A stretch of 64,000 nucleotides of DNA from assembly GCF_000143415.4 (NCBI RefSeq), contig NW_003314281.1:1069584-1133583 (forward strand). The letters run 5' to 3'. The notes under the pieces were generated by a model. It ran no database searches. It saw only the letters and a program-made list of their open reading frames with translations, and had not been told where the DNA came from. The DNA is from Selaginella moellendorffii. Taxonomy: Eukaryota > Plantae > Lycopodiophyta. Numbering within the stretch: position 1 is the stretch's first letter; every line of letters starts with the position of its first letter. A program made the position numbers and the translations under genes. Below are positions 1-64,000 of this stretch, one piece after another.

Positions 1-985
1 CCTCGGACCACTCGAGGTTTTTGGTGCCGGAATACTCAACCGTGTTGGTGGACTGCTCGCTCTCTTGCCACTGATAAGAGCTCTCGGTCTTGAAAATGTC
101 GAGGATGCTGGCATTCACAGTGACGGTCTGGGAAGTGGTGAGGCCTTCGGCCTGAGACCACGAGTAGGAGATGGTCATATCTTTGCTTCCATCGAGCTTC
201 CACTGAACAGGAACTTCACTGTTGTTGCTGCATTTCAGGGTGTCCAGTGTCTCTGGAACGATGCTTCCCAGCGCAGAGATGTTGTAGTAGCGTACGCCTT
301 GGAGCTGGCAAGAGACCAGCGGCAGGAGAAACGCAAAGCCCCATGCGTTTACGTCGTCACCGGCATGGATGTCGGCTCCCACCAGGATCCCGGCGTAGAC
401 ATTGATTACCGTCGCGCTTCCACCTTGGTAGCCATGCTGGAAAGTATTGCCGAGGCTTGTGGTAAACATGATAGCACCGGCGCGATCACCTGGTCGTCCA
501 AAAGCACGAGCCAAGGTATAATGCATACCAAGAAGAAGTGATAGAGCAAGCTTACCAACGTAATCCCATTCGCCAAGCCAGAGGGACATGGACGTGATGA
601 GCTCCCCGGGCTGGAAAGTGTAGGTGTACGAGCTTCCAGCGGGGCTGCCGTAGAGGTGGCCTTCATTGTCCGTCTCACCCGTCTCCCACAACTTGACAGC
701 TTTGGTTTTGTTACCGTCGTCCCACACTTGGATCTGGCGGATGACCTTCCCGCTAGTCCAGGCTTCAAGCTGATAGTCGGTGCCACCCGAGGTGTTTCCC
801 ACAACTTGGACGGTGCCAATGACGGGGCTGGAGAGCGTAGGAGCTAGAGATTGAGCAAAAGGATGAATGCAAGGGAGTTCTAGGAGAGATGCTTTGGTGA
901 TGATGGTCTAGAATGGACCTAGATTTATATTGTCCTCGACTTAGTGTTTGAATCAACCATCGCTGGATTGTTGATCATACTCCAT
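1..985 (-). CDS. Jacalin-lectin + aerolysin/ETX-MTX2-type pore-forming protein (natterin/Dln1-like), paralog A; runs off the left window edge
   Basis: Absent from the ORF track because it has no stop inside the window. Manual minus-strand translation: PVIGTVQVVGNTSGGTDYQLEAWTSGKVIRQIQVW...FQPGELITSMSLW...[intron 555-490]...DRAGAIMFTTS...GILVGADIHAGDDVNAWGFAFLLPLVSCQLQGVRYYNISALGSIVPETLDTLKCSNNSEVPVQWKLDGSKDMTISYSWSQAEGLTTSQTVTVNASILDIFKTESSYQWQESEQSTNTVEYSGTKNLEWSE. Putative ATG micro-exon at 985-981. Confidence 0.8.
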
Positions 986-2588
986 GTGCGCGTGATTCTC
1001 GATCTCTGAATGAAAGAGTTTCTTACGCTGTTGCTTTTCAACATAATCTGCATCGACAACAGGTCCTGATTATCACAGAATAAACAAACACCAGAAAACT
1101 ACGTTCGTGATGAAGGCGCTGCACTAGAAAATTATGCTTAGTGTAAGGGTTGTCCCATGCATTTGATGAAATCTAGGTCATTCACGTGAACATGAAGGTA
1201 AAAAATTTGCCAGCAAGATGCAACAAGATTAAAAACATTTCTCGTTTTAATCATGTGAAAGTTTTCTAAGAGGTTTATATGTGTTAATGTAAACGTCAAC
1301 AAAATCGATGTAGATATGAGTCCTNNNNNNNNNNNNNNNNNNNNNNNNNNNNNNNNNNNNNNNNNNNNNNNNNNNNNNNNNNNNNNNNNNNNNNNNNNNN
1401 NNNNNNNNNNNNNNNNNNNNNNNNTTAACTGTCTACAGGGTTGACAATTTGGTAAGACTTTGTGCAGCAGTTTCCGATCAAGGGATGAGGCCGGAAAAGA
1501 TTATCTGGAACGCAAACTAGACGGACATATAGGTTTCTCTTGTTAACGCGCTGCATTACAAAATTCTGACCACGAGGACTCAAATCTGCATCTGATGTTT
1601 ACATTAACACATATAAACCTCTTAGAAAACTTTCACATGATTAAAACGAGATATGTTTTTAATCTTGTTGCATCTTGCTGGCAAATTTTTTACCTTCATG
1701 TTCACGTGAATGACCTAGATTTCATCAAATGCATGGGACAACCCTTACACTAAGCATAATTTTCTAGTGCAGCGCCTTCATCACGAACGTAGTTTTCTGG
1801 TGTTTGCTTATTCTGTGATAATCAGGACCTGTTGTCGATGCAGATTATGTTGAAAAGCAACAGCGTAAGAAACTCTTTCATTCAGAGATCGAGAATCACG
1901 CGCACATGGAGTATGATCAACAATCCAGCGATGGTTGATTCAAACACTAAGTCGAGGACAATATAAATCTAGGTCCATTCTAGACCATCATCACCAAAGC
2001 ATCTCTCCTAGAACTCCCTTGCATTCATCCTTTTGCTCAATCTCTAGCTCCTACACTCTCCAGCCCCGTCATTGGCACCGTCCAAGCTGTGGGAAACACC
2101 TCGGGTGGCACCGACTATCAGCTTGAAGCCTGGACTAGCGGGAAGGTCATCCGCCAGATCCAAGTGTGGGACGACGGTAACAAAACCAAAGCTGTCAAGT
2201 TGTGGGAGACGGGTGAGACGGACAATGAAGGCCACCTCTACGGCAGCCCCGCTGGAAGCTCGTACACCTACACTTTCCAGCCCGGGGAGCTCATCACGTC
2301 CATGTCCCTCTGGCTTGGCGAATGGGATTACGTTGGTAAGCTTGCTCTATCACTTCTTCTTGGTATGCATTATACCTTGGCTCGTGCTTTTGGACGACCA
2401 GGTGATCGCTCCGGAGCTATCATGTTTACCACAAGCCTCGGCAATACTTTCCAGCATGGATACCAAGGTGGAAGCGCGACGGTAATCAATGTCTACTCCG
2501 GAATCCTGGTGGGAGCCGACATCCGTGCCGGTGACGACGTAAACGCATGGGGCTTTGCGTTCCTCAGGCCTCTTGTTTCGTGCCAGCT
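303..2588. repeat. ~1-kb inverted repeat (arms ~303-1324 and ~1575-2588) around a 100-N assembly gap
   Basis: Position x pairs with 2891-x, as shown by the mirrored ORFs 765..956/1935..2126 and 406..819/2072..2485. The arms are near-identical with scattered substitutions. Confidence 0.95.
1325..1424. other. Assembly gap (100 N)
   Basis: Run of n characters. Confidence 1.
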
Positions 2589-3123
2589 ACTGGATGTCAC
2601 GTATGGCGATCTTTCAATGGCGTCTGTTTCTCTTCAAAGTCTAGACAGCTATTCCACCAACGTTGCTGGAGACGGCTCCTTTTCAAGCTCTGAGCAGTCT
2701 AGCATCCAAAAGACCATCTCGAGCTCTTGGTCCCAGTCCGAGGGAGTCACGTCCTCCATGGATGTTACGGTCACTGCAACGATCCCAGAGATTGGAGAAG
2801 TTGGGGACGCGGGCCCCGGAACTAAGTACGAGTGGCAGGAAAGCGAGACATACACGTCGCAGGCATCGATCCAGGCCGTGCAAACGCTCACCTGGTCAGT
2901 GAACTGGACTCTCGTTGCTGGACAAAGCATAAGCCTCCAGGCTCAGACCCATACGGGGTCTATCAACGTTCCATACCAGGGTACCATGGTTGTCACCGTG
3001 GTAGCGAGCGAGACAACGGGTGATCCTCCAACGTTTTCGTTTGAGACTTTCAACTTCCCACAAAGTGGGACGTACACTGGTGTGTCTGTCACTGCGATTG
3101 AAGTTCCCATCACGGTCAGCTGA
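1906..3123 (+). CDS. Jacalin-lectin + aerolysin/ETX-MTX2-type pore-forming protein (natterin/Dln1-like, resembling fern/lycophyte PtIP-65/96-type insecticidal proteins), paralog B
   Basis: ORF 2089-3123 has an N-terminal beta-prism pattern (GKVIRQIQVW, YTFQPGELITSMSLW, GILVG..RAGDDVNAWGFAFLR). It is followed by a Ser/Thr-rich alternating beta region (KTISSSWSQSEGVTSSMDVTVTATIPEIGEV...INVPYQGTM...GTYTGV). There is a 66-nt in-frame GT-AG intron at 2336-2401. The start is inferred from ATGGA|gtatga (1906-1910) spliced to 2064, giving MDPVIGTV. Confidence 0.82.
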
Positions 3124-3214
3124 TTAGCAACCATCAATGGAAATATAATGTGATAATAAGTTCAACCTTTTAATGTTATTGTTTCCGAGATGGAATGTGG
3201 TTACCCTAGCAGCT

Positions 3215-4061
3215 ATGGTTCTTGTGGGAGCGGCGCTCGAGGCTTTGGATGCTCAAGACGCGGCGACCAAGGTACCACTTTGCTCAGATTTGCGAAGCGA
3301 TTGCGTGTTTCTTGACTACTAAGTTGTAGTTGGCTTGGCTCTTGGGTCATCCCACTTTGGTAGCCGCCGCTGATGCTTTCAAGGCATCCCCGGCGATAGA
3401 GATCAAACAGTCCAGCACTCCGCGTTTCGTGTGTGTTTTGCAAAAGGAATTCGCGACCGCTACTCCAGAGTTTGTGGATGTAAGATTGATTTGGAAATAA
3501 GCTTGGTTGTAACTCCTTCCCTCTCTCTCTCTTTGTCTCGCAGTTTGTTGGCACAGATGATGCAACAACTTGTGTGGGAGTGGGAATCCGAGATCCCAAA
3601 TCCGGACTGTAAGGATGCTCCAAGTTGGTGTGTTACGCTTCTGATGGCTTTGCAGAACAAGCATCGGGCATTTGGACTTTGCAGGCTGCGTGAAAGAAGG
3701 CCTCGCCCAAATGCTTTCTTCGCTTTTTCCGGACAAGGACACCATCCTCGAGGTGTTGTTCTTGAGTTTTTTTTCTCTTTCTATTTCCCCTGGTTTGTGA
3801 GTTGATTTCTACTGCTTGCCTTCTACACAGGTTCATATGGCTGGTGCTTACGATGATTCCATCGACATGGAGCTTGGAGGAGATGAGATGGGACACTCTT
3901 GGCCTCTGTGCCTAGAACTTGTTGAGGAGTTGCAAGCTCTGCCTTACAAGCTGGAAATCCGGACGCTTTGCATTCTCCGGCATAACACTGTCACAAGCGA
4001 TGGGGGTTATCCTTGTCCTGCTGTGAGAGGCTTCGCGGTGAGCAAAGGTTCCATAGCTTCT

Positions 4062-4096
<35 letters not shown>

Positions 4097-4685
4097 TTTA
4101 TCAGTTCTCCTGGTTTCGCAGATCGAAACAAAGTCTGGACGCTGTGTTCCAGCGAGTTTTTCAGCTAACGCCAGTGGTCCGGACGAAATCATTCGAGCAC
4201 TCTCGATGCTGGCGGGGCCGGCATCCAGGCTCCGGTCCCCGTATGACACCGAGTCGGACACTTTCTCGATCAAACCATTCCAGTGGTATCAAGTCTTCTT
4301 TCACCTCCGTTTCCATCTTTTTTTCATGGTTTCTTTCTACCTTTCCAGGAGCCGAGGATGGAAAATGCTCGCAGCGCAGTCGCTAGCTCTGTCTGATGCC
4401 GAGCTACTCCAGACTCGATCAACGTCTCCACACGCAGAGGGCCCGAGCTTCGTCACCTCCATCAGAAGGTAGTGCAAGAGCTCCTTTCCTTGACATGCAT
4501 CTTTACCACCTTTCAGGATGGACGCTTATATTTACAACCATCCGGACTGGGAACACGCATTTCCAAACCGAGAGAGCCGAAGGTTCGTAAGAGATCCTGG
4601 AACTGGGAGATGGATGCGAGCGGAAGACCCAAACTCAAGAAGAGCTGCGAGCACAGCCAAAGCTTTATGGGAGCTCTCGCTTTGA
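3215..4685 (+). CDS. NTAN1: Protein N-terminal asparagine amidohydrolase (multi-exon)
   Basis: Spliced exons give MVLVGAALEAL..., VCVLQKEFATATPEFVD|FVGTDDATTCVGVGIRDPKSG, EVHMAGAYDD, LEIRTLCILRHNT, PASFSANASGPDEIIR, YDTESDTFSIKPFQW, LSDAELLQTRSTSPHAEGPSFV and YIYNHPDWEHAFP. These are diagnostic NTAN1 motifs. Confidence 0.88.
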
Positions 4686-4728
4686 AAACCACAGGCTCTT
4701 CGTCACCACATCCCGAGAGAGAGCTTTG

Positions 4729-6058
4729 CTACAACAGATTCTCAAGCGAGGCAATCCACGAAGTGAGTCTCGCGTTTACTTGCGCTGGTATCTCGTCGTG
4801 AGGACAGTGTCCGGCTTGGAGCTTCACGAGCGTTGCGTCGTTGTAAAGAGCTTGGATCTTGTCAGCTTTCGAAGACGGGGCCAGTGGATCCGACTCTCCC
4901 CACAGCACTAGCAGCGGACAATCCAAATCTCGCAGAAGTTTCTCCAGGGATAAATCAGATGGCTGGAACAAGAAGCGAGAGATCATCCTGTTCCAAGAAA
5001 AAAAAGCCATTTTTTTCATAGTTTTTCATTTCTTTCCCTTCTACGAACCTGTAAAACACCTCTGCTGCGTTTGGATCCGCGGCAGGCTCGAGTATAGAAT
5101 CGATAAGAAACTCGTCCACATGGCTCTTGTCTCTATACACCTGACAAAAAATACAAACCAAACTTAAAGTATGAAAGAATGGATTCTTGGTTCTTGGGCT
5201 TACGTTGTTTAGTGCTGCCTGGATTCGCGAGCGTTGATTCAGCTGCTTGAAAACAAACAGTAGCGCTTCACGCCTTGCCCAGTCTCTAGCTTTAAAAAAC
5301 GCCGGCCATCCAGCCGTGTTCTTCGTTGGTTTCTCGACGATCACCTGAGCTTTTCTACTCTGGAAACGACCAGCCGGGTTTACCAAAGCCAGTGCTGCGA
5401 CGAGGTCGGGATAGAGCACTGCGGTCTGGAGAGAAGTAAGCCCACCAATGCTGTAAGCACCAAGAAACTAGAGAGTAGAAGAGAAAAACTATGAACCAAA
5501 CTTACCTGTTTCCAACAATCACAGCGGGTCTCTTGACAACTTGCTTGACGAAGTCCGCGATCTGGCGGCTCCATAGCTGTGGATCATACTCGATCAAGGC
5601 CTTGTCACTCCACCCAAATCCCAGGAGGTCCAACGCAAAAACTTCGTGAGTTTTGGCAAGCTCGGGGATGTTGTATCTTGCAGCAAGCAAAAAGTTGGAG
5701 AAAAAACACTCTCACACACAAGAAAAGAGAGCAAACCTCCAGTGATAAACAGATGCTCCAAAGCCATGGACGAGTAGAATTGGCACTCCTTTATGGCCCT
5801 GACGAACGTAGTGAATCTTGTGCTCTTGCCACTGCCAGTAATTGTGGCCGCCCTTCTTGAGCACAAGCTCTGGAAGTTCTTACAGTAAAGTCTAAGTTCT
5901 TCCTTGGAGATCAAATACCTGGAGCACTGGAGACGAACTCTTGCTGCTTGTGTGAAGAAGAACACCTCAATCTATCTAGCCACAGCTCAGCATTGGGATG
6001 AAAGCTCAGCTAGATCCTTACCTGGATGAAACACTGCCACCGCCATCGCCATAGCCAT
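4729..6058 (-). CDS. Alpha/beta-hydrolase fold protein, pheophytinase-like family (multi-exon)
   Basis: Motifs: WQWQEHKIHYVRQG...PILLVHGFGASVYHWR|YNIPELAKTHEVFALDLLGFGWSDK, nucleophile elbow GNS(I)GG, LVLWGESDP and AGHCPHDE. Confidence 0.9.
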
Positions 6059-6132
6059 TTCTCTTGGTATAAAAGAAAAGAGAGCAGCAAACTTTAAAAC
6101 TTTAAAGGAAAGTTGGTTATAGAGTTTTTTTG

Positions 6133-6562
6133 TCAGCCACACCAGTTTAAGTTGCCACCCTTGTTCTCTACGCGCTCGTCCAGGCTGAGGCTCGTCCACT
6201 GGTAGCCGCCATGGAAATCCTTGCAAGACGCTGCGATGCCCTTGGAGCTCTGGCTCTCGCTCTCGGTGGCCATGTCTATGACTTCCAAGCCGTAGCAAGT
6301 CTGGTAGAATCCCGAGCCTGGAGTTTCTAGCGTCCCATTGTTGTTGGAGATGTGAAGATCCAGCGAGAAAGAGCTCGCCAAAGGGCTCGGGTCGCAGATG
6401 GCCCAGAGATTATCATAAATCGTGAAAATGTTGTGGCATGTTTGGGAAAATCCTCCGCAAGCCTGGAAACCAAGTCACGATTAAGTTTTTAGTGAAAAGA
6501 AGCTAAACAACCTCAATGCTCTTGAGCAACTGCAGCCCAATAAAAAGATCGATCAAGATCAT
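6133..6562 (-). CDS. Cyanovirin-N homolog (CVNH) lectin, probably secreted; first exon uncertain
   Basis: Exon 6462-6133 reads ACGGFSQTCHNIFTIYDNLWAICDPSPLASSFSLDLHISNNNGTLETPGSGFYQTCYGL...GIAASCKDFHGGYQWTSLSLDERVENKGGNLNWCG. This is two ~50-aa pseudo-repeats (F.QTC...L.A.C...S.LD..I.N..G.L), typical of CVNH. Confidence 0.8.
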
Positions 6563-6886
6563 GTTAGAAAATGGTCAGATGAACAAGAAAAGAAAAAAAG
6601 AAAAAAAGATCAGAAATAAAAGGCTTCGATCACTGCTTATACTAAGCAAACGATGGACTTACACATGTCAACCCTGTGTATCTCACCGAAGAAACATTGT
6701 CGTGTTCTTTCGATTGATCGAGGCCAGAGTTCCTAAGTTTCCAAATTTACGTGATGAATTCCCGATAAGTTATAACTTTGTTCGTATTGCCAGAGCGATA
6801 GCATTACTTTCTCGAGAAAAACCAAAGTAAGATACAAGATAGACAAACTCTGCCATGTACCTGAGATCTCGCAGCGATGCTCTGGC

Positions 6887-8017
6887 TCAAAACAAGCTCC
6901 ACTTCTTGGCCTTTTTCTTCTTCTTTTTGGAGCTGTCCTTTGGCGAGTGGAGCTTTCCTCCTCCATCGTGTTCTTCTTCTGCGTTTTCGTGCTCCATCCT
7001 CAGGAGTTCCTCCAGGTCCGAATCCTCATCACTGCCTCCTCCCGCGGGATTTGCCAGTTTCTCGAGCCGAGCTGCGTCCTTGGCCCACTCGATGACTTGC
7101 TGAGCCTCGCGAGTCAGTCTCTCCTCCTCGACCGATGCCACCGAGAGCTCCTTCTTAAGGTTCTTCACGTTTAAGTCCCGGAGAAGGCCATCCGCATCGA
7201 TCTCCTCCTCGTCACCACCTTCTGTTTCAAAGCTTCTGGCACTTCCACCTAGAGACTGGCTCTCCTTCTTCTGTTTTTTCTTCTTCTTCTCCAGCGAGAC
7301 TTCGTCGGCCGCGGACGCTAGCAACCTGTTAACACCATCGTTCTCCACAGAAGAGAAGCTTCCTTCGTCGGATCGCGACTGGCTTCTCGTTGGATCTTTC
7401 TTCTTAGTCATGCTAAGCTGCTTCAGCATCTTCATCGGGGAGAAAGATCGGTTCTTGCTGGAAGAAGATGAGGAGGATGACGAAAGAGCTGAAGGAGACG
7501 ACGAAACCTTGACCTGCTGACGCTGCTCCGGAGGATTTGCTCCATGAAAAGAGTGTGATTCTTGAGAACCACTTGATGGAGACTTGAGTGCCTTGAGCCT
7601 GTTCTCGAGCTCAACGGCTAAGACGTCTTCTTCCTCCTCCTCCTCTTCTTCTTCATGATCTTCCTCCTCCTGATCTAGAGTAAGATCAAGCTCTTGCTGT
7701 GAACGAGAAGATTTCTTGGCATGGATGTCGACACCTGTGTCTTTGCCTTGATGATTTTTCTTCACTGCTGCTGCTGCCGCTGGTGGTGGTGGTCGAGACT
7801 TGAGGTTCGCGAATCGAACGAGAAGATTACCCTCCAGCCCACCACCATCGTCCTGCCTTTCACCACTGCTAGGAGGGGCTTCGAATCCTTTAGCGGTCCT
7901 GTGACTAGTACCCACGGTGCTCAGCTTGAGCACACTCTCTTCTTGGAACTGATTCAGCAAGTTCTCTACTTCTGCATCGTCGGCATTGCTAGAATCCCTG
8001 TTATAAAATCCACCCAT
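6887..8017 (-). CDS. Uncharacterised acidic/Ser-rich protein, 376 aa, single exon
   Basis: Long ATG-initiated ORF with helical islands (LLVRFANLKS, LENRLKALKS, AQQVIEWAKDAARLE) between poly-E, poly-S and poly-K tracts. No function recognised. Confidence 0.7.
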   Translation of the reverse strand: MGGFYNRDSSNADDAEVENLLNQFQEESVLKLSTVGTSHRTAKGFEAPPSSGERQDDGGGLEGNLLVRFANLKSRPPPPAAAAAVKKNHQGKDTGVDIHAKKSSRSQQELDLTLDQEEEDHEEEEEEEEEDVLAVELENRLKALKSPSSGSQESHSFHGANPPEQRQQVKVSSSPSALSSSSSSSSSKNRSFSPMKMLKQLSMTKKKDPTRSQSRSDEGSFSSVENDGVNRLLASAADEVSLEKKKKKQKKESQSLGGSARSFETEGGDEEEIDADGLLRDLNVKNLKKELSVASVEEERLTREAQQVIEWAKDAARLEKLANPAGGGSDEDSDLEELLRMEHENAEEEHDGGGKLHSPKDSSKKKKKKAKKWSLF

Positions 8018-8261
8018 CTTGAGAAGGAAAAACCCACCTTGTCCTTGCTAGATTATCTTCTCCATCGCTTACACTACACGCATGAACCCAAGCCAGTGCT
8101 CAGTCTGAATCGCAGCTAGGCCCAGCCGTCGTCGTACAGCATCTTCTTGTAGCCACCACAATTGACGCTCGCTGCTCTCTTTTGGTGACATCACCGGACT
8201 AGCCTAATGGAGAAAAGGAAAGTGGTGTTAGTAAAATAGTACAGGAAGAAGGTAACTCACC

Positions 8262-11935
<3,674 letters not shown>

Positions 11936-12085
11936 GGCAATGGGATGATAAAACCTAAGCCCGGGGACAATACCATTCAACCATCAAATTAATATTCTCT
12001 TAAGTTCTCTTATTAGTGGTAAGAATGTTTATCAAAACTTTGCTCCATAGCATTAGCTTTTATTCGCTCGTTTCTCTTCGCCCTT

Positions 12086-14195
<2,110 letters not shown>

Positions 14196-14409
14196 AGCCG
14201 AGGAGAGATGCGTCGCGCCCTACTCGAAGCTCTCCCTGTGTAGAATCGTCCTCGATTATACCTACGTCTCCAATATAAAAGGGGAAAAAATTTTCAAAGG
14301 TGGAGGTAGAAGCAATCCTAGCCGCTCGTTTGGATGCTCACGAACATTCCCATAAACCCTAATTTTTAGTCAGTCAACAAAAGGAGCTTTATTTCACTTG
14401 TAGTGACTT

Positions 14410-15248
<839 letters not shown>

Positions 15249-15359
15249 AGCGCTCGCTCCCAAGAACCCTAAATTTGATAGTGCATTCAGATTTAAAATC
15301 CAACGACGGAGATTTGTACCAGTTAATCGAACGGCCAGTATTCAATGGTGGAGATTCTT

Positions 15360-18300
15360 TCATTTTCTCTCTCGGAAATTTGCGAGGAGTTCTTCTCTTT
15401 CTTTTTGGCTCGCCGATACCATCCACTGGCTAAATTCTTTGACGCCCAATCCTTTGAACTTGGCGAGCTCGGAGAAGAGCTCCGATTTTTTCGTCGCTGG
15501 CTTTTGCTTCGCCGCTGTTGGTTCTTTGGAGCGATCCAATTCTTTGGCTGTTTGATCGCTCCGCTGTCTTTGCTTTGGTTTTGTTTCCTTTGGAGCTTTT
15601 GATCCCTCCGCTTCTCCCTGTCTTTGTTTTGGTTCCCTTCTTGTTGTTGATGCTGATTTTCGGACGGTCTTTTCTTCTGTCACCCGAGTAGCTCTCGTTC
15701 TCCTGGTGCTCGTTTCGCGCTCCTCGTCGCCTGAATCGATGACATCGACGGGTTCTTCATTCTTTTGGCCACGAAGTAATCGAGCATTCACCACCTCTTC
15801 GTTCTTGTGAGCGTAGACCACACCTACAAAACTCACAGTATGTAAGAAACAAAAATCCGACTCGCCAGAAAATCACGAAGAATTACCTGATTTTGTCAGC
15901 ATGTCTTGGAGTCCCACTGTTTCCTCTTCGTCTGTCTTCTGCGAGTCTTGCATATTTTCTTTCACCAGACGAGCAAGGCCGCTGACTCCATGCTCGTCAT
16001 CTTCTTCTTCATCCCCGTCGTTCTCAAGAGCTCTTGGCCTCCCTCTACGAGGCCTACACGGTCCATCACTGTCGCTGTCGTAACTTTCGACCTGTATCTT
16101 CATTAATCTCTCTTCGTGCTGCTCAATGATGTCACTCGTGAAGACTTTGTCTTGAAGATCCCGGAACAGGTTGCTCAGTCCAAAAAGCTCCCCTTTGTCA
16201 CCTTTGGAGTCCTGTGAATAACAAAGTTGAAACGAGGAAACAACAAAAAGAAGATGTTCTACCTGAACTCCTTCGAAGTATCGCTTCTCGCGATTTCCCG
16301 TGACTGCAAGGTTGAAAAGCTGCTGCTTGTATATTTGCCTGGTATAAATTAACTCCTCCAAAGACCCTGCAGCCAGTAACCGGAACACAGTGACATGGCG
16401 TTTCTGACCAAAGCGGAAAGAGCGATCTTGCGCTTGGAGATCTTGTGCTGGATTCCAGTTTGGATCAAAGACTACCACCCTGTTTGCACTCACCAGATTG
16501 AGTCCAAGTCCACCAGCACGAGTAGAGATGAGGAACACCTGGAAAAGTAACAGTTTGTATAGAAAGAAAAAACAAATCGTTCCACCACCTGTTTGCTAGG
16601 ACTAGTATTGAACTCGTCGACAATGCCCTGTCTTGCATTCATAGGTGTTGAACCATCGAGCCGGCAAAAGCAGTATCCTCGACGAATAAGAAACTTCTCT
16701 AGAATTCCAAGCATCCTGTTTAAATACATGAATTCGCAAGTCAAACTCACCATAAAACTGTGTCACACCAACCTCACAGAGTAGCTAAAGAGCAGCACCT
16801 TGTCACCTTGTGAAGTCCACTTGGACAAAAGGTTCTTCAGCGCAAGCATCTTGCCGCAATTCTGAGAGTCACTTAAACCGAGAAAGCTCTCATCTGGTTG
16901 AATGCCACCGAGAGAAGGAGCATCGTCACCGAACACTAGTGATGCAAACGCTGCGTCCTTCGTTCTCTTCTCGATATCGTCACTAAGATTTGGCTTAAGA
17001 AGCTCGAGATGATTGCTCACCTGGAGAAACCAATTCACGTTAGGAGACAAATGCGTAAGAACATGTTCAAACCTGCTGGAGTTTGTTCAAGCATGGAAGA
17101 ACCAAGCAGCAGGGGCATGACTCGCATCCATCTGGATTGCCCTTGTGAAGATACGACCAAATCGGTCCCTTTGGAGCAGTTCTCAGGCAACACTTCGAGC
17201 TCGGCTCCTCACTACCGCAGCCACAAGGTTCGTTTTTCCTGACCAGGCACTGAAAGTCGGGACTTTCGAGGAGACGTTTGTAGACGCGCCTCTGTATAGG
17301 ACTCATTGCGCAGAAGATGACAATGTCCTCCTTCCCTTTCAGCAGGTGTCCTATCGTCTCGTCTTTTGTTCGTCTCAAAGAGTACCTTCGTAGAACAGCC
17401 AATAGATGTTGTCTTCGTTTCTCCGCAAGCTCTACTAAAACCTGTGAGGCACTGATTTTCTGTCCCTGCTTGATTGGCTCATCGTAGTATCCTCGAAAAT
17501 GCTCTCGTGTCCCAAGGCATCCCGGAGCAGCCCACTCGAAAACGTTGAACAAATCGATCAACTTATTCTGTAAGATTGTCCCTGTCAACCCGAAGCGGCA
17601 CTTCGTGCGTAGCCTGCAGCATGCCTTGTAGAGCTGAGACTTTTCGTTTTTCAGGCGGTGTGCCTCGTCCACAATCACACAGTCCCAATCAATCTCCTGC
17701 AGCGAGCTTCCGTGTATTCTAAAAGTATCATGGCTGGTAATGACTACGTCGAGCTCGTCTCTCCGGACCTTGTCCACGATGGCCTCCCTTTGAGCACCAT
17801 GGTAAACGCCGAGAGGGAAGCTTCCCCAAGCTTCAAACTCCCGCTGCCAATTCTCTATCACTGAAGTTGGACAAAGCACCAGCACGACCTTCTTCTTTGC
17901 TTCACTTAAGTTTGCCTTCGATCGGAATGGAAGCCGAAAGAGCTCACCATCGTTGTGAAGTATAGCTGCGATGAAAGCTATCGACTGTATGGTCTTTCCT
18001 AGCCCCCTACACACACACACACACAAGAAATCAAGAATAAACTTTTTGACGCGGTTTAGATGGTACTTACATATCATCACCCAGAATTCCACCGATTTTT
18101 TGCTTGTAGAGATTGTAGAGAAACCGGACACCTTCACGTTGATGCTCCAGTAGCCTGCTATTAATCGGTGCTGGAACCTACAGCAAGAAAAATATCCATG
18201 ACCAAAAATTTCTTCACAAAGAATGGCTAGAGAAATTGCAAGAAGGAAAGAAAGAAGAAGAAAAAACGCTTGAACAAACCTCTACTCTCTCTGGTGATCC

Positions 18301-18612
18301 TTCGTCTGACAATAAAAGAGGCTCGTATGGACCTTCTTTCTCGGATTGTACCAAAAGCCCAGCGTCGCTGTCCAATCTTTCCCCGGATTCTTCCTCGGCA
18401 GTCACAGAAGCAGCATTGTCTTCCTCGATTCTCACACACGGCCGCTTGAGAAGAGGCTCGTCGATTTTCTGAAGAGGCTTCTGCGCTGTGCCGCTGGAAT
18501 CCTCATACCTTTGCCTCTTGACGCTGCCGTAGATCCGCGCCTTGGATGCCTCGAGCGATTCTAGCTGCTCGCGAATGCTCGTCTTGGCGGGCTTCCTGGC
18601 CAGCGTCTCCAT
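15360..18612 (-). CDS. SWI2: SNF2-family ATPase, ERCC6L2/plant SWI2 (CHR9)-like, multi-exon
   Basis: GLGKTIQ, VIVDEAHRLKN, RFGLTGTILQN, FCRLDGST, FLISTRAGGLGLNLVSANRVVVFDPNWNPAQDLQAQDRSFRFGQ, plus the Cys-rich insert (PCGCGS...CC...CESCPCCLVLPCL) typical of this subfamily. Confidence 0.88.
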
Positions 18613-20989
18613 CACTACACTTTCTATAAACCCTAAAAACAAACGTTACAAAAGGGGGAAAGAGAAAATAGGGCTTAAGCGCGCCTATCGCCAGTGCGAG
18701 AGATTTCGAGCGCCATTCTCTTTCTCGCAGGAAGATCCTCGCGTTCTTGCCGGATTGAAAGCCTGCGGGAGCTTGAGGGAGCTTGAGATTGGTAAGAGGA
18801 TCCATCACAGCGGCTCTCCAAGCATTCTGGTCTCTAATGCCTCGATTTCCATGTACGCGAAATGCGGGAGCATGCCGGATGCGCGAGGAGTCTTCGATGG
18901 AATGGCGCGTCGCGACGTGGTTTCCTGGACAGCTTTGATCTCCGGGTATGTTGAGAACAGGGAAATCGATCGGGCTTGTGAGAGCTACGATCAAATGGAA
19001 GGTTGCGAGCCAGATGCTCGAGCGTTTCTCGCGGTTCTTACAGCTTACACCCGTCTAGCAGCTCAAGAAGAAGGAGTCCAAGATTGTGGCAAGCTCGCTA
19101 AAGTTGAGGCTCTTGGAAAATCCATGGCCTTGCACGACCAGATTTTTGGAAGGGGCTGTGACAGGGATATCTTCGTAGCAAGCTCGCTGGTGGATCTCTA
19201 TGCCAAGTGTGGGAGCTTGGTGGATGCCCGAATAGTTTTTGACAGGATGGCCGAGCACAACGTAGTTTCGTGGACTAGTCTGGTGATGGGATACGTAGAG
19301 AATGGGGAGGCTGGGATCGCTTTGCAGCTTTTTAGGTGCTTCCACAGCACAGGACTGGAGTTGAATTCTCGAGTCATGGTTGCCGCCCTTATGGCCTGTG
19401 GAAGCTTGGCATCGAAGGAAGAGGGAACTCAAGTTTGTGGAAGGCTTGTCAAGATCGGGTGTCTAGAACAAGGTGTGGTTTTATACGAGCAGGCAAAATC
19501 CCGGCGATTGGACTCGGAAGTTCACGTAGCGAACAGCTTGATCGACATGTTTGCGAAGTGTGGGAGCATGGAGAGAGCTTGTCGGGTTTTTGAGACAATG
19601 GAGGTTCGGAACGTTGTGTCGTGGACGTCATTGATACAGGGGTATGTAGAGAACGGGAAGGAGGAGCTAGCTCTAGATCTCTTTGGCAGTATGGGAACTC
19701 CACCAAACGCTTGGACTTTTACCACAGTGCTTGTGTGCTACGCTTCTTTAGCAGCAAAATCCAGTTGCGGAATCATGAAGACCAAGTGGCTAGAGAAAAC
19801 AAAGGCTCTCCACGATGAAGCTGTAAAGTCTGGCTGTTCTTTGGGTATCGTCATGGCCAACACGCTAGTTTTTACCTACATGAAGTGTGGGAGCACGGTA
19901 GATGCCGATCAAGTTTTCAGCAGCATTGGACAGATCGCAAACGTTGTTTCGTGGACGTCGATGATTCTCGGGTATACAGAAAATGGAGAGCACGAACAAG
20001 CTCTAGAACATTTTTACAGGATGAAAGCAGCAGGAAGTGCTCCCGATTCTCGAGCATTTGTCTCAGCTCTTACGGCCCTGGGAAGATTAGCGGAGAAAGA
20101 AGCGAATGAGCTCCAGGATTCTGCCAAGACCAAGTGTCTGGAGAGAGCAGTGGAGATGCACTTGGAAATCACAGCAAGCGGGCTCGACTCGGACAGTTTC
20201 GTCGCAAACACGTTGATGGAGGTTTATGCAAAGTGTAGGTGCATGCCGAAGGCTCGCCAGGTCTTCCAAGGGATGGTGAATCGCAACACCGCAAGCTGGA
20301 ACACTATGATCCTGGGCTATGTCAAGAATGGTGCTAGTGAGCAGGCTTTGGAAACATTTACTCGTATGAAACTCGAGCCACGCCGGGGTTGTGAACCGAA
20401 TCATCAAACTTACGTCGCGGTGCTGACTGCTCTTGGAGACTTGAGCACAGGGTTAGAGGCTGGCCGAGAAATTCATGGAGAAATATGCAGGAGAGGACTG
20501 ATCGAAGAGACATCATCAAGCTCTCCCCCGGTTCTAGCAACTTGTTTGCTGGATTTCTACGCGAAGTCCGCGAGCATGGCTGCTGCCCGGCACGTCTTCG
20601 ACTCGGCTTTCCTCGGTGGTGGTGATGCTGCTATTTGGAACGCACTGATCTCCGGCTACAGCATCCAAGGTGACACTTTCCAAGTTTGTAGCTCGTTCCG
20701 GGAGATGAGAGGCGCAGGGATCCAACCGGATGAGGCTACGTTCCAATCGATCTTGATGTCGTGCAGTCACGCCGGTCTCTTGGACGAGGCAAGGAAGTTC
20801 TTCCGCGAGATGGGCAGTGTCTATGGAATCGCTCCAAGGATGGAGCATTACAGTTGCATGGTCGATTTGCTTGGAAGAGCAAACCGTGTTGAGGAGGGTA
20901 TGGAGCTCCTGGAAAGAATGCCATGGAAAGCTGATACTGTGGCATGGACGAGCATATTGAGCGCTTGGTCTCAAATGGAACAAAAGTAG
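18575..20989 (+). CDS. PLS-class pentatricopeptide repeat protein, ending at the start of the E region; true start uncertain
   Basis: Repeats of xSLVDMYAKCGS..A..VFD.M...NVVSWTSLI.GYVENG; terminal ILMSCSHAGLLDEARKFFREM...EHYSCMVDLLGRA...MPWKADTVAWTSILSA. Confidence 0.9.
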   Translation: MLVLAGFLASVSITTLSINPKNKRYKRGKEKIGLKRAYRQCERFRAPFSFSQEDPRVLAGLKACGSLRELEIGKRIHHSGSPSILVSNASISMYAKCGSMPDARGVFDGMARRDVVSWTALISGYVENREIDRACESYDQMEGCEPDARAFLAVLTAYTRLAAQEEGVQDCGKLAKVEALGKSMALHDQIFGRGCDRDIFVASSLVDLYAKCGSLVDARIVFDRMAEHNVVSWTSLVMGYVENGEAGIALQLFRCFHSTGLELNSRVMVAALMACGSLASKEEGTQVCGRLVKIGCLEQGVVLYEQAKSRRLDSEVHVANSLIDMFAKCGSMERACRVFETMEVRNVVSWTSLIQGYVENGKEELALDLFGSMGTPPNAWTFTTVLVCYASLAAKSSCGIMKTKWLEKTKALHDEAVKSGCSLGIVMANTLVFTYMKCGSTVDADQVFSSIGQIANVVSWTSMILGYTENGEHEQALEHFYRMKAAGSAPDSRAFVSALTALGRLAEKEANELQDSAKTKCLERAVEMHLEITASGLDSDSFVANTLMEVYAKCRCMPKARQVFQGMVNRNTASWNTMILGYVKNGASEQALETFTRMKLEPRRGCEPNHQTYVAVLTALGDLSTGLEAGREIHGEICRRGLIEETSSSSPPVLATCLLDFYAKSASMAAARHVFDSAFLGGGDAAIWNALISGYSIQGDTFQVCSSFREMRGAGIQPDEATFQSILMSCSHAGLLDEARKFFREMGSVYGIAPRMEHYSCMVDLLGRANRVEEGMELLERMPWKADTVAWTSILSAWSQMEQK

Positions 20990-21162
20990 AATTTCTACAC
21001 TTCCATCATATGTATGATAAAAGGTTTGAAAGGTGACAGAACTTAATAACAAGAGAATCAAGCAGGATACTTGCTGATGTTTATATGATCTGCCAGAACA
21101 TTACAAGCTTTTCTCTCTCCATTCTTATATACTACCAGAGTTTCAGAAAGAATCACAAGCTA

Positions 21163-23250
21163 TTAACAAGATAAAGTTGTTGCAAGGAGGGCATAGGACG
21201 ACGAGCTCTGAGGATCTAACACGAATGCTTCTCTTGCAACTAATCTCCCTTGCGCCGCATTACTATGAAGTTTGCAAGCAGTGAGCAATGCCTTCCACCC
21301 AGCCCCATTTTGATACTTCTCAGGGATCAGTGCCATGACCTGAGACGCCTCACTCACAAGCCCCACTCTCCCCAGCAAGTTTACCATCGAGTAGTAGTGC
21401 TCCCTCGTCCAATCCACCGAGTGGTCCATCAAGATTGATGTGAAGCAACTCCGTGCTGCCGCTAAAACACCAACGTCGCTACAAGCAGCGAGCAAACAAA
21501 GCCCACCGACGTGATCGATCTCGAGGCCATGAAGCAGCATTTGCTTCACGAGCTCTAGAGCTTCCTGGTTATGCCCGTTCTGGGCATATCCAGTAAGCAT
21601 CGCATTCCAGGAGACGGCATTTCGTTCGAGCATACCATCGAAGAGCCTCTTCGCCGCTACTACGTCTCCGGCTTGCGAAAACGCCGCCACCATTGCGTTT
21701 GTCGAAACCAAACTCCTTTGCGGCATCTCATTGTAGATTTCCAACGCGTTTGAAAGTTGCCCAGACTGGGCAAATGCTGTGAGAAGTATGTTCCAGGACG
21801 CTGAATCTCTTTCCTTCATGCAATGGAATGCCTTGCTAGCGTCCTCCGTACAGCCCGCCTGCGCGTACGCTCCTACCAGCGTGTTCCCGCTCCGTACGTC
21901 CCTCTCCGGCGCGCTGTCAAAGAGAAACTTGGCCTCTTCGACGAGCCCGGCCTGCGATAAGGCGACGAGCATCGCGTTGCACGAGACGACGCTGATCTCC
22001 GGCATGGAATCGAATGTGAGCTTGGCGTCGCGTAGGCGCCCATTCTCGGTGTACGCTGCCACTGCCACCGTGCCCAGGACCACGTCCCAGCGAGGGAGCG
22101 ATCGGAGGATCTCGCCCACTTGATCCACGAGCCCATGGCGCGAGTAAGCCGCGATGATCGCAGTGAAGGTCGCGATATTGGGGCGATCCATCCGCGCGAG
22201 CAGTGCCTCTGCCTCGTCGAGGTTTCCCGAGAGAGCGTATGCCTGGATCATCGTGTTCCAGGAGACGTGATCCCTCTGCTGGGGATCCATTGATTCAAAG
22301 AACTCTCGGGCTCGATCTAGCGAGGGATCCATTGCGACGAGCACGCTCAGGATCGAGTTGCAAGAGACGGTGTCTCGCACGGGCATCGAATCGAAGAAGC
22401 TCTTCGCTTGATCGAGATACCCGTTCTGGGCATAAGCTTGGAGCATTGTGTTCCACGACACTGGATCTCTCTCCTGGGATGAATCAAAGAGAGCTTTTGC
22501 TTTCTCCAAGTGCCCAGCCTGGGCATATGTTGCGATCATCGCATTTCGCGACACAAGATTTGGACAGGGCATTTGGTGGAAGATCGCCTCTGCCTGATCG
22601 ATCTGTCCTAATCTTGCGTGGAGTGCCAGCATCGAATTCCAAGAGACGCTGTCGTGCTCCGGCATGGATTGCAGCATTTCTTTGGCCTTCTCCAAATGCC
22701 CATTCACGGCAAGAGCTTGGATCATGGCATTCCAGACGAACAGATTCCTGGCGGGCGATCGATCAAAGAGTAGCTGCGCTTCGCGGAGTTTACCGTCCTG
22801 CGCGTAGGCCGCGATCATTGCTGTGGTCGCGACGAGGCTCCCGGCGCCCGCCACAGCCGCGCTATCGAGCAAGCTCCTCGCTTGTTCTAGATGCCCAGTT
22901 TGGGCATGTAGGGTGATCATGGTGTTCCACGAGACAGCGTTCCTGTACGGCATGGCGTCGAAGACGCGCTGGGCCTGGTCCTCCTGGCCATTGCTGCCGT
23001 ACGCCTGGATGAGTATGTTATAGGAGAAGAGATTGGGCCGCGCGATGGTGTCAAAGGCGCGTTGGGCGTCGCTAGGGCAGCGGCATTTGCCATACATTTG
23101 GATTAGGAGGTTGGAGAGGTAGAGATTTTGGCGCAGGGCGGCGCTACTCGCGATGATCCGCGCGTGGATCTTTCTCGCCGCGGCTAGATCGCCGCTCTCA
23201 CCGCAGATCTTCACGGCGCTGGCTAGCTCCTCGATCGCTGATGATTGCAT
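21163..23250 (-). CDS. PLS-class PPR protein with a long run of 31-aa (SS-type) repeats and truncated E domain
   Basis: Tandem A..LFD.MP.RD.VSWN.ML.AYAQ.G repeats; C-terminal EHYYSMVNLLGRVG...WKALLTACKLH...SSYALLA; no DYW. Confidence 0.92.
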   Translation of the reverse strand: MQSSAIEELASAVKICGESGDLAAARKIHARIIASSAALRQNLYLSNLLIQMYGKCRCPSDAQRAFDTIARPNLFSYNILIQAYGSNGQEDQAQRVFDAMPYRNAVSWNTMITLHAQTGHLEQARSLLDSAAVAGAGSLVATTAMIAAYAQDGKLREAQLLFDRSPARNLFVWNAMIQALAVNGHLEKAKEMLQSMPEHDSVSWNSMLALHARLGQIDQAEAIFHQMPCPNLVSRNAMIATYAQAGHLEKAKALFDSSQERDPVSWNTMLQAYAQNGYLDQAKSFFDSMPVRDTVSCNSILSVLVAMDPSLDRAREFFESMDPQQRDHVSWNTMIQAYALSGNLDEAEALLARMDRPNIATFTAIIAAYSRHGLVDQVGEILRSLPRWDVVLGTVAVAAYTENGRLRDAKLTFDSMPEISVVSCNAMLVALSQAGLVEEAKFLFDSAPERDVRSGNTLVGAYAQAGCTEDASKAFHCMKERDSASWNILLTAFAQSGQLSNALEIYNEMPQRSLVSTNAMVAAFSQAGDVVAAKRLFDGMLERNAVSWNAMLTGYAQNGHNQEALELVKQMLLHGLEIDHVGGLCLLAACSDVGVLAAARSCFTSILMDHSVDWTREHYYSMVNLLGRVGLVSEASQVMALIPEKYQNGAGWKALLTACKLHSNAAQGRLVAREAFVLDPQSSSSYALLATTLSC

Positions 23251-23270
23251 AGGATCGCATCGCCGGGAGG

Positions 23271-23280
23271 TTTAGGGTTT
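23271..23280. promoter_or_regulatory. Telo-box-like element in the 56-bp divergent gap between the PPR gene and IF-2
   Basis: TTTAGGGTTT (AAACCCTA on the minus strand). Similar motifs lie near other gene starts (14354, 18628, 27340, 36899). Confidence 0.45.
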
Positions 23281-23306
23281 ATCGATCGGGGGCGAAATAT
23301 GAGGAG

Positions 23307-25590
23307 ATGAGGAGAGCCGCGTCTCGGCTGCGCGGAGTCGTGCTGCATTCGATCCATCGGGAGTTTACCAGCAGCGGCGTGAGGAATGCGAGAGACAAGG
23401 TCGGGCCGTCTGGAGAGATCAGTAAGTTTGCAAGGAAGAAATTCGAGAAGCTGCGGCAGCAGCCGGTGGAGAGGCCCTATGTCGCTCCACAGCCGGCGGC
23501 GCCGCTCTCGCCTGTCAAGGTGGTGGAGATTTTCGAGGGCATGACGATGCGGGAGCTTGCATCTCGGCTCCAGCAGTCAGAGAGCGCTGTGCAATCCATC
23601 CTGAATGATCTTGGCGAGAGCTGTGAGTCCGGTGACGAGGCGCTGGCCTTCGATGCATCAGAGCTAGTTGCACTGGTACGTGATCTTTCCTTTCTTTCTC
23701 TAGTTCTTTTCTTTTCGCAAGTCTTTGCTGCTTCTCTTTAGATGATTTTGCTGCTTATCTCAGATGAAAAGATCTTTGTAGCTTCTTATTGTTGATTCAC
23801 TGATCATTACTTTTCCAGGAATTCGGAGCTCAAGTGAAAAGAGTTGACGCGGAAGTAAGGAAAGATGATCCTCAGAAGGAAGTGATTCCACTGCGTCCTC
23901 CAGTGATCACTGTTATGGGGCACGTCGACCACGGGAAAACTTCGCTGCTCGATGCACTGCGCAAGTCATCTGTTGCTGCGGGTGAGGCCGGAGGAATCAC
24001 GCAGCACCTCGGTGCTTTTGTCGTGAAGATGTCCTCGGGAGCATCCCTTACCTTTCTGGACACGCCGGGCCACGCGGCTTTCAGTGCAATGCGAGCTCGC
24101 GGGGCGGCAGTGACGGACATCGTCGTTCTCGTCGTTGCTGCCGATGATGGTGTCAAGCCTCAAACGCTAGAAGCGCTGTCTCACGCACAGGAGGCCAAGG
24201 TTCCGATAGTGGTGGCGATCAACAAGTGTGACAAGGAAGACGCGGATCCTGCCAGGGTGCGGCAGCAGCTTATCATGCACAGCGTCGAACTTGAAGAGAT
24301 TGGTGGCGACGTCCAGGTTGTCGAGGTCTCGGCTAAGCAGAGCACGGGACTTAACAAGCTGGAGGAAGCTCTACTGCTCATGTCAGAGATGATGGACCTC
24401 CGAGCCCGGACCGACGGCGATGCTCACGGGGTTGTCATCGAGGCAAGGCTTGATCGGGGCCAAGGGCCTTTGGCAACGGTGATAGTGCGATCGGGCACGT
24501 TGAAACAGGGAGCCATTGTCGTTGTTGGTCACCAGTGGGGGCGTGTGAGATGCTTGCGGGATATGACAGGAGCTATTGTCAAGTCTGCTGGGCCTGCTAC
24601 ACCTGTTGAGGTATCAGGACTCCGGGGAGCTCCGCTAGCTGGGGACTCGCTCAACGTTTTGCAAAGTGAGGACAGGGCTAAGAAGCTGGCCGAGAAGAGG
24701 CAGCTGATTATGGAGCAGGACAGATTGCAAAAGCGTAGCTTAAAAGCTGCTGCTGCTACTCCTGCTACTCCGGCCGCCGAAGATGAAGGGACCGACCAAG
24801 CTCCGAAGGCAGTCAACATGCCGCTCGTTGTGAAAGCCGACGTGCAAGGGACCTTAGAAGCTGTTCTTGAAGCCCTCGAAAGCTTGAACAACGAACAGGT
24901 GAAGTCCTATATTTTACCTTCTTTCATCTGAGGTTGTCTGTAACCTTTTGTACCAGGTATCTGTGAGTATCGTGCATTCCGGAATTGGCCCCGTGTCGGA
25001 AGCAGATTTTCTTCTAGCCGAAGCATGTCAGGGCTGCTTAATTGCTTTCACCGTCAAGTGCTTGCCATCGGTAGAAGCAATGGCTCGTCGTGCTAAAATC
25101 CCGGTATGTTCTTTTTTATGCATTGACTTGAAACTACTTTTCATGTTTCCATTTACAGCTTGTTCATCACCGTGTGATTTACCATTTGTTGGAAGAAGTG
25201 GGGAAGCTGATAATTGAGAGGGCTCCAGGAACTTCGGAGACCCGGATTGCCGGGCAGGCCGAAGTTCTCGCCATCTTTGAGATTAAAGGCAAAGGCAGGG
25301 CAGGGGTTGGAGCAGCCAAGATTGCAGGCTGCCGAGTCTTCGAGGGACGCCTGCTCAAGGGTCAGCGTGTCAAAGTCCTCCGGAGTGGCACGGAGCTGTT
25401 TGACGGGAAACTTTCGTCGCTCAAGAGGGAGAAGCTGGACGTGGACACGGTTGGGAAGGGGACGGAATGCGGGCTTATTGTCAACGAATGGATGGAATTC
25501 AGTGTCGGGGACGTTGTGCAGTGCATCGAAGAGTACAAGAGATTGCCGACGTTTGTTTCTTCGGATGGGAAAGCGAGGATCGAATGCTGA
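23307..25590 (+). CDS. Translation initiation factor IF-2, probably mitochondrial (4 exons)
   Basis: [70 protein letters not shown] and IAGCRV...ECG. Arg-rich presequence. Introns at about 23676-23818, 24899-24956 and 25104-25159. Confidence 0.93.
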
Positions 25591-25879
25591 GGTTTTGCTA
25601 GAATGACACCAGAGTGGTTTTGGTAACTCCAAACTTGACAGAAACTTTTCAGGTACTGTATTCTTCTCTCTTTTTTTCTTCTTCTTTCTTCTCTTCTTTG
25701 CGGTTAGCAATAAGAAGTACTGTGCTCTTTAATAACCCCGTGCATTGCAGCTGGTTTGGTGTATACCTTGCTTCTTCTAGTGTCTTTGTCTACCTTTCCT
25801 TCGTAATCCGGCATTGCTCGAAGAGTCTTTGGCGTCGATATAAGCTGCTTGTTTCGTCCTAGGTAGAGCAACTAGAGCT

Positions 25880-26418
25880 ATGGAAGACGACTATCGCTAC
25901 TATCAGCTAGGATTGAGAGTCTTGGGATTTGCTCTTACTTCTGTGGCTTTTTCGTGTATGGGAGCAGCGCTTCCAGTGTCCCCGACATCTCTGACGCGCT
26001 ATGCCTCGTTCAAGTAAGCAATCTTTGTGGAAGAGATCCTTTCTAACGAGTTTCCTTTGCAGCTTTTTGCTGGCTACCAATGTCCTTGCATGCCTCTACT
26101 CGGGAGCTCAGGTTGCCGTTTTAGCAGCGAACAGAAAGAAGCTCACAGATTTTTACAAAACCTCCAGCTTAATGCTCGATCAAGTAAGTCACTACATCTA
26201 TAGTTTTCGTCAGGTCGCACGCATCCTCTCTTTTGCAGATTTTCACTTGCTTGCTGCTTGCAAGCGCGTCGGCAGCTAGTGCCGCTTTCCAAGCGCTCGA
26301 ACTGTGTAAGCAAGACCTGGCCACTTGCCTACGAGTAACATCGTCGGTGGTAGCGGGATTTGTGGCCTTTTCAGCACTCTACGCCTCCACAGTCGTATCG
26401 TTCCTCACCGCAAGGTAA
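25880..26418 (+). CDS. CASP-like (CASPL) four-TM protein (3 exons)
   Basis: MEDDYRYYQLGLRVLGFALTSVAFSCM...RYASF|.FLLATNVLACLYSGAQV...LMLDQ|IFTCLLLASASAASA...C....C.RVTSSVVAGFVAF: TM1 Arg, TM3 DQ and paired Cys as in the CASPL family. Confidence 0.8.
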
Positions 26419-26488
26419 ATCCCGGCTGTTTTTCGATATGTATATACATACACTCAATTGCTTACTACTTGTCATGTACAAAACAGGG

Positions 26489-27321
26489 CTATCGAGCTAT
26501 CAAGTCGAGATCATCATCCTCCTCCAGATCATGCTCGTTCATCTGCTTGATCCTCTTGCCGTCTCGAGGGCCGGTTCGTCGCTTTTGCTTCCCGCTGCGA
26601 TCCAAATAGAAGAAAGTTGAGAATAAGGTAAACAAGTTTGCGTGCTCTACTTACGGCCCGTTTGCTGGCGTTCCCGCGATCTTGATCCGACTTTGGCCGC
26701 TTCCATCTAGTCTTCCCTCGGTGTCTCGTCCTAGAGCATTCTCTTCGGCCTTGGAAGAGACAACAAAAAGAAGAATGGCCGGGTATGGAGAAAAAGTTGG
26801 CATTACTAGACACATAATTCTCTGGTTTTGGTGGTTTTTTTTTTCTTTCAACTTACAGCAGGGGAAGTGACCGAAGACAAAGAAAACAAACGATCCTCGG
26901 TGGAGAACTTGCGTGGTCTCTTCATGCTGAGACAGAAAGAGAAAGAGATTCAAAGGTTACGTTAATCTTTGATTCGAGCAATGCTTTTTTTTTTTTTTTT
27001 TTTTTTTTTTGGTTGCTTTGCTCGAGAGCAAACTTACTTTCCAGCTCCCTTGGCGGAGGAGAGAAATCCCTCGAATCCCTTGAGAACGTTGCCGCACTGG
27101 CTCGAGTCGTGCAGATAAGTGGTCTCGAGATCATACACCTGTAAATGATTCCGGAATATCCAGAGATGCCAAAGATATATTCCCTTTACACAAACCTGCT
27201 TCTCAACGTTTCGGAGCTCCTCGAGGAGCTTCTCCCGTTTGGAGACGCACAGGGCGAGATTGGCCTGTGGATTCAACTGCGCGGCCGCGCGCTGCTGCTG
27301 GCTCGCCGCCATATCTACCAT
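26489..27321 (-). CDS. EAF6: NuA4 subunit EAF6/MEAF6-like (multi-exon)
   Basis: KREKLLEELRNVEKQ|VYDLETTYLHDSSQCGNVLKGFEGFLSS...RKFSTEDRLFSLSSVTSP; C-terminal ...HDLEEDDDLDLIAR*. Confidence 0.9.
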
Positions 27322-28394
27322 TTTGGCCCGGGGGAAACAAAACCCTAGCGCTAGGGCTATGGGCAGATATTCCGTCAGCTTGACGGAATGTCTTTCCCGA
27401 CATCTACTCCATACATTTTAAATATATATATTAGTTTTAATATTATATGTATTAAATTGGGGAATCCAAAAACGAGGATTTGAAGAAACATCAGGTGGAG
27501 CAACAATATATTCGTTGCCAGCACAAAGTTAAGTGCTTCCATGACAGAAAAAAGAAAGATTCTTATTCATAAGAACAAGCAAAGGTGGAAGAACGAAGAA
27601 GATAGACCGATTATTTTTTTAATTCTGGAGGGCTGAATGTTGTGGCAAACCTCAGGCCCTATTTGCTGCCGCACTTCCACTGAGTAAGCAGACCCCTTAG
27701 ACAAAGCACGATTGGGAAAATAAATCAACTGGGTGGATGGGAGTTGTATTGTTGGTATGGTCTCACTTGTATGAAGAATGATCTTTAAATATACCATCCA
27801 CCAAAAATGAAGAAAAATAAAATAAAATAAAATTGAGCTTCACACTTGTGCAACTTATGACCTCAAAATTCTTCTGTCTCTGTCTAAGGGCATTACAAAA
27901 CTTCTAAAATTTACAACAAAACACAGAAAACAAAGCAGCATATAAACTTGATCAAGATGCCATCAGACTAGGACATCAACTCCAACAACACATACCACCT
28001 TGCCTAAGGTGGCTGTATGGACTCCATCTCTACCATCACCTTGTAGTTAAGATGCAACTCCAAGCACGTCTTGAGATCATAGTGGAATCTGAAAGTGCTG
28101 TCCACCCAAACATGCACAGTGCGGCTCAAATCTGCTGTCCATGTTATGAGATAGCTTTTTGAAGCCCTGCGAAAGTACACAAGCAAAGTTATAGAAAACA
28201 AAACGAGAGCAATCTAACTTACTAGTAGAGAAAAACGCATGGTCTGCATGGTGTCAAAGCCGAGACAAAACTTGTGGCCGACTTCCAGCTCAGGAACTCC
28301 AAAACTCTCCAAATAGAGCTTCACGATCAGCTTCCAAATGGTGTATATTACTTCCAGGAATTAGACTTCAACATTGTATAATCACAAGTGTTTT

Positions 28395-28664
28395 TCAAAA
28401 TTGAGGGACACAATAACCAAACGCTCCTACTCCTTGGAGTATGGAAACATACCCTTCACAACATTTCTCTGGGTCACCAAAACCCTTACACAAAGGCTCG
28501 AAACAATCCTGAAGTAGTTTGCGATGCCCAGTCAAGTGATCTAAAATGCAGAAAATTAGATTCAGTATTAAAATCGCCGCAGAAGAACTTATTTGTGTTA
28601 TAAACACAAATGAGATGAAAACAATCATGAACAAAACTAGACTCAGCTTCTGAAAATTGCCCAT
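28395..28664 (-). CDS. Small secreted cysteine-rich peptide (knottin-like); possibly degenerate
   Basis: Signal-like MGNFQKLSLVLFMIVFISFVFIT, pro-motif RKLL, then CFEPLCKGFGDPEKCCEGYVSILQGVGAFGYC. Confidence 0.5.
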   Translation of the reverse strand: MGNFQKLSLVLFMIVFISFVFITQISSSAAILILNLIFCILDHLTGHRKLLQDCFEPLCKGFGDPEKCCEGYVSILQGVGAFGYCVPQF

Positions 28665-28989
28665 TCCCCACTAGAGCCAAAGCAAAAGTTATGTCAGACT
28701 CGGTACAAAGTCAGCTTGACAGTGGATACGACCCGTCACACAGTGCATATGGTTGCTTAAGAATTTAAAGCCTTGAGTCACTTAAAGCTACCTTGAAAAC
28801 TGATTATAATTCACAGGTGTTTCTATGGAACATGATACAATCCACTCAAGACGTCTTTCACTTTTACTGTGAGCAGACATTCCGTCAACATGGGGAAATG
28901 AGCTCTTTGCCCTCCGTCGGTCGGTGGTTTCGGGGAGTGGATTTAAAAAGAACTGTGTAGAGATGTCCGTTCCCCCGCGTGTGTGAGGA

Positions 28990-29549
28990 ATGGAGGTTTG
29001 TCCGCTGCTTGCGCTTCGAATCAGGCTTGTGATCCAGAAGCTCAAACGCGCCGCGCTCAGGCTTAAAGGTAGATCGTCCATTGTTCTTTGGATCCCAGAG
29101 ATTTAGCTTCTTATCAGGAAAGAAGAAGAGGAAGAGCTCCACAGAGCAGAGAATCCAGCCGGCTAGAAGACCACCCGAGGAAATCAAGAGAGACTATGGA
29201 TTCCAGGTCCGCAAATCATCTGGCAATAGAGATGCTAGCTTTGTTTTGGTTCTTACTTGAGTGCATCTCTCTTATTGACAGGATTCTCCAGCAGCAAAGG
29301 CCAGGGCTGCTCTAGCAGAGCGCCACGAGAAGCTCGAGGTAAATTGGATCTTAGATCTTACACTCTTTTTTAGACTAGGAAGAGAGATTCCAGTCCAGAT
29401 TCCCACTATCTCACTTTTAAACAACGGTCCAGAGGGTAGAGGACAAGGCCCAAACACTACAGAGCAGTGCGGAGAACTTCGCCGGGCTGGCGAGAGAGGT
29501 GGTGAGAGAGGCGGAGAAGACGAAATGGTGGCAAGTTTGGAGATATTGA
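28990..29549 (+). CDS. Stand-alone tomosyn-type soluble R-SNARE mini-protein, copy 1 (113 aa, 4 exons)
   Basis: Exons 28990-29068, 29118-29206, 29282-29338 and 29433-29549, all with GT-AG introns: MEVCPLLALRIRLVIQKLKRAALRLKGKKKRKSSTEQRIQPARRPPEEIKRDYGFQDSPAAKARAALAERHEKLERVEDKAQTLQSSAENFAGLAREVVREAEKTKWWQVWRY*. Aligns to the neighbouring tomosyn tail. Confidence 0.78.
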
Positions 29550-29864
29550 TCGTTCGTTGCTTAAACAAACAAAAAGACTATGCTCGATCGATTTTGATGA
29601 TCGCGTAGTTCTTTCTGGAACCCAACGTGAACGCGCGCTTGTAAATCTCGTTGATCGATTCGCCCGGAAACCGGGTCCGGGGTGAAGAAGGAAGAATGGG
29701 GCCTCTTCGGGGGGCCAAACCGCCCACTGTCTGCTGCCCCATCCTCGGCGCGGGCAGACGCCTCCCAGCCAGAGAGGGGAGGGAGGAGGGCGAACGGCTT
29801 CTTCGGCCGCCCCACGCAAAAACCAGCGGAGAGTGGAAGAATGTTTGCTGTGGCCCGCCAAGAT

Positions 29865-30045
29865 CGGCTTTAGATTTCCCACCATTTCAGCCGGACAACG
29901 TTAGGCTCTTTGGATTGCAGAAAGATGATGCTCACCTGCAAGCGCTCCTGCCGTTCCATCAATCGATCTCTAGCGTGTGCCGCGGCGCTGCTTGCCTCCT
30001 AAACCCCATTCATGCAAATTCGAGTGAGTGAATGAGCTGAAAGTT
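29865..30045 (-). pseudogene. Duplicated, internally deleted fragment of the tomosyn-like 3' end
   Basis: Near-identical to 32110-32385 ([21 protein letters not shown] exon and KWWEI*) but lacks most of the last exon. Confidence 0.85.
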
Positions 30046-30784
30046 AGTTATCGCTGCTCGGATCTTCCCGACAGAACGCCAGTTTAATTATTTATTGTTC
30101 ACAGACTAAATGTTGTTTAGTTTGTGTGTGTGTACGTATATATATTTTAAATTTGAGGAATCCGGATTTGAAGGAACGTCCAGTGGAGCTCAATCATCAC
30201 ATATCCATAAATTCTGGAGGGCTGAATGTTATGGCGAACCTCAGGCCTATTTGCTGCGCACTTCCACTGAGTAAGCAGACCCCTTAGACAAAGCACGATT
30301 GGGAAAACAACCAATTGGGTGGATGAGAGTTGTAATGTTGTCATGGTATGAAGTAAAATCTTTAAATATATCATCCATCAAAAGTGAAAAAAAGAAAATA
30401 AATATTGAGCTTACCTGCCTCAAAACTTATTTATATTTGCTCTGCAGATTTACAACAAAACACAGAAAACAAAGAAGCATATAAGCTTGAACGAGATGCC
30501 ATCAGACTAGGACAGGATCAACTCGAACAACACATACCACCTCGCGTAAGGTGGCTGTATGCTCGTAGTTAAGATGCAACTCCAAGCACGTCTTGAATCA
30601 CGGTGGAACAGCCCTGCGAAAGTAAGCAAAGGTATAAAAAGAAAAACGAGAGCAATCTAACTTACTAGTAGAGAAAAACGCATGGTGCCGAGACAAAACT
30701 TGTGGCCGACTTCCAGCTCAGGAAGTCCAAAACTCTCCAACTAGAGCTTCATTATCATGGGCTTGTGCTTCAAAAGACTGCATA

Positions 30785-31012
30785 TTACTTCCAGGAACTA
30801 GACTGCAACATTGTATAATCACACGTGTCACCAAAACCCCCACGCAAAGGCTTGAAACAATCCTGACGTAGTTTGCGAAGGAGTATCTGAAATGCAGAAG
30901 ATTCAACATTAAAATCTGGGCTTATGAACATGGCCGCAGAAGAGCTTATTTGTGTCATAACACAAATGAGATGAAAACAATTATGAAGACTCAGCTTCTG
31001 AAAATTGCCCAT
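30785..31012 (-). pseudogene. Degenerate second copy of the cysteine-rich peptide gene
   Basis: Starts MGNFQKLSL. A deletion frameshifts the signal peptide, and a second deletion removes the CC...C segment. Confidence 0.6.
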
Positions 31013-31387
31013 TTCCCTCTAGAGCCAGAGCAAAAGTTATGTCCTCGTCTTACACATTTATATATACATATATACAAAGTCAGCTCTACAGTGGATACGA
31101 CCACGTCACACTGTGCATATGGTTGCTTAAAAATTTAAAGCCTCGAGTCACATTCAATCATACACGCAATTGGTTAAAGTTACCTGGAAAACTGATTATA
31201 ATTCGCCAGGTGTTTCTATGGAACATGATACAATCCACTCTCTTGTGAGCAGATATTCCGTCAATATAACGGAATGTGCTCCCTGCCCTCCGTCAGTCAG
31301 TGGTTTCGCGGAGTGAATATTCGGTGTGGATTTAAAAAAGAACTGTGTAGAGATGTCCGTCGCCTGTCTCCCCCGCGTGTGTGAGGA

Positions 31388-31927
31388 ATGGAGGTTTTTC
31401 CACTGCTTGCGCTTCGAATCAGGCTTGTGATCCAGAAGCTCAAACGCGCCGCGCTCAGGCTTAAAGGTAGATCGTCCATTGCTCTTTGGATCCCAGAGAT
31501 TTAGCTTCTTATCAGGAAAGAAGAAGAGGAAGAGATCCACAGAGCAGAGAATCCAGCCGGCTAGAAGAACACCCAAGGAAATCAAGAGAGAATATGGATT
31601 TGAGGTCCGCAAATCAACTGGCAATAGAGATGCTAGCTTTGTTTTGGATCTTACTTGAGGGCCTCTCTCTTATTGACAGGATTCTCCAGCAGCGAAGGCC
31701 AGAGCTGCTCTAGCAGAGCGCCAGGAGAAGCTCAAGGTAAAGTGGATCTACTCTTTTTTAGAGTAGGAAGAGAGATTCCAGCCCAGATTCCCACTATCTC
31801 ACTTTAAACAACGCTCCAGAGGGTAGAGGACAAGGCCCAAGCACTACACAGCAATTCGGAGAACTTCGCCGCGACGGCGAGAGAGCTGGAGAAGATGATG
31901 GCCTCTCGCAAATGGTGGCAAGTTTAG
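31388..31927 (+). CDS. Stand-alone tomosyn-type soluble R-SNARE mini-protein, copy 2 (110 aa, 4 exons)
   Basis: Exons 31388-31466, 31516-31604, 31680-31736 and 31820-31927: MEVFPLLALRIRLVIQKLKRAALRLKGKKKRKRSTEQRIQPARRTPKEIKREYGFEDSPAAKARAALAERQEKLKRVEDKAQALHSNSENFAATARELEKMMASRKWWQV*. Confidence 0.78.
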
Positions 31928-32113
31928 AAAGATTGATCGTTCGTTCGTTAGCTCTTCGTCAAACAAACAAAAGAACTAGGCTCGATCGATTTTGATGATC
32001 GAGTAGTTCGCGTAGTTCTTTCTAGAATCCACCTCGCTAAAGCAATGAGAGGGAGGGACGTGGACGCGCGCTTGTAAATCTCGTTGATCGATTCGAAAGT
32101 GACAAGATCGGCT

Positions 32114-35100
32114 TTAGATTTCCCACCATTTTCTAGACTCCATTTTCTTCGCGAGCTCTTCAGCCATTGATGCAAAGTTCTCTGCGCTGTCTTGCATTTC
32201 TTCCGTCCTCCGGTTTATGTTCTGTTACCAGCCGGACAACGTTAGGCTCTTTGGATTGCAGAAAGAACATGCTCACCTGCAAGCGCTCCTGCCGTTCCAT
32301 CAATCGATCTCTGGTGTGTGCCGCGGCGCTGCTTGCTTCCTAAACCCCATTCATGCAAAATCGAGTGAGTGAATGAGCTGAAAGAAACTTCTCTGGTAGT
32401 TAGTTACCGCAGATCTTTTGTGACCATAGGCTGCCTTGATCTCTTCGGCTGTTCGCATTGTCGGCGTTTTGCTTGATTGTTTAGTCTCCGTTGAGCCACC
32501 TTCAAAAAGCATATTTCTCTCCTCGTCCTCGTCCCCTTTGATAGAAGCTTTCTTCTTGCCTGCTAAAAGCAAACGATTGTAAGATTGATTCTTGTACTAG
32601 AAAGAAGTACCTTTGTTGAAGCTACTTCTCAACTTTCTCATCACACCGCCCTTTTTTACCGAGCCTTCCGAAGGCGATGGCGATGGCGATTTCAAGTCGT
32701 CGTCACCGAGATCGATGTCATCTGCAGAGCCATAGTGTGAGAGAGAAAGAGAGAATTGGAACCTTGACCTTACCAATATCTAACTCAGTTTCTTTATCAG
32801 GACTGTCGGTCTGCCGCTCAGTATGTTGCTCGGCATTTCGATCACTATGGCGTTCGTTGGAAGAAGACTCTGAACTCGCAGCCGCCTTCAGCCTTTTCAC
32901 TATACTAGTTCCATGGGAGGCGACCGGTGACACTTGCTTCGAGAAAAGCTTGGGGAGCTCAAGGGCCGTACGCTCCCCGCCCACAGCATTGCCTAGAGAA
33001 TGCTTTAATTCTTTCATAACTCCGCCAAAAAGATCCTGGATCTGACTTTGCTGTAGAACGAAAGACATTTACATTTACATCAGTCAGTAAGCCAAGAGAA
33101 AAAACAAGCTCTCACCTTCTTCTTGGCTGCTTGAACACTCGCTTTGATGGCTGCTTCTGTTGCTGTGGCAACATCTTTATCGTATAGTAGCGGGTAAGAG
33201 CCCGGTAACCTGTTCCAAATGTTTTAGCTATTAAAGAAACTTTCCACTAACACACCTCATGTCGTTTTCATCTGCAACGACTGACATAAACAAAACCTCC
33301 TGATCTGCATCAACCTGTCAAAAGACCATTCAGTATGGAGATGATGGAAAATGATAGTCGACATACTGCAGTTACACGTCCATTGGATGCTACAGCAAAA
33401 GTTCTGAAGAAGCTTGGACTGCTGCCAAATTCCCAACGTAAAGACTCACTTAGCGAGGTTAATTTGATAACCTCCAACGCTGGTAACGACCTGCTGGCAC
33501 AAAGAACATTAAAACAATGCATTACAACCCTGGCAACGTTACCGGATTTCAATATCACCGGTATCATATAAAAGAAGAAGACCGGAGCCGTGTATTCCGC
33601 TATCAAATACCGATGCCGCGCAGCAAGGCTTTTCAAGTCTTTCTTTTCTAATTGTTGTTCGCATTCCCTGAAACAAAGCATTTGGAACAAAACCTTTGAA
33701 TTCTTTAGAATAACGAACCTGAAGAACAGATGAAATAGAATACACGCGCAATGAATCTTCAGAGCATAATAGTACGAGGTTGTCAGATCCTGTCCAGTCG
33801 TCGTCCTGTTTCACATCCTCCTCTATTTCTTCGTTCCCTTCGGCAGGTTCAATATGGCTACCTGAGCTGTCAGTCTCAATAACAGCCATTACAACGGACC
33901 GTTTAGAGGCTTTCCTTGAAGGAGCTCGAGATACTGATTTTACTGACGATCCTGATGGATCTGATTAAGAGGACATACAATTCAGCATCCAGCTAGCTTT
34001 TGGAAAAAAGGGAGAAAGGCGTACCGAGAACATGTAGAGAAATCGCAACGGAAGGATTATTAGGACGACCAGAGCCAATAGTCTTCCCGCTGCTGCCATC
34101 AATTGCAGCAATACACGCATCCTTCAGTAACACAAGCACAATAGTGTCTTGTTTGAACGATTTTGGGTCGCGTGCTAGAAGACTTATAAAACAAGACGAG
34201 ACAATTCCTGAGGGACTCCCACATTTCCCATGGAAACGAACCACGCAAGCTTCGATATCGAACAAGGTAACCTGTTTCAAAAACCCGATCAGTCGTAAAA
34301 ACAATAAATGCTTGTGCATACCAATCCATTGTCATCGCCAATTGCAATACAACGACAGTCGGTTCTGATAGTTAAGCTTCTGATTGGTGCTGTGTGGAGG
34401 TTTAGAATAGCAAAACACTGAAACCCAGCAGAATACTCTATTTCTCTTTCTGCAGGCGGAAGGTGATTCTGTAAGCTTTGTGACGCAAAAACAAATTTTA
34501 CTTGTCGATGGCTCGTTCTTGCTGATAAAATGGCACGTCCCTTCCCCCGATTCGCCTTGCATTGTATATACAAAAACCTGCGCGTGGTGAAATTCATATC
34601 CATTGGGTAATTCTCCAAAAAGAAACTTACAAGACCAGCCTCGTCACCAGCTGCTAGCAGCCCAACCGTTGGACAGAAGTCAATAGCACATGTGGAGGCT
34701 AATTCCGATCCTACCAGCTCCTGTACAATGGTTTTCAGCGTTTGGAGTTACACAAATCATTCGCTTACTCTATTATTCACCGACGCCAAAAAATAGAGAC
34801 ATGGTGTTGAAGCGTCCCAAACGTTGATCAGACCATTTTCATGACCAGTTATGTAGAGACAGGGTGGCGACCTTCTGTCAACGGTAGTAGAGCTGAAGTT
34901 TCCGCCACTGACAGGCCATCTCATTCCTGATGGAAACGCAGGAGGCACGTTACCCTTCAATAAGCGTGGAATCTGATCCATAAAAAGATTAGGCATACAT
35001 CATAAAGCAAGAAGAACGAGCCTACCTTCAGTATAATACTTGCAACTATACTTTGATCTGGAATGGCCAACAGTCTCGCACACGTGACTGTAGAAAACGT

Positions 35101-36826
35101 CAAAGGAAGCTGGAAGGGAACAGGTTGAGCAGGAGGCTTCTCAGCTTTTATAGAGTCGTAGATGTTGGCTTCCTCATACACATCCAAAGAACCAGGTGAT
35201 GAAAGCACCAACATCGCTCCGTTCCCGATACTCGGGCCACTAGGCAATATAATCACGTCCGCAAAAGGTCCACGAAGTGGGAGTTGCATTTGACAAGCAG
35301 GATCTGTTACAGGTAAGACCTGCAAGAAAGGAAGATAAGAAAGATGCAGGCACAAAATGTAAAGACAAACCGTCACAACTTCCGCCATTCCCATTTCCTG
35401 TCCTCCAAACACGTAAAGGTAACCACTAGGCCCCTTGTCACTCTTGACAGAAGTAGACCACCTCATCACCACGACCGGCATTCGAAATTCCTCCGAAGAT
35501 AAAATGATCTTGAGAACTGGTGAGCTCGAAACGTCTGGTTTTTCTGCTTTTCCCTTGGGATTGACAGGGATGTTCCACAACCAGATATCACCATCTGTGT
35601 AGCCGCAAGCGAGTAGCGTGCCAGACGGGCATGCCCAGCACGCACAGCACGGTTCCTTCTCTTCCTCGTCACTACCTGAAGATTTCCCGCCAGAAAGTTT
35701 TCTCTGCTGATCTTCGGTTCCTCCGCGGATGGCAAGGACTTGAGCTTCATGAAGTCCCCACAATACAATAACACCGTTCCCATAGACAATAACAACCCTG
35801 GAAAAAGAAAAATCAGGACGATATCAGTCCCAGAAACAACCAGAAACTATTAGTTTTTTCTTTTTCATTTCTCTTGCCTGCTATGAACAGCATCGGGTTG
35901 AGGAAGAATGCTCACCACCGACGGTGCACTTGAGTCGTCCGTATCTATCAATCCACCTGCAATCGAATAGATAATAAAGAACTGCTAAAACATTTTCGCT
36001 AGAAACGTACTTAATGTCAAATGGGCAGGAACTGTGTATTGCATCTCGACAAAACAACGATCCTCGTTGTTGAAATGGAGTACAGAAACCTGCCCGGTTT
36101 CATCTCCAACGTACCTGAAAGAACATATAAACAACACCAAGTTAATACAACATGAGATACCAGACAAAAAACTCATACATAAATGCTGTTGCTTGAATAA
36201 CTGCGAACGCAGTGATGTCAGCTTCCCACGTTTTAGACGAGACAAGCTCCTTTGTACTCAAGTCCCAAACCTGTCCAAATACCAACGAACATACTCTCAA
36301 GAACAGCAAGAAAGGTAACGAAGAAAATCCAAAGCTACCTCGATTTCGTTGCGAGTTGTGACATGGATCAATCGTCCTTCATTGTTAACGAACTGTGAAA
36401 AGGGACTCATTTCATGGCTAAACAACAACACACCCAAATAAACTACCTCGAGATATTTACAAGGCGCATTCGCGGGCGATTTGAAAAGAACTTCAACTCC
36501 TTCACGGCCAAAGATTTTGATCCTTCCATCCCTGTGCCAAAATAAAATCCGAGAAGACTAACGAAAGAGATCGCTTGCATGCTGACAAACCTTGAGGCAA
36601 TTGCCAATAAACGCTGGCCGGGCTCATACGCGAGGACAGAGGCCGAGGCAGGAATCCCGTGATGAACAGTTAGTCTCAGATCCACATGCGTGGGCTTGAG
36701 ACTATTCACTGATTTCGGGGATGATGCCTGTAATGCAGATTCCAATCAAACATTGCCTCGATCCGGGAGGCTGGAGCTTACCTCGCCACTGCCACTGGAT
36801 TTCTGCTGGATCACGCGCTTAAACAT
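32114..36826 (-). CDS. Tomosyn/Lethal giant larvae-like WD40 protein with C-terminal R-SNARE (multi-exon)
   Basis: N-terminal [23 protein letters not shown] and WD motifs ([33 protein letters not shown]). C-terminal [11 protein letters not shown]|[21 protein letters not shown]|[35 protein letters not shown]. Confidence 0.9.
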
Positions 36827-37827
36827 CGCTGCTACGAATCAGGCATCACCTGAGCCGATCCATCTTGATTTCACGGGCAATGCGGCCCTGCTGCCACAAA
36901 ACCCTAGCCCCGGATCGGCGAGCGATCCAACACGCAATATTACCACGCAGATCGATGCGCGCAGCGACGAGATCCAGCGCGATCAACAGGAGGAGGCGCC
37001 AGAGCGGATTTGGGGCGAAGAGAGCGCCACAATGAACGAGGAAATGAAGAGAAATGTCGACGGCGTCCATTGGTGAGGCCAAGGCTAAAAGACCTAAGAC
37101 TTACGAAATTTGGGCCATATGGTCCATTCAACTATTGTACGAATATTCGCATCGTGCTTAGTTATTCTCTCTAAAGCAAAGCCAATCGAAGCCGTCCACC
37201 CGGAGCCAATCGCGTCCGTCTCATTTTCATGAAGCATATTCTTTAATCACGTTCTTCAACGCCTCTGACAAAGAAAAGAATTCTGACCATCACCTAGGTA
37301 CGTGCATGCATGAGTGCAAAAATGAGACAACATAGTGCTTAGACTCCATTCTTTTGGCAACGGGCAAATCACTGTCCGCCACCTTTTTATAACACGCAAA
37401 AATAAAACTATAAGACCAGTTTGGAGTTACTACACACATACCAACACGGTTTTTGTCGACTCCCACAGGTGGACGCGGTGAGTTGTGCCAGCCAAGGTTT
37501 TTTCTCACGAAAGTCTCACATCAACGCTGCCCAGCCAATCTTGGGCCGCCACCTTTGGAACGCCCAAGTCTTTCTTTAAAAGTCCTCACTACTAGATTAA
37601 AGACGGGTTAAGGTGGAGCTGGATCCAACTCAGCTTCGGTGCTGTGTTAACGCGCTTACTCCGCGGCGATGCGAGAAACAGTATAAATGCCCGGCACCAC
37701 CCTCACTCTCAACCATTCAAGCGATCTTCAGGGTCTCTAGGTGAAAGTGAAGTTTTCATTCGAGCGATCAATCTCTTATAGAGTGTTTCTCTGTCGCGAT
37801 CTTGATTTTGCTTTCGTTTCTAGCAAA

Positions 37828-38839
37828 ATGGGTGTTCATGATACGGTGTTTCTGTCCGCTACTACTGCTGTGCTTCTGGTTTTGATGATCCAGAGCTCGC
37901 TCGCTGCTCGTCTCCCTATCAAGTCGGACGTTCCATTCGCCCAAAACTACTATGTGAGATGGGCCGACGATCACACGAGAATGCTCAATGGCGGCACCGA
38001 AATGCATCTTGTTCTCGACAAGGCATCAGGTAAATCACGCCCTCTTGATCGAAGCTAGATGCTCATTAATCGATCGATGGTTTTTCTTTTCTTGATACAG
38101 GTGCTGGATTTGGATCCCGGACCAAATACTTGTTTGGTCATGTTAGCATGAAGATCAAGCTGGTCCCAAAGGACTCCGCCGGGACCGTCACGGCATTCTA
38201 CATGTCCTCGGAGACCGACAAGCACGACGAGCTCGACTTTGAGTTCTTGGGCAACACTTCGGGGCAGCCATATATCGTCCAGACCAACGTTTTCGCCAAT
38301 GGCGTTGGAAACCGGGAGCAGCGACACTACCTCTGGTTCGACCCCACTCAGGACTTCCACAGCTACTCCTTCCTTTGGAACAAGCAGCAGATCATGTAAG
38401 TTAGTCCCTCTATATCGATCGATCATTGCTGAACCTGTGGTTTTGGCCCCTCAGATTCTACGTGGACGATGTCCCTTTGCGTGTCCACAAGAACAACGAA
38501 GCCATTGGGATCCCATTCCCGAAGACCCAGCCCATGGGGATCTACTCGAGTCTGTGGAATGGAGACGACTGGGCTACTCGCGGCGGCCTGGAGAAGATCA
38601 ACTGGGATCACGCTCCATTCGTGGCGGCGTACAAGGGATTCAGCGTGGATGCTTGCGCCGGGGGTGTGGAGTCGTGCAGCGCTCCCAGGGGCAACTGGTG
38701 GGAGCAAGAGGCATTCCAGAGCACCGACGAGGAGACCAAGAGCAAGCTCAAGTGGGTCAAGGACAACTACATGATCTACAACTACTGCACCGACAGCAAG
38801 AGGTTTCCCACAACTCCCGCGGACTGTGGCCAGTTTTAA
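37828..38839 (+). CDS. XTH: Xyloglucan endotransglucosylase/hydrolase (GH16), 3 exons
   Basis: Signal peptide; catalytic [11 protein letters not shown]; WFDPTQDFH; [14 protein letters not shown]; C-terminal YNYCTD.KRF...C. TATAAAT at 37682. Confidence 0.96.
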
Positions 38840-39129
38840 CTTTCGAGCGAGATTCTAGGACGGGAATTTCTTGTAAATGGAAAGAGATTAGCATCTTGGT
38901 TGTATAGACATTCTTTTCATTCGAAGACTTCTAGCTTTTACCAGCAGAGAACGAAATGTAGATCTAAGTCGAAAATTTCCTCAGTTCTTGTTGATGCTGA
39001 TAAAGAGGATTCGGGATGCTTTGACCCGCAGTCAACGGACGGTCCATTGGCGAACGTAGTCCAGATCTAGCGAACAGATCAAGAGTTACCTAGAGATTTT
39101 ATTCATGTAATGTAATTAAGCAGGGAATA

Positions 39130-40577
39130 ACTCTCGTGGTTGTAGTTGCGCTTGAAGGTGAGACAGATCAAACTTTCTGGAGCATCTGCTGGAACTGCCT
39201 CCTCGTATGCTTATCTGTGCAAGAGACGAATCTACTGGCAGTGGTACAGCTTCGGCACAGGCATTCTGAAGACCTGTTTGTATTTTGGAAGCCCAAGTGT
39301 ATTTTTGCTGGAGTTGGTGATGTCACATTTGAGCTCCGGGATAAGATGGCAGTTCCTGCAAGGCCCCTTTCTCCATACCACCAGCTTAGAGACTCAGGCG
39401 TTTCCGGTTCCGTTCGCCCTGTACGAGGTTGCCAAATCAAAACCGGGAGAAGATATTTAGGCCTGCAGAGCCTGGTGAGAACTGTTTGGAGATTGTACCT
39501 TTCGTTCTTCGCCTAATCTTACCGCCGATGGCTGGTGGCAGCGTAAATAACTTCCACCACCTTTATGATAGGACGTGATGGCCTTTTTCTTCGTAGCAGA
39601 AGCCTATCAGGGATGATAACGCCGGTGAAGGTTCCAGTGGCATCATGCGGCATGATTTGATTGCAAGGTTTGCTGGGATGTATGCACTCTTGAGAGCTGA
39701 AGAGAAGGGGACGCGAAGCAAAGGGGACCCCGGGAAGAAACTCGTGGATAAACTGGAGTGGACTTATGAATCATCTATCCCCTACATCTTGGGATATCAT
39801 GCAAGGGAGTACGTGGTCACCTTTTGCTGCATGAGATGCGTCAACGGAATCAACCTCAGAGATGATCTTGTCACGCTCAATCTGTTTTCTGCAAGAGACT
39901 GGGTGGAGCAATTCATCGTCTGCATGAACATGACCAGGCTTTTGATAACGCTGAGAGACTTGTTCATCTCAGCTCAAGCGCCACCTGATATAGCTGAATA
40001 TGACCAAGAGAAAGAAGGTGGCCAAGGTTTACAGCAAACTAAAGGTTTTTGAGCGTGTGATAAGCATGTACTGGGAGCTGGTTGGCTGCCCGTTTGCAGA
40101 AGTTATGCTCCATTTCAACCTCGAAGAGTCTAGAATTGTCTTTGAGAGGGCTTTCGCTTGCAAGCCAGAGTCACTGAAACAACTGGTGGCAGTGGTGTGG
40201 CTGGACAGCGAGGCATTGATCCACAGGGACATCAGATGGGACAATGTAGCACGTCGATACGATACTGCTGTGGATACTGCTGGATTTCGATGAGGCTGCG
40301 GCAAGCCCAAGCGAAGGAGCAGTTCATCATCTCAAGCCAGAGACGCATGCACCGGAATGAGGGTTGGAATTCACACCACGAGTGTTGATGTTTGGGGTGT
40401 AGGGCATCTCATCTTTTCTTGGAGCGCAGCGGGTGATTTGCATGGATTTCTGGTGGGGCTCATGAATCGCTGCTTGCAGGCTGTCCCGCAGTTGAGGCCT
40501 ACGGCAAAAGAGTGCTTGGCGCTGCTGGAGCCACATTATCGGAACTATTTACAGAAAGATTGTTCTTTATCGTTTTA
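39130..40577 (+). pseudogene. Frameshifted Crinkler-like (REase-like + kinase) gene relic
   Basis: R.DL...ALLRAEEKG...P.KKLVDKLEWTYESSIPYILGYHA...VTFC, then kinase remnants IHRDIRWDNV, LLLDFDEA (shifted frame), HTTSVDVWGVGHLI and RPTAKECL, spread across several frames. Confidence 0.6.
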
Positions 40578-40649
40578 AAATATTGGAATATTATACGTTT
40601 ATAACCTTTTGCTTAAATGTCCAAAACATTTGAGGAGTAAGCTGCATCT

Positions 40650-41330
40650 CCAGATTTTATGCGCGCCGCCGAGCAGTGCTTCTTTCTTCTGCGAAGGCTA
40701 CGCCACGCATTTGGTCAATGCAGCAATTCGACTTGCAGAATGAGGTAAAGTCACCTTTCTCCTTTTTGAAATCTCTTTCAGACAGGACTACAGACCTTGG
40801 ATAAAAAAACGGCACTGGCGGCTGCAACAGGGGCTGAGTACGCAACAGCGATCCAATACTGTACATCTCACGGGCAAGATCTAAGTAGTTGTTCAACTTG
40901 TCACGTATCAGGTGGCAGGCGCATATGGCCTTCCCCCGTCTCCTGGTAGACGTCTTCTTATCTTCTATCAAGCGATTCTCCCATATCTAGGAGAACGTCT
41001 CAGGTATTCAAGGAGAAGATTAGTTGTGCTCATGCGACGTGTGCATGCATCTCTCAGCTGCAAGAGGAATCCTGTTAGCAAACGAGGAGGGGAGACACGC
41101 ACGTTCCTCGCTGGTTTACTGCCCTGCAACGCTGGTCTGTGGTATGAATAAATTTATCGTCACAACTGCTTGCTAAGCACTTTTAACAGCAGATTCTACC
41201 TTCCTTGCAACTACTTCTTTCTCAATGGTAACTTGCAAGGTCATTTCTATACACTTGAATTCAAGAATATATTATGATCTTCACAAACGAGTGACTCAAA
41301 TCCGTTACATCCATATGGGGAAGGCAGCAT
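40650..41330 (+). pseudogene. Peroxin PEX10 relic
   Basis: Fragments MRAAE, GLQTL, VAGAYGLPPSPGRRLLIFYQAILPYLGERL and IYYDLHKRVTQIRYIHMGK match the plant PEX10 N-half. Disrupted, with no RING exon. Confidence 0.65.
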
Positions 41331-44300
41331 TGCGTACCAAGATTGATATTAGAGCCATGATTGTAGAAATTTGCAGGTACTACAGCAAACTCGCCAATAT
41401 GGTTTCTGGATTTCGTATGGTTTTTCATATGTTAAGTTGTATGGTTTTGGTTTACACATTTGGTATGTTTTTTAATATAAATTCATCATTACAAATAGAA
41501 ATTTGTACTCTAGTATTTTCTTACAGTTTATTTATAACTTAAATACTATTTATTTTTAATTAAATATAAAATATAATTTACTCTATATAGTTATTGTAAA
41601 TAGTTTTTTAAAACTCATATAGTATATAATTATTCATCTAGATTATAGTGTAAATATTTTTTGGTTTACTTAAGAAGTATATATAGAATATTCCTGAATA
41701 TTTTAGGATATTCTATCACCTATTCATTTAGATTAATCGAGTATTTATAATTTATAAATTTTCCTAGTATATTCAAGTTTATTAGACCATCTAATGGTTG
41801 ATATGCAATAATATTAATCTTGTGTTTATAATATATAAATATATTAATAATTATTTTTAAATTATATTAATAAATAATAATTCTAAATAGGAATAACACT
41901 ACTATTAAGCAAACTAAGAATTGCTGCATATTTCAGTTATTAGAAACATTGCACAATTTATGAAAGACATGGACAGAATTGACTACTAAAGAAACTATTA
42001 TTGTTTACAGGTGTAAATATTTTTGTAAAATTCATATACGCTATAATTATTCATAGAGATTTTAATGTGCATATTTATTCTTATCATAGTCCACTGTCTA
42101 TCCATATTGGGCCTAAGTTCTTTTATGCTCAATTTTAATAGATTTCCATTTAAAACAGTTTAGTTAACATCACTCAGCAAGAATTACACAGATGATCTAA
42201 TTCTAAGCATATCAAGTTCTTAGCGACTAAAATCTACATAATTTTGAACTATTAGAACCACTTTTGAAAATTGATAGTAAATTACATAAAAAAAACTATA
42301 GTCATAGTATGAAAACTATATGTATAATAAGATATTGTTGACTTGTGAAAAAATAGTACCTAAAAATTGATAGTTAATTTTAGCCTAGGGTTTAGTATGT
42401 TTGCAGATGTATTTTTAAAAAAGCCAAATCTTGAAGTTTTCCTCTTGTCCCACACCAGAGCAACACCTATGTCTAATTATAGAAATTGATGCTTAAAAAT
42501 GAGTACCACCCTAAATATGAACTACTTGTTTTGTTGTCTCATTATACCACTTACTTTAGCTTGGTTTATTCAAGTTCATAGTTAGAAAATTTCATGCCCT
42601 GAATTTCCCTCTTATAATATCTTTATAGAATTTGTGGACATCAGAAGAGACTCTCATACTGTCTTCATTTAAACCGAAAGAGCCAAGATTTCTGACTTGG
42701 TAAACCATGCTTCCTTTTGAAGACAATGATTGTTGATCACAGTTGATTGAGTTTGTTTCAAGAGCTCATGATTTATAACATAACCCAACTTGACCTTTGT
42801 TATTGTTGACCTAAAGCCCATAACTATAAATTTTCTTTGTTGACTAGAAATCATATACCTTGGGAATAACTGAGCACCTATTGCACTAGTTTGAAAAGCC
42901 ACAAGGACTAAATCTCTTGCACTTATTATGTGAGAAGGTGCCTTAACCTATTTATCCCTTGTTTGTAAAATGACTTGAAACTCAAACTCTATATACCTAT
43001 GGTTCCCTCCTTGTCAATCATCTAGAAGTCTACTCTACCCATCTCGTGCTGATAAATGCAATAAACTACAATACAAGTCATATGAAATCTATGCTTAGCT
43101 CTATATGTCTAAAATCACATATGATTTAGTTATTTACTTTCTGTGTCATTTTTATAACCTTTGCCACCATCACCAGCAACATTTCTACCATCTATTGTGG
43201 AGTTTTAGTTACCAAAAAACTCATAAAAGATTTATGTTATCTATGAAAAAGTAATCACTTGTTTAGGTTGGAGAGTTGAAAACTTTTTTAGTCTACCTCC
43301 CTTGCTTTGCTGTTCTATCTATTACTTTCAGATTGCATTTATTATCAATATGACATTGAAATAGCACATTCACCAAATAATTATCTAAAATATCAACACC
43401 AAATGAAACACAATCACTTCATTCTCCTCAATCTTTTTAGTAAGTTTTTCCTCTGTTATTTAGAAATTATTCACACCAAATGAAAAATAATATAATGGAC
43501 ATGTACCTTGAAATAGAAATAGATAGACAAGTTGGTGGAGCAACTTTACTACCTTCTATTTATTATATTTCTAGAAATTAAGGGTATATACTATTCTTGA
43601 AAGTTTGTCTTTCTAACCATCAGAAGTGGAAGTTCATTCTCGTAAAAGTCTAAAAATGTATTTTTTTCATTTGTTTTATGTTTATGAGGATTTCTTTATG
43701 TAGATCATTATCAGGAAATATTGTAAATGTTAAATTTCTAAAGGAATTCCTAGTTACCAGCTGAGATAAAATCTCATCAAGCTTTATTGGCCATTCCAGA
43801 GGTTAACATAGGTAGAGACCGAAATATAACAAGGCCTATTTATTCTCTTTGTTCTTAGATAATAACACAATTTTTTTCTTTGTTGATTTTTGTTTGAGAG
43901 AACTCTACAAACCTTTGACTAGCATTTTAGAACTTGATATTTTCTATTTTTAAAGTTGTATTTTGCAATTTTCTAGGCATCTATTTTCCTAGGAATTTCT
44001 TGTATTGTATATTACAGCCTTCTTAGCTTATGAGGAATTTTTTTCTTATAAGTTTCTTGTACTTTCATTGCAAGCTGATTAAAATAAACAACTCAAGTAC
44101 TTAGTTTGTGGCAATAGTCTTTACACAACAAGTATATGTTTGTACTTTAGAATTGCTTTGCACTTTTGGGGTTTTCATTATCAATCAGGAATGATGTTGG
44201 TGCAGGTTTGAGTAACTATATATAGTATGATCTGCTTGCAAAGTTTTCTTGTCTATGTCCATTTTTAAGAGCTGAAGATAAGCAAAACTTGTGGAGAAAA

Positions 44301-44841
44301 TTGGAGTAGATTTTTTAAATATCCCCTATATTGTGGGATATTATGTGAGTCAAGTAAGTATTTTAAGTAAGAATCTGCTATTAGTATGTAATATTAAATA
44401 TGACATTCATTAGCCTGTGTATGATGAGGCCAAGAAAATGTGCTAGAGATTTCTCTTGGAAAATGAGAAGTAATTATCCTAGAATTTATCCTTTTTTATA
44501 ATTTAGTTTGCTTTATAACTGTCTGAAGCAACATTCTTTGGCAAAGTTGGCTTGCATGAAACCATGAACTCAAATATAAAAATTCAATAATTATTTATTA
44601 GAAAATAAATTAATGATAATAATTAGTATATAATACTTAGTAGTGGTCTTATAAAAGAACACACACTCACTATCAAGTCTTTGAGAGTCAGCAAGTGTTT
44701 TTTAAGTTAAAACATAGTTTATATCTTTCGAAGAACAAGATTAGCTACACAATAATAATAATGACTTCAATTAAACTTAATTTTAAGTTTTATATTTTAT
44801 TCAATCATATCCATCTAAAATTATTATAACTAGCAATAGTT

Positions 44842-45316
44842 TTACACGATGCATGTATCTCCTACATATGCTAAGTTATCTTGCTCAATCCAAGTTCCTA
44901 TGTCAAAATGCACTGCAAAATTATTTGAAGGAGTTGAAAAATCAATCCAATCTATATACCATCCAGCATTAGATCCTGTATTATCATGTGATACTATAAC
45001 TTTACATATTTTATCATATTCTGATAGACATGTACCTTGAACATTGAATACATCAGTATTACAACGTTCAAAGTCATCATAATTTTTATGATCTATGTTT
45101 TGGTAAGCCAAAATGACTCCTGAAAGTGAAGTAAATATTATATCCACATTTGCATTAGTACCCGCTAACCAAACACATCCAGTTTTGATTATAATTTTAT
45201 ACTTACACTAAAAAAAAACATTAAGCTTGAAAAGTTTGAAACAAATTTACCTGTGCTAAAGAAATTTCAACATAAAGAATAAGATAAAAAGTTGGTAATA
45301 TAGTAAATTTCCTCAT
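44842..45316 (-). CDS. Small secreted PLAT/LH2-domain protein (2 exons, intron 45250-45208)
   Basis: MRKFTILPTFYLILYVEISLAQ|CKYKIIIKTGCVWLAGTNANVDIIF...DDFERCNTDVFNVQGTC...ICKVIVSHDNTGSNAGWYIDWI...FDIGTWI: canonical PLAT motifs (Y.I.IKTG, AGT, FER..TD.F, GWY). Confidence 0.85.
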
Positions 45317-45899
45317 CAAATTTCTATCAACTATTAAGATAATTTTAAACCTTTTTTACTTTGTAAATTATATATCCAAAACTTTTAAAAAGTTATACAT
45401 TGTGATGATCAATATAAAAAGTTTGATAACTTTAACTAGCTAAAATTAAATGTAAGTTTTATCACTACTTATAATAAGATAAAATATTATAAACTCCATA
45501 TGTAAGGTCTATAAATATTTGTACATATATACACTAATTATAGACAATCTATTTAGCATTGAAACTTGTTCCTGTATATAAGCAGGGGTCTAAACCCTAA
45601 TTAATATACTTATTCCTATATCCACATTGGTGGAAGTGAAAGGCACTATAATTTATCCTTAGAGGGTAAAGCTTTTTTGTAGTGCTTTGCTATAGTGTTT
45701 GGGATTATATTGTTATTTTCATGCCTTCATTCTTTTTTAGATCTAGATTTGTATTATCTTTTTGCTAGATATAGAACTCTAGTTATTGTTGTGGTTAGGT
45801 TTGTTATTCTATTTGATCTTTATTGCATTTCCTTCTACTATACTACATTGTCATCACAAAAAAGTATATCATTTGAGATTGTTGATGCTACTCCATTGT

Positions 45900-48800
45900 A
45901 TTGAGCTTTTGGTATTATGAAGTGTGATTATATTAGTGTTGTACCTCTTTAGTGTGTTGTTATCTCTAACTTCCATGGGATGTGATTATATAACTTTTTC
46001 TATTCTCAATGTCCTACCGTCTTTTATTAATGTGGAGTGTGATTGATTAGAGGGTTATGGATGATCCAATCTAGTTCTTAGAGAATGTTTACATCAAATT
46101 TATGGGAAGATGATATGTACAAGCTCAAATGGATTCTAGATTGTGATGAGGAACTTAATTATTATAGAAATAACTTTAGAGATAAGTTATAAATTTTACA
46201 GAGTAAGTGTTAGCTTTCACTTGCATTTCTGTCCTTGTTTTGCATCTGGCTTGGGTTTAAGCCTAAGCTCCATACCATGCTAATAAAGGAAGTACTCATA
46301 TTCTCATGTTAGGCCACCAATATGTTGAAATAACACTAAACCCTATTTAGCTCTATTTTACGTACTAATTTTAGCATCAAGACATTGGAAACTATTAGTC
46401 TTGATGTAAATAATATTGATAATTTGGTGCCTTTGTTAAGGAAATCTGGGCTTATAAGAAGCTCATGACTCTCCAAAGTTATGGCATTCCCAAGCTCATG
46501 GAGCATGATTATGGGATGGATTGACATGTAAAGATAATTTTAATTATTCTCATGCTTCAAGTTGGGCACTACATGTGAGGAAGACAATGGTAAAGAAATT
46601 GATCCTGGTCAGACCATCTTTGACCCTCTTTTCTAGCTCGTGTAAAGTCTTGGATGAAAAATATGACAAACTTTATGCAAAGAAGAGCAAATGTAAATTT
46701 GCAAAGTTAAAGATGAAATATCTAAGCCATATTATAACATCTAAGGGTGTCAAGACAAAACAACTTCAATGTTGCTCTATAACAACTTTAATTTTAGCAA
46801 TATTCTAGCAATAACTTTAACACTAGTAGTTGCTCCTTCTATTCAGCCTCAAGTTGTAGCGGCCTTGTGGAAGACACACATCAATAAGGTTAAAAAAGAT
46901 TTGGTAGAAGCATTGACAAAAAAGATAGGAGATATGCAACTTAATTGGATTTGAGGTGCTCAAAATTAGCCACAAGCAATGAGAGAACGTCAAAATGTTT
47001 GGTGTGTGAAGTGTAAAAACTATGGTCACTATCTTGTGCAATAAAGAAGACCAGCTTGTCAGTACTATGGACAAAACAATCATGCATTAGAAAATTGTTT
47101 TTATTAACCAGGAAGGAAGTAGTGACACCCTTTTTTCCAGCAACAATAGTCTTATATGCAACGTGCATCACCATCTGTATGCTTCCAGTAGACACAATTA
47201 TTTGTGGTCCCAAATTATCACGTTCAAATGCAAGCTCCTGTCCAATATTGGCCACAAACTCCTTATGATCAAGGAAATATGTTGCAACAATATACCACAT
47301 AGCAATCAAGCATTCTAGTATATGTTGTGACAATTATGCTGTAGCAGCAGTTTTAAGGGATGGGCAATGGATGAAGTCAAGGAGGTGGAAGAGGGCCAGA
47401 ATGCTATTGTTGCAAGGAATTTGGCCATATCCAAGCAAATTGTCCAAATGTGAAGAAATCAAAGGATTATTAGTTGATATGTGGAATTTGTGATACTTAG
47501 GGCCTCATCCTCAAGAGCAATGTCCTCACAAGCTGTAGCAAGACCATGGCAAACAAGTGGTCAACTTGCGAGTTGTATTTGTTCAACCTGTGGACTTGGA
47601 TAGGACTTTCTATAAGCTGGGAAAAAAGAAAGACTAGGCTTAGAAAAGTGGTCTCTGCAGCAATGAGAGCTTGTAAAAAAGTTGTAGTTAATTCAGTTTG
47701 GCTAGTGATCACAAACATGTTAGCCCCAGTCATAGATTTGGATTTGGCTGGGCAGTGGATCAAGAATTGTGCACTAAATGGAGGTAGTGGGGTGAATATT
47801 ATTCCTAACAAGATGGTGTATCAACTCAACTTAAGAGTGCTAATTCCAGTTCCTTTTCATGTTCGTATGCCAGATCAAAGGAGAGTCAAGCTGCTGGGTG
47901 TGCTCACAGGAACTCAAGTGGTGATAGTAGACATCCAATTTTGTGTGGATTTTGTAGTTCTCTAAATGAGTATGGGTGAGATGACTTATCTGCTTCTTCT
48001 AGGCCAGCTGTGGTTAATACAAGATAATGCTGTGAGTTACTGGCAAAAAGGATTGATGCAGATAATTGATGGAAATGTCAAGAGGAAAGTCTGAGCGAGA
48101 GCACGAGTTCTACCAAGGAAAATGAGGAAACAACTTGGGTATAGTATTCTTCCTTGCCAACTTAGGGTGATCTTGTCTTGCCACCTTTTGAGCATGATAC
48201 TACTAGCGATAGTCTAAAGCATTGGTTGGAGAGGTGATGTAGATTGTAGCATGGTTAAGGTTGAGTTTTCAGAGCCAACAGATGAGGAGAAGTTGCTTGA
48301 GTATCTAGAGCATTTTCAAGTTGTAGAGGTGGTAGAAAAACCATGGAAAATTTATGAAGAACCATAGAGAAGGCAAACAGGTTTATCAAGTCTTCAGAGC
48401 TAATGGATTTAGACCTTGGAATTGTGAAGGAGTCTTGACCAGTGAAGATAGGAGTAGAGTTGGAAGGAGAGTTAAGAGACCAATTTAAAGGTTGCTATAT
48501 GAGTATACATATGTTTTTATGTGGAAATATAAAGATATGCGAGCCATTGATCCTATGCTGGTTATCCATCGAATTCCTTTGATTCCTGGAGCTATTGCTG
48601 TTCATCTGTTAGGAAAAATACATGATAATAAAGAAGATAATAAGAAGATAAAATACAAGATAATAAAGACTCCCCTAGGGCTTATATTTCAGCAGTAACT
48701 ACAAATCACTCATACTGAGTGCGTTGGGCCTGTAGTAACTCCTCTATGATCACGCGTAAATAATAGTACCACACTTGACCACAGGTTGGACAGGTAGTTG

Positions 48801-50071
48801 GAATTTGCTGCTCCTCGATCGCATGCCTTATCCGCATGTTATTAGTAATGTGATCGGCGACGAGATCTCGACGGCCTATGGGAGGTCCCACCATCTTCGA
48901 GTAGAAAAAACTCAAGAACCAGAGAGAGAAAACAAGAACAAGAACTATAAAAACACTGAATGGCCGTGCCTAATTTTCCAACTACCAAAAACTTGAACAC
49001 CAACCAATGGTTGAGACTTTTCGAGTTAATAACTCTTCATCCACAACTTTGATTGACTTGATTTCACCACCAAATAATAAGATCTTCAACTTTATAGAAA
49101 AAAAATTCTCACTTCTGAAATTTATCACTTTCTCTCTCTAGATGGAATATTCTTAGGAAGCTTCTTTAGTGAGTTTCTTCATTTTTCACCTTTTTCTAGC
49201 TCAGAAATACATCAGTACTCACAAAAGCAACCTCAAGTGTGAAAATACAACCATATATATGGTTGACATCATCAAAGGCCTTATAGGACAAATTGACATT
49301 ATTCAAAAGTAGCGCAAGAGGAGATAGAGAAGTTGTTGCAAGTGGGAGTCATTTTCAAGGTGGAAATCAATGAGTGGCTTTTTCCTATTGTCATTGTCAA
49401 GAAGAAGAGTGACAATGCAACAATTAAGGATGGTTTTTCATTGTTATTTACTTATATAGTGTTGTATTTAGTGGTGGGGTATGAACTCTATTCTTTCCTG
49501 GATGGCTTCAATGGTTATAATTAAGTGCAAATAGCAAAGGAGGATCAACTAAAGACCACTTTTGTGACGAAGTGGGGGTGTTATGTATATAGAGTTATGC
49601 CTTTTGGCCTGTGCAATACTCATTCAGGATCTTGTTAAATCCATTTAAGTGTAGCTTTGGAGTGATGCATGGGGTGTTATTAGGTTGGATTATTTCACAA
49701 GACAGTTTAGTTATTGATCTTAGCAAGACCAAGTTGATACAAGCACTACCAGCTCTAGTGGACATCAGGCAATTACAAGCATTCCTAGGTCATGTAGGAT
49801 ATCATTGCAAGTTTATGCGGCGTTATGTGGAGAAATTTTTGCCTTGGACGGAGTTCTTGCCATGAGTGGACAGACCGCTGATAGCAAGCTTTTGAGGTGT
49901 CAAAGTAGGCTTTGGTCACAGCTCCAATTTTGAAGATGCCAGACTAGTCCCAAGATTTTTATGTTCATGTGGATGCTTTAGCAGTGGCAATTGGCTCAAT
50001 TTTATGCCAACCTATAAAGGACGGATGGGATCATCCTCTTGGTTATGATAGCCAGTAGTCTCAATAAAGCT
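45900..50071 (+). mobile_element. Degenerate Ty3/gypsy LTR-retrotransposon gag-pol remnants
   Basis: Zn knuckle ECYCCKEFGHIQANCP (~47400), protease-like ALNGGSGVNII (~47770), RT YSFLDGFNGYN*VQIAKEDQLKTTFVTKWGCYVYRVMPFGLCN (~49490-49617), LQAFLGHVGY, RNase H FYVHVDA (~49960). Many stops; left boundary approximate. Confidence 0.85.
48607..49209. mobile_element. ~600-bp solo-LTR-like insertion nested in the gypsy pol
   Basis: Begins TGTTAGG and is flanked by a CATC direct repeat (48603-48606, 49210-49213). Removing it restores ...GCT GTT CAT CAG TAC... The right end reads AATA, not canonical AACA. Confidence 0.55.
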
Positions 50072-50755
50072 CTATTTCGTTAAAGTGGGATTTATTCAGT
50101 AAAATGGGACTAGGTACAAATTTTCAAGTATTTGAAAATGACGTGAAATTATATGTTTTTTGTCCAGGGGCTAGACATATCTGGGGCATGGTGACTAGCG
50201 CGGTGACTTTGTGTCCAGACTGAGTCCATCTGGTTGTATAATAAATCTCATTGTCAAGGTGAACAAGCTGAATCTGAAGCTAAAGAAGAGCGATGGCATG
50301 CGCGCACACACTATTTGTTTGTTCATTGAGCGTGTGGTGAGCTTTCCAAGATGAACGTCATTCCTATTAGCCAGACATATAACTTAATGGTGAGAACATT
50401 TAGATATTATTCAATGTTATCTTTTTCTAACGAATCTAATTGTGAAGGTGTAGCAAAAGGCATTGCTAGTCTGGAGAAGTCATTTAACTCATTTGACCCT
50501 TAGTGTATTTTCATGAAACTAAATAACATTCATATTATTAAGGAATTTCTCTAGTACCTTTTTTTTACGACATAGAGGCTTGCATTTCTTTCAAAGGTGA
50601 TTTAGTAAAAGGCCTGAGGGCACATGCCATTCTATTTCTCAGACCAGTATTAAGATATACTAGTGCAAAGGGCCACATGCCATCACGCCTCCTCTGATTC
50701 AGATTCGGATTGTTCACCTTGAAATAAAATACATTAGAAACTTAGTAAAGGAATA

Positions 50756-53700
50756 TTAAATCTCACCTTGAACCCGGGTTATGAATGCTCTTGCTGCATC
50801 TCTTGCATGGTCTGGCAAGGTGATGGTGGCACTCTGCTTCTGCATCCAACCATGCACAACATTATCCACCGATATGCTCATGCTGGGATCCCTTGGATTC
50901 AGCACCCATCTCTTTTCTAGGCAATCCTTCGTATATCCGGAACTTGGCTTGAACCACTCCACAGTTACATTGAAGGAGTTAGTTTCTGCGTCCTCCTCTG
51001 CATCAGTGATGTAGCGCCCCACCCATATCATTTGTTTTTTATTACTGGGTCTGACAAGCACGACCATTCCTTTGCAGACTTGTACTGGATTGAATGCTGA
51101 ATCCGGCTTCTTGTTCCTCGGCCCACAATAGTGATCCTCAACATCGTTATCTGTCACTGCATTTCCAGAGGACATTGTTCCGCTACTATCTGGTGCTCTG
51201 GGTTCTGGCCAAAAGGACTCTTCCAATTCTTCATATACAACCGGCCCATTTTGGATAGCAAATATAATCTTCTCCCAGTATTCGAGCAAAGGCTTGCACC
51301 TCTTAAAATAGGATTCTCCACCAAACACCAACCCCCTCTTCCAGAAGGCAATATGCTGTCTAATCCCGGCCACTATACTTTCCTGGTCTTTGAGTCCATC
51401 CGGGTGCATCGGCCGTGGGGAACCCTGAGGAATCATAGGTTCCCCAGTTATGGGATCTCTCTTGAAGAGTTCAATGCCGTCCACTGGCAGCCACACTGTG
51501 TCCCATTCTCTCATCTTGTACCTCATCACTGGAGCACCGTCACGCATGCTGAAATGAAACTGAAGAGGCTTGGAGTGGCCAATCAGCGTTTCGGATCCGT
51601 CCCTGATGTAGCCTCTTACAAACCCCTTAAAGTCTGGAACCTCTGTCACAAGTGCAGCTTCAACAGTGCCTTTGATGCAATTTTGGAATTCATCGTAGAG
51701 TTGTGGGAGGGTGAGGACATTGGATCGCCGGAGGGACTCTGCCAGGTGACTGAACATGGCATCGATGTCTTCATGAGTGTGCCCAACCATGAGAAAGCCA
51801 AGTGTAACCGTTTCAAATATGCCTTTGGCAACAAGCATCGCCAAGTACGCGAAGACGTACATGTTTTTGTTCTCACTGCCAGCATTGTCTATTTGGAGCA
51901 GAAGATGGGGTGGAAGGCCACATCGGCCGCAAGAACTTCCTTGAGATTCTGCTTCGTTTGGATGAGGCTGTGCATTCACCGGGCGACCAGCCTCGTCGGA
52001 ATGGCATGAGGCCTCACGTGATAACCCTACAATCTGACGGCCAACATATTCACTGGGATGGCATGGGGCCCCACGCGATACTGCAAGCCTTTGCTCCTCC
52101 TCCAGCTGAACCCTGTATGGGGTTCGATCGACAAGGGCCTTATGCAAGGGTTGGCCGTTCAGCTCAGTCTGCGCACTTTGCAGAGACCTTAAGTGTTTTG
52201 CTAGGGACGCAATCATCATGTTTGCACCCCCGCCACCCCATAGAGGTACAAAGAAGTTCCCATAGTTCTGGGCACCATGCCCATGAGCGATTATGCCAAA
52301 CAGAGACACAGGCAGCTGCATGGATGAAGAGATTGCCTTGGGGGCAGGATTGAGTCGAGGTAAGCACGTCTTTTTCTGGTCCATTTTGTCGTGGATGATG
52401 CAGAGGTAAGAGTCAGGTCTCTCCATGGAGAGAATCCTGTTATGATAATATGTAGTCCTGCAGCTTCTCTGCTCGATGTTGTGGTCGAGCCGCCTTCTAA
52501 CCAACGTCTCTCGCTCTTGAGCGCTGCAAGAATTCTTCGACAAAGCCATTTTGATAGCAGTGCACTCGTCACACTTTGAAAAGCTGGAGTACTTTCCTAT
52601 ACTCACATCCCTGAACCTGTTGCTCCACAATCTACTAAATCTAGATTGGCTCAGCTTCCTGTAGCCATTACTCTGGAGTTCCCGATTCACATCTTCCAAT
52701 ATGGCCCCCTTGGTATACATGGAAGGGAGAACTCATTGGGTGTCTCGTGTTCCATCTTCCAAGAGGCGGGTTTTATGTGGTTGCTGCTTGCTACATGTCT
52801 CGACAAACCTTTTGAAGATTGCCTCTCCATATACAACATGACCCCTGGTTTTGTGCGTACCGTCGTTCCCATGGACTGCCTGTTGAACCCTTTGTTCCTC
52901 GAACTCAGTTTTGATTCTGTAGAATGTGGTTCGAGGGACTCCATAAATGATTCTCCATGCTTTCATGCAGACCAAACCCCTCTGGAAGACCATGCCCCCC
53001 ACCTGATGTTCTGAAGCATCAACAGATGACCGTAATGCCTCATACACAAAATTGCGAGCTGCCTTCCAGGACAATGTCTTGTATCTTGCTCTCTCCTCTT
53101 CAATAGCATCCCAATCAGCATGTTGACAGCACCTCCTCTTGCAACAAGCAACTGTCGAGACCATTCGAACCTCCATCGCCATTTTCTGCCTTTTCGGTTC
53201 GTTGCTCAGATCCCTTTGGCTGCACTGTAGGAAGGTGTACTTTCTTTTCCCATGAAGAGATGTTCTGTCATCAGTTGTAGTGGTGTTTGATTGTGAATCC
53301 TTCACATTCTCAAACACTAAATGCCTCAATTTCCACCGCACAATGCTTCCAATAGTCAGACTGTTTTCTTCTGTATCAACAACCTCTAAAATTGCAACTC
53401 CAATATCATCCCAGCCCAATTCTTGATTAGCAACCGCATCTCTTGGATCGACAACTGTGGCTAAGCCCTCAGCTACCACCTCCCCCTCGGGGTTGTTTAG
53501 AAACACCTTTGCCTGAATCCATGTAGCACGGTTCTTAAGATCCACGGAGGGAACATGCGTCGCACTTGCGCTGTCCCCAACATCTGCTTTCTTCTGCAGA
53601 TTTTTCAAGGCAACAACAACATTTACCCCGACGACCATCTCTCCTCGTTCAATAGCGACCACATTCCCATCGAAGACAGTCTCTACTGATATAGCAGCAT

Positions 53701-53821
53701 TGCCTTCCCCAAGCCTTTGACAGTGTATAACAAAGTTCCGATCCATAGACACAAGGGTCCCTTTTGCAACTCTCTTCCCACCATTCAAAATGTAAACCTT
53801 TTCCCCAACCCTGAAGGCCAT
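50756..53821 (-). pseudogene. Sola-like DDD transposase (1,021 codons) interrupted by one in-frame TGA at 52735-52733
   Basis: ORFs 53821-52733 and 52720-50756 share a frame (...RDTQ*VLPSMYTK...). Motifs: CCKRRCC, FSKCDEC, IIHDKMDQ, LLLQIDNAGSENKN and FLMVGHTHEDIDAMFS. Confidence 0.8.
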
Positions 53822-54174
53822 TCTGAAAGTGCAGAAAAGAAGTTAAGACCATACAAAAAATGATTGGAGAATGGCCTAAATCATAACATACCAAATAGCA
53901 TGAGGCCACATGCCATTATTCAAACATGCTATTGACACCCACGTGAAATTTCGCATTCACAAAATTGGCATGAGGCCTCATGCCATTTTGATATACACAC
54001 AGCTGCAGGCAAGTAAAAACATACATGACAATACGCTAGCCATGAAATTGCAAGGGCCCAAGATGGCATGTGGCCTCATGCCATTTCTAAATGTGGTCCT
54101 AAACCATTCCATGGTGAACATACCAGGAAGCACAAGTGCCGAATATCAAGAGGAAGCGGTAGCCACACCAAAGA

Positions 54175-54310
54175 CAGTGCCGCTCGCAACACCGCAACTA
54201 CTCGTAGCGCCGCTCGCAACACCGCAACTGCTCGTAGCGCCGCTCGCACAAACTGCCACTCGCATAAACTGCCGCTCGCAATGGCGCTCGCAATGCCGCA
54301 ACCGCTTGTA
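54175..54310. repeat. GCCGCTCGCA-based tandem repeats (30-bp unit) upstream of the transposase
   Basis: gccgctcgcaacaccgcaactrctcgtagc occurs twice, plus further gccgctcgca units. Confidence 0.8.
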
Positions 54311-54620
54311 GACGCATAAACCACAGCTCACAACGCCGCTTACACAAGCAGCGCTCACTGCGCTCAGTGGAACCAAGAACACGGCGCACAAAAATGATAG
54401 ACCTAGGAATGAGTTCGAGAATTCAAAAATAATACACGCTTGAACGTCACATCAAATCCTCTGACAAACCAGATCTTATGATTCCTCTGACAAATTTCAA
54501 ACTGAGTAGCTTCTAGACTTTGCTGTCGGAGGTTGAACTTTGTCACATCATGTCCTTGCCTCGATCCAGCTGTGCCATGTCAGTGATTCGAACTTTGCCA
54601 TGCCATGTCAGCGATCCGCG

Positions 54621-56462
54621 CCAAGATTATTCGCCGTGTAAAGGAATAATTATGCTGTGTGTGTACGTCCATTTATGGCAATATAAGGCCACATGCCATT
54701 CAAAGAATAATGCTAGTCGAGCATCTTTTGGTGCATTTTTGGGTTCAAAATTGCATGAGCCCACATGCTATAAAGTTTACCTGTACCAAAAATAGAAACA
54801 GCTTTATTTACTTGGGAATTTATATGGCTGAGGCATTTTTAAACTTACAAACACATGCCCTACTTACATTCCTTTGGTTGCTTAAAATTCAAAAATATTA
54901 TAAACCTTTCTTTTTGCATTTTCAATGTTTTCAATTATGGTTTTTGATTTTCGCAGGACCAGCCTAGTAATCTATTTGCATCCTGTCATGTTTATAGCTA
55001 GCTTTCGTTTGTCCCCTTCGCTAGCCTGAGATACATCTGCTCGGCATCTGCCTCTTACAGCATTTGCCCAGAAAGGGCATCTTTCTTCACGCAGCATTTG
55101 CCACATGTTTAGGGTTAGGGTTTAGGGTTTAGGGTTTAGCAATTCAGTAGCTTGATAAACATGCAAATACAGAACTTGATACAAAATCCTTTGATATGTC
55201 ACAATGCCCCTAGGACCATAAACACATTTCAATAGAGAGAGTCCTTTCATTTCATAACTCCTTACGTAGATCTTGGTGAAACCAGAGTTAGTGAAGTTGG
55301 TTTCTTGTGATCCCGCATCTGATTGTGATGTCCCTTTGCAGTGTCAATGGAAAGGTCAATGCACACCAAACTGTAGAATCTTGGAGCAAAATAACGGTCG
55401 GATCTATGGCAAATGCCCCTGAAACATTGTAAGGCTCGTGTGGTCTCATGTGGTGTCCGATCAAGATGCTTCTTTGCAGGGTCATCAAGAAGGACATTGT
55501 ATACCATTCTGTAAAATCTGGTTGCGATCTAACGGTTGGATCTCCAGGAAACTCAAAATAATCTCGCGCGTGTTAGAATATTCTAGGAATATACTCCTAT
55601 GTGCTCCAAGATTATTCGCCGTGTAAAGGAATAATTATGCTGTGTCATTTATGGCAATATAAGGCCACACGCCATTCAAAGAATAATGCTAGTCAAGCAT
55701 TTTTTGGTGCATTTTTGGGTTCAAAATTGCATGAGCCCACACGCTATAAAGTTTACCTGTACCAAAAATAGAAACAGCTTTATTTACTTGGGAATTTAAG
55801 TGGTTAAGGCATTTTTAAACTTACAAACACATGCCCTACTTACATTCTTTTGGTTGCTTACATTCCTTTGGTTGCTAGCTTTCGTTTGTCCCCTTCACTA
55901 GCCTGAGATACATCTGCTCGGCATCTGCCTCTTACAGCATTTGCCCAGAAAGGGCATCTTTCTTCACGTAGCATTTGCCACATGTTTAGGGTTTAGCAAT
56001 TCAGTAGCTTGATAAACATGCAAATACAGAACTTGATGCAAAATCCTTGGATATGTCACAATGCCCCTAGGACCATAAACACATTTCAATAGAGAGGGTC
56101 CTTTCATTTCATAACTCCTTACGTAGATCTTGGTGAAACCAGAGTTAGTGAAGTTGGTTTCTTGTGATCCCGCATCTGATTGTGATGTCCCTTTGCAGTG
56201 TTGATGGAAAGGTCAATGCACACCAAACTGTAGAATCTTGGAGCAAAATAACGGTCGGATCTATGGCAAATGCCCCTGAAAAATTGTAAGGCTCGTGTGG
56301 TCTCATGTGGTGTCCGATCGAGATGCTTCTTTGCAGGGTCATGAAGAAGGACATTGTATACCATTCTGTAAAATCTAGTTGCTATCTAACGGTTGGATCT
56401 CCAGGAAACTCAAAACAATCTCGCGCGTGTCAGAATATTCTAGGAATATACTCCTATGTGCT
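54621..56462. repeat. Internal tandem direct duplication (54621-55605 and 55606-56462) between the two transposon genes
   Basis: Both units start ccaagattattcgccgtgtaaagg and end atactcctatgtgct; paired ORFs 55262/56119. Confidence 0.92.
55108..55139 (+). repeat. Short interstitial telomere-type repeat (TTTAGGG)n
   Basis: tttagggttagggtttagggtttagggtttag. Confidence 0.85.
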
Positions 56463-56885
56463 GAAAATGGCATGCAGCCCCACGCCATTCAAGAGATAAC
56501 GCCAGATGATGCCGAGCATTTTTTGGTGCATTTTTTAGGATCAAAATTGCATGAGCCCACATGCTTGAACGTCATCCTCTGACAATTTATTTAGCTGAAC
56601 ATCTGGCATTTTTGGAAATACAAGATGCTTTGGAATATCCAATCATGCATGGTATAAATATAGCGAGGGTATTAAATGATATCCCAATCATGATCTTTCT
56701 TTTGGATTTCGCGTGCATGCAGTCCGAGGAATGATGACGTTGCAGATTTCTTTTGGATTTCACGCATGCGCGCGCCGATCCAGAAATTAATGGTGGCGCC
56801 CAAGTCCGAGAAATGATGACGTGGCGGGATTACCAACCGTCGTGACATTTCGCGCGTGTGAGGTTAGGTTTTGCATTTTGCTTCG

Positions 56886-57060
56886 TACTCGCGCTCGCAC
56901 ACTCGCGCTCGCATCGCGCTCCCACTCGCGCTCGCATCGCGCTCCCACTCGCGCTCCCACTCGCGCTCCCACTTCTCTACAGGTTTCTCGTGTGCATCGG
57001 CGTCCACTCGCGCTTGCATCACACTCGCGCTCGCATCGCGCTCGTGTGCATCGGCGTCCA
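56886..57060. repeat. ACTCGCGCTC(G/C)C-based tandem repeats upstream of the cargo gene
   Basis: About 10 imperfect units of (c)actcgcgctc(gc/cc). Confidence 0.8.
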
Positions 57061-57263
57061 CTTCAAGACACACCCAGTTTGTAACTTCGCCGCCAACTCC
57101 GCCGCCCACTCCGCCACCCACACGCAGCCCACTTGGCGTCTCGGGAGATTTCAGCGCCACTCTCCAACTGTAAGTGGCAGAGTAGCCTTGCTGCTACGAT
57201 CCGCTGCACACACAGTGCACATTTGCCAGCGAGTCCGGTTGTCACGCCTCCATTCGGCTTCAA

Positions 57264-60200
57264 ATGGTAAGTCTTTTAGGCCAAGTAGAAAATGGCATGA
57301 GGCCACATGCCATTCAGTAGCAACATTGGCATGCACTGATTGGGCTCTCGAGTGCAGTCCGGTTACAGATGGCGTGTAGCCTCACGCCATCTTAGGATGC
57401 AGCCTCAAGACATCTGATGCAGTGGTGAATGGCGTGTGGCCTCACGTTATTTCCAGCTACTAGCTTTTCATCTGTCAGCTCTAATTGTTGTGCATTTCTG
57501 AACAGGCGAGGAATTGCGTTCTTCTTCCAGCCACTGTCAATGTGGATGCAGAGAAGGGGGAGGAGCTCACCAGTTGGACTTTCGGGATGGAAGGCGAGGA
57601 TCTGAGGCTGTACAACACAGATGGTGGGAGAAAAGAATGCATGGGGATCCTCATCCAAGTGACAGACACTCCATGCAGTTCCATGCAAGAATATGGACTG
57701 GCACTTGTGGTAGAGACAGCGTCTGCCTTCAAGATCCACCTTGCACATCCTAGCGGCTTCCCGGAGGGGGGCAGCGGTTATGAGGAATTCCTAGAGGGAG
57801 CTAGGGAGAGGTTGTCCAGGAGGCCCACAATTTCAAAGACGCTGCGGGTCTATGAAGATCACATGGAATCCACGGACCTCACCTACGGCGATGTTCAAAA
57901 ACTATATTCCAACATTGAGCTGTTGAGAGTGACTCCAGTTCGTGAAGCAAAGGGGAAGGGGGTCGATCTGGAAACTACCTCGAAGCAGAAAAGGGTGGTC
58001 AAGCTCAAGCCGACGTCCGACTCTCCTGCTCCAAAAAAGAAGCTACTCAGTGATGCCATTGCCTCGGGTTCGAACACTACACCCACCAAAAAGAAGAGCC
58101 GCAAAGAGCAGAAAGAGCAAGAAGAGGCAGCAAAAATTGTCGCAGATAATAGTACTTGTTACTATTCCAACAAAGTATATACAATCGACGTGAGCCGTAT
58201 CGACATCCAAAGCAAATACAACCACAAGCTAGTATCTGATGAGTGGGTGGAGAAATTGAAGCAGAAGATGCTGGCAAGTCCAGTAACACCCGACATCACA
58301 GACGTGATCCCCTACTACCAAAAAATGAAGGGCGAGATGAGGTTTCCAGACTTGATCAATAGGAAGGTGTTGGACGATCAGAACATCCGGTTCTATGTCG
58401 TCTCCGGGCAGCATTCTAGCTTGGCGATGCAAGAGATAGTTGTGGATATTATGGTGGGCGAGGAGGTGAAGAAAGTCTTCAAGACAAGAGTTGTCCGCCT
58501 GATAAAAGGCAACTCGCCCCTCCGATCTATCATATACATCTCCCACGCGCAGAATGTCAAGCAAGAAACGTGCTACAAATCGGGTCTGCACGAGACATTG
58601 GCACGAACACGGAAGCTCTGGGTTCAACTGAAGAAGCCACAAAAACCAGGACAAGGACGTGCACTAGCAACTAGCGCCTGGCAGGTAAGCCTCATTGTAT
58701 GTGGCATAGCATGTGGCCTCACGCCATTTCCATTGCAGGAATTCTCGAGTCTTCTCTCGAAAACACTGGGGGTCAATGACACACTCAGCATCCATAACAT
58801 TCTACTCGCGACAAAAGTTGTTTTTGACAAATGGGTAGATGTGCTGAGGAGGTACCATGACGGGGAGTTGCCAAACTCAATGGGTGTGGAGGACGGCCGG
58901 AAGCCCAATGATTTGAAGCTCAACGCCTTGCGTTTCTCGCGGTCTCTAGACGACGACGACCTTCTGACAGTGGCTAATGCTCTTCTACGTGGTGAGGTTA
59001 TCTTCAACAAGACCAAAATGACTCCCGGCCATATTGTGACATACGAGGACTTGTGCACGACTCTGAGAGCTCGTGCGCTATTGAAGGATTGGATCTTCGA
59101 GCAAGTGGCCGTGGAGAGGGTGAGCATCGACACCACGCAAGAGATGATGGAAGCGCTGGAGTTGTCAAATGAAGACATCGACGAGTACGTGAAGGGGGCC
59201 CCCAAGTTCATCGATCTGCTGCGGGATGCCACGAAAAGTAAAGCTGAGAAGTTGGATCAGTATCCAAATTTCATTAAGATTGATGTCGACCGCCGGCTTC
59301 AGAAACAGCTCGACCCCGCAGTAGAGGCCTATCGAGAACCTTACCGGGTATACTTGAATTCGGATGAGGATCAAAGGTGGAGGAGCATCGTTTCCCGCGG
59401 AGATGAGCAGGTCAAGAACATCTTTTGTGTGATGGACTTCACAAACGAGGAGATCACTCATGCAGACGAAGTCAGCTCCATCATTGACTTAATGGTGGGA
59501 CTTGCGGAGGTGGAATCTTCAGTCCACTATATGATCTACGACTTCGAATCCTATCACAAGTTCTGGAAGGCCTTGAACGAGGTGAAGGCTCGGTTGAAAG
59601 GCAAGGAGATGCGGGAGATCCATGGGATAATGGCTAAGAAGAAGATACCGACGAATGTCCGCATCTTCACACTCGCCCTTGTTATTGGTCCTGCAACAGA
59701 GTGGGACTGGAGTGACTTCCCAGCTTCGTTCGACAAGGCCAATCGAATTGATCTGAGGGAGGTCAATTTACCCGTGCCTGAGGAACTGAAGACGGCTATG
59801 GAGCTTTCGAATCCAAAGAAAGCTCCAGGTGCAGCATGGGAAATGCTCAGCTGGGTCTTCAACGCAATAGCGGGTGGGTCACCTGCTTCCGACTCCAAGG
59901 GCAAATGCGTTGTCGAGTACAACTGCGGCGGACTATTCTTTCGAGCCGCACTACTCAAGGGTGTCCCGTGTGTTGCGGTGACAAACTCCATTGAAGAGGT
60001 GACTTCAATGGAGCATATAATTACAGTTGCCAAAGAAAAACAGTATCTTCTCTGCGAACCTGGTGAGTACGCACTTTAAGTTTAAATATTATCTCACAAG
60101 CTCTGTATGCAGGAGCGTGGCCACCCCCAGATGCTGAAACGGCGTTAACAGCTACTGTTGAAGATACCCATGTTGGGCCGAGCTCACAACCTGCACAAGG

Positions 60201-62886
60201 TAAGGTCACGTGAGGCCTCACGCCATTTTGATTATAGATCGTTGTGAATATTCAGACACGAGGACTGAAAAGCGCACTGGTGGCGCATCGAAGAAGGACA
60301 AACAGAAAAGCAATAGGAAAAAAGGAGGTACAAATTATATTTGCAATGGCGTGTGGTCTCATGCCATTCCTTGCAGGAGAAACTTCTTCAAAGGCAAAAC
60401 AGGCAAGCACCAGCCAAGCTCAAACTGACAGTGGTCATAAAAAGCGAAAGCACGTTGGACAGTCGTCGAGATCAGAGGCGTTTGATTCGAAAAGGAAGAA
60501 GGGCAACGAAAAGATGATAGGTAATGCCTCGCGGTTATGGCGTGTGTGCTCATGCCATTCATTGCAGATCAAGGGCTGAGTGAAAGCAGGCAGTCACCAC
60601 CTCATGACTCAGATTCCTATGGCGGACTCCCCTTCCCCAATCTCAATGGAGAGGTACAATGGATGAGGGAAGCTTTTCAAGGCAGGGCCACGTTTTTCTC
60701 ATCTCGTCGTCTTCGAAGGGTGCAAGAACGTGCAGAAACCATGTTAAGACAGTCGGGTGAGGATACGGTCCTAGGTCACGCACTAAAACAGGCTATGGAT
60801 GTCTTGTATTTTGAGATGGAGACTCGGCCAGATGATTTTCCCAAGATGGTCCTGGAAGAACAAGCCATCCAGCCTGAGCAGCCTATGGAAGAAATGCAGG
60901 AGGGGGATGAGGAGCCAGAGAAAGATAATGAGCAGGAAGAGCAGAAGGACGAAGAGGAGGACAAAGAAGAGGAGGATGAAGAAGAGGAGGACGAAGAGGA
61001 CTTGGATGGTCCTCACAATGGTGACGATCACAATAACGACGACGACGATGATGACGACGATGGCCAGCCTGAGGTGGCCAAAGAGCGGCGGAGGAAGGTC
61101 ATACAAGACAAACCATCAGGTAAATAATAATACATCCATTCCTAACCTTTTACCATTTCTAACATTGTCCATGTAGGTCGCAGAGCAAATGGTAAGTAGA
61201 GATTATTCAGTTGAATTTACAAACTCTAGCCTTTAGTGTCGAGGAAGGATAGTGCCAAGCAAGGGTCGAAACGTATGTCCAATCCTTCAGAATCAGCAGT
61301 GCGCCCAAGTGATATCGGTCCTAGTTCCTCAATAGCAGTTGATGGTAAATACAGTATAGTCGATTCAATGTGCTAATGAGTTTGTTTTTAGTAGCACGGG
61401 AGGATACCATCTCAATCGAAGGGAGATATTTGGACATGCATATGGATCCGCCAGTGGACTCTACTTGGCTGCAAGAGTCATCAGAGCTGGTGGAGGCTAC
61501 TATACATATCAACGCCAAGCAAGCTGACCACGCTCCACTTGATGCTGCCCATACCACTGAGTCAATCTTGTCCACGTATCCAACTGACGGTGACCAGGCG
61601 CCATTGGACCCACATGAGGCCGCCCCAGCCGCCGAGCCGGTCGTATCCTCATTTCCAACGGACTCAACGTGTGCCCAATCGTCTGACTACGTGCCGTTGG
61701 AACCTCCCTACACCGCCCCTGCTGCCTGTTCGGTCATGTCCACTTTGCCAACGGAGGCACCAGCTGAAATGGCGTGTGATCACACGCCATCGGAACCACC
61801 CCATGCCACTGTTGAGCCAGTTGTACCAGAGTCTACAGCTGAAATGGCATGTGCCCACACGCCATCGGATGCGATTGACCCCACATTGCAGAGGAGAGTA
61901 TTTCCGCCCTTCACGTTTCCTCGACCAAAACCCTCTCAACGACCATCGGGAGCAACATTCGCTAATATTGTAGATGGTAAAATTAACTTGTACCATTTTT
62001 TATGCTGACGCATTTCATTTCAGAGTCACGGCGAAGGTACTGTATCGTTTTTGATCTGAACGGTGTCCTTTTCTCCCATGAGCGTGGCTCGTCCTCGAAT
62101 GTCATTGCACCCTCCAAAGCCTGCGGTCGCAAGTTGGTCAAAAGAGACAGATTCACATTAATCACACGGGAGAAACTGCGGGATCTAATAATGACCATGC
62201 GACACTTAAAACAGAGGGCCGGGTTCAATTTGCAATTGGGAGTTTGGACATCCATGATGCGCCACAATGCATTAACGTTGCTACAGATGATGCACGATCA
62301 GACGCGAGTAATATTACCATTTGACTTTCTCCTAACGCAGGAGGATTGCTTGACTATGGTCCATGTGAGGGGTAGCAAGCCCATCTTCGTCAAGCCAGAG
62401 GCTATAGTGATGAACCGGACTGCTAGCTCAAGTGAAATCCTCATCATCGATGACTCGCCGATTAAAACTGCAGCGAACACGCACACATATGCAGTGCACC
62501 CCATCTCTTGCAGTATGGAAACTAGGGAGAAGAAATCGTATGTTCTGGGGGACCTTGCAAAACGGCTTGGAGCGATGGTGATAGAGAACCGGCCAGTCCA
62601 GGAGGTGGCTGCAGAAATCAACCAAATGGCAGATGGAACGGTATATCAGAAGCCATTTGATCGGACAGACACCAGTCATCATTTATGGCATGTATATTGT
62701 CTAGCCAAGCACTATCCGCATCTCCATAATCTGCTCAACCGGATGGGTTCTTCGACCACTGAACATGAGCGTGGACGTATTAGAGAAGAGATGGCATTAC
62801 TATTGGGTTTAAATCCTGATAGTGTGGAGAGTGATGAAATTCCAAGATTATTGTATAGGCGTTGGAGGCAAAAAATAACAGTCTGA
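57264..62886 (+). CDS. Transposon cargo protein, ~1,640 aa: ParB/Srx-like domain + degenerate DNA amino-methyltransferase-like fold + acidic/Pro-rich linker + FCP1/NIF-type HAD phosphatase
   Basis: Eleven exons (57264-66, 57506-58684, 58739-60062, 60113-60199, 60256-60327, 60377-60520, 60568-61119, 61177-61191, 61237-61344, 61395-61976, 62024-62886), all with GT-AG introns, sum to 4,929 nt in one open frame. Motifs: FYVVSGQHSSLA; GKCVVEYNCGGLFFRAALLKGVPCVAV; IVFDLNGVL...LGVWTS...ILIIDDSPIK. Confidence 0.72.
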
Positions 62887-63327
62887 GATGGCATGTATTT
62901 ATTTAAAAATGTAACTTATTATGGCATGGGGTTCCATGCCATTGTATTAATATTAAAAGACAATTCTTTGAGAGGATTTGCATTATACTAGAAGTGTTAC
63001 AGCATGTTATTGGAAGTCTACGAAGTTGTTTTATTAATAATGGGAAAGTAAAGATTGAATGGGGACTTGGGCTCCACCTAGACTCGGAGCAACTGAGCCA
63101 ATATTAAAAGGATGGAAAGAAATTGGACGACGATGACAAGGAGAAGAGAGAGGTGAAGCAGTGGCAGGGGGAGGAGAAGTGATTGAGTAGACATTTCCTT
63201 GTTTAAAATAAAATGGCATGTGCCTCAATGCAGTTGAATTTTGTTATATTTATATACTATATAAAGGTTTGGAAACCTTATTTTACAAGTGGGATAATGA
63301 CAATTCCCACTTTAACGAAATAGAGCT

Positions 63328-64000
63328 TGACTCGTGTCCTCATCCATACTTGACCTCTCACGGTCATCCATTCCGGTCTCACCTTTATGAGCACCAGCCT
63401 CAACCATGTGAGGATAAACTCGTGACTCCTTTATTGTTTTTAGAGTCTCTATCTTCCCCGTGATCCCAACTATAGTTGTTTACCCCAACTACATTAGCCC
63501 GTTTGCTGGGTCAAACGCTCATCTGGATCACCTCCTCAACTCAATGAGGAAAACCTTGCACTGTTCCCAAGATCCCAAAGTCGTTCCATTATTGGCCCCT
63601 TTTCTATCCACCACCTTGTCTACAAGTTCACACATGAACTGTAATGGAGAGCCATGTCTTCCCGACCTGCTACTCCTCAAGGATAGGCCCACTTCTTGGA
63701 CCTTCTGTTGCCAACACCAGTGGTGATATACTTGAGCACCAATAAAAGTCGGACTAAGGAACAGCTCCGATACCAAATTGTAAGCGACTAATTTTTCCAT
63801 TCTACTTTAGTCACTTAACCACACCTCCGACCACTTGGAGGAGTCTCATTCACAACCTCCATAAGTCCAATTCAGGACTTGGGACTTGCTAGCCCCAAGA
63901 ATGGCATCCATGCCACTCAACACTTGCACCTGGTCCAAGTGCTCCACGTGTCCGGTCCCAAGACCGACACCCAAAGTACCACTGACATATCGCCCGTTAC
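63328..64000 (-). mobile_element. 5' end of an LTR retrotransposon: short LTR (63779 to window edge), Met-tRNA PBS and truncated leader
   Basis: The minus strand reads (T)GTAACGGG...CGCTTACA, 3 nt, then TGGTATCGGAGC (63775-63764), matching the initiator-Met PBS consensus TGGTATCAGAGC at 11 of 12 positions. Confidence 0.75.

Follow-up and report, generated by a model that had tools for sequence, protein, structure and literature searches.

The window, by which we mean the whole 64-kb stretch of Selaginella moellendorffii DNA analysed here, contains an element bounded by perfect 19-bp terminal inverted repeats (TIRs). The left TIR, CTATTTCGTTAAAGTGGGA, occupies positions 50072-50090 (plus strand) and recurs in inverse orientation, with 0 mismatches, as the right TIR at 63305-63323 (minus strand), giving 13,252 bp between the outer TIR ends. 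Even when up to 3 mismatches are allowed, the 64-kb window holds 2 matches to this sequence (0.01 expected), both of them element ends, and the inverted repeat reaches 27 nt at 96% identity (50067-50093/63302-63328). AGCT directly adjoins the left (50068-50071) and right (63324-63327) TIRs, an arrangement claimed in the first-pass annotation of this DNA and borne out by the sequence. It is a putative 4-bp target-site duplication (TSD), and as AGCT is itself a palindrome, a TSD and an extension of the TIR are indistinguishable in one copy alone. The TIRs enclose a minus-strand DDE transposase of the DUF7869 type and a divergent plus-strand accessory gene, separated by a spacer (54618-56400) with a duplicated segment of ~0.9 kb that is 96-98% identical (families D1-D5, spacing 857-985 nt). 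This copy exhibits CG/CHG C-to-T decay, i.e. a methylation-type mutation signature.

The transposase is read from two minus-strand ORFs. The C-terminal ORF of 654 aa (50756-52720) carries the DDE-type core and matches Pfam DUF7869 (E 2.9e-43), a domain also carried by its nearest Atlas clusters (0.94); bacterial ISAzo13 DDE transposases occur among the structural neighbours of the top Atlas match, not of the transposase itself. The N-terminal ORF of 362 aa (52733-53821) lies 12 nt away and has a homologue at the matching place in the liverwort Riccia (E 4.5e-15). The two are perhaps joined by a short intron, for which a single, weak candidate of 63 nt was found (52732-52794). The transposase and the accessory protein show no similarity in their N-terminal domains. 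The ‘Sola-like’ label of the first-pass annotation fits the element on several counts: the AGCT flanks would suit the 4-bp TSD that characterizes the Sola superfamily (PMC10741241), the TIRs and size fall within the ranges applied for Sola (TIRs of 11 bp to over 1 kb, elements of 2 to over 15 kb), the host group agrees (PMC10741241), and a published Sola1 element, Sola1-1_Ec32 of the brown alga Ectocarpus, has the same accessory-gene layout (PMC12477816). By analogy with this common layout, DUF7869 may correspond to Sola1.

The accessory gene extends from an ATG at 57587 to a stop at 62886 on the plus strand, with predicted exons at 57587-58684, 58739-60062, 60113-60199, 60238-60327, 60377-60520, 60568-61119, 61177-61191, 61237-61344, 61392-61976 and 62024-62886. 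The model is the path with minimal intronic bases; after in-silico splicing the frame is open, with no internal stop and GT-AG introns of 38-57 nt, and the intron at 58685-58738 (WQ|EF) is spliced at the same position in the Selaginella homologue XP_024528744. An open multi-exon frame had been proposed before and stands, as do the quoted protein motifs, which were found where they had been placed; the 11 exons and ~1,640 aa given for it become 10 coding exons and 1,621 aa in our model, a gap attributable to an upstream, probably non-coding exon and to ambiguous splicing at 60200-60376. The encoded protein consists, in order, of an N-terminal beta-rich domain, a ParB/Srx fold, a helix-turn-helix (HTH) domain, a methylase-derived domain, a disordered linker and a C-terminal NIF domain. 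The linker exons (60113-61976, plus strand) are of low complexity, first basic, then strongly acidic, then Pro/Ala-rich, and their Pfam matches are weak and of the same low-complexity kind. In homologous-protein searches with the accessory protein, low-complexity words swamped the candidate lists and no new relatives emerged; phmmer against a library of 1.84 billion sequences returned 17 weak matches, of which two, to bacterial RTX and GAP1 proteins, were false. Viral contigs yielded no related loci, and tblastn against phages gave chance tail-fibre matches only. As origins, contamination by bacterial DNA and a recent horizontal acquisition of a phage ParB-methylase were considered and rejected, since the gene has ten exons with short introns of plant type, shares an intron position with Selaginella and has relatives across land plants.

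Related genes are found in other land plants. The architecture is conserved in lycophytes and liverworts, recurring in Diphasiastrum, Calypogeia and Riccia. Diphasiastrum locus L004 has the order ParB-like, methylase-like, NIF, and a NIF domain comes after this ParB-like domain both in Diphasiastrum P0017 (E 7.7e-6) and in the Riccia gene adjacent to P0016. Riccia locus L005 is a 16.8-kb element of the same divergent layout, with minus-strand homologues of the transposase (E 4.5e-21, 2.5e-9 and 4.5e-15), the accessory gene on the plus strand, and inverted repeats of 36 nt that lie 16.7 kb apart. Its transposase carries stop codons and gave no DUF7869 match in a Pfam search, and no clear TSD is seen at the element ends. 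The recurrence of the architecture, together with the divergent layout and own palindromes of the Riccia element (see below), argues for an integral accessory gene and against a recent capture. The gene is ancient, as its place beside the transposase is kept in the liverwort element at 20-36% protein identity, and the earlier term ‘cargo’ is therefore misleading.

These comparisons bear on whether the plus-strand gene is a passenger, assembled from captured host fragments (Pack-type) and with no function for the element. RNA-seq would suit a passenger, since two runs gave 5 and 0 reads, none of them spliced, such that expression was not detected and the splicing posited in the first-pass annotation was confirmed for no exon. 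The differences from other copies, 9 synonymous to 26 non-synonymous, likewise give no sign of selection on this copy (N:S ~3:1, which looks neutral), and the 21-kb locus around a related Selaginella gene contains ordinary host genes and no transposase. A passenger would not, however, be expected to keep an open frame across ten exons, to share its multi-domain architecture with four other land plants, to sit in the same place beside the transposase in so diverged an element as that of Riccia, or to have an analogous gene in the brown-alga Sola1 (PMC12477816), and we regard this explanation as very improbable.

The ParB-like part was modelled with AF2 on a 23-sequence alignment, which gave a pLDDT of 80-92 for a ParB/Srx-fold N-terminal domain (58160-58570, plus strand) and of 70-90 for a helical domain that matches the ParB-type HTH DNA-binding domain (58739-59300, plus strand); a model of the 864-aa ORF from its single sequence was unusable (pLDDT 32). 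The 14 best solved-structure matches (VIA) all belong to the ParB family (Z 8.4-11.2), followed by Srx/SerK/SbnI at Z 6.5-8.0 and then by a drop to 5.2 or less. Caulobacter ParB (7bm8_A) superimposes on the N-domain with Z 10.9 and an rmsd of 2.2 Å over 97 residues, and the alignments of pNOB8 ParB, KorB and Caulobacter ParB reach model residue ~304 (172-204 aligned residues). In agreement with these matches, the top Foldseek matches in the PDB are Noc/ParB/KorB, and an Atlas shape search with the model retrieves ParB_N + HTH_ParB/KorB clusters. The predicted structure is thus strong support for a ParB/Srx N-domain followed by a ParB-type HTH, and bears out the fold of the ParB/Srx core called earlier, with SGQHS in place of GxxR/GxHR. 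The HTH domain was absent from that earlier reading. Pfam ParB_N (PF02195) gave no match at E up to 10 across 14 family members, and neither a sequence nor a profile search of the PDB gave a ParB match.

The GxxR/GERRxRA arginine motif of ParB binds nucleotide phosphates. In the family alignment the corresponding motif is SGQHSxxA, in which Gly, His and Ala are kept and both Arg positions are replaced, making CTP-dependent clamping of the bacterial kind doubtful; the invariant residues R110, N132 and R151 might compensate for the lost arginines. The resemblance to the CTP-dependent clamps ParB, Noc and KorB of bacteria accordingly lies in the fold of the N-domain and HTH, and in that these proteins have palindromic sites (parS, NBS and OB) comparable with the candidate palindromes described below, whereas the Selaginella protein is without the GERR arginines, without a ParA partner, and is set in a eukaryotic nucleus. 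No evidence of the C-terminal dimerisation domain of bacterial ParB was found in the accessory protein.

The following domain (59342-60062, plus strand) resembles a degenerate beta-class N6/N4 DNA methylase, with a motif IV remnant at 59423 and a motif I-like VVEYNCGG at 59909. The protein of the window itself has no Pfam methylase match, nor one by PDB sequence or PDB profile search, and the case for a methylase thus rests on its orthologues. PF01555 is the top Pfam match in three orthologous ORFs, which come from Riccia and Calypogeia (E 0.0011, 0.0017 and 0.23), at scores of 19.4, 18.8 and 11.8 bits that are all under the cut-off of 26.7. The named Atlas feature matches for the domain are all N6_N4_Mtase (0.89). 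Comparison of the family with 8 real methylases by hhalign gave P 3.8e-5 and a probability of 71%, over a block formed by the (H/N)PxxKP helix, motif I (DPFxGSG) and the motif II strand; significance was reached only after orthologous exons from related loci and the 8-methylase template had been added, an earlier run with a poor 7-row alignment against YhdJ alone being not significant. The AF2 model is poor over this domain (pLDDT under 50), and two of the AFDB structural neighbours, Chara proteins named DNA methylase N-4/N-6, can be aligned with the model over its full length. These comparisons provide moderate support for descent from beta-class N6/N4 methylases, in keeping with the methylase-like call of the first-pass annotation, which had also noted the degeneracy of motif IV.

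By language-model features, the nearest named clusters are phage and prophage ParB_N + N6_N4_Mtase fusion proteins. These fusions (ParB-terminase loci, PMC4738411) have the same domain order, with motif IV before motif I, but are of ~400-480 aa, retain DPPY intact and are without a HAD phosphatase; BLAST, phmmer and Pfam detected no sequence similarity between them and the accessory protein.

Descent from beta-class methylases raises the question of whether the accessory protein actively methylates N6-adenine or N4-cytosine to mark its own transposon, as has been proposed for the algal relatives (PMC12477816). Motif I is near-canonical in Riccia and Calypogeia (LDFFSGG, VDYFSGG and ILDFFSG), whereas that of the window is further degraded (VEYNCGG). 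The catalytic motif IV, (D/N/S)PP(Y/F/W), is absent from every land-plant member aligned, its remnant being a hydrophobic strand that ends in Asp (VMDFT, IADLR, FLDVT and FADFA), and no member reaches the Pfam cut-off. An active enzyme is therefore improbable, and in land plants the domain probably has no catalytic function.

The C-terminal domain (62024-62620, plus strand) matches the NIF family of FCP1/SCP-type HAD phosphatases (Pfam PF03031, E 3.3e-6) with a score of 27.3 bits against a cut-off of 21.8, so that the earlier FCP1/SCP-type call passes Pfam's own threshold. With a profile of three family members the best solved chain is UBLCP1 (3shq; E 0.026), and HAD motifs II (WTS) and IV (IDDSP) are readable. 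Motif I deviates from DxDx(T/V) in the window (DLNGV), the equivalent residues being DLDDI in Diphasiastrum and DVDYC in Riccia. The replacement of the general acid/base Asp by Asn implies that this copy may be catalytically weak, and the Asn may be a private mutation of this copy. Phosphatases of the FCP1/SCP family act on the C-terminal domain (CTD) of RNA polymerase II, and to our knowledge fusion to DNA-binding modules is no feature of the known FCP1/SCP/UBLCP1 family.

The element also contains candidate sites for such a DNA-binding module. A 22-bp palindrome, ATGGCRTG-N6-CAYGCCAT, occurs in 13 copies at no more than 1 mismatch (0 expected) between 52058 and 62942, mostly in predicted introns and between the genes, with none outside the element in the 64 kb. 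The palindromes are in this way sown through the introns and spacers of the element, a distribution that enters the pairing of protein and site discussed below. In Riccia L005, 27 copies of GGGACGCGTCCC all lie between its inverted repeats (0.03 expected), and the related elements L001 and L006 carry further element-specific palindromes, such that four of the related elements examined (that of the window, L005, L001 and L006) each have an internal palindrome of their own, in many copies and confined to the element. These could instead be sites for the transposase, or RNA hairpins.

The accessory protein might instead bind these palindromes purely as a co-factor of transposition, condensing or bridging the element so that its distant TIRs meet, with its enzyme-like domains as scaffolds and no epigenetic or transcriptional role, by analogy with TnpA of En/Spm or the Myb-like second protein of PIF/Harbinger. 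ParB family proteins do bridge and condense DNA, DNA transposons with two genes, the second of them for a DNA-binding protein, are a familiar type, the palindromes are distributed along the whole element, and both enzyme-like domains of this copy have damaged catalytic motifs. However, the DxD of NIF is kept in Diphasiastrum and Riccia and methylase motif I is near-canonical in the liverworts, which together argue for retained ligand binding or activity over a mere scaffold, and the palindromes are not concentrated near the ends, where co-factor sites usually lie. A purely structural co-factor is thus, in our judgement, unlikely.

The first-pass annotation knew of no description of this combination of domains, yet a gene with ParB-like and N4/N6-methylase domains has been described for Ectocarpus Sola1-1_Ec32, where it lies on the strand opposite the transposase (PMC12477816). 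The same paper mentions green and red algal relatives and proposes that the Ectocarpus protein binds and modifies its own element. Compared by description, Sola1-1_Ec32 is likewise a giant TIR DNA transposon, of 21.5 kb as against 13.3 kb in Selaginella, and its accessory protein has 1,104 aa, two named domains and a recognisable methylase (PMC12477816). In the Selaginella element, by contrast, motif IV is lost, the methylase is missed by Pfam, a NIF/FCP1-type C-terminus is added, and the host is a land plant. A second ParB-like accessory protein, PAG3, is encoded by a giant Plavaka element (CMC/EnSpm) of the red alga Bostrychia, in which inverted-repeat arrays are proposed as PAG3 binding sites (bioRxiv 10.1101/2025.02.11.637652). 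Like the Selaginella protein, PAG3 fuses an N-terminal ParB-homologous domain to a chromatin- or DNA-directed enzyme domain; it differs in that its element belongs to another transposase superfamily and in having a 2OG-dependent oxygenase as effector, not a methylase remnant and a phosphatase, and the Plavaka repeats are tandem arrays adjoining the gene, whereas the Selaginella palindromes are dispersed and mostly intronic. VANC (VANDAL/Mutator), TnpA (En/Spm) and the TET/JBP genes (KDZ/Plavaka) are comparable as element-encoded proteins that recognise dispersed short motifs or modify the chromatin of the element, but their folds are unrelated to that of the accessory protein. For VANC, anti-silencing has been demonstrated by experiment. 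The first-pass annotation drew on VANC to suggest that the accessory protein might likewise counter silencing, a hypothetical role; the copy in the window is silent in the RNA-seq runs sampled and bears a mutation signature of methylation type. Fusion of a phosphatase to a ParB-like transposon accessory protein was not found in the literature searched. The element is therefore not unprecedented; what is new is the land-plant range, the phosphatase fusion and the decay of the methylase.

Taken together, the copy in the window is probably a recently active, now silent, two-gene, TIR-bounded cut-and-paste transposon, most likely of Sola1 type, with an accessory protein that would bind the element's own palindromes. 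In the mechanism that we propose, the ParB module would bind these palindromes as a dimer, as ParB binds parS, and so coat or bridge the 13-kb element, and the tethered phosphatase-like domain and methylase remnant would act on proteins there or simply bind them, the CTD of RNA polymerase II being the most plausible target. In this way the element may tune how its genes are transcribed, spliced or silenced, or be aided in assembling the transposition complex. The same idea has been proposed for Sola1-1_Ec32 (PMC12477816) and for Plavaka PAG3 (10.1101/2025.02.11.637652).

More tentatively, it is possible that land-plant Sola-type transposons in general carry matched self-recognition pairs, in which a ParB-HTH protein and an element-specific palindrome of ~12-22 bp change together and the ParB module brings a CTD-phosphatase-like domain to the chromatin of the element. 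If so, the transposon would control privately how its own genes are transcribed by RNA polymerase II, spliced or silenced, and a bacterial segregation module would have been rebuilt as a eukaryotic cis-targeting device that is conserved from liverworts to lycophytes. Fusions of transposon-encoded ParB-like proteins with domains that modify chromatin or DNA came to notice only recently, in brown and red algae, and are now seen in land plants. There the same layout in a liverwort shows that the partnership with the transposase is ancient, and the effector, phosphatase-like and of a family whose members act on the tail of RNA polymerase II, was unreported before. With a palindrome of its own in each of four elements, the system offers a concrete, testable protein-site pair, and in genetically tractable plants (liverworts, mosses and relatives of the lycophytes) it could reveal whether very large elements are in this way protected from silencing, regulated in their genes or aided in transposition.

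The element is delimited by perfect 19-bp terminal inverted repeats (TIRs, CTATTTCGTTAAAGTGGGA), the left one at plus-strand positions 50072-50090 and the right one at minus-strand positions 63305-63323, with 0 mismatches between them. Direct matching of both ends bears out the first-pass annotation, which had described such repeats with AGCT on either side; AGCT indeed abuts both TIRs on the outside. At a tolerance of ≤3 mismatches the TIR matches twice in the 64-kb window and nowhere else in it (0.01 expected), and the inverted repeat stretches to 27 nt at 96% identity. As AGCT is its own reverse complement, one copy cannot tell a 4-bp target-site duplication (TSD) from a part of the repeat, and the mismatch of the fifth flanking base as a direct repeat excludes a TSD of more than 4 bp. 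The Sola superfamily is characterized by 4-bp TSDs, variable TIRs and sizes to >15 kb, and is found in mosses (PMC10741241); with AGCT as a putative TSD, the element would fit this description. The G+C content is very low (0.27-0.37) at 42000-48000, just upstream of the insertion, and 0.45-0.56 elsewhere in the window.

The minus strand of the element carries two transposase ORFs of 362 and 654 aa, separated by 12 nt, of which the 654-aa ORF matches Pfam DUF7869 (E 2.9e-43). On the plus strand, one 864-aa ORF and several more ORFs are found, and a predicted accessory gene runs from an ATG at 57587 to 62886 in 10 exons, which encode 1,621 aa without interruption once GT-AG introns of 38-57 nt are removed. 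One of these introns, at 58685-58738, is 54 nt long and in frame, and a Selaginella homologue has its splice at the same WQ|EF position in RefSeq. The gene content proposed earlier, a transposase and an open accessory gene, thus holds, and the exact exon count does not (11 exons then, 10 coding exons here). Exon joining was not confirmed: sampling ∼12% of each of two RNA-seq runs of this species yielded 5 reads from one, none from the other, and no spliced joint. A duplicated ∼0.9-kb segment (96-98% identical, 54618-56400) lies between the two divergent genes.

Sequence searches by themselves say little about the accessory protein. A C-terminal NIF domain is the only Pfam find (E 3.3e-6, above the family cut-off), and phmmer, run exhaustively against 1.84 billion representatives, gave 17 weak matches, those named being from Selaginella, Riccia, Calypogeia and Diphasiastrum. 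In the family alignment of these relatives an SGQHS..A motif, one Asn and two Arg are all invariant. An AlphaFold2 model built from a 23-row alignment has pLDDT values of 80-92 at residues 1-160 and 70-90 at residues 190-380. When the model was compared with the PDB using Foldseek, Noc, ParB, pNOB8 ParB, KorB and PadC made up most of the best matches, including the top three. On re-alignment with VIA, the best 14 rows are without exception ParB-family chains (Z 8.4-11.2; best local fit 7bm8_A, 97 residues, rmsd 2.2 Å), followed by sulfiredoxin, SerK and SbnI, all of the same fold (Z 6.5-8.0), and by unrelated chains at ≤5.2. A shape search of the ESM Atlas is in agreement, with 8 of 10 rows being clusters named ParB or containing ParB_N, HTH_ParB or KorB. 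The ParB assignment of the first-pass annotation is therefore confirmed at the fold level, and the SGQHS motif of the family corroborates the Ser noted in place of the Arg of GxHR. The alignments to pNOB8 ParB, KorB and Caulobacter ParB reach residue ∼304, so that the helical domain following the N-domain corresponds to the HTH DNA-binding domain of ParB. Neither arginine of the bacterial GERR box is retained, rendering CTP-driven clamping uncertain. Among the AFDB structural neighbours of the model, Chara braunii is represented by many proteins, of which one carries the name Helitron helicase-like and two that of an N4/N6 methylase, and ParB-like structural relatives are also present in Nematostella, sea urchin, mussels and a sponge. 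This spread of modelled structures suggests a wide, largely unannotated eukaryotic ParB-like family.

In the methylase-like region the pLDDT of the model falls below 50, so that a fold search cannot decide there, and four agreeing lines point to a methylase origin. First, the named language-model-feature neighbours of a 240-aa segment are all N6_N4_Mtase clusters, at a score (0.89) rated as a lead only. Second, the AFDB neighbours of the whole model, mostly from Chara braunii, include two that are named DNA methylase N-4/N-6 and align over the full length. Third, in Riccia and Calypogeia the orthologous exons contain a near-canonical block, NPxxKP followed by a helix and then (I/V)LDFFSG(G), and have PF01555 as their top Pfam match (E 0.0011, 0.0017 and 0.23), below the gathering score and in each case aligned to that end of the profile which holds motif I. 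Finally, comparison of a profile of seven family members with one of eight genuine beta-class methylases (YhdJ of E. coli plus seven from phages) aligned exactly this NPxxKP-to-motif I block (P-value 3.8e-5, probability 71%). At the expected DPPY site all members have a hydrophobic strand ending in Asp and nothing more, and motif I of the window copy is eroded further (VEYNCGG). By sequence the domain thus appears to be a descendant of beta-class N6/N4 methylases that has lost the catalytic tetrapeptide; the earlier methylase-like reading with a degenerate motif IV is upheld as one of descent by the PF01555 matches of the orthologues and the profile comparison. The FCP1/SCP-type HAD domain, also proposed earlier, corresponds to the NIF match above the Pfam threshold. 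Its motifs II (WTS) and IV (IDDSP) are readable in the window copy, motif I being DLNGV there but DLDDI and DVDYC in the Diphasiastrum and Riccia members, respectively, and a three-member NIF profile ranks UBLCP1 best among solved relatives (E 0.026).

The accessory gene is integral to the element and not a passenger. At the Riccia sorocarpa locus L005 (CM100797.1), an element of 16.8 kb (317-17126) has the same layout as the window, with a transposase divergent from ParB, methylase and NIF parts, at a protein identity of 20-36%. For both transposase ORFs of the window, homologues (E 4.5e-21, 2.5e-9 and 4.5e-15) are encoded upstream on the other strand, and the NIF gene lies downstream of the gene for the homologue P0016 on the same strand, with an ORF bearing the methylase-like block between them. 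Inverted repeats of 36 nt (92% complementary, 16.7 kb apart) enclose the Riccia element. This copy is decayed: its transposase is interrupted by stops and has no Pfam match to DUF7869, and a clear TSD is missing. In Diphasiastrum, the annotated protein P0017 joins an SGQHS domain to NIF and the exon order of the genomic locus is ParB-like, methylase-like, NIF, and that of Calypogeia is ParB-like, helical, methylase-like. The domain combination recurs independently in Diphasiastrum, Calypogeia and Riccia. A further relative in Selaginella moellendorffii (L002, 10001-11425) starts at the end of the ParB-like domain, retaining the helical and methylase-like parts without the ParB N-domain. Its neighbours are ordinary host genes (ArfGap, VQ), the 21 kb examined around it contain no transposase, and it may be a remnant that was domesticated or orphaned.

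A 22-bp palindrome, ATGGCRTG-N6-CAYGCCAT, occurs in 13 copies at ≤1 mismatch, all within 52058-62942 (0 expected), and is absent from the other 50 kb of the window. Most copies lie between genes or in short predicted introns just 5′ of the 3′ splice site. Six predicted introns (57267-57317, 57352-57395, 58685-58738, 60200-60237, 60328-60376 and 60521-60567) consist of little beyond their splice sites and one palindrome copy just before the 3′ splice site, and by analogy recall introns made by insertion of a small palindromic element. Two copies in a coding exon (61769-61790 and 61844-61865, translated as EMAC(D/A)HTPS) illustrate that the site is not strictly intron-bound. The ∼0.9-kb duplicate also holds degenerate palindrome variants (ATTGCATGAGCCCACATGCTAT). 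In the Riccia element a different palindrome, GGGACGCGTCCC, is repeated 27 times, always inside the inverted repeats (0.03 expected), and two further family members, at L001 in Riccia (2619-12971) and L006 in Calypogeia (10500-15351), have repeated palindromes of their own with arms ACCTCACGC and CCTCGAGA, respectively. The intron directly 3′ of the ParB-like exon holds one palindrome copy in the window, L005 and L006. The palindrome feature is conserved across elements and its sequence is not; a co-evolving protein–site pair would give such a pattern, whichever protein is the binder.

Other runs of the species yield contigs that cover the accessory gene at ∼1% divergence; they are unspliced and thus represent DNA. 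Among the differences listed for 57300-62700, the window has T/A and the contigs C/G at 27 of the 29 transitions, the affected cytosines being mostly CG or CHG, and exonic differences comprise 26 non-synonymous and 9 synonymous changes. This one-sided deamination signature suggests that the window copy is cytosine-methylated and decaying. If the contigs represent the family majority, the copy would have accrued private methylation-type C-to-T changes without selection, consistent with its RNA-seq silence. The TIRs that are still identical and the open frames indicate a young insertion.

The first-pass annotation knew of no description of this combination, and two exist (PMC12477816; bioRxiv 10.1101/2025.02.11.637652). 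The 21.5-kb Sola1-1_Ec32 of the Ectocarpus survey has a gene with ParB-like and N4/N6-methylase domains on the strand opposite the transposase (PMC12477816), and PAG3 of the Bostrychia Plavaka element is a ParB-like protein with a 2OG oxygenase that adjoins inverted-repeat arrays proposed as its sites (bioRxiv 10.1101/2025.02.11.637652). Phage ParB-terminase loci are the source of several eukaryotic methylases according to Iyer et al. (PMC4738411). The literature searched, with subscription journals outside its coverage, makes no mention of a phosphatase fusion. New here are the land-plant range, the deeply conserved pairing with a transposase and the lost methylase catalytic residues, together with an additional phosphatase-like domain of the NIF type and intronic palindromes specific to each element. 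With its anatomy, folds, domain descent and conservation demonstrated, the structural description of the element is very probably correct; self-targeting is a tentative mechanism that we hold to be rather doubtful, and the two combined have somewhat better than even chances. Under such a mechanism, the ParB-HTH module would recognise the palindromes of its own element, and the tethered phosphatase-like and methylase-derived domains would act on or hold factors there, the Pol II CTD being the most plausible. In this way the element may govern how it is itself expressed or silenced, or the protein may assist the assembly of a very long transposition substrate.
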